Positions 1 through 64,000 of a DNA stretch of 64,000 bases are shown here, one piece after another; position 1 is the first letter of the stretch, and each line of letters starts with the position of its first letter. The notes under the pieces were generated by a model. That model was not told where the DNA came from. It did not search any database and worked only from the letters and a program-made list of their open reading frames with translations. Source of the DNA: Sphagnum compactum (Eukaryota). The position numbers were made by a program, and so were the translations under genes. The stretch lies in the NCBI GenBank assembly GCA_965153455.1, contig OZ234493.1, forward strand, positions 4,216,001 to 4,280,000. The letters are read 5' to 3'.

Positions 1-837
1 TTACAAATTTTTGTCTTCTACTACCATCAAATTTTGTTTTCCTTCTTTTTTGCCCTTTTTTGTGGGTTTGTTTTGGCAGCAAGCTCTCCCTCCCCCCCCC
101 CCCCCCCAACTCCCTTTTTGAAGCATGAGGTGTTGTACTAGTTTTGGTACGTATATTGTGAATTTTGGTGGTCGGTTTTGGTACTTTTTGTAGCTAAAAA
201 ACACCAGTTAATATTGTTATTTTTGTATTTATTGCAGCATGCGACGATTCGTCTCAATTGAGGGCGTCTAAGGGTCTCTTTCCATTAGGTTGTTGTGATC
301 ACAGTAGTTACTACACACACTGTGTGTGTGTGTAACTGCGCTCTTGGATCTAATGGGAAAAGCCACTGACATAAGGCCTTGTTTTTCTTGTCGCTGCTGG
401 GTAAGTTCGTTCTGTTCTGTTATGATATCATCTTGATTTTTCGCACTTTATAACACGTTTTTGCATTGAGATTTTTGTAATCTTAAGCAATTAGCTCATC
501 CTCCCGTACTGCAGATGTTTTGAGAAGAGGAAGAAGAAGTAAGTTGCTTCTAAGAAGTAGCTTGGAAGCTCTGTTTCTTTTGTGCGTGTAAGTACTTAGC
601 AGTCTGCAGATGAGGAAAGAGACACACACACACACACACACACACACAGAGCAGGGATCTAATGGTCGGTCGACAAATAAGAAGAAAATCCCAATTTTTT
701 TTTTTTCTTATTTGAGGATGTTGTGCAGTTGTTGTAATCGATTTTTTTTTGGTGGGTGTTTTTGGTTTCAGTAAACAAGAAGGATTTGCAGTTTCGACAG
801 TAAAGATATGGCAATATACAACACCCGAAAATTGGCT

Positions 838-1033
838 ACAGTTAGAATTCTTGTATAAGAAGAAGAAGAGGAAGCTAGAATTGTTGTTTAAGAAGCAGAA
901 GAAGAAGAGGAGGAAGCTAGAATTCTTGTACAAGAAGAAGAAGAAGAAGAAGAAGCTAGAATTATATAAGAAGCAGAAGAAGAAGAGGAAGCTAGAATTT
1001 TTGTGTAAGAAGCAGAAGAAGGAGAAGAAGAAG
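838..1033. repeat. Imperfect purine-rich minisatellite (AAG tracts punctuated by AAGCTAGAATT) upstream of the lipase ATG
   Basis: About 5 copies of 'aagaagaagaggaagctagaatt..tgt'. It generates the spurious poly-Lys ORF 749..1054. Confidence 0.8.
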
Positions 1034-1178
1034 CCGGCTGCTATGGAGAACTAGATTAAGCAGAAGATGCTGCAGGTGGTGCAGCTTCTTGTTGCTGTGT
1101 TGTGGTGATCATCAGCTCGGTCTTCTTCATGTCGCACGGGAGTAATATATCGGTGGTGACTACAATAACTCCTTGACC

Positions 1179-4100
1179 ATGGGAACCATGAAATCAATAA
1201 GTTCGGTATGGGTTGTGACGCAGTTCTGCATCACGTCGCTGCTGCTACTAACAATGTTAGCAAGTAGTCGCAGCAGCAGGAGTAGTACCACTGCACAGGC
1301 GGCGACAGGAGCGCCATCAGCAGGACCGGTAGCTTCTTCTTCTGTTGCAGCTCCACCGGCGCAGAACAACTCCACCGGGTTCTGTCAAGCGTTTATTGTT
1401 TCCTCGGACTACACCTGCTCCGAATACATGGTGGGTTGTTGTTGTTGTTGTTGTTGTCGTCGTCGTTGGTGTTCCAAGTGCCTTTCAGGTCTTCAGCTGC
1501 AGTTGTGAATATTAGATTGCCGGCAGCAGCAGCAGCAGGTGCGAACAACTTGAGTGACGAGTCCGCAATTCCTTTGCATGGGTGTAGGTGGAGACTGTGG
1601 ATGGCTATTTGCTTGCGATTCAACGCATTGCAGCAGTGGCGGCGCCGGCAGCAAAGGGACCCGCTTTCTTGTACCATGGCATCATGGAGGTTGTTACCTA
1701 GCTATACATCTCTAGTCCCTGCAGCTTTCGTGCTTCCTTCAATCGTTCGTGTCACTCTTCAGAGATTGCAGCTAGTGAACTGACGACTGGGACCTCAAGA
1801 TTCTTGGCTGAAAAATGTGGCCAGACGATTGAGCATGATGAGTCTCTTCTCTTTCAATATACGCATGATATAGAATCAAAAAGTGACGCGATCTGTGGTT
1901 GGTGTGTCCGGCGCGCATGCAGGGAGGAGACATTTGGGTGTTGAATCCGGGTGAGGAGTCGCTAGCCTTCTTGCTAGCAAACGCGGGATACGAAGTTTGG
2001 ATCGGTAATACTCGTTCCACCATCTACACCTTCGGCCATGTTCTCTATCAACGACAGCAGAAGGTAATGAATCTTATCTGAGAAATCTTCTTGAAGTGCC
2101 CAGCAGCTTCACTGCAAAGCGGGTCAGGGTTTAATTAGTGGGCGTCGAGCTCAGGGTTTAATGGTCTTGGAGCTCAGGCCAGTTTCATGACCTTGTAGCT
2201 CAATCTGGGTTTAGTGATCTTGGAGCGCAGGCTGCTTCAATGGTCTTGGAGCTTAGGGTTTAATGATCATGCAGGAACTTACTAGGGTTTAATGGGCTTG
2301 TTGCTAATCCTTGCAATTTGGTATCTGTGCATTCATCACCTGAAACCCAGACAGCATGCTCTGCCGAAGCTTGAGATTTCTCGTTACTTTTAGTTTTGCT
2401 CATAGTGATCCAGAATTACCCAGGAATTTGTAAGCTGAGATCAGATACAGATCTCTGGATAACCACCAACAGGTTTCAAGTCTGGTTTCTGTGCACAGTC
2501 CTTCAAATTTTTGTAGCAGATTATTGCAACTGTTCCAGATTCGCCATGGAGATGATAGCTTCTTTGATTTGAGTATCTATGTGCAGGAATTCTGGAACTG
2601 GAACTGGGATGATTTGGTTTCAAAGGACTTACCTTCAATGCTATATGCAGTATATAATCACACTCAGCAACCTCTCTTCTATGTTGGCTACTCGCAGGTG
2701 CGTGCATATTGCATAATCCAAAGACAAATGTTTGTAGCCCAGTCATCTCTCACAGACAGGTGCAAATTATGTTGCATAATCTGAAGACAAATCTTTTGTA
2801 GCCATCTTTTGGTGCAGATGTGCATTGTTGCATAATCCAAAAGAAACTTTTTGTAGCCATCTCTTGCTCTAAGATGTGCATTGTTGTGTAATCTAGAGAC
2901 AATTTTTGAAGCCATCTCTCGCTTGCAGATGTGCATTGTTGTGTAAATCCGAAAGACAATTTTTGTATCCATCTCTCTGAGGTGTGCATCTTGCACAATG
3001 GAAACATGATATCCACCACCCTCCACCAAAGAAATTAATGGTAGAATGAATTGGAAAACAAAGCAAATTTGTCCAGACTTTCTCTCTGTCTCTCTCTCTC
3101 GTGTAATGAACTTGATGTTGTAGAATTGAATATGATTGATTTTTGTATGTTGTGATGTGCATCAGGGTTCAATGACAGCATTTGCAGCGTTTTCTCAAGG
3201 GCCTTTAGTGAATCTGGTTGCAAAAGCGGCGATGCTGAGTCCAGTCAGTCATGTGAACCATATCACGTCAGCTGTTGCACTTGCAGCATCGTATTTGTAT
3301 GCTGATCAGGTGCCACTGCTGCTTCTCAATTCTGACAATAATTTGTGGCTCTCACAGATGCCCACTCTAATTTGCACCTCGCAATTTTTTTCTACTTACT
3401 GTGCTCATTATTTTTCTCTAGAGATCCAGAGCTGAACAGAATTGTTAGCTCTAGATGAGTGAGTACATCACACTTTGCACTATGAATTTTCTTGGGGGGA
3501 TTTTGCAGTAACCCAAATTTACTCTGAAGAAAATTGTGGACTTTGTTTTAACAGGCTTTGCTGGCAGCTGGTTTCTTTGAGTTCAATTTGTACGGGTATG
3601 ACTTTTATCAACCTTCTCTGTGCAAATCCAGAACATCTACAAAATCACAAGCTTTTCTTTCTGTACTATGGAATGGTGAATCCCCTGCCCATTACATTGG
3701 GTAATGTGCCAGGTGACCGAGTTAGGGTGAGCTAGGCGGTGCCCATTATACCCAACATAATGGGCAAGGGTGAAACCATTCCATGGCATTAAGGTCTGGA
3801 GGGGTGATGGCAGATTCAATGACTTCCTGAAAAAAAAAATCATCTTCAACAGACATATTTTGGTCACTATAATGAGTTGATGATGATCATCGAAAGATTA
3901 TGCCATATAATATGGTCAAGAAAATGACATAATCTGCGGCCCCCCCCCAAGACCTTAATGTTTGTAGTTTTGCACTAGTTTCTGAGAGGGGTTTTTAATT
4001 TCTTACTTGTAAAATGCAGTTGACACCTGACAACCAACTCCTTTTTCTTCTTCTTGTAGTAGAAGGAAATGACAAAACATGTGTACAAATTCTGTTGCTT

Positions 4101-5035
4101 TTTGCAGTGAAGCAGTTGCCAAGTTTTTAGACATTGTGTGTACATCTCCACAAGTAGATTGCACAACTGACCTGCTCAGTCAAATTACTGGTAAGGGTTT
4201 AGGAAGGAGGAGGAAGAGGAAGAGGAGGGGAGAGGTTTTTGTAGATTTTTCTGAAGAATTTGGAATTTCTTCAATTTTGGAAACTGGTCATGTGGCTTTT
4301 GCTTCTTTAAAATTGGTGTGTCCTTATGTGACAGGTACAAATTGTTGTTTAAATGAAACAAGGATGCCATTATATTATCTTTACAGCTTTCAATCCACCT
4401 CCATGCAAAACATTGCACAATTGGCTCAAAGTTGGTATCTTCTTCCCTTTTCTTTTCCCATTTTCTTTCCTTCCAAAGTTGCTGCTCCCCAAGCATTCGA
4501 TAGGTTAAGACCCAAATGTAATTAGGTACTTATACCTGTCATTGATGATGCTTGGCATTAAATAATTCCTGGAAACAATGAAATTATTGAGTTATATCTT
4601 TTGCTGGAATTCTAGAGAATGAAACCAAAGTACAAAGGTGAAGGTGAAGGTTTCTTTGCCAACTATACTTCATGTGAAGGTGTCACTGTGGAAGTCGCAA
4701 ACTATACTGATCAGAATGCTGGGACAATTGCAGTGGTGCGCACAGGAGGATTTGGTTTGTATGACTATGGGTATTTGGGGAACCTCCTGAATTATCACTC
4801 AATGTCACCACCTCAGTACGATTTGTCAGCAATTCCAGCTTCACTCCCAATGTTCCTGGCTCATGGTGGCAATGACACCATTTCAGATCCTGACGATGTT
4901 GCCAATTTGATCAGTCTGCTGCAAGGAGTCCCCGAAGTCCTCTATTTGCCAGAGTATGCACATGGTGACTTTATCATTGGTTGTACTGCTGGAACACTAG
5001 TATATTCCCAGATTCTTGCTTTCTTCGAAGGATAG
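1179..5035 (+). CDS. Secreted acid/triacylglycerol lipase (AB-hydrolase lipase family, LIP1/MPL1-like), 9 exons
   Basis: GT-AG exons read by eye: 1179-1430, 1588-1689, 1923-2063, 2587-2697, 3166-3309, 3555-3595, 4108-4190, 4335-4430, 4734-5035. Shows a hydrophobic signal peptide, VETVDGYLLAIQRI, FLYHGI, GYEVWIGNTRS, FWNWNWDDL, nucleophile GYSQG across exons 4/5, GGND (Asp) and YAHGDF (His). Confidence 0.93.
2700..2992. repeat. ~58-bp intronic tandem repeat, ~5 diverged copies (lipase intron 4)
   Basis: Recurring 'gtgcattgttgcataatc..aagacaa..tttgtagccatctct..cagat'. Confidence 0.75.
3670..3795. mobile_element. Small foldback/MITE-like element in lipase intron 6; a related half-copy lies at ~5841-5890
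   Basis: ggaatggtgaatcccctgcccattacattgggtaatg pairs imperfectly with cattatacccaacataatgggcaagggtgaaaccattcc. 5841-5885 matches the reverse complement of 3751-3795. Confidence 0.6.
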
Positions 5036-7559
5036 CAAATGGATGATGATGGTTTTGAAGCGTGCACAACTTACATATAGAGACTTTGTTACTACTTTTT
5101 TTCCCTCAAAAGATGCGCACCAGGGAATGAGAATCAGGGGGAAAAGAAATCCTGAGTTCTTGACTTTCTTCCTTCTCTTTGATAATTTTGAAGGTTTGGG
5201 AGTTCAATTTTTGCCCCTTTGAAATATGATGAGTGAATTTGTGTAATTAGAGTTTTTTGTTGTCTTTGAAGGTCTTGTATTCTATCAATCTTTGTCTTAA
5301 ATAGAGATTCTATAACACATGAATTGTAGTAAGAAGTTCCCACTTTTTCCTTGCAAACCCGATTCTTGCACCAGGCATTCAAAAAGCTTGGAATCTGAAT
5401 TTGTATCATTCATCTTGGAAGCCCTATCAAGTTCAGAATCTGTCAGAAACCCAAGAATCAATCTGTTGCATCAAATCTCCCATGGACTTAGTAGATCAAA
5501 TTTGTTGGTCAGACCCATCATTTTCTTCACAATTTGTGTGCTTCAAATCTGTAGAAAGGAACATGTTATTTTCAGAAAAACCTTCACTAAACCCTACTCC
5601 ACTGTTGAAGCCCCCAACAGTAGAGTATCAGCACCTAAAAGCCTCAAAAACCTGCTTCAGTTTGTTGCTTGGGTGTGGAGTCTGGACCCATTTGCATTAA
5701 GAATCTGGGGTCACAAATTATGTCTTTCTTTAATCACATTTTATGACAAAGTTTTCCAGTGCTGATCATACACTTGTAGTAATAGTGATTTTGAACATGA
5801 ATTATTTCCAAAAATTGGTTTGAATCTGCCACCCCATCACACCTTAATGGCATAGAATGGCCAAGTCCCTGCCCATTATGTTGGGTAAGTGGCAGGCGAG
5901 CCCATCAGCAATGGGAGTGTAGCTTAGTTGTAAAGGTCTGTGTTGTAAACTAGCACATGTATGTTGTTACAGAAAGCATCGGGTACGTGAGAAATATGCA
6001 AAGTTGTGGGGTGATTCTTGCATTGAAGAGAACTTGAAAACATGTGAAATGATACAACAAATGTTAATATCCAAAGCTCACATGTACGGAATGGGGTCTA
6101 CACCAAGGAACACATTGAGTCCAATAAGGGTATCACAAGTTTGGATTGGGTACTATACCTTATGAATGCATCGAGAGCCATCGGAGTAGCGTGTGATGCA
6201 CTTTCCACAATCAAGAACTAGGCATCATATATTACACGACTCACGAGACTTCAAATCACAAGAGTATCATCTAATACCCTCCTTTTGGACCTGAGGTTTG
6301 TGTGGACCATACTAAGTTCATTAATTTGATTTTTTTAAAGTCAAAATACCCCCCTTTTTTTTCATTTCCTTCTTCATGTTCTCATTTCTTTTTGTATTTT
6401 CTAGAGAATGTGACCTCAATGAGATTAAGGGGTTTTCCCTTCATACTTATGCATTTTAATGTATTTTGATCCAACCCAGGCAAGGATCAATTGACAACTC
6501 TAAATCTTAAAAGGAAAATGGTTTTTATTTTTAAAATTACATAGCTTTACATAACAAGTGTAAATCATTTTACATTTACATAATTTTACGTAACTTAAAA
6601 ATGAATTTTCATTGTTTTACATGAAGTGTAAATAAATTCCCTACTTACACACAACTAGTATATCTAAAACCCATATACATGCACAATGTCGGTCCCACCC
6701 TTAGTTATGGGGAGGGAACATGTCTTGATATTTTGCATGTCACCCATTCATAAAGTGTTGTTGGTGTGCACTATTCGTGCACTTTTTCATGCCTTTTTCT
6801 ATGTGGGACAGGCAACCCATATGCTCCTTCCACTTTGATTTTGATCAATTTCATTTGTAATGGGAAACATGTTGGTTGAGATGTGAATCAATGGAGGTGA
6901 AAACATTTTGGAACAAGGGGAGTGTGTCACATTGTGGCCTTTGCCATTTACATTAAAGAGTATCTCAAGACAAAAGAAGAACTATGGAAACTGCAAAATA
7001 TATAATCTTCAAAACTATCCTCTAAACGAAAGCAAAATCCTTCAAGATACATATTATAACTCTATAACTAATCTCATGCCAACACACTAGGTTTTGTCCA
7101 TTGCCCCCAAAACATTGTTGCATATTCTTACTCTTTGAGGGTAAGCTTTCTTTGAGGGTAAGCTTCAATAATACGTTAAATTTCACTTCATAATTCATCA
7201 TGTAGTTGGGACTTGGGACGCCAACCACACACAAGTAGATGCAAAGAATTCACACATAAACAACACACCCCCTTCTTCTTTACACATAAACCCTAAATCC
7301 TAAACCCTTCTTCCTTGCAGTGCAAATGCACTTAGTAATTTGTCATTTTGTTTGGGAAACCGTTTCAAACGCTCCCAAATATGCATGTACACTTATTATT
7401 TGTCATGGGTTAGGACGGGACACCTCCCCATATGGAGAATTGTTGCACAATTCTTGTAGTTAGACCAATTGTTTGTCATTGTTGATCATGGGGTTGGGGT
7501 GGATGGGAAGTACCCTATGTAGATTCATCACCTACTATCTTTTGTGCAATCTTCTCAAG

Positions 7560-7889
7560 CATCCTACTAGGTACACAACCTATGGTGAAGAAGATATTGA
7601 ATATTGAACAATTTTTTCTTGAACATTCATTTAAAGAAAAACTAAAAATTATAAGGAAATGTGGGTGTGCTCATGGTAGTATTAGAAAGTCCTAAGTGGG
7701 TAGGAATTAATGAAGGCGACTTGGAAATTTTTAGACTTAAGGTGTGAGAGATATGAATTTTTGAGTAAATTTTTGTCACTAAAAATTCAATGAAATTTAA
7801 TGAAAATTAATTTATTTCAATGATTTTTAAAAGGAAAATTAGTTGGGTAACCAATGCACACTTGGGCCAATGGTACGTGCTACTCTAGT
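7560..7889 (+). repeat. Dispersed non-coding repeat, possibly a non-autonomous Helitron 3' end; second copy at ~40320-40590 and a partial inverted copy at ~39900-40030
   Basis: Colinear similarity (attgaatattgaac..., aaaacta.aaattataagg.aa, ttaatgaag.cga, gagagatat, ttagttgggta). This copy ends in CTAG|T. Confidence 0.55.
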
Positions 7890-8459
7890 GCAAGTTAGAA
7901 CACAAAAATAATATTTAATGAATGTTATATATTTTTATCTTTCCCCAACTTACCTACTAAAGAATAATTTCAACACACACCACAATATATATATATATAT
8001 ATATAAGTGAAAAAAGAAAGAAAGGTATGTGATGGTTCAAGCACATGCACTACCTTTTTATTTATTTAAAGAATCCAAACAATAAAAAAAACAAACATGA
8101 AAATATTGTGCACCTCTTGCTTGGTATCTTGATCCGATCCTTTTTGCATATGCCAAAAGAGGATTTCCATTTTCAACTACAAATCTTCCTCCTCTTGCTC
8201 TTGGACTTGCTTGAACTTCCTTCTCCACTCCAATCCTAGTCCTAGACCAACTAATTTCCATTTTTCTTTTTTGAAGAGGCAAGGAACAAAACATGAACAA
8301 ACTCTAAGCAACTCTTGTTTATCGTCTCCTCCCACCCGAAAAGGGAAATGTTACACAACATGATGTAGTTTTGATTTGATACTTACATTTGACCCAATCG
8401 TCACTAGATGTATTGTAGGTGTATTGTGGTGGCGCACATTTTCAAGAATGCTCACTATT

Positions 8460-8812
8460 GGTGCATTCACACGTGATGTTAAATCAATGTTAAATGAAAA
8501 TCTAGGTGGCATCCTAGGTGGCACCTAATGTTAGTTAAATGAGCGATAGCTTAATGTAAAGTGAATCTTAGTTTAAGATAAAAAAATTCACGATAAATAA
8601 GTTTAAGTCTTAAATGACTAGTACGGTGTTAAAGGACTTAACACTAGAGTCCCTAACACCAAGTGTGAATATGCACTTTATGTATATATTCGTGTGAACA
8701 ACGATAATTAAGTTTAAGTCTTAAACGACTAGTATGGTGTTAATGGACTTAACACTAGAGTCCGTAACACCAAGTGTGAACGCACTTTATGTATATATTA
8801 GTGTGAACGACG
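8460..8812. mobile_element. MITE (Tourist/PIF-Harbinger-like) with ~20-bp TIRs and a tandemly duplicated right end
   Basis: Left TIR ggtgcattcacacgtgatgtt at 8460. Right TIRs aacaccaagtgtgaatatgcac (~8656) and aacaccaagtgtgaacgcac (~8766), each followed by T-TTA. ~111-bp duplication 8598-8812. Confidence 0.6.
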
Positions 8813-8984
8813 AGTTCATTTTTGGGGCAATTTTCGTTCAACTTTTCTCTTTGTGACCTAACCAAGAGTAGAAGAGAGAGTATAAGGAACTCTAAAAGCC
8901 CCCATGGTGTGCACCATATCTCTATGACTAGAGGATTTTGAGATAGAGACAAATCTCATAACCCACTTCATTTCTCATGTCCCT

Positions 8985-9240
8985 TCAATTTTTTCCCATG
9001 TCAAAATCCATCCAACTTCTACATCTCTTTTACTCCGTTGATTTTTTCCCACATCAAAATCCATCCAATTTGTCCATCTCTTTTTGTCCATTGATTTTTT
9101 CCCATGTCAAAATCCATCCAATTTCTCCATCTCTTTTTGTCCATTGATTTTTTCCCATGTCAAAATCCATCCAATTTCTCCATCTCTTTTTGTCCATTGA
9201 TTTTTTCCCATGTCAAAATCCATCCAATTTCTCCATCTCC
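8985..9240. repeat. 53-bp minisatellite, ~4.7 copies
   Basis: Unit ttttttcccatgtcaaaatccatccaatttctccatctctttttgtccattga. Confidence 0.9.
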
Positions 9241-9320
9241 TTTACTACCAATGCAATACAATACAATAGGTTGGTTTCTTTTGGCCCAAAAAAACCGACA
9301 AAAGCTCTCTTTGATCGAAT

Positions 9321-9356
<36 letters not shown>

Positions 9357-10088
9357 GTAGCCAAAAAGTGAGATTAAAACATATTATCGACAGTGCGAAT
9401 CAAGTACTTTTGGAAATTTTCAATAGCCAAAATTCAATCAAATTTTAAGGAAAAAAACCAGATTTTTTTATACATGGTTCAACTAGATATTTTTGGAAAA
9501 AAATCTTTCATACATATTTTTAACTTGTCACCAAATTTGGCAAAATCTTCCTACAGATAATCGCCACTTTTGGCTATATCACAAAATTGACCCCAAGAAA
9601 TACATTGGAGGGTACACAAAGCAACAAATGAAAATGTTGAAAAACGAAAAAAAAAAGAAAAAAAGGGAGGGGGTGGTTTGGGGGGACCGTTGGTCAAATG
9701 TCACCGCGCGTGATTTTACAGTCTTTTATTTTTCGGTCACGACCGTCTTTTACTGCGGAGGACCCGGGGCGACCGTCGCCAAATAGTCGTACTCGTGAAA
9801 AACAGAATCACCGTCCTCCGGACGGCGCCCTCGTCGTCTCCCTTGAAGATCGCTGGAGTCTGCGCAGCATCCCCGTCTGCGAGAAACACAACTCTCGCGG
9901 AGACGCTCGACGATCTGCGGTCTCTCTTGGCCTTAGAACCTCAGATCAGAGCTTGTCTTCCATTATTGTGGTTTTTTCGTATCGGAGGTTTGTGGGTTTT
10001 TCTTCTTTTCTTTGCTAAACGCCTTTTTTGTGTGAGAGAGAGAGAGAGTGTGTGTGTGTGTGTGTGGACACGCGGGGGTGTAGCAGCG

Positions 10089-11204
10089 ATGGACCTTGCA
10101 GAGAGAAAGAGTAGCCTGTTGCCGGAGTTTCTGTACAGCCACAGGGGATCATCTCCTGCGGTTGGAGGAATGGCAAGCTACGGTGGAGGAGCAGCGGCGT
10201 CGTCGTCGTTCAGCTCGATGTACCCGAGGTCGACGACGGCGAGTGGTAGCGTCGGGAAGGCACCCGGGTTCATGATCCCAGCTGCGAGCGAGGGGAAAAT
10301 CAAGATGTTTTCTCCCGAGTATTACCGAGCTTGTGCCTTTGGTGGTACACTGTGTTGTGGCTTGACGCATATGGCGGTGACACCCATTGACGTCGTGAAG
10401 TGCAACATGCAGATCGCGCCCGAGAAGTACAGAAGCATCGCCGGAGGGTTCTCGTTGGTGGTCAAGGAACAAGGACCCACGGGGCTGTTCAGAGGATGGG
10501 CACCCACGTTGCTCGGCTACAGCGTGCAAGGAGCTTGCAAGTATGGATTCTACGAGTATTTCAAGAAGACGTACTCAGACATGGTCGGAGCTGAGAACGC
10601 GAAGACGTACAAGACCTTGATCTATCTGGCAGGTTCAGCTTCTGCCGAAGTCATTGCCGACATCGGTCTTTGCCCATTCGAGGCCGTCAAGGTGCGAGTG
10701 CAAACACAGCCAGGGTTTGCTAAAGGTCTCACAGACGGTTTCCCCAAGCTCATCGCCAACGAAGGCGTGGGTGGTCTTTACAAGGGACTGGTTCCGCTTT
10801 GGGCTCGACAGATCCCGTATACGATGATGAAGTTCGCCACCTTCGAGAGCACTGTGGAAGCGATCTACAAGTACGTCGTCCCTGTGCCCAAGAGCGAGTG
10901 CTCCAAGTCCACTCAACTGGGGGTAAGCTTCTCCGCCGGTTACATTGCTGGAGTTGCTTGTGCCATCATCTCCCATCCCGCTGATAACTTGGTGTCGTTC
11001 TTGAACAACGCCAAGGGCGCCACTGTCTCACAAGCCGTGAATCAGATGGGCATGCTTGCGCTCTTCACCCGTGGTCTTCCCCTGCGTATCATTATGATCG
11101 GTACTCTCACCGGTGCTCAATGGGGTATCTACGACGCCTTCAAGGTTTTCGTCGGCTTGCCTACCACTGGCGGTGTTGCCCCCGAAGAGCCCAAGAAGGA
11201 CTAG
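10089..11204 (+). CDS. PHT3: Mitochondrial phosphate carrier (PHT3/MPT, SLC25A3 family), intronless, 371 aa
   Basis: Continuous ORF with plant N-terminus SLLPEFLYS...FMIPA..GKIKMFSPEYY, carrier motifs PIDVVK, PFEAVKVR and PADNLVS, and signatures GWAPTLLGYS, RQIPYTMMKF and QWGIYDAFK. ATG at 10089 is preferred over the GTG at 9795. Confidence 0.96.
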   Translation: MDLAERKSSLLPEFLYSHRGSSPAVGGMASYGGGAAASSSFSSMYPRSTTASGSVGKAPGFMIPAASEGKIKMFSPEYYRACAFGGTLCCGLTHMAVTPIDVVKCNMQIAPEKYRSIAGGFSLVVKEQGPTGLFRGWAPTLLGYSVQGACKYGFYEYFKKTYSDMVGAENAKTYKTLIYLAGSASAEVIADIGLCPFEAVKVRVQTQPGFAKGLTDGFPKLIANEGVGGLYKGLVPLWARQIPYTMMKFATFESTVEAIYKYVVPVPKSECSKSTQLGVSFSAGYIAGVACAIISHPADNLVSFLNNAKGATVSQAVNQMGMLALFTRGLPLRIIMIGTLTGAQWGIYDAFKVFVGLPTTGGVAPEEPKKD

Positions 11205-11929
11205 ATTGCTTGCTTGCTTGAGGAGAATCAGTTTCCTTGCCGTGAAGAAGAGGAAGAAACCCTAGGATATGAGCAGCAACACCATCAGCAGCAGCAGCAG
11301 CTTGAGAGTGCTCACAATTGAATCTTTTGTTGTTTTGATTTTTTTCCCGGTTCAACAACACATCCCACCTCTGTTTGATGAAGCTCATCTTCTTCCTCAC
11401 ATTGATGGACAAAGAAGAAGAATACAGTGGAAAATGGGCAACAACACTCAAATCCCTTAGCCCACCCTCAAACCCTCTGACCTTCTTTGCATTCTCTGCT
11501 TGCATTTTTCTTGCATTCTTTAGTGTATGTATGTATGTCTACATCACATATGCTTAAACCTATTTTTTTGCAATGAAATTCTCTATTAAGCAAAAGCTTC
11601 AGGATGATCATCTGCCATCATGCTGTCTTTCTTTCTTTGATTCTTGGGACTGCAGCAGCATCATGCATTGGGGTTTTACATTGTTGAAACCTTCCCTCAC
11701 CAATCCTTTTTGGTTATCTCAATCATTTGGAGATAACTCGAGCAATTGAGAGTTGGCATGGCTACCAACATAGCTGAAGAAGATTTTTTTTCCTTTGCTG
11801 AGAAAGAAGATCCTCATTGTTGAGACGTATTGTTGGCAGGTAGGTGGTTCATAGTGAATAAACACTTCGTATGCAGACTTCTTACTGTTCTTCCTCTTGT
11901 GAAAGCAAAGGCTGTTGCAGAGCTATGGG

Positions 11930-12315
11930 TTCTGTTGTTGGGTGGTGAGTTCTCTCAGCAAACAAACCTTAGAGCTGGACAATTAGGTTTTGGTTCTTTC
12001 CAACATGCAATTGTTCTGCTTCTTGTGTTCCTTCTTTCTTCTCAAATGAGAACAATGATTGTTGCAAGCAATGGATTGTGTTGTTGGGTTGTGAGTTCTG
12101 TTAGCAAACAAACCTTGGATCTCTACAATTAGGTTTTGGTTCTTTGCCAGACTTGATTCTTTGTCTTCTTGTAATTTTTTTTTTTTTGTTTTTTTCCTCA
12201 AATGAAACTTGATTTGCTATTGTGAGAATGAAGACTGTTGCAAGCTATGAATTGTGTTGTCTCAGGTGATGAGTTCTCTCCACAAACAAATCTTGGAACT
12301 GGACAATTAGGTTGC
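11930..12315. repeat. Three diverged local copies of a ~60-150 bp sequence between the convergent carrier genes
   Basis: gagttct.t..gcaaacaaa.ctt.ga.ct..acaattaggtt at ~11947, ~12093 and ~12271. Confidence 0.65.
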
Positions 12316-12972
12316 ATTTCCATAGCGCCTCATGCCTTCGTATAAATGGAAAAAGCTTTGTGATGTGAAAACAGCATGACATTTCAGTAGTAATTATAGC
12401 ATCTCTGCCCACACCCTTGATTTGGGCCTCTACCAATGTTTACCAATGCTTGTGATTCTATGAATGACAATTGACTAACTCACCTTCTGTTTTCTTTACC
12501 CTGGAAAAAGTAGTTTTTTGAAAAATCTTGACATTTTTAATAATATAATTAGTGTCAAAACTGCCCCCATACTGTAGTAATCTCCAACCACACCCTCTCT
12601 ACTTGGGCCCTCTACTGGAATGGAAAATAGGGTCTCCATAGATTTCCCGCAAATGGTTCATGGTTCATAGATAACCCACATTGAGATTGAATAAGCAGTA
12701 GAAAAAATGAGCCCAGTTCCTGGTACTATTTGTCAGAGTATAAATAAAACATTCCCAAGTGGCGCTGTCTTAAGCAAGGTGTTCTGCACTGGCTGACAAC
12801 CAGCAAGCCACTGGGAGTAGAAAATCTGGCAATCTCTTACTCATATACACAGCACAAGATGATACATGAGCATTGACATAAAAATTCTAGACTCTTGTTC
12901 TCACTGGTTAAAGGCCCAGGTGCATTGGCCAAGCCGCCATCATCCACTGTGTGTTCCTCTATGGTTTTTTGC

Positions 12973-15900
12973 TCAAAGACCTTCTGATTCAGCATGTGGG
13001 TTTACCTGCACTTGAATGTCCCTTGAGCGAGAGTTGGTGATATCAATTGGTGAGGATGAAGACAGAACAGGTTGAGAGTCAACCTGAATTACAGGTAAAG
13101 GGTTGAATTCTTTCCTTAACCACTCCACTGCCATAAAGCTGATAGCGGATGCAGGCACAAACCACAGTACTCGGGGCAGAGCCCCCTTAAAGAACCCTTT
13201 AGTGCCTTCCTCTCTCCAAATTGTCTGCAATGCATCTCTCCAGCCTCTGTATCTGCATCAGTGACTGGAGATTATCAACAAAAAAGTTGAACCCAAAGGC
13301 CCTGTTCAGCATTTCTATACTGTCCAATCAAAACCCTAAAACCTAAACCCTACTATTGATATTATCTTTTTCAGGTTCCAGCGATACAAACTGCATGGTC
13401 TACCAATTGCAAGTACCTGGCGCTTGACCCCTGGACTTGTAGCCTAGTCTTCAAAACATCCATAGGTGTGGTCAAGAAGGCACTGAGACCTGCAAACCAC
13501 CAAGCTTATGACTTGGTTTCAAATTCAGAACCATAAGGTTGCTTTTCAAAACTCTGTGGCAATTAACTGCAGACTGCACTATGTCCATGTTTGCAGCTTC
13601 TTTCTGAGCTTTTCATCTGGCATTGTGACTACTTTCGACTGGTCAGACCAGGAAGACCTGGTGATAACCAGTAGTAAGACACACTCCATTGCTAATAAGT
13701 CCAGTAAACACAAAAGGATATGGCAACATGGTATCATCCTTCCTGTTTCTCCTGTAGGTGCTGCTACTTTCTCAGGCTACAAATATTTGATAGGTCAGCA
13801 GCAATTGTCAAGTGTCCACAGATTGTATTGTGTATAGCGACCAGAATACATCAAAGGAAATCAGACCTAGAAACCCATCTTCTTTGTTACTTTTTCCAGT
13901 TTTGACCAGAGGAAGCTCCTTCATGCCAAGAATTATACAACTGAACCCCACAATGAAATTCCTGGATTATATGTGATATTTACAATGGCTACAACAAAAG
14001 ATACATCCCCAAAAAGTTTACAACTGGATCGATACCAGGGGCTTACCCCCAGCAGTACCACCCATGATAAGCTCCTCCAAAGAACTGAATTGATGCTTCT
14101 CTAACCCAACTGGCTGTAATGCTTTGGATGACCCCCATCGCTCCTGCCCATATACCATCGATGCCCTCATTGCTTCATAAAGCATAATCTGTGAAATTGG
14201 ACAGCTGAAATGTTCATTATGTAAGCCTTGGGAGGCACATTTTGTGGTGTAAAATCATCCATACTGCTCAAATGTTGCACAAGAAATTTTGCACAAGGAA
14301 TATAGGTTCAATATGAAATCCCAAGTGCCATCCCAAAGACACGTGCAGAGGAAAAACACTACTGTTCATCCATCAGAGAGAAGATTTTATATACCTGAAG
14401 ACCTGCAAATGGAACATCCCTAACCAGTGTTGAAAAATACCTGCCAATCAACAGTTGTAAGGTATTGAAACTTTAGCAAATGCCGTCGAAATTCAGCACC
14501 ATATCTAGTCAACAAGGCTTCTATCAAGGTTAGAGCATGTTAGAAGAACCTGGTTCACAAGGTTCAGACTTCAATACTTTGAACTACAATTATGTCAGCG
14601 TACTTTAGGAACACATTACTCATGCTTGGTTCTCAGTGTCATGGGCATACCCCGCATACAGGCCTGTGAGGCCCTCTTGCCGTAGAATCACACGGCCAGC
14701 ATGGAAAGCTCCAGAATAGTACACGGCAGGTGTTGCCTTCTTAATGGATGAGGTATAAGTACGGTGCCAAGTCTTACTGCTGCCTTGAATCTGCTAAGTT
14801 TTGCTTCATGCTCAATACAAGTAACAAAAATTGTATATCTAACACAAAACAGCAGCCACTTTCACAATGTGCCTAAGAGCACTTTCTCTTCCACATTTTC
14901 TCTGCCTCAAGATAGTTTTACCATCCTCCAAAGGCTACAGGGAAGCAAAAACAGATACGACGATCAGAAACAAAAGCAAGGGAAACAGTACTAAACTTAC
15001 CTGCATTCTTTGCTTGAGCACTTCACAAGGGACATATACAATGGAACCCAGTGTATCTCCTGAAAAGAGAAAAAAACTATGCATTATGATAAGTCCTTTG
15101 GCCTTCTCAGTGACCCAATCTTTCAAAGCCCGGACATACAATTCCAACTGTGTCTTACCTTCTTTTCACAAGACCTTCCGTTTAAAAGCGGGATTCAATC
15201 AAGATGTACTCTACTGCTTCAAAGATGGATCTTGAGCTTCTTCAATGCTCAACACTCAACTTGTGTGATACATTGGCCTCTTACAATGCTCAAGGGAGAG
15301 GAGACATCAACCAGAGAGCAAAAGAGAAAAGGTGACCTGTTGCACCAGCCAAGAAATGGGCCCAAGGGCCTGCCAAATTAGGGTGCTCGCCCTCCAACCA
15401 ATCTTTACTAGATTCAATGAACCCAAAATATGTGGCTCCTGTAACCATTGACCCTGTCAATCCCGGTACAACTCCACGATATAAACCTGCAAATCACAGC
15501 CTACTCATTAACCATTCAGGCACATCCATTTAACAAAAGACACTCAAATGGATGAATTGCAAGAAATGGATAATGCTGTCAGCTCTATCCTTCAATTTAT
15601 ACATTTAAGAAGAGATACTCAAGTTTTCCATTCATCAAACCAAAGGCTGACCACAAATCTAGACCATAAAAGAGTATGAATTAGGGTTAATCTGCTGACG
15701 AGAAAATCCAGATCCTTGCTTGGCTTGACCACCAAAAGAAGTTTGATACAAAAGGGAGTTGATACACCAAAGAAGTCCACAATAAGGTGCGAGGGAAGGG
15801 AAGAAATCCATTACCCCGAACACCATCTATGCCCACAATATATTTCAAAGCATGCCCGATATCACTTTGTTTCTGCAAGTCAGCAAATAGTGGTTGTCAG

Positions 15901-16983
15901 TCTTGATGAACAGTAGAAGATTACTAGGACCAGATCAGTAGCCTACCAGAACCCGAGAACAAACAAATGACATTACTACAGGACCACTCATGTGCACCTG
16001 TTATCAATGCAATTGCAGAGAAATCTCCACAATAACCACTTGAGGGTAACCTAACAATGAGTGCAGTCATCCACCTTATGAGTTTCTTGCCTACAAAAGT
16101 GTCAGACCATCATCACCTTCATCATCAGGCATAGCAGTGGCCATGAGCTGCTGTAGGTAGCCACTGACTTCATCACCTCAGCTCCCAACAGTAGGTGTAG
16201 ATAAGTTATATAGTAATCCACCAAAAATTTCAGGCAAAGAATTATACAAAACCTGCATCCTGAGTTTCTGTCACATCTCTGGATGCAATGAGAAGACTCA
16301 GGAGTTGGTCACAATGTTGGCTATCTCACTAAAGAGACTCTCATGCACCTGTAAGGTATAACCTTGTGCAAGGGCCGGATACAACCAGAAACTGGAGGTT
16401 TGCTTTTTTGCTTGATGAAAACACCAGACCGTGCATCTTGAAATGCTGGAATGTTGGAATGCACTTGACAAGCAAATGAGTTGCAAAAATGCAGTTCCTG
16501 CAGCTAAGGAAAAAAAGTTGGAGAAACCTAAAAACAGGAGGAGGGGGAGGGATCAAATTTCCAACCTGTAAGGAAAACCCAGTTTGGCCACCACTCTGAA
16601 TGCGGGTTTTGAGAGTGTCCACAGGGTGCAACAGGGTCTCTCCAAATCCACTTGCAAGTGCACCCCATCCAAACTCTCTCCATGCTGTCCCAGCAAAAAA
16701 CGAAAAACCAATCGAAAACAAATCCCACTTGTTCTGTCAGTAGGTTCTAGCAAAACCCTGACAAAGTTAGGGTTAGGGTTTTTCTCTCTCCAATGTCAAA
16801 TCCGAACAAACACACGACGATGACGACGACCCAATTCACAATCCCAGCACAAGAGAAAAAAACTAACAATTCAGAGGAAAAAGGGAAAAAAAATCATCCT
16901 CACTTACAAAAAAACCCGTCTGATCGAGATCCGAGCCTTCGGCTTACTATATTATCCTCCATAGGCTCAGCGATCACCTCCAT
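12973..16983 (-). CDS. Mitochondrial substrate carrier (At1g74240/Mme1/SAM-carrier-like group), ~10 exons
   Basis: Approximate exons: 16983-16908, 16684-16566, 15872-15815, 15486-15337, 15059-15001, 14790-14651, 14440-14394, 14188-14047, 13489-13416, 13253-12973. Motifs WREFGWGALA..GETLLHPVDTLKTRIQ, YVPCEVLKQRMQ, RDVPFAG, TTPMDVLKTRLQVQG and GALPRVLWFVPASA. Confidence 0.9.
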
Positions 16984-19900
16984 GGTGACATAGAAACCTT
17001 GGAGCTGTATGTGTCCCTTGTTGTCATTCACTGCTCTTCCGGCTCCAGAAAAGATTTGGAAGCAGCTTGCATGGTGATGATTCCTTCAACCCTTTCTTTG
17101 TTTTTTCTTTGGTGGTATTGCTTCTTCTTCTCTCCTGCTACCTAAATCCGCATATCCCTTAACCCTAAACTACAAAATCCTTTCACCCCAAATTCATGAT
17201 TTCCCCTCTCTCTCAAATCCAAGACTCCTGCTCACAAACATACATACCCACAACAAACAACTAGGTCATCCCTTAATCTCTCTCTCTCTCACTCTCTCTC
17301 TCTGGACTCTCTGGATCTCTGTGAGTATGCTGGAAGATTGATTGCATGTGCATGAAATTTTTGTATCTTCCTTCCTCCGTGGATTCTGCTGGAAGATCCA
17401 TTTACATGTACAAGAAATTATTATTGTGTTTTGCAAACCCAAGACAAAAAGCCTCTGCTGTGAATGAACACAATGCCGAGTGATACTAGTGGTGAGTTTT
17501 TTGGTTCTCCAGGTTCATCTCAGTTAATGCTCCATCACCTTTGGTTGGTTGCATACACAACACTCTCTTCTCCTCTCTTTATCTCTCTCGTACTCTCCCT
17601 CCCTCTCAGACACATACACAACAGACACACCCTATATGTGTTGCTAATGGCCTGTTTGTTTTGCAGAGTTCTGACACAGGATTGATGGCTTCTGATTGTG
17701 TGTTTTAGCCCATCCAGTGTGCACTCTTTAGTTTCTCCCTCACCCCCACCCATTAACCTGAAAAGATGGAATGGAGAGCCCATTTAACTCTCACCACCTG
17801 GGCCAATCCTTGTAGAAAAAAACAGCCATTTTTTGAGAAACTTCATTGAATATTTCCTATTAACTATCTTTTGGTGGTTTGAAGTTTGAACTTGCAATAC
17901 AAGGCAGCAGGTTTAGGGTTTAGGGTTCATGGTGGTGGATAATTTTGGTAGTGTAATTACCATACCACCTTTGGCCACATCAACACATATTTGTCAAGTA
18001 ATTAATTAACTTTGAGGATTCCATTTCAACAAAGGATATTTTCTCAAATATTTTTTCCATCAGATTCTTTAATTTTCTTCGGGAGAAAAATTTCTGATTT
18101 TTTTTGTAAAAATTTTAATTTCAACATTTCTGAAAATAATATAATTAGTTTCAAACTGGCCCAAGGTCTTAGGTTAGTGTAATTAATAGAGTCTGGAGTT
18201 TTTTAGGGGATTAAACCTTTTCTTTCAATTAATAACCATATTGTTCAAGCAATAAAAGTGTGTGAAGTTTTTTTTATCTTATGGGTGACTTTCACATGAA
18301 AGTTTGACCAAATTTTTTTACCTTTCACATGTGAAGGGTCCCACAACTTCACTAGAAGAAGGGCAAAACCCATTTTTTTGACCCATGACACACACCCACC
18401 AAAAAGAAAGAGAAAAAAAAAATGGGCTTGTTTCTTTTGCCCAATTGGGTGGACCAGCACCCACGTTGGTACTATTGTAAAAATCCCAAAATCCATTTAA
18501 ATTATTTTTAAAAATTACCAAATATTTCATGCTTAGATTACATTAAGGTCTTTGAGGTCAAACCTAATTTTTTTGGGGATTAATATGGCCATTAAGAGGC
18601 ATCACTCAAAAGCTAAAGGTGCAAGATGGGTGTGTGACCTGAAAACAGTGTCAACTGTTCTTAGGTGAAGGCCACTTGGATTGCGCTGGACTGTTGGTAG
18701 CAGCGTGTTTTAACGGCATTAAATTTTTTTAAAAAAATAAAATAAAAGAAAATCTAATCTACTATGTTTTTATTTTGTGTGTTTTTGGTGGTTTGGCAGG
18801 TTATGATGAAGGAAGTAGGTGAGATAGTTTAGGAGATGGAAGAAAATATGAGCAGCCCAATGAAAACTCTTTAAGGCTTTGTGAATCAAATTTCTATAAA
18901 GTGATTGGCAAGGGGGGTTTTTAAGAGATGAGGAAATGAGGTGACGAGGAGATTATTTGAGGTTTTTGAAGAAGGACTTGAGGCATCATTTTTTTTTAAT
19001 TTTTTTCTCTTGTGAAGATTTTGGGAGATCATTGTGGAGGTTTTGGAAGGTGATGAAGGAAAAGTTGTGGGAATGAGGTTTGTATATATCTATTTTGAAA
19101 CAAGTACAAAAACAATCTGATGCGTAATGTACTCAGAAAGGTAAAGTATCTATCTTAGAACTGGGTATGATGGTTGAGAAGGGGGAATGATGAGAAGTTC
19201 TAGAAGTCTCGAGAGCGGCCAACAATTCTTCTCAAGAATCTGTGTTTGTGTTTTGTTTGTATCTGGGTTTTGTTGTCTTGCTTTACAAAAGCGAGTACCT
19301 TGATTTTGGGAACTCCAAAGGACTACAACAGTTCATTAAGTTATGATAGAAATCTGATCGTGTGATTTGTATGGGTCTGAAGATTTTGAAAAGAGAGGCC
19401 AGTGGGTTCAAGAAAGTGAGATTATAAAAATCTGACCCCCTAAAAACCTCAAGCTTCTCTATGATGAAGAAAGCAATTTCTTTGCTGGTTTCTGGACAGA
19501 ATTTAGGTGGCCACTGGCTCGGGCGAGTGTGAAGTTTGGAGAGTGTATTTGTTGTTCAGTATATGCATGTTTTGCATTTTGTTTATTAGTGTCCTTGTTT
19601 TTGGTGATAGGTGTTAATTCACCCTGGTCTTGTCCCATTTTTTTCAATGTATTACACAATATGACATTATGTTTTTTGTTTTTAACCCATCATCGAGCTA
19701 GCAGGAAGCACAACCACACACTCAACCCAAAAACTAACTAACAAAGCTTTTTTGAAAGCGATTGTAACACCACTTAATAAATCTGCCTTTTCTATCACAT
19801 ATCACCTTGTGCATGTTTCAACTTTTTTAAGTCCTTCATTTCCTTAGTATGCACATGCTTGCACAACTTCATGCACTTCACCCATGCAACCCTTTCATAA

Positions 19901-22359
19901 TCCATTAAAGCATCCTATATGAGCTTTTGTTTTCTGTGAATAGGCCAACTTTCATTATTGAATGCCTTGCCATTCCTTTTGGTCCAAATTATCCACAAAG
20001 TAATGTTTCACAATAGAAACCACATCCATGATATTAACTAAATTTTTTTAGATTTTTTAACAACCAAAGATGCAATGTTTACATTACATTGGGGCTAAGT
20101 GCCGAATAGGTATGGACTTATAACTTGATTATTATTTATGTAATTACCTTAGGGTTAAATTAATAGTTTACTTGGCGGTTGGATTTCATAATTTAATTAT
20201 GGTTTGGTCATAACTTTAATTAATGTGCATTGACTCACACATGTTAATTCATTCGATTTTTTTTTTCACATAAGTGTGCATGTTGAATCACATAGGGAGC
20301 GATGTGATGTGTAGACTTTTTTAAAAAATTGTTTAGTTTTCTTTTGGTTAATATATAAGTGAGCGTTTGTGACTTTGGAGACAATTTCGTTTGATGAAAA
20401 TAAATTATTATACGAATGCAAAGTTTCATGCAATATAATTTTAAAGAGAATTGAAATTTTAGTCTTGAAAAGTTTTGGCATAATTTATGTGTATGTGAAA
20501 TCCATGGTAGGAAAACGGTGTGGTATACTATTTATATATAGAAAATAAAAAAATGAGAGAATATTTGTGTAAACAAGAACATAGATTTCTATAGTTATGT
20601 AATAAACATACATAATTTCGATCCCAAACCCACTTGTGATCTACATCTTTTGGTTTCATAACTAGGACCCCATTTTATGTTATTTGTGTTATGAAACTTA
20701 ATTTCGTTCTTAAAGTTTAGTAAAAAATAACAAATTATTATTTTAGTTTTAGAACATGAGATGCAATGTGATTTGATTATCTTTGAATCATGGATAGAAG
20801 TCACAACATGGGTCAAAAAGATTCAGCTTATGGCGATGAAAATTATGGGAAACAAATTAAACATAATTAAATGCATAAAACAACATCATGAAGACCATAA
20901 ACATGAGTCATTATGTTTAACCCCAAGTTTATTTTTCGATTTTACATGTAATTTTAGGCACAACTTGGATTTATGGAAATATGAAAAGTTTCGCAAAAAA
21001 ACCTACATTCAAGAAAGGGAAAAAAATGGCATGTGTTAAGCCATATGTGATAATGTAAATAAAAAGTCTACAAAGAATAGTAGGCATTCATAAATAAATT
21101 CATACTTTGTTGGACCTTGTTGAAACCTTGAAACTTTTTGTTTTTGATGTAAAAAATGTTGTAGGTTTTTGAAAAAAATAAAAATAAAAATATGTTTTAT
21201 TTTTAGGACTAGTGTTTTAAATAAAACAATAATGTCATTAGAAAAGATTTTTTATTCATTTGACACACAATTTCGAAAAGATATGCAATAAACCCCATCA
21301 CTGACATTAGGAGTTGTTGAGTCAAGTTCACATGTTGAAAGACTTATTGAAAGACCTATTGAAAAGTTTAGAACTATAGGTGAACCAAAAGTGTTAATGT
21401 CATAACTACATAGACAACAAAAAGAATATGGACCTTAATTTGACCTTGAACCTGCAAGGCAACATTAAATAGTGATCACATTAGAACGACATTTACTCAT
21501 CTTACTTAATGAGAAGGATGCAACTCCAAACTATGCCATAACCAATAATTTGCATGTCATGTAGAGTGGAGGCGTCATAAATATTCATGATGGCCATGAT
21601 TTTGTAAATTTTATCTTTCAATTTAAACATTAAAATAGAATAATTATATGGTTAGAAATGTTTGGTCTTTTTAAAGAATTGCACCGAGAGGATAGGGAAA
21701 ATTTATTACAAATGTAATGCGGGCCATTGGGAGTTTTCTTATTTATGAAAAGAGATTTGTGAAAGTTAAGTGATAGTTAGTCAGAAAGGACTAATTAGTT
21801 TGGTGTGTTTTTATTTTTTATTTTTAAAAATCAAGATCATTATTTTAATTTTTAGGGGAAGCAAGGCTGAAAACCTTAAAGTATTTTTAATATAATTTTT
21901 TTTGTATTGGTATGAAGCTTAAAACAGTTGTAGAATGCCATAATTTTTTTCCTGAATTTTTAGAACATACATCATCATATTAGTTTGAACAATAAACGCA
22001 AGCATTGAGGGGATCATGGAATGACATAATTAAGGCCTTTGTGAAAGAATTTTTATAAATAATGTCTATCAAATTTTAATACTTGAACTTAGTCAACTAA
22101 AACAGGTGTTTTAAAGTTAATGAGAAAATATAAAAAGAAAACAATGACATTCTAGAATAAACTCCAAGGATGTCTCAGGGTATAGGGCCATGAAGGAATT
22201 AAACCAATTTTTGTTAGAATCAATGTATTGGTGTTAAAACATTTCACCATTGGTTTATTGTTGGAATTACAACAATAAGTGATAAATGAACAAGCGAAGA
22301 CATTTAATGAAGCGGCAGAAGTGGTAAAAAAGAAAGAGAAGAACATGGAGGAGCCCCTA

Positions 22360-22800
22360 GATGGCTCAATTGTGCACCAATGCACCTCCAATCACAAAAT
22401 TCAGACCTTAATGGCTCCCATTTGCATCAATGTTTCCTTACACACTCAAAATGCACTCAACCAACTCAAATCAAGTGCTCTATGAATCGAATGTGCACAA
22501 ATACACCTCAATGACTCAAATCAAGATTTACAATGCTGGAATGTGCACACATGCACATCCAATGTTTCGAAATACCTCCAAAGAGCACCAATTCAGCACT
22601 TGTGCACCTCCAAACTCGAGATGGCCTCCAAAACCTCAAAGCTCTTCCAAAGCTCTTCAAAACTCCTCCAAGGCTCCAAAAGCGCCTCCAACAGTGCAAA
22701 CTCCAAAGAGCACCAATCAAGCACTTGTGCACCTCGAAACTCCAAATGGGCTCCAAAACCTCAAACCTCCTCCAAAGCTCTTCAAAATTCCTCCAAGGCT
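22360..22800. repeat. Degenerate tandem repeats (~128-bp unit x2 plus fragments) downstream of the unknown ORF
   Basis: ctccaaagagcaccaa.tca.gcacttgtgcacctc.aaactc...ctccaaaacctcaaa at ~22577 and ~22701. Confidence 0.7.
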
Positions 22801-22829
22801 GTAACTATACAATCCATGGTGAAAATAAA

Positions 22830-24533
22830 TCATTTTTTGACTCGACCAGAGTCATGAAAACATTTAAAAGTGAGCTCTAGCATGGAATTGGCCATGGAAC
22901 ATTCAACAAAACGTACATGGTCTCTCCAATCAGCCCCATATAGGCTAATATAGTGACGAGCTGCACCTACACGGTCGTCATAAATGCCCTTCTTGGACAA
23001 AAACCCATGACCATTGGGCCTCATCAACATCAAGCCTGGGATAGTACAGTCTCTAACTTTACTAAACAAAAACCACTGTGCATGCTCTATAAAATCCTGA
23101 ATTAATGGTCGATCCCTAGGTGAATCTAACTCCCAACCATCATATCCAAATTTTGATGGTCCCTTCTCCGCCATCTATCGTGTTGAAGCTTCAGCTGCAA
23201 CTTTGGACCAATCTCGTGCCTCTTGCAGTTGACGCCCCATGAATTTGCCACTCCACCCAATAGCTTGGCGAGCAAAAGTGTATGCACTCCGTACTCAAAC
23301 AGATGGTGCACGCTCATCTCTTCCATGAACCTCTGCTGCAAATGCTGAGATGTAGAAACGACACCAATATAAAAACCTATGCAAGGCACCTGATATAGTA
23401 CCACAAGGCCCACCCAACGCGCTCTCTAAGCTTCCAATCCGGAATAAATCCAACTCACTACAAAGTCGACGTTCATCAATCACCATCTCTGTATGGACAG
23501 TAACTTCAACCCTCATGCCTGAAATGCGACTACTCAATACATCTTCTGTCATTGCTCCCCAACGCTCCATCAAATCTTGTAGCTGGTTCAGCCTAGTACG
23601 CATTGTGCGCATAGTAGCTGGCATGTCATCTAACATCTACTTTTGTATCACAGAAAGAATCTCATGGCATAATACTTTGTAAACTTTGACCTTAGCTATA
23701 TGTGGGTCAATGATTGGTCTGAAGTACAAAGACCCATAGCCTTCCACATTGCACATCTCGTGCACAGTGCCCTCCCTGAACCTCCGCGCCTCGCGTTGCA
23801 CTTCACTAAACTTGTAAAGCTGCAATCCACCTGTAGGAAATTGGACCCCATAATCAAACATATTCTTCTGTGTTGGAACAGAAGAACTCATCTCTGCACG
23901 ATATCATTGTATGAAACGATCAATCATAAGCTCTGCATCTGGAATATCCCACTTCATCCCAAAGAATGAAACCCGACATACTCTGGCACCTAAAGAATGC
24001 AGAGCATCTGTCATGGCCGAAATAGGAACATTAACTTGGTTCCGTGATAGTGTTAAACTATCAAAACTACAAGTCAATGTCATACCAAAAGCCCGACGCA
24101 AAGTGTTCACCAAATCATCCTTGAATGCAGCCCTCTCATGCTCATCATTCCCAGCATACACCTTCACCACTATAGGGTCGGAAATCACATGAAACCAATC
24201 ATGAAATTCTGGAAGATCCTTCACCGACACCTTCCGATTGGCCGGACGAACCATAATCCCAAATAATGCAAGTAAATCCCTGGTAAGCATCATGAAACAA
24301 GCTGCATCGAGATCTATAAAGTCTGGATCATTAATCTCAGGATGCTCTAACAAATTAGTGCATGGTCCACTAAGAAGAGCAAACTGAACTAGTGGAACAC
24401 GTATTGCGCTGGCAAGGGGTGCACGAGGGTATAAACGCCTCAAAGTAGGAGTTGGGCGAATCGGAATAACTGGTGGATGTGTTTATATTACGGTATCATC
24501 TGCAAGACGATTTGTGTATTTAACACGAGGCAT
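22830..24533 (-). pseudogene. Intronless ~568-codon ORF of unknown family, disrupted by 5 in-frame stops; probably encoded by a mobile element
   Basis: ORF-track pieces ending at 24443, 23891, 23636 and 23174 are all in one frame with an ATG at 24533. Stops: TAA 24483-5, TGA 23904-6, TAG 23637-9, TGA 23295-7, TAG 23175-7. No frameshifts; globular-protein-like composition. Confidence 0.8.
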
Positions 24534-24839
24534 AACTTCCACTATTTAGATCTTCTAGATGCCAAATATTTGACTACACCAAATGCCAAATGAACCAAAT
24601 CCAAATATCAAGATATACCAAATACCAAGGCTACCAAAAGCAACACATTTCAATATACTAACTATCAACTACACCAAATAAAAAACATTTCCATACACTA
24701 AGTATCACTTGTACCAAATGAAAAATATCTCCCTATGCCAAATACATAAAGGGAGTGATGGAGTTTGCCACGCTTCCCTCTTCCTAAACCGACAAACCCT
24801 GGCCGCCAATTTGGTAGGTGCCGGAATGCGACTCATTGC

Positions 24840-24940
24840 GGGCGCCGGAACATCGGGTCGGACGGACGGACGGACAGTCGGTCAGGCGCCGGAACGTTGG
24901 GTCGGACGGACGGACGGACAGTCGGTCAGACGGACAGACC
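24840..24940. repeat. GC-rich ~46-bp direct duplication with (GGAC)n tracts
   Basis: ggcgccggaac....gggtcggacggacggacggacagtcggtcag occurs twice. Confidence 0.85.
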
Positions 24941-25514
24941 AGCACCTGATGCTTTGGGGAACTTGCCAGCTCCTCCCTTCCACTGCTGCTACGTATATTT
25001 TCAATCTGGCAAATTGGGGTGAGATCGAACTATTTCGTCATAATGGGGGGGGGGGGGGCGGGGATGAGATGTACTAAAACTAGTTATAAAGCGAAATAAC
25101 CTGGACCCAAATTGAGAATCGAAATGCATGGGAAAAAGTTTTTTCAAGTTAGTACTATTCATTCTTGAAGATCAAGGTGATGTCAAAAATTCCAGTGTTT
25201 TTTTAATAATTTTTTCTTTGGCATTGTGCTTTGTTGTTGATTTTGGAATCCACAAAATTTGCTTTTGGTGGACATTCTCTCTACGCACTACTTTTTGTAC
25301 CTCTCCCTGTAAACAGTGCCCTGATGAATTAAGTTTTTAAAAATTCCAGAATTGTCAGCAGAAGGAATTATTAGATACCATGAAAGATCTGCTCACTGCC
25401 TCGTAAGATCATTATCATTAAACTAGAAAAATTAATTTAATCAATTAATATTTTCAAATGAATTAGTTTAGCCTCCATCTATTGCAACCAAGGGTTAATA
25501 AAAGTAGAAACTTA

Positions 25515-25600
25515 AAAAGGGACTTATCAACAATTCAATGTTACAAGTGTCTAGAGATGGGACATTATTCAAAAGAATGTCCAAACTTGTCGGCCTTACT
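25515..25600 (+). mobile_element. Gag zinc-knuckle remnant of a retroelement
   Basis: Translates KRDLSTIQCYKCLEMGHYSKECPNL, i.e. CX2CX4HX4C. The surrounding frame is broken. Confidence 0.7.
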
Positions 25601-28600
25601 TTTTAGAAAAAATGTGAGTGATCTTATGTGATGTAGTTGTTGTTTTAATCATTTTTTTTCAATTACATGAGTCATGAGGTTAATTATAGTTGTTTAAGAC
25701 ATTTTTAGTCCTTTTTTTAATCGTGTTGGACATTATAATTGCATGGGATAAGTCGTGAAAGACATGTTTTGGTATTATGAACACTTTTGATCAATCAATA
25801 AATGTAATTAATTGAAATTAGTGTCATGAATCATTACATTAACTATTAGTTGTTAAAAAGATTCTTAATCATTTCTTAATTGTGTTGAACATTATAGTTG
25901 TATAGGACAAATCATCAAAGACATGTTTTGACATTGTGAACATTTTTGACCAAACAATAAATATAATTTTATTGAAATTAATGTTATCAATCATGAGGTT
26001 ATTACTAGTTGTAACATTTTGTTAACACATAACATGCCACATCATTATCATTAAAAAATGAGACACCATTAATTGCTATTAGGCACAAAAATAAATGATA
26101 TTTTTGAATTCTTAATTTTAGATCATTCAAATTCAAAATAATTACATAATTACATTAAAATTGAATAAGTTGCCATATTTATTATAGTTGTAAAACCATG
26201 ATGTCACATAGCATCATGATGTCCTTTGTAATTATATAATAATTTTTGTAATGAAATAGTTGTAAACATAGTCGAAAAAAACAATAATCATTTTTAAAAC
26301 TAATCATAAAACCCAAGATGTGTTGTTGTCTACAAAAGTTTCAACCTTATACCTTCCTTTATCTCCATGAATAAATTATAACCTTTAACCATTACACCAT
26401 TATACGAATAAATGATATGATTTATTATCACATATTATTATGCACATTTTTCTCCTAACCTACCTAAATATTTATCTTAAATATATTTTTTACTTATGTT
26501 ACTTTGTTATCGTACCTTACATACCTATGTAACCTAAAATACTAATAAGTTACTTTAAACTAATTTTAAGTTAATGTAAGCTACCCAAATCTACATGTAA
26601 GTTACCATAGGTTAGGTTTTTATGTTAATTTAAAAATATTTTAATGTTAATGAAAAATATTTTATGTTATTTTTATATTAATCTATTTTAGGTTATTCCT
26701 AAGTCAATGTAAAATATTTTATATTATTTATAAGTTAATGTATGTTATTATAAATTACTAAATTTATGTGTGGGTTACCATAGGTTAGGTTTCTATAATA
26801 GTCTAAGTGTATTTTAAGTTATGTATAAATTAATGTACATTCTTTTAGGTTATTACATTATTTTCAATTATTCTAAACTATTGGAAGATATTTTAAACTA
26901 TTCAATCTTTGGTATTTTAAATTTTAAATTTTAACCTATTTTTGATTAATTCAATTTTAGTTGTTTTAAATTATTATACCCATGGGTTTTTTCTAGTTAA
27001 TTATACATAACCAAATGATGTATTAAAAATTTAAAATGTTATAATTAAGAGTTGCTTGCGATTTTCATTAATAAAATCAAACATAAACAAAATAAAACAA
27101 TATGAGCAACGACCACAACATGTGCTAATTACGAACGGTCCAAATAAATGATCAGACTAAATTTATTAAGTTATTGTTTTCTTATTACTTTTCCTTTTTC
27201 AAGTTTAAACAACATTAAATCATTGCATTAAACTTTTTAAAATAAAGTTGTTGTTTTGATTGAAATTTAGCAAGGGATTGACTCTAGTAAATGGTGATAA
27301 GGTTTTGAGCATTAATCTACCTACAAGGATGAACCCTATTCAATAGTCTCTTTAATAAGTGATTTTTAAAAATGTGAATAAGAATAATTTACGTTTATGC
27401 CACAATTTAACATTTTTATACCTAGTCACATTCTCATCAATAATAGCTAATGCATTGGTGAGTAGCATTTAAATTTTGTAGTTCATTGTATGCTTAGTTC
27501 ATTTCATTGTTTACATGTTGAAAAGTAAAAGTCGAAAACTTTGTAATCATTGTTAAAAGTGTGTACTTAAATATTGTAAACAAACGAACGCTATAAGTTT
27601 TGACGTCCAAAAAAACATAAAATGAAGAATATATGGTTGTAAAAAATAAACAAGATCAATGTTTGGTCATTGGCTTAATTCACATTTTAAGATTTAACAC
27701 ATTCATTTTCTTCATGTTTTTTCTATGTTGTGTCTTTTACTTATAGAACTCAAATAAATCATGTAGGTTTTAACTTGATGCATCCATAAAGTTTTTGTTG
27801 AAGTTCAAAATAAAAGGTTTTATCATTTACAAAAGAATATATGTGTACATTTTAATGGACTTATTAATATAATGTACATATTATTTCAATCTCATTTCAA
27901 GATTACATTTTCACTTTCAATAAATTATATATTCTATAGGTGTGTTATAATATGTTGATTGTAACACAATTGATGACTAGTCACATATGAAATTGCACAT
28001 ATAAGTCAATTGTACAATAGCTTTACAATGTAATTATTGTGCAACTTGTTCATAAAATCAAATACATTTAATCATGACCATATAATCAATGTGTACATAC
28101 ATTTGTATAAGATCCATTTTACAATTGATGTGTAAATATAATAGAATTCAAATGATATTTGATGTGATTTAAAAAAATAGAAATTATCATATTTTTAGAA
28201 GGCAATTGTAATTTAATTGCATGGTAATTTCATAAAAGTCCATGATTGCAAATTGATGAAGTTTTCGCAAACACAATTTTTCATAATGAAATACATCATG
28301 TGACAAAGCTGATATTTTAATGAACAATGGAAATCTTGAGTAGTGTCATCAATAGAAGAAAACAGAAAAAAGAAGATTTGTTCATAGATTTGAAAATAAA
28401 AAATGAATATCTTCCGATATTTTGTTAATAAACATTCATTATAATAGATTAGGGAGTTAGTTGATTTTGCATTCAAAATGCATTGATTTTTAAAAATGTT
28501 TGTTAAATATTCATCAATGAAAATGATGATTATATTATAATTTCAAAAAGAATTGAATTGAAACTTTAATAATAAACATGCATATTTAAATTTTTATTCA

Positions 28601-29186
28601 TAACCTTACGTAAAGGGAATAATATATCATTTGTTGTCAAAAAAATCACAAGGATAATCAAAAGTTATATGCTACTACATAAGTTTTATAACACCAAATA
28701 AATTATTAAAAATTTATTTTGAATAAGCACTTTCAATGATTTTAGCTCCTAAATTTTTACGACATGAATTATATGCAAATGTAGAAAAAATTGTAAATTT
28801 CAAACTTTATTTTTGTAATTACTCTATTTTATCTCCCATAAAAAAACCTTCCATGAATTAAAACCCAATCTAAACTTTCCAAATAACATAAGGTTTATAT
28901 CACTTAAATTTATTACAAATTGTTAAGCTTCACCAAGTCATTCTATTACTAAACTGTCATTTGTAAAATTGAAAAAATGTTTTTGTGCAACAAATTTTTT
29001 ATGCATTTTAGTTCATCTATATCATAGTTTTTGTATAGTCATTCCCAACATTGTCTTTTACATCCAATTTGAGATCCAAATCTCTGAATTTCAACCCATC
29101 CTGTGGGTGGCAAGTTACAATTGATAAAAGCAGCATTGATGGATAAATGATGGAAATCAATAGGGAAGTGGTAAATGCAGCAATAC

Positions 29187-31860
29187 CTGGCATAAAAATA
29201 TGAGAGCTAAGGGATGGCGGACTGATAAAAGCTGTTGGGAGGAAATGCCCTTCCATTCCAGAAAGACGCCATGTGGCCATGTCACTAGAATGCTCACAGT
29301 GCCTTGCAATTATACCAAGCCAAAATGTGCCACCAGCTGCCCCAACAAAACCCAAGATGGAAAATCATCAGAAATTATATATGAGAAGTGATGCAATGTG
29401 CACTTGCAGGAGTATCTCAGACTGTAAATTTGTAAAAGGGCTACTTATCAATTACTTGATATTCTTACAAGGACTCTGCTGGTGGCCTGGATTTCCCACT
29501 TTCACCACACAAAAATGCATAGGATTGCTAGCAATGAATTCCCTATGCTCATAGAATATGCTAATACACATCTTGAATCACTGAATTGTGTGCCATCTCT
29601 CATTTTTTAACCTTATGGTCATTACACTTCAAATCAGCTTAGTTATGTGTACTCAAAACCAAGAACTGCACAAGATTTTGCACAAGGTAGCTTACCTCCA
29701 TACAACATAGATAACCACTGTCAAGTCCATGCCAGTTTCCCAATCAACAAGGCCGCACAATTTCACCCCAAAAGCCCAAATCAGTCTACTAAATGATCTT
29801 TCTCAAAAACTACAAGATTCATGATTCATGGCATCCAGTTTCTCTCCATTTCCATCTCTTTTGCAAAAGTTTGAAAAGGACCATCAAAATGCTCTTTTAT
29901 TCATTGACAAAACTGGTGCATATTTCTCTGAAGGCTCCTGAAATAGGCACATCAAGATTCAACAACCCAAAGCTGGAGCCTTCACAAACTATTTAAAGAG
30001 AACATTTATCAAGAGGCCCATACCTTCCTGCATCAATTACACACTTTTGGACATGGCCATTCTCATCAAAAAGCTTCACAGATGCACCTCTTGCAGGTGC
30101 ACCCTGATAACAAAAAATTCCCACACAGAATAAGCTTCACCCTGATATCATGACATAAAAATTCCGTGCTAGCTTTCCAGACATCCATTTGAGAGTTAGA
30201 GAGCACCTACTAGGTGAGTTGCTTGACATGAATCCAGGCATTGCTAATTTCCGGGGGATGATAAAATGAAAGAGGCTGAGCACAAAGCTCTACGTGGGAT
30301 CTGAAGGAACCTTCCAGCCACTGAGGATCACATGCCAATAATGCAAATGTATTACAAACTTGATTAAATCCTTCTCTGTTAGACAAGATTCAAACAAATC
30401 TTTGATGCACACTACCATTAGCATCATAACAGTGGTGAGGCAAGTAACGTAATAGTTGAGTGGATCCAAAAATGTTCTATTACTGACCTCAGAAGTTGCT
30501 TTGTGCTGTACATGCTACAAGTCAGTAGAGATCTAGTCATTCCAGAAATATGTCAATAGCTAAAGAAAAGTAATGATTGTTAACCTACTTGAGGAGCTCA
30601 AGACAGCAATCTCCATCAATATCAGCCACTGCCGCACCCCTTCTAAGACCTTTGGGTTCTTTGACATCCCCAATTTCACATTCCACCCAATTACCAGGTC
30701 CGTCCTGCATCCAAATCATCGAATTGTCTATGCCCATCAGCCTTTACATCTTCATGATTGTAGCAACAGCCTCACATCACATCCAGGCTTGCACCTAATC
30801 TTCAGGCTTTCAGTGGAGAATGTCTAAAGCAGATCTCCAATAGGAAGTTGCATCTCCAATATTAACAGAAAAAAAGAAGCGAGGAATCCAGCCATTGAAT
30901 AATCATATTTTCAGCAATCAGAAATCATGGATTGTGTGCCTGCAATATCTGCATGATCTGTTCCCTCACTTCCATAACTAGGTCTTAACATTCCTTTATA
31001 TCATGAGAGACAGGCACCTGTCAGAATAAGCGGTTGTTATCACCAATATTGTTGAAGAAAAGTTCTTCATAAATACCATTGTTGAAGTCAACTGCAATCA
31101 CTGTACAGATTGCAGATGGGTGTGCCCTGTCATGTGGTGCAACATCCTCAAACCCTCCACTATCAGCATCTGAAAAACCTAGTGCTTTTGCACCCCCTAA
31201 TAGACCAGATCCAAAAGGGGCATAAAGCCTGTGAGGACCCTGCCACATGTCCAAGATCAAAGTTTGACTAGGTGGCTGATGCCTCGGGAATTGCTAATTG
31301 GAGCCATGGAAGCACATCTAGATGCACATGAAGTTGTCCCCAACCAGAAACAGAGCCTGTCAAAGAGCATCAGACCAGAGAGAATTTTAAAGAGGTCCTC
31401 ACCTGCCAATTTCCACAAGCTAGACCCAATTCACCATTTCCCCTTACATCCACCACTGCAACTCCTCAGCAATTCTGAAACTGATCCATAAATTGGACAT
31501 GAGTGTCTTAGTTTATTCAGGATTTGCAAGTCAATTGAACCAAAGTGGCAAAACAAAATGGCATCCTTTCGCCATTGAGTGAAGTCCTCATAAGGACTTG
31601 TTATTTTATGAACTCAAAAATTTGCATCACCAGTGATAGCAAACTCATGGAATGAATGTTCAATGCCAGAAAAGGTCCTCACCTATATGTAGAAGCACAC
31701 TCCACATAGCATTCACTCTCGTCACCTTTGTTGATGAACAGAAAGTTTGGTCCTCCCTACCACAGGGCATCAGACAAAATCAGGTCCAGGATGATGGCAG
31801 ACTCCAGAAACAGATGCAAAGGGCTGAACACCTGCAGCCGACCCCTTGTGCCAAGACTTG
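29187..31860 (-). pseudogene. Spliced CRTAC1-like (FG-GAP/VCBS beta-propeller + ASPIC/UnbV) pseudogene, at least 8 exons
   Basis: Exons: ~31756-31683 GGPNFLFINKGD; ~31489-31403 DQFQNC*GVAVVDVRGNGELGLACGNWQ; 31239-31018 GPHRLY...TVIAVDFNNGIYEELFFNNIGDNNRLF*; 30704-30587 IGDVKEPKGLRRGAAVADIDGDCCLELL; 30300-30208 SHVELCAQPLSFY..NAWIHV; 30103-30024 GAPARGASVKL..VIDAG; 29717-29696 SGYLCCME; 29336-29187 VAHFGLV*..VTWPHG. Colinear with CRTAC1 motifs as recalled from memory. Confidence 0.88.
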
Positions 31861-34800
31861 CAGCTGACCACTCAACTCTGCATACCAATGTCTGGGACAC
31901 TCGAGTCCTCAAGAAAGGCATGAATGGAACTGCTCACCTTCTCCATGATTGGCTTCCTCAAAACACCCTGAAATGCCCTCCTCCTCCTACCACTACTACT
32001 GCTGCTCCTCCTCCTCCTACTGATCCTCCTGCAGCTCTTGGTCCAACTTGCCCTTCACATCCACTAGTGTTACCCATCTTGCAACCCTCAAAACCTCTTC
32101 CTTTCCAAGCTTGTGATATGCAAAGGGGATTGCTGCAGTCATGGGGGAAACCCTAAACAACCATCAAGACTCTCAAATAACTTCTCCCTTGCTAACTTAC
32201 CTTCCTCTCATTGCTCTTGATTTTTCATAGGTATAGATTGAACACCTCCTTCTGCACATCAATGATGTGGAGAAAAGCTATGTGATCAAAAACCCTGAGT
32301 ATGAAATGATCATAGATTCCTGCAGCTTCTACATTCTACCATGATCCACCATCATTGGCAACATGAATCCCATACAACTCAAGGCAACATATTCCCTACT
32401 ACAATGTGACCATTGTAACTTCATTTGTTCAGCTCCTGAATGATCTCATCATGGCAAAACTAAACACTTATGATGTCTTCAATACATTGGACAATGAATT
32501 CTTCCTCAAAACATTTAACTACAGCCTCTATGCTCCAATTAAACTTCTAAAATTAGGGCTTGTTCTTCTATAGCAAACTCTGTTCATATGTTGTCTGGCA
32601 ACCATGAATGACAACTGCGATTCCTTAACATAACATCTACCAACATAGAATGCAACCAAAATCACAAACCTAGTTAGCATAACAAGGACAGTGCCAAGAA
32701 TAACATAATGTGTGTGCAAAAGATAGACCCTTTGTTGCAAATGCCTGCCAATTCATCATCAAATGTTAGAAGCTCCATCATTAGTATTTGCCTTGCATGC
32801 ACGTGAACCTACCCATTCGTGTCAATTTTTGATTTTGACACTTTTGTACCTTGACACTTCGCAATCGAAAAGCTAGGCATTGAAAACTAGCAATCATGCG
32901 CATCAGAATGCATGTGCTATGTAGTTCACATAATCTTTGTGCCATAGGAAGAACTAATCTGCAATGGGATGTGTTGTAAACTACAAAATTTTAACTGCAT
33001 GCACAGACACCATATTATGGAAAGATTCTATCTAAGGAAGTTCAAAACCAACATATGGGAGCCTTCCCTATTGTTGAACTTGAGGATGAAGAGAAGGCTG
33101 AACAACAATCCTTTCAAGATCATCCCACTAATGGCAAACCCTTAATAGATGTAACATAGTCGGGGCGGAGAAATCTTTTGAAATGACTATTATGATATCA
33201 TATATTGTTGGTGCAAAACCATGCAAATTTTGAATAGTTGAAACAAAGCCTTGCATTCTAAACAAGACATTATAACACTACATAAACCATTTAGCTATAG
33301 AATTAGGGTACAAAAGGACACCTTGGCAATTTAAAGTAGAGAGAAAGGGTTCAGGAAACTTGACTCATTGTGGGGGACAAGGACATTACGTGGAACACAC
33401 ATTACATGGGAACATGCAAATTCTTGAGCACCAATGAGCTTGGCCTTGGTGAACCATGTTCCTTCAACAAAAAATGCTACCCATAGGACTCATGGAAATT
33501 TCTTCCATTTGTTGAAATCGGATTTGGAATAAACAAACACACCTCCAATTTAAAACAAGGTGTTCTTTTTTTTGAGGCAACTTAAGGTTTTTACTTCACA
33601 AAATTTCTTTTCCAATTGATTGACGATAATTATTGTTGGAACCGATGGATTTTTTTGTTGGTTTAGTACATTTGCGGGAGATTACTCTGATTCATAGAAC
33701 AAACTCTTATTAAGCTTTTGGGGATAATAAGAAAAAATATATAAAATTCATGTGATAGTTTCAGAGTCCTTTTTGTCTGCAAGCAACTAGTATTGAAACA
33801 AGGTTGCCTAAATATATCATGGTGTAGCATCAATGAGAGTGTCATCTACAAAAATCACATGTAAACATGTTCCAAAAGTGTTCTAAAATGAAAAACATTG
33901 CATGAATTAGAATATAGTGAAAACCTTCGGTGTATGCTCATCTTTAGCCCAATTTGGAACCAAGCAAACATATTCAAAGAACCACATGGACCACCCAATG
34001 ATTGTTAAATATTGTGTAAATTGTTTCATGACAACTTGTGTTTCTCCCGAAAATTGAAAATTAAAAATTCGATTGACACAATATTGTGGTTGATCAATGC
34101 ATGCAGGTTTGCAGCCAACTTTTGATGATAGACATAACTTTGGAAGAAAATAAATGAATGCTAATACAGTTTGGTTAAATGATTAGCAAATCTTGTTTTG
34201 ATACAAAAGACCAAAAAACCCAAGCTCGTCTTTTAATTATTGAATAGACTTTGCACCACTTTTTGTTTAGGATGATGATGATGTCAATGTTCAAAGAGAT
34301 TGATTTTGATTGTGACAAGCTCCAAAGGGACAAGAAAAATTGGATTTTCTCTAAAGTGTTGGAAGGATGCATGCCTTACTTACAAGGCACAACTTTCTCA
34401 TAGGCTTAGTCTATGCCTTAAATATTCCAAAGGATCACCAACCTAAACACATAAACATGAATAATGAATGTTGATTGGTCAAAACAACTTTTTAAAAAAA
34501 CTATGTAATTTCTTTTACAAGTAGAATCTTTATTGCCACACCTATTTATTCTTTAGCATCCATAGATAAACAATCGCATTTGACATGAAGCCTTATAATG
34601 GCCTCATCAACAACAATAATTCTTACATTTTAAGGTTTCTCCAACCCACCTTCTTCCATGACTTTCCAATCCAAAATTGTTTATGTAAAACAACTAGAAA
34701 AAAAAGGATGCATGCTTTCAACATCTTTTGCTAAAATAAAATTTCCAAAGATTAGGTTCTTAAGGGAGGTGCACCCATTAAACTGAACATAAACACCAAA

Positions 34801-36319
34801 ACCCAAATTGAAAGAAAGAAATGCACACACCAAGAAACCAATTGCTTGAATGGATTAACAATTTCCTTCAAATACAAATCCGATGCATTACTATTGTGAG
34901 AAGTTCCAAAAGCCGAATTTTTTAATGCACATTTTTACCAATAACAAGTGTTTGGGTGCTTTCACCCCAAATGTTTCAATTAAAACACTACTATAATATG
35001 TCTTCTTGCTCCTCCTCACCATTGTAGAGCTTTGGTTTTGACAACATTTCTATCTGCACACACAACATACAAAATCGCTTGAACATTGTTGATCATAAAA
35101 CATAAACTTGTTTCATAACCTTTGTTGTAAAACATATTGCCAAGCAAAGGCTGATAGAATTCTAATTTCATTAGGTGTGATCTTCAAAACCTTTGCACAT
35201 TTTTTTTCCATTTCTTCTTCCTCGTCTTGTCCTTCACCAATTCCACATTTGCTTGTCCTCCACTCCAGACCATGAGCAATTGCATTGGGGAAAACTTCAT
35301 CATGAATGTTGACAATCAACTCAACTATCATAATGTGCCATCTACCTATAGATTTTGGAGTCATTGATGAACAATTCCTTGAAATCCTTGCATTAAAACC
35401 ATGTAGTACGTGCACATTTAGCTTTTTGTCTTCTTCTTATCTTTAGAGGATTTCCGATGAGACTGACCAAGCAAGGAAGACAACAAACCCTTGAATCTAT
35501 GGTAGCAACATAGTATTTCCTTTGGTTGGCGATTACATGGTTTCATTTTGGAGCTAATCTTCCAAAATATTCGACACAAGAACGACAAAGCAAAAATGGC
35601 AAAATAGAACTGACAAATTGAAAGATTATAGAAGAAAAGACTACTCACAACATTTTTGACGTGCTTGAATTGGAGTTGTTTGCATTTAATGGCTAGACTA
35701 TGATGTTATTTAAATGCCAATTTATTGAAATTAATTTGTCAAAAAAATGCAACTTTCAAATTCTAAAATTTGGTCACATATGTTTTTTAATCATCCCTTG
35801 AAAAGTCCTATTTTGTATAGACTTGTAAATTTGTGTGTATTTCTTACACTATTCATGTAACATTTGTTTGCATATAAACAAGATATAAAATGTTGATATT
35901 TTTTCACCTACTTATCATACTTACATATCAAGTTAATTTGAAATTAAATCAAAGGCAACGAAAGTGATATAATCATCCTTGGATATCAAGATCCTATAAC
36001 ATTACTTTTTGCAAGTTATTTTCATTCTAAACATGTGTGCTTCATGCATTTAACTTTTGAAATTATAAAATAATTTAATTAAATTTAGTTAAAATATTTC
36101 ATTGCACATGATCAGAATTTTTTTCAACTTTTACATCAAAACTATTTTTAAAATCCAAAAAGAAAAATTTAGTTGAATTTACACTATTTTTTTTTTCTAA
36201 AACTTCCTCACTTCTTTTGTCAAGAAAATAATAAAGATTTTTGTTTTAAAAAGACATTGCATGTAATGTTCACCCAAATTATTATGAAAGTAACATTTGC
36301 ATGGCATGATGTTATTTTT

Positions 36320-36765
36320 TATACACTAAAAAATCGGGAGTGTTTTTTTCAAGCAAAATCATGATAATCATTACACTAAAATTGCAATTTGATATTAATG
36401 TAACATGTGGTACAAACTATTATGTGGCACAAATTTAATGTCAAATTGTAATATTGATGTATTATATAGGTCATAATTAACATGACACATTACATTATAC
36501 ATATATGTTCATGAATGAAATCATGAAGTTTATTTGACACATGTCATGAACCCCCTTCTATTGTAAGGATGCAAATGACAATATTCACAAACCTTTCACA
36601 AGCAAAAAGAATTGTCATATGTTGTTACATTAATTTTCTCTACATAGCTCTCTACTTGTGAAGATGTCCGGGCATGTGATTGTAGCCACTTGAGTGCCCT
36701 CGATCATCATATGAGGCTACTTGCCACCAAGGCCACTTGCAAGTGTCCTTAACATAAACAATGAT
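36320..36765 (+). repeat. ~440-bp dispersed repeat; inverted copy at ~41200-41630
   Basis: For example gggagtgtttttttcaagcaaaatcatgat vs atcatgattttgcttcaaaaacactccc, and aaggccacttgcaag vs cttgcaagtggcctt. Colinear in reverse throughout. Confidence 0.85.
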
Positions 36766-38237
36766 ACCTTACCACTTTGGGTGGATTTTAAGATCCTTTG
36801 ATAAACAAAATGGGATTTTAGCCCTTAAACCTAAGCACATTTCCAATATCATTTGGAGCATTAAGCTCATTCATTTGAGTAGCACAAATTGTTTTTTTTA
36901 CTTGCATTTGAGAATTAGGACAAATTATAACAAAATTAAGCCAAAATCTGAATCCAACCACATACACAATAATCTAAAACAAGACATCAAAGTATGCAAG
37001 AAAAATAATCAAATAAAACTTTATTCAAAACATGGAATAATTTGGGGGGAAAAAAAAAACTATGTTCAAACAAAAGATCATACATAAAATTAATGTTGAA
37101 CATATTGAAAATAACGCGGTGAACTAACTCAATTTATACTCATTTGGGGATTTAATTCAAGGAACCTTGTATGGAGCCTCTCATACGGTCCACTATCCAA
37201 GGGACTTTTTAAAAACCTTCCTAACTACACATTACAGATGAAAGTGGACAATGGTGGATAAATTTCATCCATTCTAAATGAAAGATGGACAATGATTCAG
37301 ATTAATCATGTGGATGAACTTCATCCATTACATGGAAAAAATATTCATGGGTGAATTTTGAAATCCATAAGCAGATTTCATTCATGAGCGATCAATTACA
37401 GAAATAAAATACTTCATTTTAAATAATTTACTACCAAAATCCTAATAGATGTTTAATGATGTACATTTGTGTAGGTCATGGGATGTTAATTGTGACATGA
37501 GGTTTCTGATTGACCAACATCTATTTCTCTTAGAAGCATTACTTCATGTCGACGTCGATAATGTCCCGTTTCAACAACATTGAAACGGGCTTCCAAATCT
37601 TGTGTTGCCTTCAACATGTGGGTTTTCCACCATTTGAGCAACATATTATTGATCAACAAGTGATTCAATTTCAAGATTCCCTCTCCAACATATATGAGCC
37701 CTTCTCATTAATGGAGTTACCAAGAATTTGAAGTATGCCATCTACATGAAGCTATGTAAGTATAACATTGTTATCAAACAGGTGTGACAATCCCTTTACA
37801 CAAGAAATGAACCCAACATATTGTCATAGTTTGGACTTACCCTAAGCATATAAGCCAATTAACATTGACCTTGCTAGAGTGCGCCCAACAATGTGTGAAG
37901 ACATACGTGCTTACTAATTGAACTATTATCAAAACTGAAAGCTAATTTATCAAACAAGATTAGGCCGATGGGTAGTCCAATACATACTTCAAACATTGGG
38001 GATTATGTGGCTCAGCGCCATATACTATCCATCCTTTATGGTGTGATGGTGAATGCTAGTTCACTATGGCCGAACATCTTGGGGTTTTTTGAAAACAAGT
38101 TGTTGTGTATTAAAGTTATCCATAAAGTCAGGTGATTAGGGGGTGAGAACGGCCAGTTTTGACATAATAAGGCATCAAATGCTTAACTGGGAATGAAATT
38201 CTACGAAACAAAACAAGTGGGACCCCAACTAGCTTTT

Positions 38238-38495
38238 CCACCAATTTTGGTGGTAAATTGAGTTTCATCCCCTCTTTCATTTTGCCTGAGCGCCTCCGCT
38301 GCAGCAGCTACATATATTTTCACTGCTCCTATCTGTACAACTACTATAATTACTCTCGAACCTTGTGCATTAAATGCTGAGTTTCAGCATTTCATACTGA
38401 GATTTAATAAAAATGTCCTTACTTTGTGAATACCACTGAAAGAGGGGACAGGGGTGAAAGAGAGGGTGACTTTACGGATAACTTTATTGACTCAT
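38238..38495 (+). repeat. Single inverted, diverged copy of the 186-bp array monomer plus the array's unique left flank
   Basis: ggtggtaaattgagtttcatcc...cctgagcgcctcc...tgtacaactactataattactctcgaaccttgtgcatta...cactgaaagagggga...actttacggataact matches the reverse complement of ~41865-42110. Confidence 0.85.
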
Positions 38496-41400
38496 GAAGC
38501 AAAGGTACTCATCAGATCATCATCAACACTCAAACACAATTGCCAGGTCTCCTCAGCCATGACTGGAAATGTGCAGGCTGTGCAGATCAAATCAGATCTC
38601 CTCATACTCATCTCCCCCCCTGTAGGCTGGTTGCTGCTTCTTTACTCTCCAAGCTGGGCACAATCTTGTCATCACCAGTTGTCCCATGAGGAAGGGAAGG
38701 TGGCTAGGCAAGAAACACTTTTTCATTGGGTTCCCATTCCCTAGCTAACCATGATAGTTATTATTAGCTCAGGTTGTGGTTTTCAGTACCTACCTATTAA
38801 CAACCTTCAACTAGTCTTTAGTCCTTACCTATGTGCTAACATGCATGTGCCTATCTATCTACATGCATCTACTTACTTAGTAGCCACCTACCTACCACCC
38901 ACCTACTTACTTAGTTTATCAAATTTTTAAATAATAATTTGTCGATGGAAAAAATTTACAAGACATCTATACAAGATAAAAGTTTCATAAGTTTATTTAA
39001 GTTTGTTCTCAAAGCAAATTGAATTCTTTTATACAAAGGTGAGAATCGGCACATCTACCTTAGTTCTCAAGAATTGTTTGAGGTAATGCTATTGTTGTTA
39101 CATGCTTTCAAGAAGAATACGATTGTGATTGCAAGTGTAAGTTCATCATGTTTGTTATAGCATGAGAGTGTCTCCACCCATGGCACAAAATGGCCCATAT
39201 ATTATATTTCAAATCAAATATTACTATCAAATATTGTGAAACTCACTTTGAGCTTGTAAATATGTCTAGGATATAGTGCCCTTCAAGAGGGCCAATAAAA
39301 GAAAATGATCTTAATTTTTATAAATTCATGTTGGATTTTGTGGGTGTCAAAAGACATTATTAGAAAAATGGTTGGTTTTGGGTCGTTGGTCATCATGAAT
39401 AATCACAATTGACTACTACTATTGATTGGCCCACTTGTAACATTTTAAATGTTCCCTCAATGTATATTGTTCAATATTTATTGCTTATTAATAGGGAAGG
39501 GGCAAACATTTAATATTAAATTTGGATGTGGTGAATAATGATATTGTTCAAAATATAATGCATTTTTGTCCAACATCTATTGTTTATTAGTAGGAGAGAC
39601 AAATATATGACAAAATTTGGATGTGATAAATAAATAGTGATATTGCCAAAATACAATGCATTGTTAAAATTGCTTTTAAAAAGTGCATGTATTTCTATCA
39701 TTTGTATGGATGTAGATGATTAAGTAATTAGGTGAATCCTATTAGATTTTTTGTACACACATAATAAACATTGGTGTGGCATGTGCCATTGAACACATAT
39801 TGTAATATTGAATTGTACACTTGATTGTTTAAAATCGACTTTGTAATAAAATTTTATAATTTTAGAATTTTTGAAGATAAAAATTACTCAAATTTCAGTA
39901 ATTTTCACACCTTAGTTCTAAAAGTTGCAAAATCACCTTCATAAAAGCCTATTCAATGGGGGCTTTCCAAAAACACCAAGAATGCACCCCAATTTCACTA
40001 ACTTTTTTAGTTTTGATTTGATTGAACTCTTAATGATAAATACAGGGTTTAGAAATTTCCAATTTTTTTTTGGTTGCCAAAATGCAGAATTTTTTCCAAA
40101 AAATGCTGCATAGAATATTCAAAATAAAATAATTATTCATTGTTGAAATGTTAAAATTTATATATGAAGAAAGGAAGATAGTTTGTTTGTTTGTCATGTT
40201 GAAATCTCCCAAATCATCCCAAATCGTGCCATGTTGTCTTCCCACACTCTTGGTATTGTTGGAAAGCCCTTGATGAGAATAATGGGTGCATCTCATAATG
40301 TTTCTCATAATGTTTTCACCTATGATGGTGGACGAGTCATTGAATATTGAACTTCTTTTCACTAAAAATTCATTGAAATGAAAACTAGAAATTATAAGGG
40401 AAACGTGAGCGCACTCTTGGGTATTTTTGGAAAGCTCCCAAGTGACTAGGATTTAATGAAGTCGATTAAAAAATTTGTCCATCTGAGATGCGAGAGATAT
40501 TTTAACTTTAAGTATTTTTTTTGTCATTGAAAATTCAATTAAAATTACACAAGATAATTTCGAAAATAAAATTTAGTTGGGTACCCAACTAATTCAGTTA
40601 GGGTTAGGGTTTTTGTTTTTTTTCCTTTGATGGGGAACTTCATGCAACATTTCTTATTTTAAACCGTCGTTGCTGGTTTGAACCAATGTTGTGGAGTTAT
40701 TTGATTTTTAGTCCTGTAAATTTTTCAGAACCAAAGAATCACCCATTCTGGTTTTTTGAGAAAGCAATCAAAATTAAAGAATCACCCGTGATGGGTATTT
40801 CAGAAACGTCAAAGAATCCAGAGTTTTCATAAAAGAACCGACAAAGAACCCGATGGTTAGAAAGGTGGGTCTTGCTTACAAATCGCTTACAATATGGAAG
40901 TTTGTTGAGAATAGGGATCTGAAAAAGCAAGCACACAACAACAATGAATGTAGGCAAGTTGATTGTGTGGTCATTGAACAATTTGTTCAGTGTTTTTTGT
41001 AAAAGTATTCTTTAGACAAGTGTTTAAACTTGATGGCTAGGGTTTAGGGTTTTAGGGTTTAAGGCTTCAGTTGGCAGCTACAAAACAAATGTCTTAAAAA
41101 TCTACCCACAAACTTTGCTGTTGTACCAGAGTTATACATGAAAAGCAGTGTTACAATACTCATTGCAATTTGAGTTTCCGACACAAAAAACTGTTAAGAT
41201 GTCATCCTTTATGTTGAGGATGCTTGCAAGTGGCCTTATACGATGCTCGAGGTTGTTCAAGTGGCTACACTCACATGCCTGAACCATTTTTACAGGTAGA
41301 GTTATACACAGAAAAGTAATGTATCATCATATGACAATTTTTTTTTTTTCTCATAAAGGGTTAATGAAATTGTCATTTGCATCATTACAATAAAAGGGGC

Positions 41401-41974
41401 TTATGACACATGTCAAGTAGACTTTGTAATTTCAATTCATTAATATGTAAAATATGTTGTGTTCATTGTGACATATAGTACATCAATATTACAATTTGAC
41501 TTTAAATTTGTGGCACATATTAGTTTGATATTAGTTTGTAACACATGTTACATGAATATCAAATTGTGATATTAGTGTAATGATCATGATTTTGCTTCAA
41601 AAACACTCCCAATTTTTAAGTGTAAAATTATTGTAATTTTTTGCTTTAGAAACACCCTCAAATTTGAGGTGAAATGGTGGGCAGACCCATTTCATGAAAT
41701 AAGAAATAATTTCAACCTTTCAACATTAAAAAAAACAACCCAAAACATTGTAATGCAGCAAAAGATCTAGAAGCAGAAGAAGAAAAAGAATTAGAGAAAG
41801 AAGAGGCCAAAAACAAAATCTTCATCGATATTTTGGCTTGTGTTGAAACTTGAGATTAGTTACAGAGTTATAATAGAGTTATCCGTAAAGTAACCCTGTC
41901 TTTACCCTATCTTTGGGCCTCCTTTCACCCCCTATCCCCCTCTTTCAGTGATATCTGCAAAGTAAAGACATTGT

Positions 41975-42900
41975 AATGCACAAGGTTCGAGAGTAATTAT
42001 AGTAGTTCTACAATTAGGAGCAGTGAAAATGTAATGTAGCAGCAGTGAAGGCGCTCAGGAAAAAGGAAAGACAGGATGAAACTGAGTTTACCACCGAAAT
42101 GGATGGTTTTCTGAGTTTCATCCCCCGTAAAATGCTAATGTGCTTTTTTGCAGACATTTTAATGCACAAGGTTCGAGAGTAATTATAGTAGTTGTACAAT
42201 TAGGAGCAGTGAAAATGTAATGTAGCAGCAGTGGAGGCGCTCAGGAAAAAGGAAAGACAGGATGAAACTGAGTTTACCACCGAAATGGATGGTTTTCTGA
42301 GTTTCATCCCCCGTTAAAATGCTAGTGTGCTTTTTTGCAGGCATTTTAATGCACAAGGTTCGAGAGTAATTATAGTAGTTGTACAATTAGGAGCAGTGAA
42401 AATGTAATGTAGCAGCAGTGGAGGCGCTCAGGAAAAAGGAAAGACAGGATGAAACTCAATTTACCACCAAAATGGATGGTTTTCTGAGTTTCATCCCCCG
42501 TAAAATGCTAATGTGCTTTTTTGCAGACATTTTAATGCACAAGGTTCGAGAGTAATTATAGTAGTTGTACAATTAGGAGCAGTGAAAATGTATGTAGCAG
42601 CAGTGGAGGCGCTCAGGAAAAAGGAAAGACAGGATGAAACTCAATTTACCACCAAAATTGATGGTTTTCTGAGTTTCATCCCCCGTTAAAATGCTAATGT
42701 GCTTTTTTGCAGACATTTTATTGCACAAGGTTCGAGAGTAATTATAGTAGTTGTACAATTAGGAGCAGTGAAAATGTAATGTAAGCAGCAGTGGAGGCGC
42801 TCAGGAAAAAGGAAAGACAGGGATGAAACTGAGTTTACCACCGAAATGGATGGTTTTCTGAGTTTCATCCCCCGTTAAATGCTATTGTACTTTTTTGCAG
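41975..42900. repeat. Tandem array of five ~186-bp units with an internal hairpin
   Basis: gcacaaggttcgagagtaattatagtagtt recurs at ~41978, 42164, 42351, 42536 and 42723. Units differ by only a few bases. Each has a GGATGAAACT...AGTTTCATCC inverted repeat. Confidence 0.96.
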
Positions 42901-43492
42901 GTGTTTTTTTGAATCTCACCCTGTGTATGACCAAACTCAGGGTTCTGGTGCTGCTCAGTCAGCAAAGCAGAGAAGAAAGAGAAGGAAGAATCCCAAGCCA
43001 ACTGTTGTGTTGCACGACACATTTGACTTACTTCCCATCTTCTCTTTCTCTCTTATAATTTCATTCTTGAGAAGGGTACACAAAATCTTATTATTTCCCT
43101 GCATTGCAGATCTCGTACAGCAAGCAGAGGAAGAACAACAAGAAGCTGCAGCATTGTCTTTTTTAAAAAAATTTAAAAGAAATTTGTTGCACTTTGCAGC
43201 TTGATATATTTTACCTAAACTTTCTGTTTCTAGTGTTGTCTGGTTGTTGGGTTTTTTGTTTTCTTTGGTTTTCCTGCTCTTGGGATATGTCCAGCAATGG
43301 AATAGTAGTGAGAATCAATTGTGACACACAAAGATAACAACGCTTGGTTTGAGAATTTTCCAAAAGGATCTTCGGTCTGTGAAAGATCTTGGAAGAAGAA
43401 GTGAGTCTGCTGCAATCAAAACTTAGTGCACCTCTCATCTCCTTGTTTTCTCCACTGCAGAACTTGTGGTTTGAGGTTGTGGGTTTTTAGGT

Positions 43493-43521
43493 GTGAGAGA
43501 GCGAGAGAGAGAGAGAGAGAG

Positions 43522-43563
<42 letters not shown>

Positions 43564-43732
43564 GTCAGAGAACCAACTTTTCAGTGATGGGTTTGTGAGA
43601 AAACATCGGCACCTCTTCCTTCTTCTTGTTTCTGTAGTCTGCCATTTTGTGGTTTTGTGTTTCAGCAGAGGAGAGGAGCGCACATTGAATGAACTAGCAA
43701 GGAGGCGAGAGAGAGAGAGAGAGAGAGAGAGA
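43493..43732. repeat. (GA)n/(GT)n microsatellites in the LDH 5' region
   Basis: Directly visible dinucleotide runs. Confidence 0.9.
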
Positions 43733-43943
43733 GTCTGGTTTTGCAACTGAGCTAGCCAGCTGTTGTGAGGGACGTGATCCGGCATTGTTGTAGAAACTTT
43801 TGCAGATTTTGGGTTTTTTTTCAGTGAAACGGAGGCTGAAGTTTTTTGAAAGAAATTCCGGTCTCTTTGTTATACTAATCTCCCCTCTCTCCTGTTGCTT
43901 CCATTTTCCTACTTCAAATACCCATCAGGAGGTGACCCACGAA

Positions 43944-45859
43944 ATGGCCGCTACAGAGACATATCCAAAGATTGTTTTTGACTGGAGGTCAGAGACAGCG
44001 GAACATGCTCCAGAATCAGCGCCCAAAGTGGCCTTGGACATCAAACAGGCTCTGTTCCAACCACTTTCTGGAGCATGTCCCTCACGCACAGCAACCAAAA
44101 TTTCCAAGATCACAGTGGTGGGAGTAGGTAATGTGGGCATGGCTTGTGCACAGACAATCTTGACCCAAAACCTGGCTGATGAGCTTGCTTTGGTGGATGT
44201 TGACCCGGAGAAGTTGCGCGGAGAGATGCTTGATCTTCAACATGCTGCTGCATTTCTTCCCAGAGCTAAAATCATTGCCAACACTGATTACAAAGTCTCT
44301 GAAGGATCTGATATCTGTATTGTCTCTGCGGGAGCGAGGCAAAGGGTTGGTGAATCCCGGCTTGCATTGGTGCAGAGGAATGTTGCCATTTTCAAGAGCA
44401 TTATTCCACAGCTTGTCAAATACAGTCCTGCTGCAATTCTGTTGATCATTTCCAACCCGGTCGATGCACTGACCTACGTTGCTTGGAAGCTTTCAGGGTT
44501 TCCCTCGAATAGGGTTTTTGGGTCTGGAACCAATCTTGATTCTTCAAGGTTTCGAGGTCTCTTGGCTGATCGCTTGGATGTGAGTGCTCATAATGTCCAT
44601 GGCTATGTGATTGGTGAGCATGGAGATAGTTCTGTCCCGGTCTGGTCCACTGTTAATATTGGTGGAGTGCCTATCATTGAATTCTTGAAGAGCATGGGCA
44701 TTCCTTACAGCCAGAGCACACTCGATGAACTCCACAAGTATGTGAACAAACAACCCCTTCATCCTTTTGCAAATCATTTGCCTCCTTTGTTCCCATCTTT
44801 GTGCCATAGATTCTTCTGCTTCCTGTGATACTGAACCCTAAAGCTGTGAACATAGATAGAGATATAGTCTCACTCACATTCTTCTCTGTCTTGCTTTTCA
44901 TTGTAATCTGTTCACAGCTCCAACTGGGCTTTGAACCTTAGATCCTGTCTTATCTTGGTGTTCCTGTGACCTACTCAAAATGTTATCAACGTTTGGTTGT
45001 AGGTTTTTAACAATTGTTTTTCCTGCCTGTAGCAAGCAACTTATGACTTTCTTTCTCCTGTCGTATGATAAAAGAGGAACAATTGCACACACACATTGGT
45101 TTTGATCTTTATTGTGTTGTGAGTGTTCTTGTCTCTAGGTTCTTGCAGACCTTTTTCTTTTCAGCAGTCCTACAGGCTGAGATTTACTCATCAGCTTGGG
45201 GATCAGGCTTTTGGGTTTTGTCTCAACAGAAAAACCCTAACACAAAAGAGTACATCGCTGTTTTTGTTAAAAATTTTAGATGGATGTTGTGCCCCAACCC
45301 CCCCAATGTTTAGGAGAACCTAGAAGTGCTAGTGTTCCCACTTTTGTGTAATCTGCTTCCAGTGAAATTCTCAACATGCAAATGTGCTGTATTTGAATGG
45401 AGGTTCTCAATGTGTGTAATCTGCTTCCAGTGAAATCCTCAACATGCAAATGTGCTGTATTTGAATGGAGGTTCTCAATGTGTTCATTCTCAACATGGCT
45501 GCAGGATGGTGATAGGTGGGGCATATGAGGTGATAAAACTGAAGGGTTACACATCATGGGCCATTGGGTACTCAGTAGCAAGCCTCGTGAATAGCTTGCT
45601 AAGGGACCAGCGATGCATCCATCCTGTATCAGTATGTGCCAAGGGGTTCCATGGTATCGAGGAGGAGGTCTACTTGAGCTTGCCAGCACAGCTTGGATAC
45701 ACTGGTGTCATGGGTGTGCTCAATCTCCCTCTCACCGATGAAGAACGTGAAAAGCTCCAGCAATCTGCTAAAACACTTGCTGAAGTTCAGGCTGAGCTAG
45801 ATATCCAAGTTCCTAATGAAGGAGTGATTAAGTATGCTTCTGCCTGTGCTGGGATGTAG
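43944..45859 (+). CDS. LDH: L-lactate dehydrogenase, 2 exons (43944-44737, 45505-45859)
   Basis: VVGVGNVG Rossmann motif, [18 protein letters not shown] (Gln specificity residue of LDH), [39 protein letters not shown]. Phase-2 GT-AG intron. Confidence 0.97.
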
Positions 45860-46565
45860 AGTTGATGAGACAGACTGCTTGGGGGGGGGGAGATCCGAGC
45901 AGAAACATTGCAGAACCTTTCAAATTTTGCATACTTGGATCAGACACTCAAGAGTCTAACCTAAAATATCAATTTTGAGGCCTGCAAAAGGATAAGAGCA
46001 TCAGGATTCTGAAATCAAATTTTCTGCATGTTAGGCACTTTTTGTTTTTTGCAAGATCTGCGGTGCCAGGGTTAATAGGTTGAAAGCTTATAGTATAGGT
46101 AACTGACAAATCTGACAGTGGGAATGGTAGTTTAAAACTGAGTTTCACAAAACAGAAGCAGCATCTTAGGGAATTCATCTCTTTTTGTCTCTTGAACAAT
46201 CTAATATAAAGTGCTTTGCTCAGATACAATTTCTCCTTCCATTTGGTTTTCATTTCTTGCTGTTCCATACCCAAAACTGAAATTATCTCAACATGTGCAT
46301 TTCCTTCTTCAAAACATAGAAAATCTGACCTTCATATAGCGGTCGGAGTGATGATTCTCAATATCTATTTCTTTTCTCATCTCTTCTCCATGTACTCAGC
46401 TCTCCGTGTCTTTTTCCCACTTCCCTAAGACTTCTCAATGCTGACCCATGTTCTGACCCTACAAGCCCCTACACTTGATCTTTTTCCCACTTCCTAAGAC
46501 TTCTCAATGCTGACCCATGTTCTGGCCCTACAAGCCCCTACACTTGATCTCGATGAAAAGAATGT

Positions 46566-49219
46566 CTATCCTGCTGTCTGCTTCTTCTCCCTTGCGTCCT
46601 CAATTGCCTGCTTGATTCGTTCAGCATGACCCAGTTTGATTTGCAGCCGGTGCTTGGTCTGCAGTTGATCAATCAAAGCTGCAATATCTTTTGTGTTGAT
46701 AAGTGTGTTTTCATCCATATCTTCCTGCAGCATGGCTTCAATTATGACGCCTGGGATGTTGTACCTTGCAAAGAGAGCCATCAATGAAGGGGCATTCACA
46801 TTTCGTCGTTCAAAGTCCTTCAGAGCTCTTTTCCTCTTCCCCCTTGCAAGAATTGGAGAAAGCTTGGGGAGGGTTTGTGAGGTCTGGTCACCCTCTCCAC
46901 CACCAGCAGATGCCTCCAGGTAGTACATCCTCTCACCTTCTTGCATGGATGAATGGACAGCTCCTGGTTGCCCAACAATCTCTAACGCTAATCCAGGCGA
47001 GTCCATTCCTCCTCTTCCTCCGAGGCCCACTACTCCCCCCCGCATGAGCCTTGGATTTGAACCTATGAGCTCCTCCATCATGTCAAAGAATGGCCACTTT
47101 GAGAAGGTGCATCCAGAAACCCGTTGCTTCTCCCTCTCCACTTTATAGCGTTTCTTCAAATTGTCAACCTTCATCCAAGAGCCAGCAAATTGTTTCACAG
47201 AGGTGCACAAGACCTGTGTAGTATAAACCCTCACCCTAGCCGTATGTACAAATGTCTTATTCTGTAAGTAAGCTGAGATGGATAGGCACTCAGCAGCAAT
47301 ACTAATATTGCACCATCATTTAAAGTATGCATGTGTGCCCAGATAAGACAACAGACTGTCTGCAAAGTCAGGGAAGCAGATTAGCTGACCTTGATCCGGC
47401 ATTGCTCCCGGGTTTTCGGAGGTCCCTCCACAAGACTGCCACCATCCAAACCCTGGCCACAGGAGGAAGATTCACAAAACACTTTCAAACAAAAGTGCTT
47501 CACTACGCAAGAGCATCATCATCAGGCAAGCTATATCTATAAAAATCATGGTCAACAAGAGCTCGATGATGATGATGAGTGAACTGTGTGACCTGCTGCT
47601 CTGAGAAGACAGGCTTCAGTATGATGACCCAAGTACTGAAATCCAGTGACAACCAAACATTGCTAACACACAAAAATATTAAGTCCTTCCAGCATCAACT
47701 CTGCCTCAAGCATCCCTTGCTATGTGTCTTGCAAATTGTTCCATGACTCTGCTGACTTGGATGGATTTTATGTTGATTGCCAGCAATCCATCAGTAAAAG
47801 AGACACAAGGAAAGAAGAATCATCACAGATGAAGACTTAAAAAACCCAAGAAGCCCATGAATCCATTATATAGATACATGCATGTTCATTCATCTTGTCC
47901 AATTCGTTTATGATGATAACACAATTGGCTCTTTCAATCTTTCATGTGAGGAAGGGCATCATCTGCCATTCTTGCTTCGCTCTCAGCAAACAACCCACGC
48001 ACCCAGGTGTCTTCTCTATCTCTTGTTTGTTGCACACATGGAAACTGTCCACAACCACCGCAATGGATAATTCTTTCAAACTATTCATGACTGACTGACT
48101 CTTTGCCAAGACTGGCAGGTACCCAAATCCTCGGGTAGCGGCGCACTTCCAAAACCCTCAAAGCTCATGTGCTCAAATGCATGCACATGAACTTTGTTCT
48201 CCCTTATGAATTCTGTTTTCTCCCCAGTAAGCAGCAAGCAGCAGCAGAAGAAGAAGAAGATGATGAAGAAGAAGACCTTCTTGGCACAAGTGCAAAGGGT
48301 TTGACACTTTCTACTGCTATTGTCTTTGAAGAAAACCTCTTGTATTCATCCACAAACCAAAAGAAAAAAAAAAAAAAGCAGCCTGGAACTTCTTCTTCCA
48401 TACCGTGGAGGTGATTTCGTGAGCGTTTACACGCGCCGCGATGTCGGCCCAAATCTTGCTTGTAAAATTGCCGCGATCCAGAGCTCGGTACTTGTCGCCG
48501 AAAGCTTGCAACAGCACCGTAGTGGCCCCTTGGCTCCATTCGATCGCCGGCTCCCTGGATGTCCTCCCTCGTCCAGATTTCCCACCACCACCACCACCGC
48601 TACTAGTGTCAGGATGATGCGGACTTTGCTGCACAATCCCAATGTCCCCGTCGAATGTGGGCGGCGGCCCCTCCCGACCAGTGATACTCTCTCCAAGGTT
48701 GTTGCCAGAATCAAGCCTAAGCATCACACTCCCAAGCTCCCCGAGCTTCGGCTCTTCATCTTCTTCTTCGTCCTCATGTTGCCTGTGCTGTTGCCCACTC
48801 CTCACGCCATACACATCGTCGCCGTTGTGGTGGTGGTGATTCTCCTCCTCCTCCTCACCATTAGTGGCAGCAATCTGCTGCCCTGGATGGTGGTGGTTCT
48901 CATACCCATGCTGCTGCAGCAACTGCAGTTTGTGGGCATTTCTACTAAGAAGCTGATGCACCCCACCATGGTCTCCTCCTCCTCCTCCTCTTCCACCTTC
49001 TTCTTCTTCTACTTCCTCCTCACCTTCATCCTCCTCCTCATCGACGATCACCTTCTGGCCATACAAGACCCGGTTGGTGCCGATGTTATCCTCCAACAAG
49101 CGCGGCACAATCTCGGGACCCATTTCCATCCTACCCACCACCACGTGCTGCTCGTCGGAGGAGCTTCCATCCAGAGTCTCGACAACGGGGTGCTGCATCA
49201 TCATCAGCATCATCCGCAT
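46566..49219 (-). CDS. Trihelix (Myb/SANT-like, SIP1/ASIL-type) transcription factor with acidic His/Gln-rich N-terminus and SAM-like C-terminus; 3 exons (49219-48404, 47425-47390, 47168-46566)
   Basis: EWSQGATTVLLQAFGDKYRALDRGNFTSKIWADIAARVN | GPPKTREQCRIK | VDNLKKRYKVERE...KWPFFDMMEELIG splices in frame. Confidence 0.9.
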
Positions 49220-49874
49220 CGATGTGCAAAACTCTTCCCCACAAAAACCAAACCCGGAAGGAAAAGAAAAACAGAAAATCTCTCGTCGGCGTCGTCGTCT
49301 TCGTCGTCGTCCCCGCTCCTTCTTTCTGTCCCTCTTCTGTCCGCAACCCAATGCCTCCCCAGCACGAGATGCGGTAAGTACGTAAGCAAAGGTGCCCTCC
49401 GTCGCCCGCCCCACCACTCTTTCTGTCCTGTCACCGGGCCGCTTGTGTCGTTCTCTGCTTCTGTCGTGTCTCTCTCTCTCTCGCCAACTGCATCATCCAC
49501 TTCCCGTCATCAAAATCGCCATCATCTTCTTCTTTCTCCTGATTCGGCGTCACCTGCTTTTGTTGGATTCTTGCTTTGCGAGTCTGTGGTCTGTGATCTG
49601 CTCATGCAGCAGCAGTTCAGGGTGTCAGGCAAAACCTGAAATTTTTTTCTCAACTACATTCCCCTGCAAACACACCACACACACACACACAGATTGTTGC
49701 GGGATTTGCACACTGGAGCTGACATTATTGAGCCGTGAGAGACTCAACCTCTGGACCAGGTGGAACTGGGTCTGGGGCATCACTGTAAGCTCGCTTTTGT
49801 CCTTTCTTTCCGCTTCCCAAAATGGGATCTCTCTTCTTGTGTGAACACCTGGGTAATTGGTTTTCTCATTGCAG

Positions 49875-50474
49875 AAATCAGCCTCCAGAATCTGAATGTC
49901 TACATAATAGAGTACCAATTTTTACAAGTGATGGGTAATCCTGATTGGAACGAGCTCATGCACCCACCCCTTGTGTCCGTCTGTCCTTCTTAGCATAGCA
50001 GCAAGAAACACACCCATTGTCAAACAGATGATCACATTTGCAAAGCTCAGACCTTGCAAAATGGGACCCTCATCTCGACAACTTGAAAAGATTGAAGATG
50101 ATATGTATGTTGTTGTGCTCGCACTTCCAGCTATGCTTGAGCTGCAGAATCTTACAAAATGATTTTGGGATATCAGGGTGGGGCTGCGAAGTGTGGAGGA
50201 GGAGGTAGCAAGGGGGACAGAAAGGGTGATGATGGCAAGAATTAATGGCAGTGTTGCTACTGTTTTTGCTGGTGGTAATCCATCACAATCTTCACTCACT
50301 GCTATTGCAAAGGGTTGGCAAGTGTCAGCAGCTGCTGCTTCTTTCCTGGGTTTGCCTTTCTTTTTCAGTTCCCTTCTGTCGTCTGCCATATGGCTTCCAG
50401 CTCTCCACACAGACCCTATTGAGATGACTCCAATGCACTGTGGGCGTGTTTCCAAGTGTGTTGATTGCTGGTGA
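49875..50474 (+). pseudogene. Unidentified decayed coding fragment
   Basis: ORFs 49971..50162 and 50178..50474 are in the same frame, separated by one TGA. Protein-like composition but the family is not recognised, and the strand is uncertain (an open antisense frame 49922..50455 exists). Confidence 0.3.
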
Positions 50475-50689
50475 ATTCAGATGTTCAAATGTGTCCTGTG
50501 CCCAGTTCAATAATTCAAGTCTGCATGAGGTATTTATTCCCAATTTGATTTTGTTTCACATCATCAATCAATTTTGTTTGTTGTTTTCTTCTGTAAAAAA
50601 GTTGCAATTTTGCAATCCCAATAGATTGCAATAACAATGATGATAACAGAGATGGGTGATGTTTGAACATCACCTTTTTGTTGTCACAG

Positions 50690-52845
50690 AACATGGAATG
50701 GGCAGTTTTGTGATGATGGTGCAGAGGTGGAGCTGCAGGTACCCATTCCAGTGGAGATGGAAGGAAGTGATAGTGCAACAACTGTGAATGCACAGCACAT
50801 GCAAGTTGACACCCAAGACAGAACACTCTCCAGAACAGTACAAACCTCACAGGTGGACAACACCTCTTCTCAGCACCATGCCTCTATGGTCGGGTGAAGA
50901 CCTCTGAAACTGTCCGGTATACATTACTTTCTCCTTTCTCTGCAAACATAATGTTTTTCACAGGGAGATCAGTGACCAGAGATGATGATGATTCTGTCTC
51001 ATGAGAATTGTCCTTTGACATATAAAAATATGTGCGCAGATTTGGGACGTGTGTTGTTGTCAGGTGGCAGGTATGTGGATGACAATGAGATAGTTCTGAG
51101 CTTGAAGAAAATGGACACAGACTTGAAGTGGCCTGCCCTGCTGGAAGGCTGGGCATCCTTGACAACAGGTGTATCAGAACTGATGAAGGGTACATCCGTT
51201 TATGTGATTGGTGCATCAATCACCATCAACTGGGCTGTTGCCAAGGAGCTTGCTACTGGCTTAGGGTATGTTGTTTTCTCATTCCACCTTTTGGCAGTAC
51301 TTTCGGTCTCTACATATGTATTTATGGAATGGCAATATGAGGTTGTTCATCTATTTGAGGGTGGTGGTATTCGATCTGTATGAATCCTGCATTTTTCTTC
51401 ATGATTCTGAAACCAGGGGGTTTTACAGATATGTACAATTGCAGACAGAGCAGCTAATACAGGAGCTCAGAAGCTGGTCACCAATTCAATGTGGGCCTCG
51501 TCCTCCTCACCTCTCTGGATTCCCTCTTGCAAGTTAGCGTGGCAGCATTAAACTTGAAGTTTTTTCCTCAGTAGAGCTTAAAAAGATTTTCCATGGCTCT
51601 TGATACTTCTTTTGTTGGCTTTGCATCACATAAAACCTCTCAGCATCCATGGAACTTCGTGGTGTGTGGGGTGGTGGTTAATGCAGTGGGAGCAGAAGAA
51701 GGTGATAAATCAGTGACGGAAGCAGAAGATATGATTCTAAGTATCCTTAGTTCACATGCTCTCTCTGCTGCTTTCCAACTTGTCTGTCCCAAAATGGTGG
51801 CTGGAATAGTTTGCATGCCAGGTTCACAGTGTGGCTATCCCAAAGCAGTAGCAGGTCCCATCTGCACCCCCCTTTATGTGTAAGTCAATCCTGGTAGAGA
51901 CAGGGAGGATATAACCAAAAACTGGGATCAATGTTTTTGCTGCTGTATTCTACATGTATGCATCAGCTGCATTCATCAAGCATCAGCTGTGGTTCATCAA
52001 CCAGAACTGACTATCTACTGTTATTTTGAAGTTCTCCCTTATACCCATGAATATACTTATTAGATTATTGTGGAAATCAAAATCCCACTGCATTGCATCC
52101 GAAACAGAATTAGGACATTATTACTGTGGCTTGATAGATGAGGTAGCAGCAGAAGAGGAGGCAGCAAAAGCAAAGCAGGATGGTGTGGAGGCCTATACAC
52201 AGGCTGATGTGGTAGTAGCACTTGCAGGATGGGATGAAAACTCAGCATGACCTGCAGCTGAGGGCTCATTGAGAGCTCTCAAATACCTACTTGAGGCTGA
52301 TGTGGTAGTAGCACTTGCAGGATGGGATGAAAACTCAGCACAACCTGCAGCTGAGGGCTCATTGAGAGCTCTCAAATACCTACTTGAGGCTGATAAGGAG
52401 CTTCCTGGTATGTTGGTAGACCTCCTCCACCTCCTGTTTGAAGATCACACATAGCTGGATCTATGATGAAAGTCCTTCTGTAACAAAAAATGTTCAAGCT
52501 CTCTGTTGTCAAGAGAACTGATACTTTTGTTCTATAAATTGATGCAATGGAACCCAATGTTTACATTTTGTTGTCTCAAAGTTTCCAAGCACGTCATTGA
52601 GACTCACCACTGACAAGTTCAAATCAATCTTCATGATCAGTGAATATGCAAGGATTTGATTTCTTTGAAAATGTACTTATCTCTCTGGTTATTTCCTTTT
52701 TACAGGCAAGAAGAGCTTGTACTTACATCTAGGTTGCTGTGGTGATTGGCCCAATATCATGCCACCAGGCTGGGATCCTGCAACTGGGAAGCAGCAGCAG
52801 CCAAGCCACTGTGAAACTCATTGTATTGCAGTGCGGTTTAACTGA
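50690..52845 (+). pseudogene. SKL2: Shikimate kinase-like 2 (CS domain + inactive shikimate kinase) pseudogene
   Basis: GAEVELQV, LYGRVKTSETV, YVDDNEIVLSLKKMDTDLKWP..EGWASLTTG..MKGTSVYVIG, FTVWLSQ, ADVVVALAGWD, KKSLYLHLGCCGDWPNIMPPGWDP. Lesions: frameshift/deletion near 51770, TGA at 52248, 93-bp exonic duplication; no transit-peptide exon seen. Confidence 0.88.
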
Positions 52846-53019
52846 AATTTGTTAAAAGAATTTTAAAGGATTCGGATCTCAAGGACTGGGTTATACTGGT
52901 AGCCTGACTGATGGTGTAACATGATGATGAGTGTGGTGATAACCTTATGAGAGTTGCAAGCTCACAAAGTGGCAGCCACAATAAGAGTGTGCAGTATTCT
53001 GGAAGAACCTACAGCAACC

Positions 53020-53960
53020 ATATTTGCAATGCTCTTTCATAGCAATGAAGAGGATATGAAGATAACCTTTGAACAACACACCTCTAAAATTCATTTTCAA
53101 TATCCCAAAAACATTTTCCACCACACTCTTCCATTTGGAACGATGTTTGTTGTATAATGCTTCCAAAAATGTGTGCTCAATGTTTGCACTTTGCTTAAGA
53201 GGGATCATGAACTAGGGCAAAAGTACGTAGCCCTTGTCCCCACTAATGTAAGGGTGAATGCCATCTTGTGAATCATATTTCAGGTCAAAGAAACCATCAT
53301 AAATTGCAATTCTATAAAGGCTAGATCATGAAAATATTATGGAATCATTCATAAATGTTGATAGTCCCACAAAAACATTTCAAAATTGGTTCTATTAATC
53401 AATGATCACTTGCAACTGCATGTTGTGAACTTTGGATTGGTAAGGGAAAAAATGCAGCAACAGCTCCCATAGGTGAATTTACGTGCATTCAATTGCACTG
53501 TGAACAAGAAGAAGGTTGCACAATCCTTGAAGCCCTTGACATCACCCTCAACAAATCTTCACATTGTGGCCACCAATTTTGGTTCTTAAACACAACATTA
53601 GCAACAACAAATTCATGCAAGACCATGTTTGAAGAAGACTTGTTGATTGCAAATAGTTTGTTACATTGAAAATAGTTAGTTTCATGTGCAAGCTTGTAAA
53701 ATGAACGCGTAACTCTAGATGCCAATAGGAATTGCATGTCTGTATGCGGTATTTTGCTTTATAATCAAAGGTCACAACTTCTTTGTTATTTGCAAACCAA
53801 TTTATCTAGTGATTCATAAATGTTCAACACACTTTGAATTTTCATGTTGAGTCATAAGGAAGTTCAAATACCAAATGGTATTTTGAACCTTGACCCAATC
53901 TCCAACTTCCTTTGTCATCAACAAATCAAAATTGTAATAAAACTTGAAATGATGCAAGAT
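53020..53960 (-). mobile_element. PIF/Harbinger (HARBI1-like, DDE_Tnp_4) transposase remnant
   Basis: Broken frames give YKLAHETNYFQCNKLFAINKSS..VLHEFV, GDKGY.LLP*FMIP and YNKHRSKWKSVVENVFGILK. Confidence 0.85.
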
Positions 53961-56900
53961 AACACCATTCCATGCACTTTCAACCAACAATCTAATATTG
54001 GATGCCAAGTAATCATTTGTTAGAAGAGCCATAACTCTCATGCATTCACTTTCAACCTTAGAGCACAAAGGTAAAAAAACTCTTGCAAATGTTTTAAAAA
54101 ATGGAAAAAATTCATCAACAACAACAATTCCAATGGTGGCACCATTACAATATGCAAAATGAAAAAATAATAATGAATGAAGGCAATGAATGAAAACAAT
54201 GAAACTGAACACACAAAAATGAAAAAGCTTGTGCTACATAGAAAATGAAAAAACTTATGTGAGTTGCTGTAAAAATGAAAAAACTTGAACAAAAGAAGGA
54301 ATGGTGATTCAATGTGGCATGGGTGTGCAATGTAAGCAATGGGCACTTCAATTATCATGATGATTTGTTATTGTTTAATTAATTTTTGACTAACTTTCCA
54401 TTAATTCACAAACATATATAAACACTTTGAACTACAACCACACCTTAATTAGTTATAGTCAGTACATTTGAAGGAAATTGATAAAAAAGATAATGCCTAG
54501 CCATGATAGCTAACATTATGACCTACCACCAACCTAATCCTTATCATAAACCTATTACCAAAACTAATTAATCAACCTATAATAACTTTAAGTCTAAATG
54601 TACATTCATAATGATTTCACAATGACAATTTCATGATTAGATTCATTGTGGACCATGATTGGATTCCACAACTTAAAATGATATTTTCAAATAACATGTA
54701 TCAAAAAACTTAAATACTTGATTATATTAACAAGGAGAATAATTGTTATCAATGATTTGGGATTCCAAGGTCCCACAAAAACCTAAGACTTTCAATTGAT
54801 GCAAGATGAATGTTTTTTCACTAGACACATTGGTAGTTTGAATAAAATGTTAGTAGTAGTCAAAGCAACAATGCAAATTTCATTTTGTTGTAGATTTGTA
54901 AACATAATTACAATTACACAAATATTAAATTTGCACACATCAAAATGAGAAAAAAGAAGGAAAATATACATTTTATTGAATTGAAATATGTCAAAGAATA
55001 AAGGAAATTGGAAGATATAAAATAGTATTAAATTTACACCATGTTGAAAATGTTGTTACATATTGTACAATTGCAAAATGATAATTTTTATGGTTAATTG
55101 TTATCATTGTAGGAATGTAATATTGAAATAATTCATACAGTAGCTTTGTAATAAATGCATCTCTCACAATCCATAAAATATGCAACCTCTCCAATGTGTG
55201 TATTGATTTGATTTTTATATGTGATTTGGAAATGTGCAATGTTGGATTGCTTTTGAAGTGGGTCCACAAGCTATCATATTGTTTTGCAAATGCCATAAAG
55301 CTTCTCTTCAATTGTGAAAAGATTAGGGAATCTCATTTCAAAAGGGTTTGATTCCAAGATTTTCAAGAGAAATATCATGGTTTTTATTTTTGAATTATAC
55401 TCTCATGTGTGAAAGAAAATTATGATTGTTTTTATTTTAAACAACACATGTGTTAATGCTTTTAATACTAAAAGGCATTGGCACATTCAAATTTTAAATA
55501 AAATTATTATGTTATCCTATAGACAAACAAGGTGTGTTATACAAAATGGCCCTATTATTTATCTGATATTGACAATGAATATTGTATGATGAATTTGGTC
55601 ATATCTAGCAAATAAATAAAAAATAAATTTATATTAATGTGCATGATCATATTTTTGTAAAAGAATAATTTTCATGATTTTTAAATGATTTCTTTTTTTT
55701 ACCTCACATCAATTACAAACAATTCAAAAGTGACTTCACATTAAATGGTGACATGTTCTAGGAACCTATCTAAAACCAAAACCACTATGGAAATGTCATA
55801 ATTTGATTTTCAATTTTTTTTGAAACCCAATGATTTTTTTCTTCAAAAATAAAAAGGAATATGCAAATGAATATTTTGTTTTCATATTTGTGCAAAATTT
55901 CAAAAAAAAACTTGTCATGACATGCAAATTTGAATGTTTCTAACCACATTATCACATTTTGAAAGAATTCTATGAATTTTTCCATATTACAAAAGCTTTA
56001 CCCATTTTTGGAGAAAATAGTTTTAAATATATATATTTTTGAAAAGAAGGCCTTGAACACCTTCTAGAAATATTGGGCGCTCATGAGGCCATGTCGCCCT
56101 ATTCTCATTTGAGATTTCAACTGAAATTTTAAGATTTGAATTAGTGGGGGTTATAGGAAAGAAAAAAGATTTGTTGGAACCATGTCTATAAATAAGAATT
56201 ACACATTTTGACTATTACTTCATTGAAAATAATTTTCTTAAAATCAAACCACCAAATTCAGTAACCCCATTGGTCTGAAAATGTCGCCATGGCTTTATTT
56301 GAAATCTCAAATGAGATCTTTAAAATAAAATGCAAAAGTATTCTACTAAAACTTTATCTGTATATAACAATTACACATTTTGATTGTTATTTTATTCAAT
56401 TATTTTTTTAAAAGAATAAAATCACCAAATTCAATAATCCCATTGTTCTAAAAACATAAATTTTCAAGCTTACAGACAACCCTATTCTATTGAACATTGA
56501 AAAAAATGGTATTTTTTTTAACAATTCCATTGGTCCTCCAAAGAATTTTCACAAATCTTTCAAACTTGTTAGATAGAGTTAATGAAAATATTCATAAACC
56601 TCTATGGTATGTTGGAATTTTCATTGTTGGCAAGTTTTTAGGGATAAGTGTGTTTTAAGGTTTGGGAAGGGGGATTTGATAATAACAATAGTAATGAGAT
56701 TGTGGCAAAAGGATCTATTACTACAATAGACATAACACATACACTTAAAGCCAATGATGTAAGAAAGATGGTGAAATCACAATATGAGGCAATCATTAAT
56801 TTATTTATGCTTGCAACATTTGTGGTTTTTGCTGCATTCTTGTCCCATCCAACCATAAGTAAGGAATATAATCAATAAATATAAACCTAAATTGTCTTGA

Positions 56901-57102
56901 TGGATTTCTCGAACATGGTGTACATTGTCTTCTGTTAGAGACTAAAACATCAATGAACTTTCATAATAGCCAATGGCTAATTAGGGATTTAGGAGAGCCA
57001 TGGCCAAACATAAAGTTTGAATATGTGGTTTGCATTTTTATATACTAGGGTCTATTGTAACTTTGGGTGTTGATGATGACTATGATGTGTGTAGATGTTC
57101 AA

Positions 57103-57278
57103 AATGTCTACGAAGTAAAAAAAGAGAAGGTGCTATTGGGAGAAAGGCTAGTGCTCACCACATTAGACTTTGATATTAACATTCATCATTCTTACAAGCC
57201 ATTGGTGGTAGCCATTAAAAAGTTTTAGGTGGCTACAAATACACTTGCGTAAATTGCGTGGAATTTTGTGAATGATGG
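57103..57278 (+). pseudogene. Orphan cyclin-T exon fragment
   Basis: [56 protein letters not shown] followed by a GTAAG donor. Two stops; the acceptor appears mutated (CAA). Confidence 0.85.
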
Positions 57279-60075
57279 GTAAGCAAGCTTTTGTAAGAGC
57301 TTAGCCTTTAGTCACTTAATATCACATGCTTGCAATTAAGCTGTAGCTCTAGAAAATCAAGAAGATTTGTATTTTGTGAAGGGTTGTTTCCATGATGTTC
57401 ATACCATGTTGGGATCTTAGTTTCTTGCATATGTGTTGTTGGCCTTTATTGGTAATGCCAATTGATAAGTAGGTTAGGAAGTGTGAGTTCCCAGGATTTG
57501 TTGGCCCTTTTAATTGTTGACTACCCATTGTGGGATTGACGTTGTCAAATTACTGCAAGTTCAATGTAGGACAATTTTCCCTTTGATATGTAGATTATGA
57601 TCCATGTGGGGTGTTTTTTGGTATTACACACAAGGTCGAACTAGAATGACAATTGATCGTTGTGTTTTATTCTGGACACATGCAAGGTGAGCGTAAGTTC
57701 TTTCAATAATGACCCCATGGTGAAGCTTGATCATGTTGTGACTTGTCTATTTGTTTTCTATTGCAACTTGTCATTTGAAACTATCACCCAATTGACTCAA
57801 TACTTTTGTTATGGATTACAATGCATTCGAAGCTCGATAAGCCAACGCTCAATAAGCTTTTCAATGGTTTTTTTTTTGTTAAAACAAATTTGTTAAATGC
57901 TTCCCCAAAATCATTTTGTGTTGTGCAAAAGCTCTTCAGTTTGCAAAACTGAAATGAAATAATTAAGGAAATGTGTAAGGTGTTTTCAAAAAAGGATTAT
58001 TTTGGCATTACTCTCATGTGCAAGAGAAATGAGGGCAAGATTTGTGAAATGCTTCTAAAGACACTTTTGTGTGGTGCAAAATCTCTTCAATTCACGCAAC
58101 TAAAACAAAGGAACACATGCATACTTGACATGTTGAAAAACTAGTGTGTCTTCCTTAGCACCACTAATAAGCATCACATCACTTGGGTGCTCATCATGGT
58201 GTGGGATGGAATATTTGACTTGAGTGCCATGAACCCTTCAACTCCAATGAAGTTGCACGATGTCCTAGAGTAACTAATATTGTAAAATGATAAAAACTCG
58301 TCCATCTCCCATGCTTGTTGAGTGAAAACAAGCTCCAAAATGTGAAAAAAAGCTCCAAAGATACCCAATTATTTGGAAACTCTCCTCCTTGACTAGAGTT
58401 TTTCGAATAACTGATGATTATAATGCGAAACTTCTCATAAGTATTTCCACGTGTCCAATTTCAATAAATGGTTATTGTATTGAAAATTTGCAACTGTAAA
58501 ACCCACTTTTAGGTGGGGAGAAGGATTAAACGTGATTTGTCCTTGTTAAAAGAATAGTTGCAGTTTTGAATTGTCGTTCTAATTCTCATGTATCTACATG
58601 AAATCATGATTGCATTTTGGCATGGAATATGTCTTTGTAAATCCGTTGCATATTTGCTTTTTGAACTGTCTAAACTGTATTTTGTATGCTATTGAAAACT
58701 TTGGTATGCCTTTTGAGTAAAACAATGAAGTTGAAACTTGTGTTAAAAATTGTTGCAGATAAAATTTTCAACACATGCATCACCCATGTTGGATTATGAT
58801 GGAGCTTGGGTGATAATGCAAAACAGTATGCCAAACCAACCCCTTACAAATTTAGGTAATTTCAGCTTTAGGAAATTTGAAAAGAGTTTAAGCTTAATAA
58901 AACGATGTTGCTGAATCAAACACAAAACTTGGAACACATTCCATTTTCTGTACAATGACGCCTCCAGATCAATTGCACAAGCAACAAACAAAAGACCAAT
59001 AGCTTCTAAACTCCCATTTCTAACTATAGAATCCTTGCGGCACACTATGAAATGGACCTGTCAACAAACAGAAGACCAAATGCACAAATTTCAGGTTCAA
59101 AACCTTCAAGAAATGCACTATACTAATTAGAACAAATGTATTCCTGCACAAACAGAAAAGTGAGTGTACATTAAAAATGATCAGTTTCTCTTTCATTTAC
59201 TCTATATACAAATGCATGAAATACAATGGTGGTGGCGGTCCTCGAGTCAACTGATTTCAAAAGCAGATGACTGTTAACATCTTACACAAGCCCATTGTCA
59301 TGTTTGGCAGCTCGTTCTAGAACAGATCGATGTCAAGTATCTGTTATTAACTTTTAAAACAAGAGGAAGTCACCAATAGCTGATAGCCCTTGCCAGTCCC
59401 CTTTGGGAAGTAAAGCGCAGAAGAGGAAACTCACATCCACAATTAAATGCAGTATCAGTTCATTGTTAGACTTGAACACTTCAAAACAAAAGCTAAGAAC
59501 AGGACATCTATTTTTGCACATACAGGCTTGGTTGATTATACATCTATAGGACTAAACTGGCAGAAGTCTTGCAAAGAGAGATAACAGCCTAGCCCCCTGA
59601 TAAATATCATGACCAGTGGGCACAGAGACTGTCCTTTAGAAAATTGATTGGACTTGCAATGAGCTTTGATTGAGCAAGAGACCGCAACAAAGACATTGAT
59701 GTTCCTGACTCACATTGGTTGTATGTACTGCCCTTGGTGGGATTCACTATGGTAACTTGGCCCTTCACCCCATGAACTGAGCAGTCGTAAAAAAGGCCCT
59801 CATCACTACCATTAGAAACCATCATCGGTGCATTGGAATCGAACAAAAAACATTTGATACATTTCAGTTCTGTCTATGTGGGATTGAGCCAGCCCTACTT
59901 CAACCGCTGAGGACGGATAGAGACATGGTGAAGAAATCTCCAGGCAGGGTAGTTTACCAGACAACCAAAAGCCTGAACCTGCGCCCATGCCCTCTCCCAT
60001 GCTCACTGCCCTAAGGTATCATAAGTAGTTTCAGATGACTCATTGTTCATCTTCTGTTTCCAAAAAAAGAAAAGC

Positions 60076-63000
60076 CTACATGTCAACCATCTCATCTTGG
60101 AGCTCAATTGGGGCTACAAGTCCTGGAATGCTGAGCATGCGTCTCCTCTCTGCTTCTCTTTGTGCTGCAGCCTCTTCTGCATACAGGTCCTTGTTGTCCT
60201 GGAAAATCCATGTCAATTCATCAATAATGTGCAACTCTAATCCTCACAACAAAATATCAACAAAACTGCAAAGAGAACTCCAAGAAAACACTTTAAAAGT
60301 CCCATCCAAACCAAGATAAATGTGACAATAGTGAGTGCAGTCATTGCATTGAGAGTCACTCACAAATCATCAGCCTAGCACCTTCATCATGAAGGCAGTT
60401 ACTAGTTGTGATTACTCCCCACTACATTCATCAGCTAATGACTAGGGGTAGAGAGCATAAAAACATTCTCAAAACTTAGGGAAACATCATACAGAAAACA
60501 AAGTCTTGCACCCTGGACATGTCCCTTGATCACACCAGTGGTGACCACGTGGAGGCATAAACATCAGCTTTAGCCACTGGAACATATATGATAATACATG
60601 AAATTAAGAAGAAAACTCCACAAAAACAATTTGAAGGTAAATCATTTTGTCAGTTCTGGCCAGACCAAAACCAACATGATAATAACATGGTCATATTCGT
60701 CATGAAAACCAATCACTACCGGTCTCCTCACAACTAATGCATATGAGATTGGTGCCATCAGTTTCATAAACAATGCCTGATTATCACCATCACTGTAAGA
60801 TTGTCATGAAAAGAACCAACCTGTGCAGAGAATTCTTTGGACTGAATTAAAAAGTCCCGTAGTTGGTTCTTGAATGCTCCCAAATCGTTGCGGTTTTCAA
60901 AAAGGCCATTCACAAACATGGCTACCTGTCTCAGGAGACAACAAACCATTCTGTTGACTGCAACAATTGAGCTGCCTACACTCAGCCTAAGCCAGCACTG
61001 TCTGGGTTCAGAGGAAAGGTATTAGGACAGCCTAAATCAAACAGAAAAATTATTGACACAGTTTATTTACCTCAGTAGAAGTCATATTTGGGAAAGAGGT
61101 TTCCAAGAGCTTGATGGTGTAGTCACGGACAAAAACCATGTTAGATGGATATGCAGTTGGACCTAGTGAGGTGACATCCCACAATGCCTGTGTCAATGCT
61201 CCAGAATCAACCTGCACAAATAATTCACCACATCAAAGTTCCAGAATCAACAAATAAACAAAGAAAAGGCCCTGCACCTGAAAACCCAATGAATTCTAGG
61301 GAAGTGTCGGGGTAAGATTACATACCAGGCAAAAAAGGTGCTGAAGAATGAGAACATGCAGTTTGTAGCCAGGCTTGTGGAAGGTATCAGTTAACACAGC
61401 GAAAATCTCCTGCTCGATTGTTAGAAAGTATGTCTGATGGAACTGGTTGCAAAACTCTGATGCCTGCAAGCAAAGCATTCTAAGAACAATATTACAAACA
61501 TACCGTTATCAGTGCAACCAATCAATTCTCAAAAAAAGGTTTTCCTTTATAAAATAAAATTCTTCCAAAATAACAAGAGTAGGAGGAAACACCCACTTGC
61601 ATAGAACACACCAACAGTAGAAAAAAAGTACCTGGAAATTAGTAAGCATGTCAAGGAGAAGGTTGAGGCCAGTCTCAGCAACATTCCGTTCAGTATGACG
61701 GAACGCCCAGATGATCGAATCCATTACCAACTTTAATTGCTATTGCAACCAAGAAAGTCAGGTCTCTGATAACATTAGTTCAAAGTTCCCCATCTCACCA
61801 AACACCAGCAGCCTTCTCTTTGTGGGTCTAAAACTTTCCAAACTATGTTCATACACTCTGGAAACATTTTAATCTTCTAAGCCACAGACTCCACCAGGAA
61901 AGGCTGCTGGCAAAAACAAAACTAATTACATATAAATACAGAGCAAAATTAAGACAAAAAACTGTTGTTTTGGTCAAACCAAATCACACAATAATAATGA
62001 GTGTCTCATAACCTTCATGAGTGCCACTCATGAAGTATCAGACCATTGCCTTCATGACACATGACAGTGACTAGAAGCCCCAGTGCATGTCCATATCATA
62101 TAATATTCTGGTTAAAACTTAGGCAAACAATTATACCCAAGTCTGCATCCTGGGTTTCAACTGCATTTGTGGAAGCAAAGGGAAGAATGGGTTGAGATAT
62201 TGTTAGCACTTCAAAGGCATAGCAAGTACAAACCATAAACAATTACAGCTCTAACGCTACAGGAGAAGGACACACCATGCATTGAGATGATGAATGAAAC
62301 TTACTTGACTGGACAGGGAGAAAAGAGCACGGAAACAATGGCTTGCAATTGCTCGTAGCAAGAAAAAGAATTTCAGTCGATGCTCTGGATAGTCTTCGAA
62401 GTTTTTTGTTATCATCTACAAAAAAGTCAAAAGTCAGCAAAATCAGAAGTACCTTCACAACCTACAATGCCCATGTCTAAATGGAATTTAATCGCAGTTC
62501 AACAACCTCATCAAATTATGTTTCAGTCTCTCTACTGATGAATTTTACGATCAACACACCTCAAGGGTACATGCAAACACTGCCTCAAAAATTTGTGGTA
62601 CATCCTCCAACATAGCTCCCTTCAACCTGCATGACAGTTAGGATAGATCAATCAACAATCCTCCAAGCACCAGGTGGAACATCACATCCCACCATATTTC
62701 AAAGTTGAAAGTAGAATGCTCATGAAAAAATGTGGACATGAGGACAAGGTAAACAGACATACTTGTTGATAATGGTTGCAAACAACGACAATACTTCAGA
62801 CTCCCGAGCATCAGAAACATTGCGAGCATAGTCACCCAAGATGGGATCCATCATAGCCGGAACAAACTGCTTGGCTATTAGTTCTGTGTCCTCTGCTTTG
62901 TCCACAAATGTCTCTATTAACTTCAATGTTTCTCGTTTCACTGACCTGACATTTTCCCAGTGCCAACCACACTCAATACTGTATTGGATTATTTTGGACA

Positions 63001-64000
63001 AGATTAAACTGCATACAGATTGTGCATGTACTAGTTTACTTCTTAGAAGAGTGCATTGCCTACTCGCAACAAAAATCACATTAAAACTCCAGATGAGTAA
63101 AGAACCCATGAAAAGTGCAAGACCAGTGAAACCAAGCTTCTCCCAAGTATCACCTCAAAAGCTTAACATAGGAGGTCCGAGATGCATAAGGGCCTCCTTC
63201 AGCAATGCTAGTAGATATGAGCTCGCTGTACATTCTGCACAAAGCCAAACAGGCCAAACACATGACATCCAGACTATGAAGTTGAACAAAGCAAAAGAGG
63301 GAATGAGCAGAAGAAGATTACCTATATACGTTTAGCATGTCCAAGTAGATTAAGGATATTTGTGAGAGGAAGGCCTGCCCAAGGGCACTTGCCACACTTG
63401 TGTTTGTCTGTCAGGAGACAATGGTACCAAAATTAGCTTGAGAGATGAAATACTCTAAAAACTTCACCAATCCATTCCTTTTCTAGCACTAGACCATCAA
63501 AACAAAACCACCAAACTAACATAGCTCATAAAGATATATTAACTATGGAGATGGGACCAGTTGCTCACAGTGCAAATGCCATCCATACCTGTAGTATGTT
63601 TAAAACTGCTCTCACAACTTCTTGGGCCTTTAAAAATTCAACACTCTGGCGAGCCTGACCAATTATTTCTGCCCATCTCTGCAATCGAGCAATCATTGAC
63701 TGTTACAAAACCACCCCAAAAACCAACATAATAGAGATTTGCAAAGGATTTAGGACTGAAGAACTCCAACCTGATTTGGCAATTCCATCAGCTTTTGCAA
63801 GTACTCATCGCGCCTTTGTGGGTCACTTTCTGCTTGAATCATGAACCCCACCTGATGTAGTAACACAAACCCAAGTTATTACCAGTTCCAAGAGGCAAAA
63901 GAGGAATAACTAATGCTGTGAACAGTGAAAGAAAAAAAAAATTTAAGACAGAAGTAATACAGCTTCATAGAATGTGTGGATCTGATGGGCCTCCAGATCC
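60076..64000 (-). CDS. XPO1: Exportin-1 (CRM1), 3' exons; the gene continues beyond the window
   Basis: Exons encode RDEYLQKLMELPNQ, TNTSVASALGQAF, SVKRETLKLIETFV, DARESEVLSLFATIINK, NFEDYPEHRLKFF, DSIIWAFRHTERNVAETGL, LTDTFHKPG, FKNQLRDFLIQSKEFS and DNKDLYAEE...QDEMVDM*. TAG at 60076-60078. Confidence 0.97.

Follow-up and report, generated by a model that had tools for sequence, protein, structure and literature searches.

A decayed Sphagnum gene belongs to a telomere-associated moss family with a predicted Rep_trans-like fold

A decayed reading frame on the reverse strand of a 64,000-nucleotide stretch of Sphagnum compactum DNA (hereafter the window, meaning the whole stretch that was analysed) belongs to a multi-copy, intronless, moss-wide gene family, most copies of which are themselves decayed. 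The family is telomere-associated: some copies, both intact ones included, directly adjoin telomere repeats, and the window copy does not. Its protein is under purifying selection, and the core of that protein is predicted to fold into an antiparallel sheet of crescent shape, like that of TBP, with the catalytic domain of Rep_trans-type rolling-circle initiators as its nearest structural match. On balance, the copy in the window is probably a dead, interstitial member of a selfish family that is associated with telomeres and encodes a Rep_trans-like tyrosine nickase. Intact members would nick DNA as metal-dependent tyrosine transesterases and remain bound to its 5' phosphate, and the family would persist as a selfish element of chromosome ends; the window copy would have been silenced by C>T stops, and its 3' end replaced by an unrelated repeat. 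The enzymatic activity, the DNA target and a spread by rolling-circle copying or end joining are all things that we infer.

Two unrelated enzyme superfamilies start rolling-circle replication. One, the HUH type, occurs in every domain of life and is the engine of Helitrons and Replitrons in eukaryotes. Rep_trans, according to PMC13107129 (2026), is apparently restricted to bacteria, an archaeal sister family being its one recent addition. Literature searches on eukaryotic Rep_trans/TBP-fold elements and on moss subtelomeres and telomeres listed neither a eukaryotic Rep_trans-like gene nor a comparable moss subtelomeric gene family, and a search on Sphagnum telomeres and transposable elements listed nothing relevant. 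Were the moss proteins active nickases, the Rep_trans enzyme type would reach eukaryotic nuclear genomes, and an element at telomeres would be relevant to the construction and repair of chromosome ends in an early lineage of land plants.

How far has the window copy decayed? Its single 568-codon frame (Table 1) runs without a frameshift through five internal stops—at codons 17 (TAA, 24483-24485), 210 (TGA, 23904-23906), 299 (TAG, 23637-23639), 413 (TGA, 23295-23297) and 453 (TAG, 23175-23177)—and has no private indels relative to its close relatives L002, L003, L006 and L012. Opposite four of the five stops, all four relatives carry CGA or CAG/CAA; opposite codon 17 they carry GAT or CGA. Position 24485 is G in DNA under the same species label (contig depth 77.8/77.8 in X1; three of five reads in X21), which makes codon 17 CAA, so C>T fits all five stops. 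An earlier note, made from the letters of the window, had described a single frame with five stops, each explicable by C>T, and no frameshift; the relatives and the same-species DNA bear this out. C>T or G>A changes account for 47 of the 100 window-specific changes (1,393 comparable sites), a modest excess. The frame is not a product of chance, as its best relative matches at E 1.4e-295 with 83% identity. Homology to the relatives' ORF is confined to 22900-24534, the last ~22 codons (22830-22899) being read-through beyond the relatives' stop and absent from them. Ordinary host genes surround the window copy, and no telomere repeat adjoins it.

Table 1. Features of the window, with positions counted from its first letter
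Feature	Position	Strand	Basis and remarks
Decayed 568-codon reading frame P0001	22830..24533	-	Frame, stops, relatives' codons, homology limits
Upstream (C/G)ATTTGG(T) repeat region	24534..24745	-	Period 7 and period 40 arrays; homology to other copies
125-bp tandem repeat x1.8, inside high-copy repeat ~22288-22839	22576..22800		Word depth; no match in 27 loci
GC-rich 44-bp duplication x2.0 overlapping loose (CGGA)n	24841..24929		Not found in other copies
Asp74 and Asp76 codons (DLDAAC), predicted strand 1	24306..24314	-	D in 67/72 and 68/72 family proteins; candidates for equivalent of Rep_trans metal ligand D46
Asp227-x-Gly229 codons (FDYG), predicted strand 6	23847..23855	-	Asp invariant 27/27; D 74/83; candidates for equivalent of Rep_trans D142-x-A144
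Lys283-x-Tyr285 codons (KVKVYK), predicted strand 10	23679..23687	-	Invariant 27/27; Y 85/86, K 82/86; Tyr285 candidate catalytic residue, pair matching Rep_trans R189-x-Y191
Arg341-x-Glu343 codons (GMRVEVTV), predicted strand 11	23505..23513	-	Invariant 27/27; R 71/79, E 77/80; candidates for equivalent of Rep_trans R212-x-E214

Which of the flanking repeats belong to the gene unit? The CCAAAT-rich repeats that the earlier note placed beside the ORF on the + strand are (C/G)ATTTGG(T) repeats upstream of it, and they recur as an ATTTGG leader in other copies, the sole flank common to them. Upstream homology extends to 24628 in L004, L005, L014 and L020 and to 24726-24727 in L012 and L024; the ATTTGG motifs align in six of six copies compared, and homology stops near 24727-24745. 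Two tandem arrays lie in this region (ACCAAAT x6.7 at 24578-24628 and a period of 40 x2.2 at 24645-24732), which may contain promoter elements or protein-binding iterons. The portion of the window common to other copies is the ORF up to about 22893-22900 plus about 100-200 bp upstream; in the family as a whole, a unit comprises an ATTTGG-repeat leader of roughly 200 bp and, after it, an ORF of 480-690 codons. The other two flanking repeats of the earlier description are also present, one with a period of 125 rather than 128, and both lie outside the unit. The 125-bp array adjoins the homology break and sits in a separate high-copy repeat (contig word depth 886-3947 at 22288-22839 vs. 15-92 in most other non-ORF bins), while the GC-rich duplication is probably local sequence.

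How widespread is the family? Relatives of the window protein at E<=1e-3 number 41, all of them from mosses or unnamed and none with a Pfam domain (0/41), and a profile search returned 580 clusters at E<=1e-3 and 101 at E<=1e-30. Metagenomes yielded 27 loci related to the window copy, about 21 of them distinct; an intact full ORF is present in just two of the 27. That the family is multi-copy and mostly decayed supports the earlier interpretation. Many full ORFs of the family stand alone on contigs of 2-3.6 kb in metagenomes and run assemblies. Among five copies, dN/dS was 0.17-0.38 in all 10 pairs. A quick tree, our sole phylogeny, has two old clades, each with both Physcomitrium and Ceratodon, and near-identical copies within species. 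The family was rightly called unrecognised: P0001 matched no Pfam family at E<=10 and no PDB sequence, whether searched as a single sequence or as a profile. A pattern scan of prokaryote genomes and 2.9 million viral contigs confirmed no relative, and a search of the ESM Atlas gave no usable match.

From its N-terminus, which is variable and acidic, the protein continues through a core of about 340 residues to a conserved helical C-terminal domain. Confident AlphaFold models of the full protein (pLDDT 88.7, pTM 0.79) and of the core (pLDDT 92.4, pTM 0.87) both retrieved RepDE, a Rep_trans initiator, at ranks 1-2 of a PDB Foldseek search, with E 5.7e-3 and 1.2e-2 for the full model, 7.0e-4 and 1.6e-3 for the core, and prob 0.90-0.97; the next unrelated match had prob 0.04-0.08. 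The match is marginal, with TM-scores of 0.20-0.35, rmsd of 8.7-16 A and just one match at E<=1e-3 in the better search. RepSTK1 and TBP were also among the matches, TBP with the best TMt (0.43), as were other broad-sheet folds at low probability (DcpS, PITP/START, PP2C). Inoviridae replication proteins appeared in a BFVD search, where rank 25 was A0A345MNV4, a Rep_trans protein according to PMC13107129. A homodimer prediction of the core scored 0.00, which speaks neither for nor against a dimer.

Rep_trans (PF02486: RepC/RepD of pT181-family plasmids, RepSTK1, CTXphi RstA and MOBT relaxases) is therefore the best solved-structure match in both searches. According to Carr 2016, its fold is a crescent, antiparallel sheet of 10 strands in two 5-strand modules; helices line the outer face, and a helical DNA-binding domain lies behind. 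The moss protein is predicted to share the crescent antiparallel sheet, the outer helices and the helical domain behind, and its predicted strand and helix order fits, if at the low TM-scores just given and in predicted models; its core of about 340 residues has long helical inserts, vs. about 200 residues in Rep_trans. Unlike Rep_trans, the family resides in a eukaryotic nuclear genome beside telomere repeats, with no plasmid or phage context.

Sequence similarity between the two is undetectable. Neither PF02486 nor PF25227 was among the matches of 28 family members at E<=0.1, with pT181 RepC found by the PF02486 model at 36.5 bits as a control. Comparison by hhalign of the moss core (26 sequences) with 11 Rep_trans proteins gave probability 0.1, with E 0.6 (local mode) and 0.12 (global mode), both profiles being shallow (Neff 3.2-3.5). 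The RepC relatives among the matches listed were at least 86% identical in 120 of 120 cases, so five plasmid and phage Reps were added by hand for diversity. A PHROGs search gave nothing below E 0.036. The Rep_trans link proposed in the earlier note is supported by structure, with RepDE as the top PDB fold match of two models, and has no support in sequence. Its author had also seen no DDE, RT or HUH motif, and Pfam likewise found no Rep, HUH, helicase or reverse transcriptase family in the 28 members.

Are the residues of the Rep_trans active site conserved? The D, K-x-Y, H and R-x-E are invariant in all 27 aligned family proteins, the most divergent included, and the conserved Asp, Asp, Gly, Lys-x-Tyr and Arg-x-Glu fall on predicted strands 1, 6, 9, 10 and 11, the order that Rep_trans has for Asp, Asp, Gly, basic-x-Tyr and Arg-x-Glu. 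As given in Carr 2016, the Rep_trans motifs lie on strands 6, 9, 10 and 11, the catalytic Tyr is on strand 10, and three acidic metal ligands (D46, D142 and E214) occupy separate strands; the order of the three acids is kept in the moss family on predicted strands 1 (Asp), 6 (Asp) and 11 (Glu). The correspondence has gaps: a Lys takes the place of R189, K193 and D146 are without a conserved equivalent, and R140 is not conserved. The candidate Tyr is followed by Gln and then Val or Glu, so that the +2 Lys of R-x-Y-x-K is absent, and conservation at many other positions of the family is about as high as at the candidate site. Of the three motifs singled out in the earlier note, K-x-Y and R-x-E hold up among relatives, on matching predicted strands; the Tyr of GSLYF is D or E in relatives, where Gly-Ser alone is conserved.

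A close parallel to such a link is archaeal. PMC13107129 describes Rep-Arvir/DUF7845 (PF25227; RepSNJ2 of archaeal pleolipoviruses), a TBP-fold family tied to Rep_trans by structure only (Foldseek E about 3e-3 and prob 0.97, evidence comparable in strength to that for the moss family). The Tyr of its active site is placed near residue 283, with acids early, mid and ~20-60 residues after the Tyr, an arrangement similar to that in the moss family. Unlike the moss family, Rep-Arvir is found in viruses and plasmids, possesses a wHTH domain and has an origin hairpin downstream; its activity has been shown experimentally, whereas that of the moss proteins is predicted. The PF25227 model itself found no match in the moss family.

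Where do the copies lie? Perfect TTTAGGG/CCCTAAA runs occur in eight of the 27 loci, or seven of the about 21 distinct ones. Both intact copies, in Sphagnum-type DNA, sit a few hundred bases from plant telomere repeats, each with a telomere run at the contig start and a total of over 14 units. Telomere repeats often cap broken copies as well and follow directly in copies that break off after residues 140 and 313 and after 14 nt of the ORF; the end of L006 is a (TTTAGGG)n tract, and in L003 a 5'-to-3' unit stands between two (CCCTAAA)n tracts. The named genes KC19_8G003000, KC19_VG001200, KC19_6G2231-2254 and CY35_02G000700 bear chromosome-end locus tags, the placement of these Ceratodon and Sphagnum genes being taken from locus-tag numbers rather than coordinates. 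This adjacency to telomere repeats is new here; it lay beyond the view of the earlier note, and it changes the likely biology. Yeast Y' elements and fungal telomere-linked helicases are also multi-copy ORFs directly beside telomere repeats, with many broken copies and interstitial telomere tracts between units, but they encode helicases, whereas the moss family encodes a Rep_trans-like predicted fold.

Does the unit have the ends of a mobile element? The earlier note looked to aligned flanks for shared termini, target-site duplications and tandem unit copies, and we found none of these among the window and the 27 loci. Nor did we find a nick-site hairpin common to the copies, or inverted repeats within L003 or L004. 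Arrays that flank some of the loci occur in both orientations as separate repeat modules: a 29/59-bp array and one more module are found on the 3' side of the ORF in L002 and L003, and in inverted form on its 5' side in L004, L005, L008, L009 and L015. Long terminal inverted repeats were considered and rejected, because no single contig has both arms and the modules recur as independent repeats. The truncations observed are 3', a bias that is partly one of ascertainment; it was dropped as a sign of 5'-anchored rolling-circle copying, because the patterns of the locus scan were placed in the N-terminal half of the protein and one other repeat, beginning ...TATGATC, accounts for several of the breaks by insertion. 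Helitrons and Replitrons, like the moss family, are eukaryotic, multi-copy and without target-site duplications, and they use a rolling-circle tyrosine nuclease, as is predicted here. Theirs are HUH endonucleases, joined in Helitrons by a helicase, whereas the moss family has neither domain, no longer fused form among proteins of 1324-3780 aa (995-1323 aa lay outside the range searched) and no defined 5' or 3' termini that we could find.

These missing ends would also suit an ordinary, lineage-specific subtelomeric host gene family, whose TBP-like saddle binds DNA (e.g., subtelomeric or telomeric repeats) without nicking it, whose copies are gained and lost through the duplication, breakage and healing usual in subtelomeres, and of which the window copy is a plain pseudogene. 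We regard this as unlikely, though a serious contender. The invariant Tyr, with Asp, Asp and Glu on Rep_trans strands, would be needless for mere binding, and RepDE is ~100-fold ahead of TBP in E-value in both searches, even if the presence of TBP among the fold matches, with the best TMt, and the absence of sequence similarity to Rep_trans are what a host gene predicts. The subtelomeric position with mosaic repeat flanks, the purifying selection and the two old clades, which track moss species, agree with a host gene as well; interstitial copies without the subtelomeric module (window, L010, L014 and L022), however, suggest that the ORF unit moves alone.

It is improbable that the family is instead an endogenised replication gene of a moss virus or plasmid with a Rep_trans-type initiator, integrated repeatedly and now present as endogenous viral elements. 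No relative turned up in the viral and prokaryote scan, no capsid or other viral gene stands beside the copies in the loci read, and intact copies are directly flanked by telomere repeats; the occurrence of both named moss species in each old clade suggests long residence in mosses. Against this, the Rep_trans-like fold is otherwise one of plasmids, filamentous phages and conjugative elements, many full ORFs are alone on short contigs, and most genomic copies are decayed.

HeT-A/TART, SART/TRAS and Athena are telomere-specific retroelements that resemble the moss family in having units between same-polarity telomere tracts (as in L003) and copies truncated at ends; unlike them, the family has no reverse transcriptase and lies in both orientations to the telomere tract. 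That the ORF belongs to such a retroelement, its poly-A RNA copied onto chromosome ends by a reverse transcriptase supplied in trans (as for HeT-A), is highly improbable: the ORF is intronless, L003 has the polarity expected of end-added retroelements and in L004 the stop is followed by AATAAA and an A-run, but Pfam found no reverse transcriptase or gag-like domain in P0001 and the 28 members, a sense ORF followed by (TTTAGGG)n, the opposite polarity, is just as frequent, the repeat leader is present upstream in copies, the predicted fold resembles that of a Rep rather than a nucleic-acid chaperone, and the observed truncations are 3' rather than 5' (partly through ascertainment).

If the selfish, nickase-encoding family that we favour is taken further, mosses might hold the first eukaryotic TBP-fold (Rep_trans/Rep-Arvir) rolling-circle endonucleases, in the form of an autonomous DNA element of chromosome ends—an idea that we put forward tentatively and expect to be wrong rather than right. 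In this scheme, the repeat leader that precedes the gene would be the nicking site of the encoded tyrosine transesterase, and the 5'-linked strand would be joined to the free 3' end of a telomeric overhang; alternatively, rolling-circle copying of subtelomeric DNA would be seeded. By either route, the element would spread among telomeres and occasionally to internal sites like that in the window. Such an element would represent a previously undescribed class of mobile element in eukaryotes and would offer a route of telomere addition that needs neither a reverse transcriptase nor an HUH enzyme. Because Physcomitrium is genetically tractable, the idea is directly testable.

Poly-A RNA on the stretch amounted to two reads (one pair) of ~11.9 million, with a paralogue's letters, too few to argue either way. 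Palindromic TCTAGATATATCTA sequences are present in some copies of the family and absent from others and from the window; in L002, where they form arrays between the telomere tract and the ORF, they fold as hairpins (z -12.4).

What is the decayed frame in the GC island (0.39-0.45, between AT-rich flanks of 0.21-0.31) at 22-25 kb of the window? Most likely, it is a dead interstitial member of a selfish gene family of mosses that is associated with telomeres and whose protein is probably, on its predicted fold, a Rep_trans-like tyrosine transesterase. The earlier note had described a single frame with five stops, each attributable to C>T in CAA, CGA or CAG, and both points hold. In a DNA alignment with four close relatives from metagenome loci (L002, L003, L006 and L012), the frame has no indel of its own, and its stops fall at codons 17, 210, 299, 413 and 453. 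All four relatives have CGA opposite stops 210 and 413 and CAG opposite stop 453; opposite stop 299, they have CAG or CAA. The stretch around codon 17 is variable, relatives having GAT or CGA there, and DNA under the same species label has G at 24485, giving CAA (contig depth 77.8/77.8 in X1; 3/5 reads in X21). Because of these codons and that G, C>T explains all five stops. Window-specific changes number 100 at 1393 comparable sites (27 C>T and 20 G>A). In poly-A RNA, one read pair in ~11.9 million reads fell on the stretch, bearing a paralogue's letters, which says nothing firm about expression.

Features of the window, of related metagenome loci and of the modeled moss core
Feature	Sequence	Position	Strand
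Mitochondrial carrier match, open frame	window	9714-11204	+
Tandem repeat, period 125 x1.8	window	22576-22800	
Decayed reading frame, 568 codons, one frame	window	24533..22830	minus
ACCAAAT x6.7	window	24578-24628	
Tandem repeat, period 40 x2.2	window	24645-24732	
Tandem repeat, period 44 x2.0, GC-rich duplication	window	24841-24929	
Lactate/malate dehydrogenase match, open frame	window	43794-44828	+
Myb/SANT-like trihelix domain (trihelix factor) match, open frame	window	46566-47315	minus
TTACATGGGTG(T)TCCCACCAAAATTGGG module	five loci	L006:1783-1845, L018:4858-4960, L021:1174-1300, L004:3361-3419, L008:4292-4570	
TATGATC-ended repeat	six loci	L007:1256-, L008:7111-, L011:1260-, L013:5139-, L015:2658-, L004:3420-3480	
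Asp-x-Asp of DLDAAC	core model	beta-strand 1	
Asp-x-Gly of FDYG	core model	beta-strand 6	
Gly-Ser	core model	beta-strand 9	
Lys-x-Tyr	core model	beta-strand 10	
Arg-x-Glu, helices after	core model	beta-strand 11	

The protein family was described as unrecognised, and so it proved: read through with X at its stops, the window's protein matched no Pfam family at E<=10 and had no sequence relative in PDB, either as a single sequence or as a profile. Its relatives at E<=1e-3 number 41 (best E 1.4e-295, 83% identity), none with a Pfam domain; those with names come from Sphagnum magellanicum, S. troendelagicum, Ceratodon purpureus and Physcomitrium patens. A 28-member profile recovered 580 clusters at E<=1e-3 and 101 at E<=1e-30, most of them fragments, from 1.84 billion representatives, and a pattern scan of prokaryote genomes gave four matches and no confirmed relative. 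Judged by sequence, the gene family is genuine and, among named records, restricted to mosses. dN/dS was 0.17-0.38 in all 10 pairs among five Sphagnum-type copies, the window's included; therefore, the protein has been under selection. A quick tree has two old clades, each with members from both Physcomitrium and Ceratodon; within a species, copies are near-identical. In Ceratodon purpureus, one chromosome end has members of both clades, KC19_6G225000 and KC19_6G225300/225400, at a distance of three gene models, and thus both types may travel or act together. Three very divergent proteins (P0077, 415 aa; P0098, 333 aa; and P0043, 538 aa) form long branches at the tree's base and keep K-x-Y, H and R-x-E, with a different, acidic and coiled C terminus; given these, the family may extend past the named mosses. 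P0018 (756 aa), the sole member among 28 with any extra domain, has an N-terminal extension whose residues 53-166 weakly match an OTU cysteine protease (E 0.0081; 17.1 bits, under the 23.3-bit cut-off).

Does the protein resemble Rep_trans (PF02486) rolling-circle initiators, as the note had proposed? We modeled the closest intact relative with AlphaFold2 from a 28-sequence alignment (pLDDT 88.7, pTM 0.79; for the 344-residue core alone, 92.4 and 0.87). The Rep_trans initiator RepDE took ranks 1 and 2 in both Foldseek searches of PDB, with the full model (4cwe_A, E 5.7e-3, prob 0.97; 4cwc_A, E 1.2e-2) and with the core (4cwe_A, E 7.0e-4, prob 0.90; 4cwc_A, E 1.6e-3, prob 0.95), at low TM-scores of 0.20-0.35. 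RepSTK1 was also matched (E 0.10-0.42), as was TBP (E 0.12-1.1, TMt up to 0.43); the next unrelated matches had prob 0.04-0.08. No sequence method (Pfam for 28 members, PHROGs or hhalign profile-profile) detected the relationship. A Rep_trans tie of like kind and strength preceded bench tests of the archaeal Rep-Arvir, according to PMC13107129.

In Carr et al. 2016 (PMC4797284), the Rep_trans catalytic domain is a crescent with a 10-stranded antiparallel sheet and helices outside, followed by a helical DNA-binding domain, and family motifs lie on strands 6 (R140, D142, A144, D146), 9, 10 (catalytic Tyr191, between R189 and K193) and 11 (R212, E214), with D46, D142 and E214 as metal ligands. 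Counting DSSP strands of >=3 residues, the modeled moss core has conserved residues on the corresponding strands 1, 6, 9, 10 and 11; K193 and D146, however, lack a conserved equivalent, and the R140 position is variable. Of the motifs singled out earlier, KVKVYK and GMRVEVTV contain an invariant K-x-Y and R-x-E, and GSLYF supplies the strand-9 Gly-Ser. Across 27 aligned sequences, the family's most divergent members among them, the candidate-site residues D, G, K, Y, H, R and E do not vary. In a wider set of 183 family proteins, which takes in fragments and pseudogene products, conservation is Tyr 85/86, Lys 82/86, Glu 77/80, Arg 71/79, strand-6 Asp 74/83 and strand-1 Asps 67/72 and 68/72, and the window copy still encodes all candidate residues. 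Many other family positions are about equally conserved. Among viral models, two Inoviridae proteins stand at ranks 14 and 17, and A0A345MNV4, named as an Inoviridae Rep_trans protein in PMC13107129, at rank 25, behind unnamed top matches (best E 2.5e-4). A noncatalytic host DNA-binding family of subtelomeres is a possible, if doubtful, alternative. An endogenised viral or plasmid Rep is unlikely; none of 12 pattern matches in viral contigs was a confirmed relative. If the Rep_trans-like reading holds, this enzyme superfamily, which according to PMC13107129 appears restricted to bacteria with one archaeal sister family added, would extend to a further domain of life and to a genomic niche new for it. 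Literature searches outside subscription journals showed no eukaryotic or transposon case of Rep_trans or a TBP-like fold, nor such a moss subtelomere or telomere family.

Where does the unit end? A metagenome scan gave 27 loci (~21 distinct once near-identical contigs are merged), of which L002 and L003 alone keep the whole frame intact; L006 reads open through 489 codons, and the others have several stops or are shortened. The loci share only window 22900-24534 plus, in some, an upstream extension (to 24628 in four, to ~24727 in two) consisting of successive (C/G)ATTTGG(T) motifs, found in 6/6 aligned copies. Homology ends 3' at the relatives' stop codon. An A-rich tail follows the stop in same-species paralogues, where it shows as loose ends at 22900-22901, and likewise in L004. 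Shared termini, target-site duplications and tandem whole units were absent from the copies compared; these copies do not demonstrate a rolling-circle transposon, as first proposed, and a retroelement ORF is highly improbable. The flanking repeats described earlier are present, the 125-period array, ACCAAAT and GC-rich duplication among them. The 125-bp array and GC-rich duplication are absent from every other copy at the 27 loci. In place of the A-rich tail, the window has a host repeat of a family with high copy number (22288-22839, that array included), with word depths of 886-3947 in contigs of a same-species-label DNA run compared with 15-92 in most other non-ORF bins. Just upstream of the island are a 159-bp tandem repeat x2.1 (25672-26012) and a 19-base G run (25045-25063), both of which other copies lack. 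Decayed L010 (2717-3538) and L014 (2688-3497) carry an ~810-bp insertion at the point matching window 23027; their stretch at 93-407, 5' of the ORF, is 68% identical to window 20277-20628, which lies 3' of the window's ORF.

A link to telomeres, beyond anything in the note, emerged from the intact copies. The L002 and L003 contigs begin with (CCCTAAA)n (4-149 and 7-110). Palindromic TCTAGATATATCTA repeats, together with repeats of 14 bp and of 40 bp, fill the ~530 bp between this tract and the ATG; another tract, equal in polarity, occupies 3350-3404 of L003. L006 terminates in (TTTAGGG)n ~130 bp past its stop, the interval containing the leader and 14 initial nt of a second, repeat-capped copy. 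L021 and L018 break after residues 140 and 313, respectively, into telomere repeats, and three units stand 58 bp past the stop in both L004 and L005. Perfect runs occur in 8/27 loci (7/~21 distinct). KC19_8G003000, KC19_VG001200, four genes in KC19_6G2231-2254 and CY35_02G000700 also appear to lie at chromosome starts or ends, as inferred from locus-tag numbering rather than coordinates. The decayed copy's own neighbors are ordinary host genes; the window is therefore ordinary gene-bearing DNA, not subtelomere, and its one telomere run, of two units, is far from the gene. We infer that intact members would nick DNA, with the ATTTGG leader, palindromic arrays or telomere repeat as candidate targets, and copies may spread in a rolling-circle or end-joining mode.

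One constant module, starting TTACATGGGTG, often comes after the tracts, an arrangement that recombination between telomere tracts would account for without any transposase; the module may be satellite DNA of subtelomeres or else a distinct element joining tracts. In five loci, it comes after (TTTAGGG)n at an identical point regardless of the sequence before the tract, and in L008, it is arranged as 138-150-bp tandem units. Another repeat, probably an unrelated transposon, ends ...(C/G)(A/G)TATGATC and then GC-rich GGGGCTGGGGG...TTTGACCACCAAAAA; it breaks the ORF at two sites, ~residue 370 and residue 273, and in L004 comes after the telomere module.

Follow-up and report, generated by a model that had tools for sequence, protein, structure and literature searches.

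The window examined here, a 64,000-nt stretch of the Sphagnum compactum genome, carries exons of a CRTAC1/ASPIC-UnbV-like gene, and it raises the question of whether these exons still encode a protein, how they came to lie there and from where a moss obtained such a gene. Our answer as a whole, a pseudogene derived by capture from a parent gene whose plastid-located product is of bacterial origin, appears to us quite probable, and its parts are held with differing confidence as given below.

The window copy and its decay

A blastn comparison identified positions 29052-31976 (minus strand) as a DNA copy of the 3' half of a CRTAC1/ASPIC-UnbV gene on another chromosome (contig C9, G000:C9:7004579-7010776; 88% identity over 2975 columns). 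An intact paralogue had been predicted by the first-pass annotation, and the C9 gene indeed has 16 exons, encodes 572 aa and is expressed and spliced. In the full alignment the copied segment begins within intron 8 and stops in the 3' UTR; exons 1-8 of the parent are missing and 8 of its 16 exons are present, which we numbered after the parent (E9-E16, Table 1). Earlier, eight GT-AG exons covering the C-terminal two-thirds of the protein had been described, with a start near 31860. We recovered all eight as CRTAC1-like minus-strand exons, with the 22-nt micro-exon among them, but only six of the seven introns are GT-AG, because an 11-base deletion has removed the acceptor of exon 10. The exons span residues 295-572 of 572 and thus the C-terminal half (about 58% of the protein beyond its N-terminal extension), and the first of them opens at 31756, with 31757-31976 representing copied intron 8. 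Since the copy retains its seven introns together with part of intron 8, a retrocopy or processed pseudogene is ruled out. An origin by whole-genome duplication is likewise ruled out, as the flanks are not collinear with the parent locus; the window and the 30 kb round the parent share one 2.9-kb block, with three short matches elsewhere.

Table 1. Copied CRTAC1-like exons and adjoining gene fragments, in positions of the window.
Feature	Position	Strand	Remarks
Exon 9 copy (GGPNFLF...)	31756-31683	-	AG/GT intact
Exon 10 copy	31489-31403	-	acceptor and first 4 bases deleted; CGA to TGA stop at 31468
Exon 11 copy (GPHRLY...FFNNIG...NRLF)	31239-31018	-	carries streptophyte-specific insert; CGA to TGA stop at 31023; DxDxDG motif broken
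Exon 12 copy	30704-30589	-	second DxDxDG motif broken
Exon 13 copy	30300-30207	-	two TAG stops, at 30212 and 30209
Exon 14 copy (GAPARGA...IDAG)	30103-30024	-	ASPIC/UnbV domain begins here
Exon 15 copy, 22-nt micro-exon	29717-29696	-	same sequence as parent
Exon 16 copy	29336-29207	-	CAA to TAA stop at 29312; natural stop covered by 8-base deletion
SnRK1/AMPK beta-subunit gene, 5' piece with ATG	31973-32209	-	84-87% to L011-L013; Pfam AMPK1_CBM in donor L011
N-myristoyltransferase gene, 3' piece	32208-32575	+	82-84% to L010; Pfam NMT, NMT_C
LPAT-type acyltransferase gene piece with introns	32596-34047	-	82% over 1478 columns to L009; Pfam Acyltransf_C
NERD-domain gene, short piece	34056-34255	-	donor C13; 99-base part matches C7 too
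Putative P5-type ATPase gene, intron-region piece	34284-34619	-	77%; donors C6, C1
PPR gene, 5' piece	34653-35226 and 35432-35576	-	donor C8, 71-74%; Pfam PPR in donor

The stops noticed in the first reading amount to five in-frame codons (Table 1), the copy has neither a complete reading frame nor its full set of splice sites and motifs, and the copied DxDxDG (calcium-type) motifs are broken in both cases. Differences to the parent affect 72 of 825 exon sites versus 192 of 1913 intron sites, and the coding comparison gave dN 0.075 and dS 0.125 (ratio 0.60, bootstrap 0.36-1.06, both branches pooled). The window branch carries 39 of the 43 amino-acid differences between copy and parent. C>T or G>A changes were found at 30 of 62 parental CpG bases versus 67 of 1172 other C/G positions, and window-specific residues are common to the database models of three other Sphagnum labels (11 of 13, 18 of 23 and 19 of 23 scored). 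The copy would thus have decayed under methylation, mostly earlier than the split of the present Sphagnum species. We are nearly certain that it is a non-coding, 5'-truncated pseudogene of the moss CRTAC1-like gene, and the database protein models derived from it (P0001-P0004) are annotation artefacts. When nine single exon frames were scanned against Pfam, one weak FG-GAP_3 match under the cut-off and one chance match were returned, and family membership was therefore taken from a full-length relative, as described below.

The surrounding mosaic, its assembly and its transcription

What had been overlooked in the first reading is the context of the copy, which closes one end of a 6.5-kb mosaic made of seven fragments of unrelated, unlinked genes and reaching up to about 35576. 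The pieces abut directly, by microhomology or short filler and without element sequence in between; the kinase-beta piece meets the CRTAC piece at the 4-base microhomology GCAT. Six of the seven pieces are oriented alike, the N-myristoyltransferase piece being the sole exception (two-sided about 0.13 by hand count, non-significant alone). The region 32000-32600 had also been considered as a KDZ transposase remnant, which was rejected, the sequence being the N-myristoyltransferase fragment. Spliced reads of the LPAT-type donor leave out 33500-33924. The donor of 34284-34619 is presumably a P5-type ATPase gene, a label we assigned from its peptide; Pfam gave no match. Going from the CRTAC piece towards the PPR piece, divergence climbs (K2P 0.10 to 0.27-0.32; rho 0.93, p 0.007). 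With the C7 locus as donor of the NERD piece this gradient is less pronounced (rho 0.75, p 0.066), and with transversions only it amounts to rho 0.75 (p 0.066) and 0.68 (p 0.11); which loci truly donated some of the pieces is uncertain.

The mosaic was probably made by a gene-capturing DNA transposon, and among such elements we tentatively name a Helitron, an identification that falls somewhat short of an even chance. The CRTAC gene would have been copied as DNA from mid-intron 8 onward and attached through a short microhomology to the last of six chained fragments of unlinked genes, the Helitron probably having added pieces at one end and lost its termini since. The row of several intron-containing fragments in mostly one orientation is as expected of such an element. 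Searches of both ends and of the inner junctions showed neither a Helitron hairpin with CTRR nor terminal inverted repeats (TIR) or a target duplication. Of the features of Helitron ends (a 5' TC, a 3' hairpin with CTRR, insertion between an A and a T, and related ends at other loci), the closest candidate is a 6-bp hairpin, weak and AT-rich, that precedes CTAA at 28460/28452; elsewhere in the genome nothing matches the segment 28290-29060. Of 430 inverted pairs, the 25 longest included no TIR with target-site duplication as in Pack-MULE or Pack-CACTA elements, and the repeats flanking the mosaic on the left and on the right belong to different families. The repeat at 35979-36320 resembles an old LTR piece. 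The model P0004 suggests that the copy in a relative extends further into the 3' flank of the parent, as the S. jensenii model does, and the original end of the mosaic was therefore probably deleted here.

Microhomology joints suit template-switch repair as well as read-through. Repeated template switching during double-strand-break repair, leaving filler DNA at one site without any transposon, would account for the direct joints, for the lack of termini and for the finding that genome searches showed no second copy of the mosaic. Seven donors, a main orientation and a divergence gradient, however, point to stepwise growth at one end, and the probable deletion of the original end speaks against this explanation as well; we regard it as unlikely compared with capture by a transposon.

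The RNA-seq check proposed earlier yielded junction reads at all seven parent introns. In the poly(A) run X22, of which about 12% was read, 586 reads aligned, 18 of them with at least 99% identity. At the listed exon sites the non-window letter was carried by 28 of 29, 39 of 40, 40 of 41, 16 of 16, 13 of 15 and 14 of 16 reads, and at sites 31073-31076 it is the C9 letter (checked by eye in the alignment). The window letter was found in 1-3 reads per site. Micro-exon 15 is spliced on both sides (31 and 19 reads), and these reads probably stem mostly from the parent. An alternative acceptor at 30320 was used by 2 reads. Two metatranscriptomes (runs X15 and X17) contain contigs nearer to the window than to the parent, one of them spliced at a new acceptor and one spanning the kinase-beta/N-myristoyltransferase joint, with little or no depth on their flanks. 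An in-frame kinase-beta::CRTAC chimera was rejected: translation from the kinase-beta start would enter intron 8 sequence and terminate at 31960; no read or contig among those listed spans the kinase-beta/CRTAC joint. That the mosaic acts on its parent genes as a long non-coding RNA or a source of small RNAs could be read from these contigs and from its retention in several Sphagnum lineages. Its exons and introns, however, diverge near-neutrally, window-type reads make up a few percent in the same-species run, and slow-evolving relatives can share a mosaic without selection, so that we consider a regulatory role highly improbable and regard the window copy as transcribed only at a trickle level.

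The parent protein, its location and its origin

For the characterization of the family we used the intact Sphagnum protein P0005, to which the C9 model is 96% identical. Membership in the CRTAC1/ASPIC-UnbV family, as proposed from the exons, is borne out by its Pfam domains, its PDB match and its fold match. Pfam recognized FG-GAP repeats (FG-GAP_3 97.5 bits, cut-off 26.9; FG-GAP 44.1 bits, cut-off 22.1) and UnbV_ASPIC (PF07593) at residues 489-556 (49.8 bits, cut-off 23.4), and residues 96-560 match mouse CRTAC1 (PDB 9ETN, E 1.2e-100) as the sole PDB sequence match. Another FG-GAP family, the alternative left by the first reading, is disfavoured by Foldseek, which placed 9ETN first (E 5e-50, next E 7e-9) with a TM of 0.79 and 40% identity versus 13% or less for the others listed. 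The AlphaFold model has a pLDDT of 85.9, with residues 1-74 disordered. CRTAC1 binds potassium in addition to calcium, and the four DxDxDG-type motifs of the C9 protein are putative calcium sites. Judging from the model, the protein is most likely a metal-stabilised FG-GAP beta-propeller with an ASPIC/UnbV domain and, by analogy with the family, most likely a non-enzymatic protein-binding scaffold. The animal-type features (signal peptide, EGF-like domain, long FFNN loop) are absent from the plant form in alignment and Pfam. The short FFNNIG loop had been taken as a prokaryotic marker, which does not hold, as Emiliania and Prasinoderma share it; the long loop occurs in five animal rows only of the 40-row alignment.

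The parent protein is probably located in the plastid, most likely in the chloroplast stroma with a putative transit peptide at its N-terminus. The N-termini of five plant forms abound in Ser/Thr and Lys/Arg and contain little Asp/Glu, and many bacterial relatives start right at MF, the first residues of the domain. In the 2016 moss chloroplast proteome (PMC5095126, supplement 6) the entry Pp1s19_232V6 'Crtac1' is listed as Plastid. This entry is presumably the gene of the Physcomitrium protein P0008.

Orthologues were found in Klebsormidium, Spirogloea, mosses and ferns, in agreement with the long nuclear residence suggested by the introns. No seed-plant protein was named among the best 120 + 120 matches listed, as anticipated, nor was any from lycophytes, liverworts, hornworts, red algae, glaucophytes or chlorophytes. 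The presence of the family in a land plant is less of a surprise than first thought: the Physcomitrium protein A1XF86 already goes under the name 'Cartilage acidic protein 2', and a moss Crtac1 appears in the 2016 proteome. We found no publication on the origin or function of the Physcomitrium protein, although plant genes may be mentioned in Redruello 2010, in the paper on the CRTAC1 structure and in two surveys of plant HGT; the terms 'cartilage', 'ASPIC' and 'FG-GAP' are absent from the main text and one supplement of Yue et al. 2012 (PMC3493653). The family is hence not new to plants, and we did not find its history described in the literature.

On balance we favour a bacterial origin of the plant gene, separate from animal CRTAC1. 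Most likely the gene passed from a bacterium to streptophyte algae, acquired introns, a transit peptide and a private loop there, and later disappeared from seed plants. In the 36-row tree, on which the topology tests were carried out, streptophytes group with bacteria apart from animals, Prasinoderma and Emiliania (branch 96/96), and FastTree gives the same separation (support 0.949). Identity of the plant form is 55-61% to bacteria versus 40-45% to animals. If CRTAC1 were instead an ancestral eukaryotic gene, passed down vertically to animals, algae and streptophytes, with a change of targeting to the plastid in streptophytes, homologues in animals, Emiliania, Prasinoderma and other algae would be expected and are indeed present; a single clade of all eukaryotic rows costs 3.15 log-likelihood units (p 0.30, not rejected), and the backbone of the 70-row tree is undecided. 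The best tree and the identities nevertheless oppose this view, a clade of streptophytes and Prasinoderma (Viridiplantae monophyly) is rejected (p 0.004) and the distribution is very patchy, which makes vertical descent rather unlikely.

Endosymbiotic transfer, one of the routes suggested at the outset, is not favoured over transfer from another bacterium. It implies a gene of the plastid ancestor, with losses in red algae, in chlorophytes and in seed plants, and it would suit the probable plastid location, the top prokaryotic matches by score (Thermostichus-type cyanobacteria, 59%) and the grouping of streptophytes with Thermostichus, which is not rejected (p 0.066). In the best tree, however, the plant clade is not sister to cyanobacteria, its nearest row being an armatimonad (86/81); a grouping with all six cyanobacterial-type rows is rejected (p 0.007, partly since those rows are not one clade themselves), the best 80 genome loci comprise 13 from cyanobacteria versus 38 from Chloroflexota, and the absence of red algae, glaucophytes and chlorophytes from the listed matches weighs in the same direction. 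We therefore judge a plastid-ancestor origin as improbable as vertical descent.

With bacterial transfer as the preferred reading, a fuller history can be put forward tentatively, with slightly less than even confidence. A bacterium placed near Chloroflexota, Armatimonadota and cyanobacteria in the tree, and not the plastid ancestor, would have passed a cytosolic CRTAC to streptophyte algae, independently of animals and other algae. Duplication would have produced a form of secreted type, which is seen in Zygnematophyceae, and a chloroplast form with the private surface loop; the latter would have persisted in mosses and ferns but not in seed plants. Bacterial gene neighbourhoods (80 loci) contained nuo genes in 10, an ABC transporter in 7 and an enolase-type epimerase in 7 cases, lineage-bound only. 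Because nuoA-C lie directly downstream in 10 of 38 Chloroflexota loci, we considered that chloroplast CRTAC may serve the complex I-like NDH machinery, a proposal to which we give little credence.

Significance and comparison with known systems

By itself the locus is of small weight, another captured and decayed gene piece, and a warning about the database models P0001-P0004. If the divergence gradient holds, it preserves on a small scale how gene capture proceeded step by step in a moss. If our reading of the parent is true, the plant gene is an undescribed transferred chloroplast gene, and bacterially derived chloroplast CRTAC would be an added entry among the transfers that shaped the land-plant lineage. 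The molecular role of CRTAC1 in animals is poorly understood and the plant form represents the conserved core; a single-gene knock-out in Physcomitrium could then probe the ancestral intracellular role of the fold.

Read-through capture (PMC4778049) and sequential capture (PMC4224331) have been described for Helitrons carrying gene fragments. The mosaic resembles such elements in its row of intron-containing pieces from unlinked genes in mostly one orientation and in its low-level chimeric or aberrantly spliced RNA; it differs in that a TC start, hairpin and CTRR end were not found, in being single-copy and in its joints, which are microhomologies and not old 3' ends. With Pack-MULEs and Pack-CACTA elements it shares captured intron-containing fragments of several genes and methylation-type decay, and it differs from them in having no terminal inverted repeats or target duplication.

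The closest counterpart of the C9 gene is its Physcomitrium orthologue A1XF86 (P0008; 71% identity, 99/96 with C9 in the tree), known, together with Pp1s19_232V6, as a database name and a table row alone. Human CRTAC1 carries a signal peptide, an EGF-like domain and a glycosylated tail, according to PMC10477339, and the plant form is without all three. In comparison with animal CRTAC1 it has a transit-peptide-like N-terminus and an insert of 16-18 residues after GPHRL. Common to the plant form and the CRTAC1 family (PDB 9ETN; PF07593, PF13517, PF01839) is the core of FG-GAP propeller and ASPIC/UnbV domain.

The intact parent gene and its decayed copy

A search of the 382-Mb genome with P0005, an intact Sphagnum protein, found 21 matches. 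They fall in three places: contig C9, the window (G000:C1:4216001-4280000) and, as a small fragment, C1:3489114. The C9 gene, modelled by hand from the alignments, comprises 16 exons with GT-AG borders at 15/15 introns, encodes 572 residues without internal stop and is 96% identical to P0005; it is the intact paralogue that the first-pass annotation had expected. The window copy aligns, introns and all, to the 3' half of this parent gene (88% identity, 2975 columns); within 30 kb of the parent, the two loci have no collinear flanks in common. The eight exons initially recognized correspond to parent exons 9-16, the micro-exon is real, and the proteins closest to exon 11 of the copy are Sphagnum models (82-93%); together with the P0002 residues given below, this identifies the genome as that of a peat moss. 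In a third, older CRTAC fragment (G000:C1:3488958-3489206, L007:4958-5206; 67-80% identity), part of exon 9 is fused to the last stretch of intron 10 and a portion of exon 11; Copia-type reverse-transcriptase remnants lie nearby.

The window copy is a pseudogene. Without exons 1-8 it lacks a start and the N-terminal extension, and its propeller is incomplete. The several stops claimed earlier amount to five in-frame stops, accompanied by two deletions, one of 11 bases that takes in the acceptor of exon 10 and one of 8 bases across the natural stop, and 2/2 DxDxDG-type motifs within the copied part are broken. Copy and parent differ at 8.7% of aligned bases in exons and 10.0% in introns. After exclusion of 5 gapped and 5 stop codons, 268 codons could be compared; dN was 0.075 and dS 0.125, a ratio of 0.60 (bootstrap 0.36-1.06) that mixes the constrained parent branch with the copy branch; with P0005 as outgroup, 39 of 43 amino-acid differences fall on the copy branch. 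CpG bases were changed in 30/62 cases, compared with 67/1172 for other C/G, an excess that is the presumptive mark of a methylated duplicate. Window-specific residues, scored solely over the exons that each database model covers, recur in S. troendelagicum (11/13), S. balticum (18/23) and S. jensenii (19/23), as well as in P0002 (source label Sphagnum compactum, 23/23); the duplication and most of the subsequent decay therefore took place before the three other Sphagnum labels split. P0001-P0004, from four Sphagnum labels, model the pseudogene with its stops skipped, and in the Adiantum model P0007 a retrotransposon gag is fused to CRTAC; all five look like annotation artefacts.

Four of 23 listed RNA runs were aligned to 28500-35500 at 88% likeness to admit parent reads. 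From X22, a poly(A) run with the same species label (~12% read), 586 reads aligned, 18 of them at ≥99% likeness. Exon sites carried a non-window letter in 28/29, 39/40, 40/41, 16/16, 13/15 and 14/16 reads (counts from 40 rows, with 350 further rows beyond these), and at 31073-31076 it is the C9 letter, as checked by eye against the alignment. Spliced reads, the proposed RNA-seq check, were present at all seven parent introns (10, 12, 17, 2, 25, 19 and 31) and are mostly ascribed to the parent. The C9 letters and junction reads show expression of the parent and splicing in line with its model, with copy output of at most a few percent. The copy is not fully silent, the window letter appearing in 1-3 reads per site, and 2 reads use an alternative acceptor at 30320. 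Metatranscriptomes X15 and X17 contained contigs that differ little from the window; one is spliced at 30320 and shows 3 differences in exon 12, against 14 in the parent. The depth of both runs on the flanks is almost zero, which argues against DNA carry-over, although divergence in another species may also be the cause.

Family membership, origin and location of the plant protein

P0005 carries Pfam FG-GAP and ASPIC/UnbV domains, and mouse CRTAC1 is its only PDB sequence match and best fold match, which firmly places the plant protein in the CRTAC family, as first assigned. In a protein search with P0005, 4926 of 8000 scored candidates passed; the best 12 of these (≥599 bits) are plant-type (Sphagnum, Physcomitrium, Ceratodon, Ceratopteris, Adiantum, Pteridium, Klebsormidium, two Spirogloea-format rows and three unnamed transcripts), and bacteria follow from 557 bits downward. 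The supposed novelty in land plants falls for mosses, which are already in databases, Physcomitrium A1XF86 even under the name 'Cartilage acidic protein 2'. No row named as seed plant, lycophyte, liverwort or hornwort occurs among the best 120 matches to P0005 and the best 120 of a short-protein search, most of them unnamed. Of the unnamed plant-type rows, P0009, P0010 and P0350 group with ferns and P0014 branches at the base of the clade, so the family is likely to be absent from seed plants. Of 258 parsed proteins (462 in the full set), 14 have a 16-18 residue insert after GPHRL, and all 14 are plant-type. The short FFNNIG loop, previously regarded as the prokaryotic form, is common to bacteria, Emiliania and Prasinoderma and is thus no marker of prokaryotic origin.

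For phylogeny, 338 proteins were reduced to 252 by a coverage filter, and 127 plus C9 entered FastTree; a quick IQ-TREE of 70 rows left the backbone open, and a careful tree used 36 rows with long branches removed. In the latter, streptophytes, including unnamed P0014 and P0095, form one clade (98/94). P0130, P0137 and P0095 (Spirogloea, a 'Mesen1' model and one unnamed) make up a second Zygnematophyceae-type paralogue branch, in which the plant insert is missing in 2/3 and N-termini are signal-peptide-like in 2/3, both named rows. Streptophytes share a 96/96 branch with bacterial and unnamed short rows, away from animals, Prasinoderma and Emiliania, the nearest row being an armatimonad (86/81). 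Transfer from a bacterium to streptophyte algae would be the best reading of this topology, and one we moderately favour. Among groups chosen for testing after earlier trees had been seen, streptophytes plus Prasinoderma (p 0.004) and streptophytes with all six cyanobacterial-type rows (p 0.007) were rejected; streptophytes with the Thermostichus group (p 0.066) and a single clade of all eukaryotic rows (p 0.30) were not. We consider endosymbiotic transfer and vertical descent each unlikely. Of the routes named in the first-pass annotation, horizontal transfer is the one favoured over endosymbiotic transfer and ancient retention. A full-text literature search returned no paper on plant CRTAC origin, plastid location or loss, though unexamined papers may cover these.

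Five moss and fern N-termini start with MA and combine a high content of Ser/Thr and Lys/Arg with few acidic residues; the moss and fern extensions stop just before MF, where many bacterial relatives begin, and the P0005 N-terminus is disordered in the structure model. Such features are typical of chloroplast transit peptides, and the plant N-terminus is read as a predicted transit peptide placed in front of a bacterial-type cytosolic protein. In a moss chloroplast proteome (PMC5095126), Pp1s19_232V6 ('Crtac1; cartilage acidic protein 1') is listed under the label Plastid; this entry may correspond to P0008 (A1XF86). By analogy with the family, we would expect the parent protein to be a metal-stabilised, non-catalytic propeller binding other proteins. 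Among the 80 best genome matches, nuoA-C lie directly downstream of the CRTAC gene on the same strand in 10/38 Chloroflexota loci (L077, L090, L091, L092, L098, L104, L105, L106, L131, L139), in 7/10 with nuoD also downstream; this weakly hints at complex I-like machinery and may represent one inherited neighbourhood.

The mosaic and its surroundings

The CRTAC piece forms the end of a mosaic, with six other pieces adjoining upward in the window. Six of the seven are on the minus strand, and donors lie on at least six other contigs; the donor of the sixth piece is presumably a P5-type ATPase gene. Outside the mosaic, the inverted-repeat pair looks like an old Mutator-type element. The TG...CA-like ends of the dispersed repeat, together with a motif after one copy that we take to resemble a tRNA-Met primer site, make it probably an LTR remnant. 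The broken reading frames at 22830-25045 gave no Pfam matches; within them, the near-identical copy of 24500-25045 elsewhere on C1 suggests a young mobile element of unassigned type.

Features of the window, with K2P distance of mosaic pieces to their best donor
Feature	Position	Strand	K2P or remark
CRTAC piece	29052-31976	-	0.10
SnRK1 beta-subunit gene piece	31973-32209	-	0.14
N-myristoyltransferase piece	32208-32575	+	0.15-0.18
LPAT-type acyltransferase piece	32596-34047	-	0.17
NERD-domain gene piece	34056-34255	-	0.24
Putative P5-type ATPase piece	34284-34619	-	0.22
PPR gene piece	34653-35576	-	0.27-0.32
Mitochondrial carrier	9714-11204	+	one long open frame
Second mitochondrial carrier	12973-16736	-	
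Repeat	24500-25045		95%-identical copy at C1:15645080
Three AT-rich non-coding repeat families in series	25602-26329, 26335-26978, 27606-28292		
Old dispersed repeat	35979-36320		other copies ~370 bases
Inverted-repeat pair	36319-36778, 41188-41627		~450 bases, 75%, enclosing 4.4 kb
Inverted copy of 186-base repeat	38238-38486		3.6 kb upstream of tandem array
Five tandem copies of 186-base high-copy repeat	41966-42950		
Lactate dehydrogenase	43794-45859	+	
Myb/SANT (trihelix-like) frames	46566-49492	-	
CRM1 exportin exon	62720-63154	-	

Distance to the donor rises along the mosaic (rho 0.93, exact p 0.007), also without the NERD piece (rho 0.94, p 0.017); it gave rho 0.75 (p 0.066) with an alternative NERD donor and rho 0.75 or 0.68 (p 0.066, 0.11) for transversions alone. 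This gradient is compatible with growth of the mosaic at one end. Searches around the mosaic revealed neither Helitron ends nor TIRs nor a target duplication. P0004 stays collinear with the parent 3' flank past the break point of the window copy, so the original terminus may have been deleted here. The window locus adds one more case to a familiar category, that of gene fragments captured and then left to decay, and we infer a gene-capturing transposon, perhaps a Helitron, as its vehicle. The divergence gradient matches the one-end growth of the read-through model of Helitron capture (PMC4778049; PMC4224331), whereas the joints differ in consisting of microhomology or short filler, without old CTRR ends.
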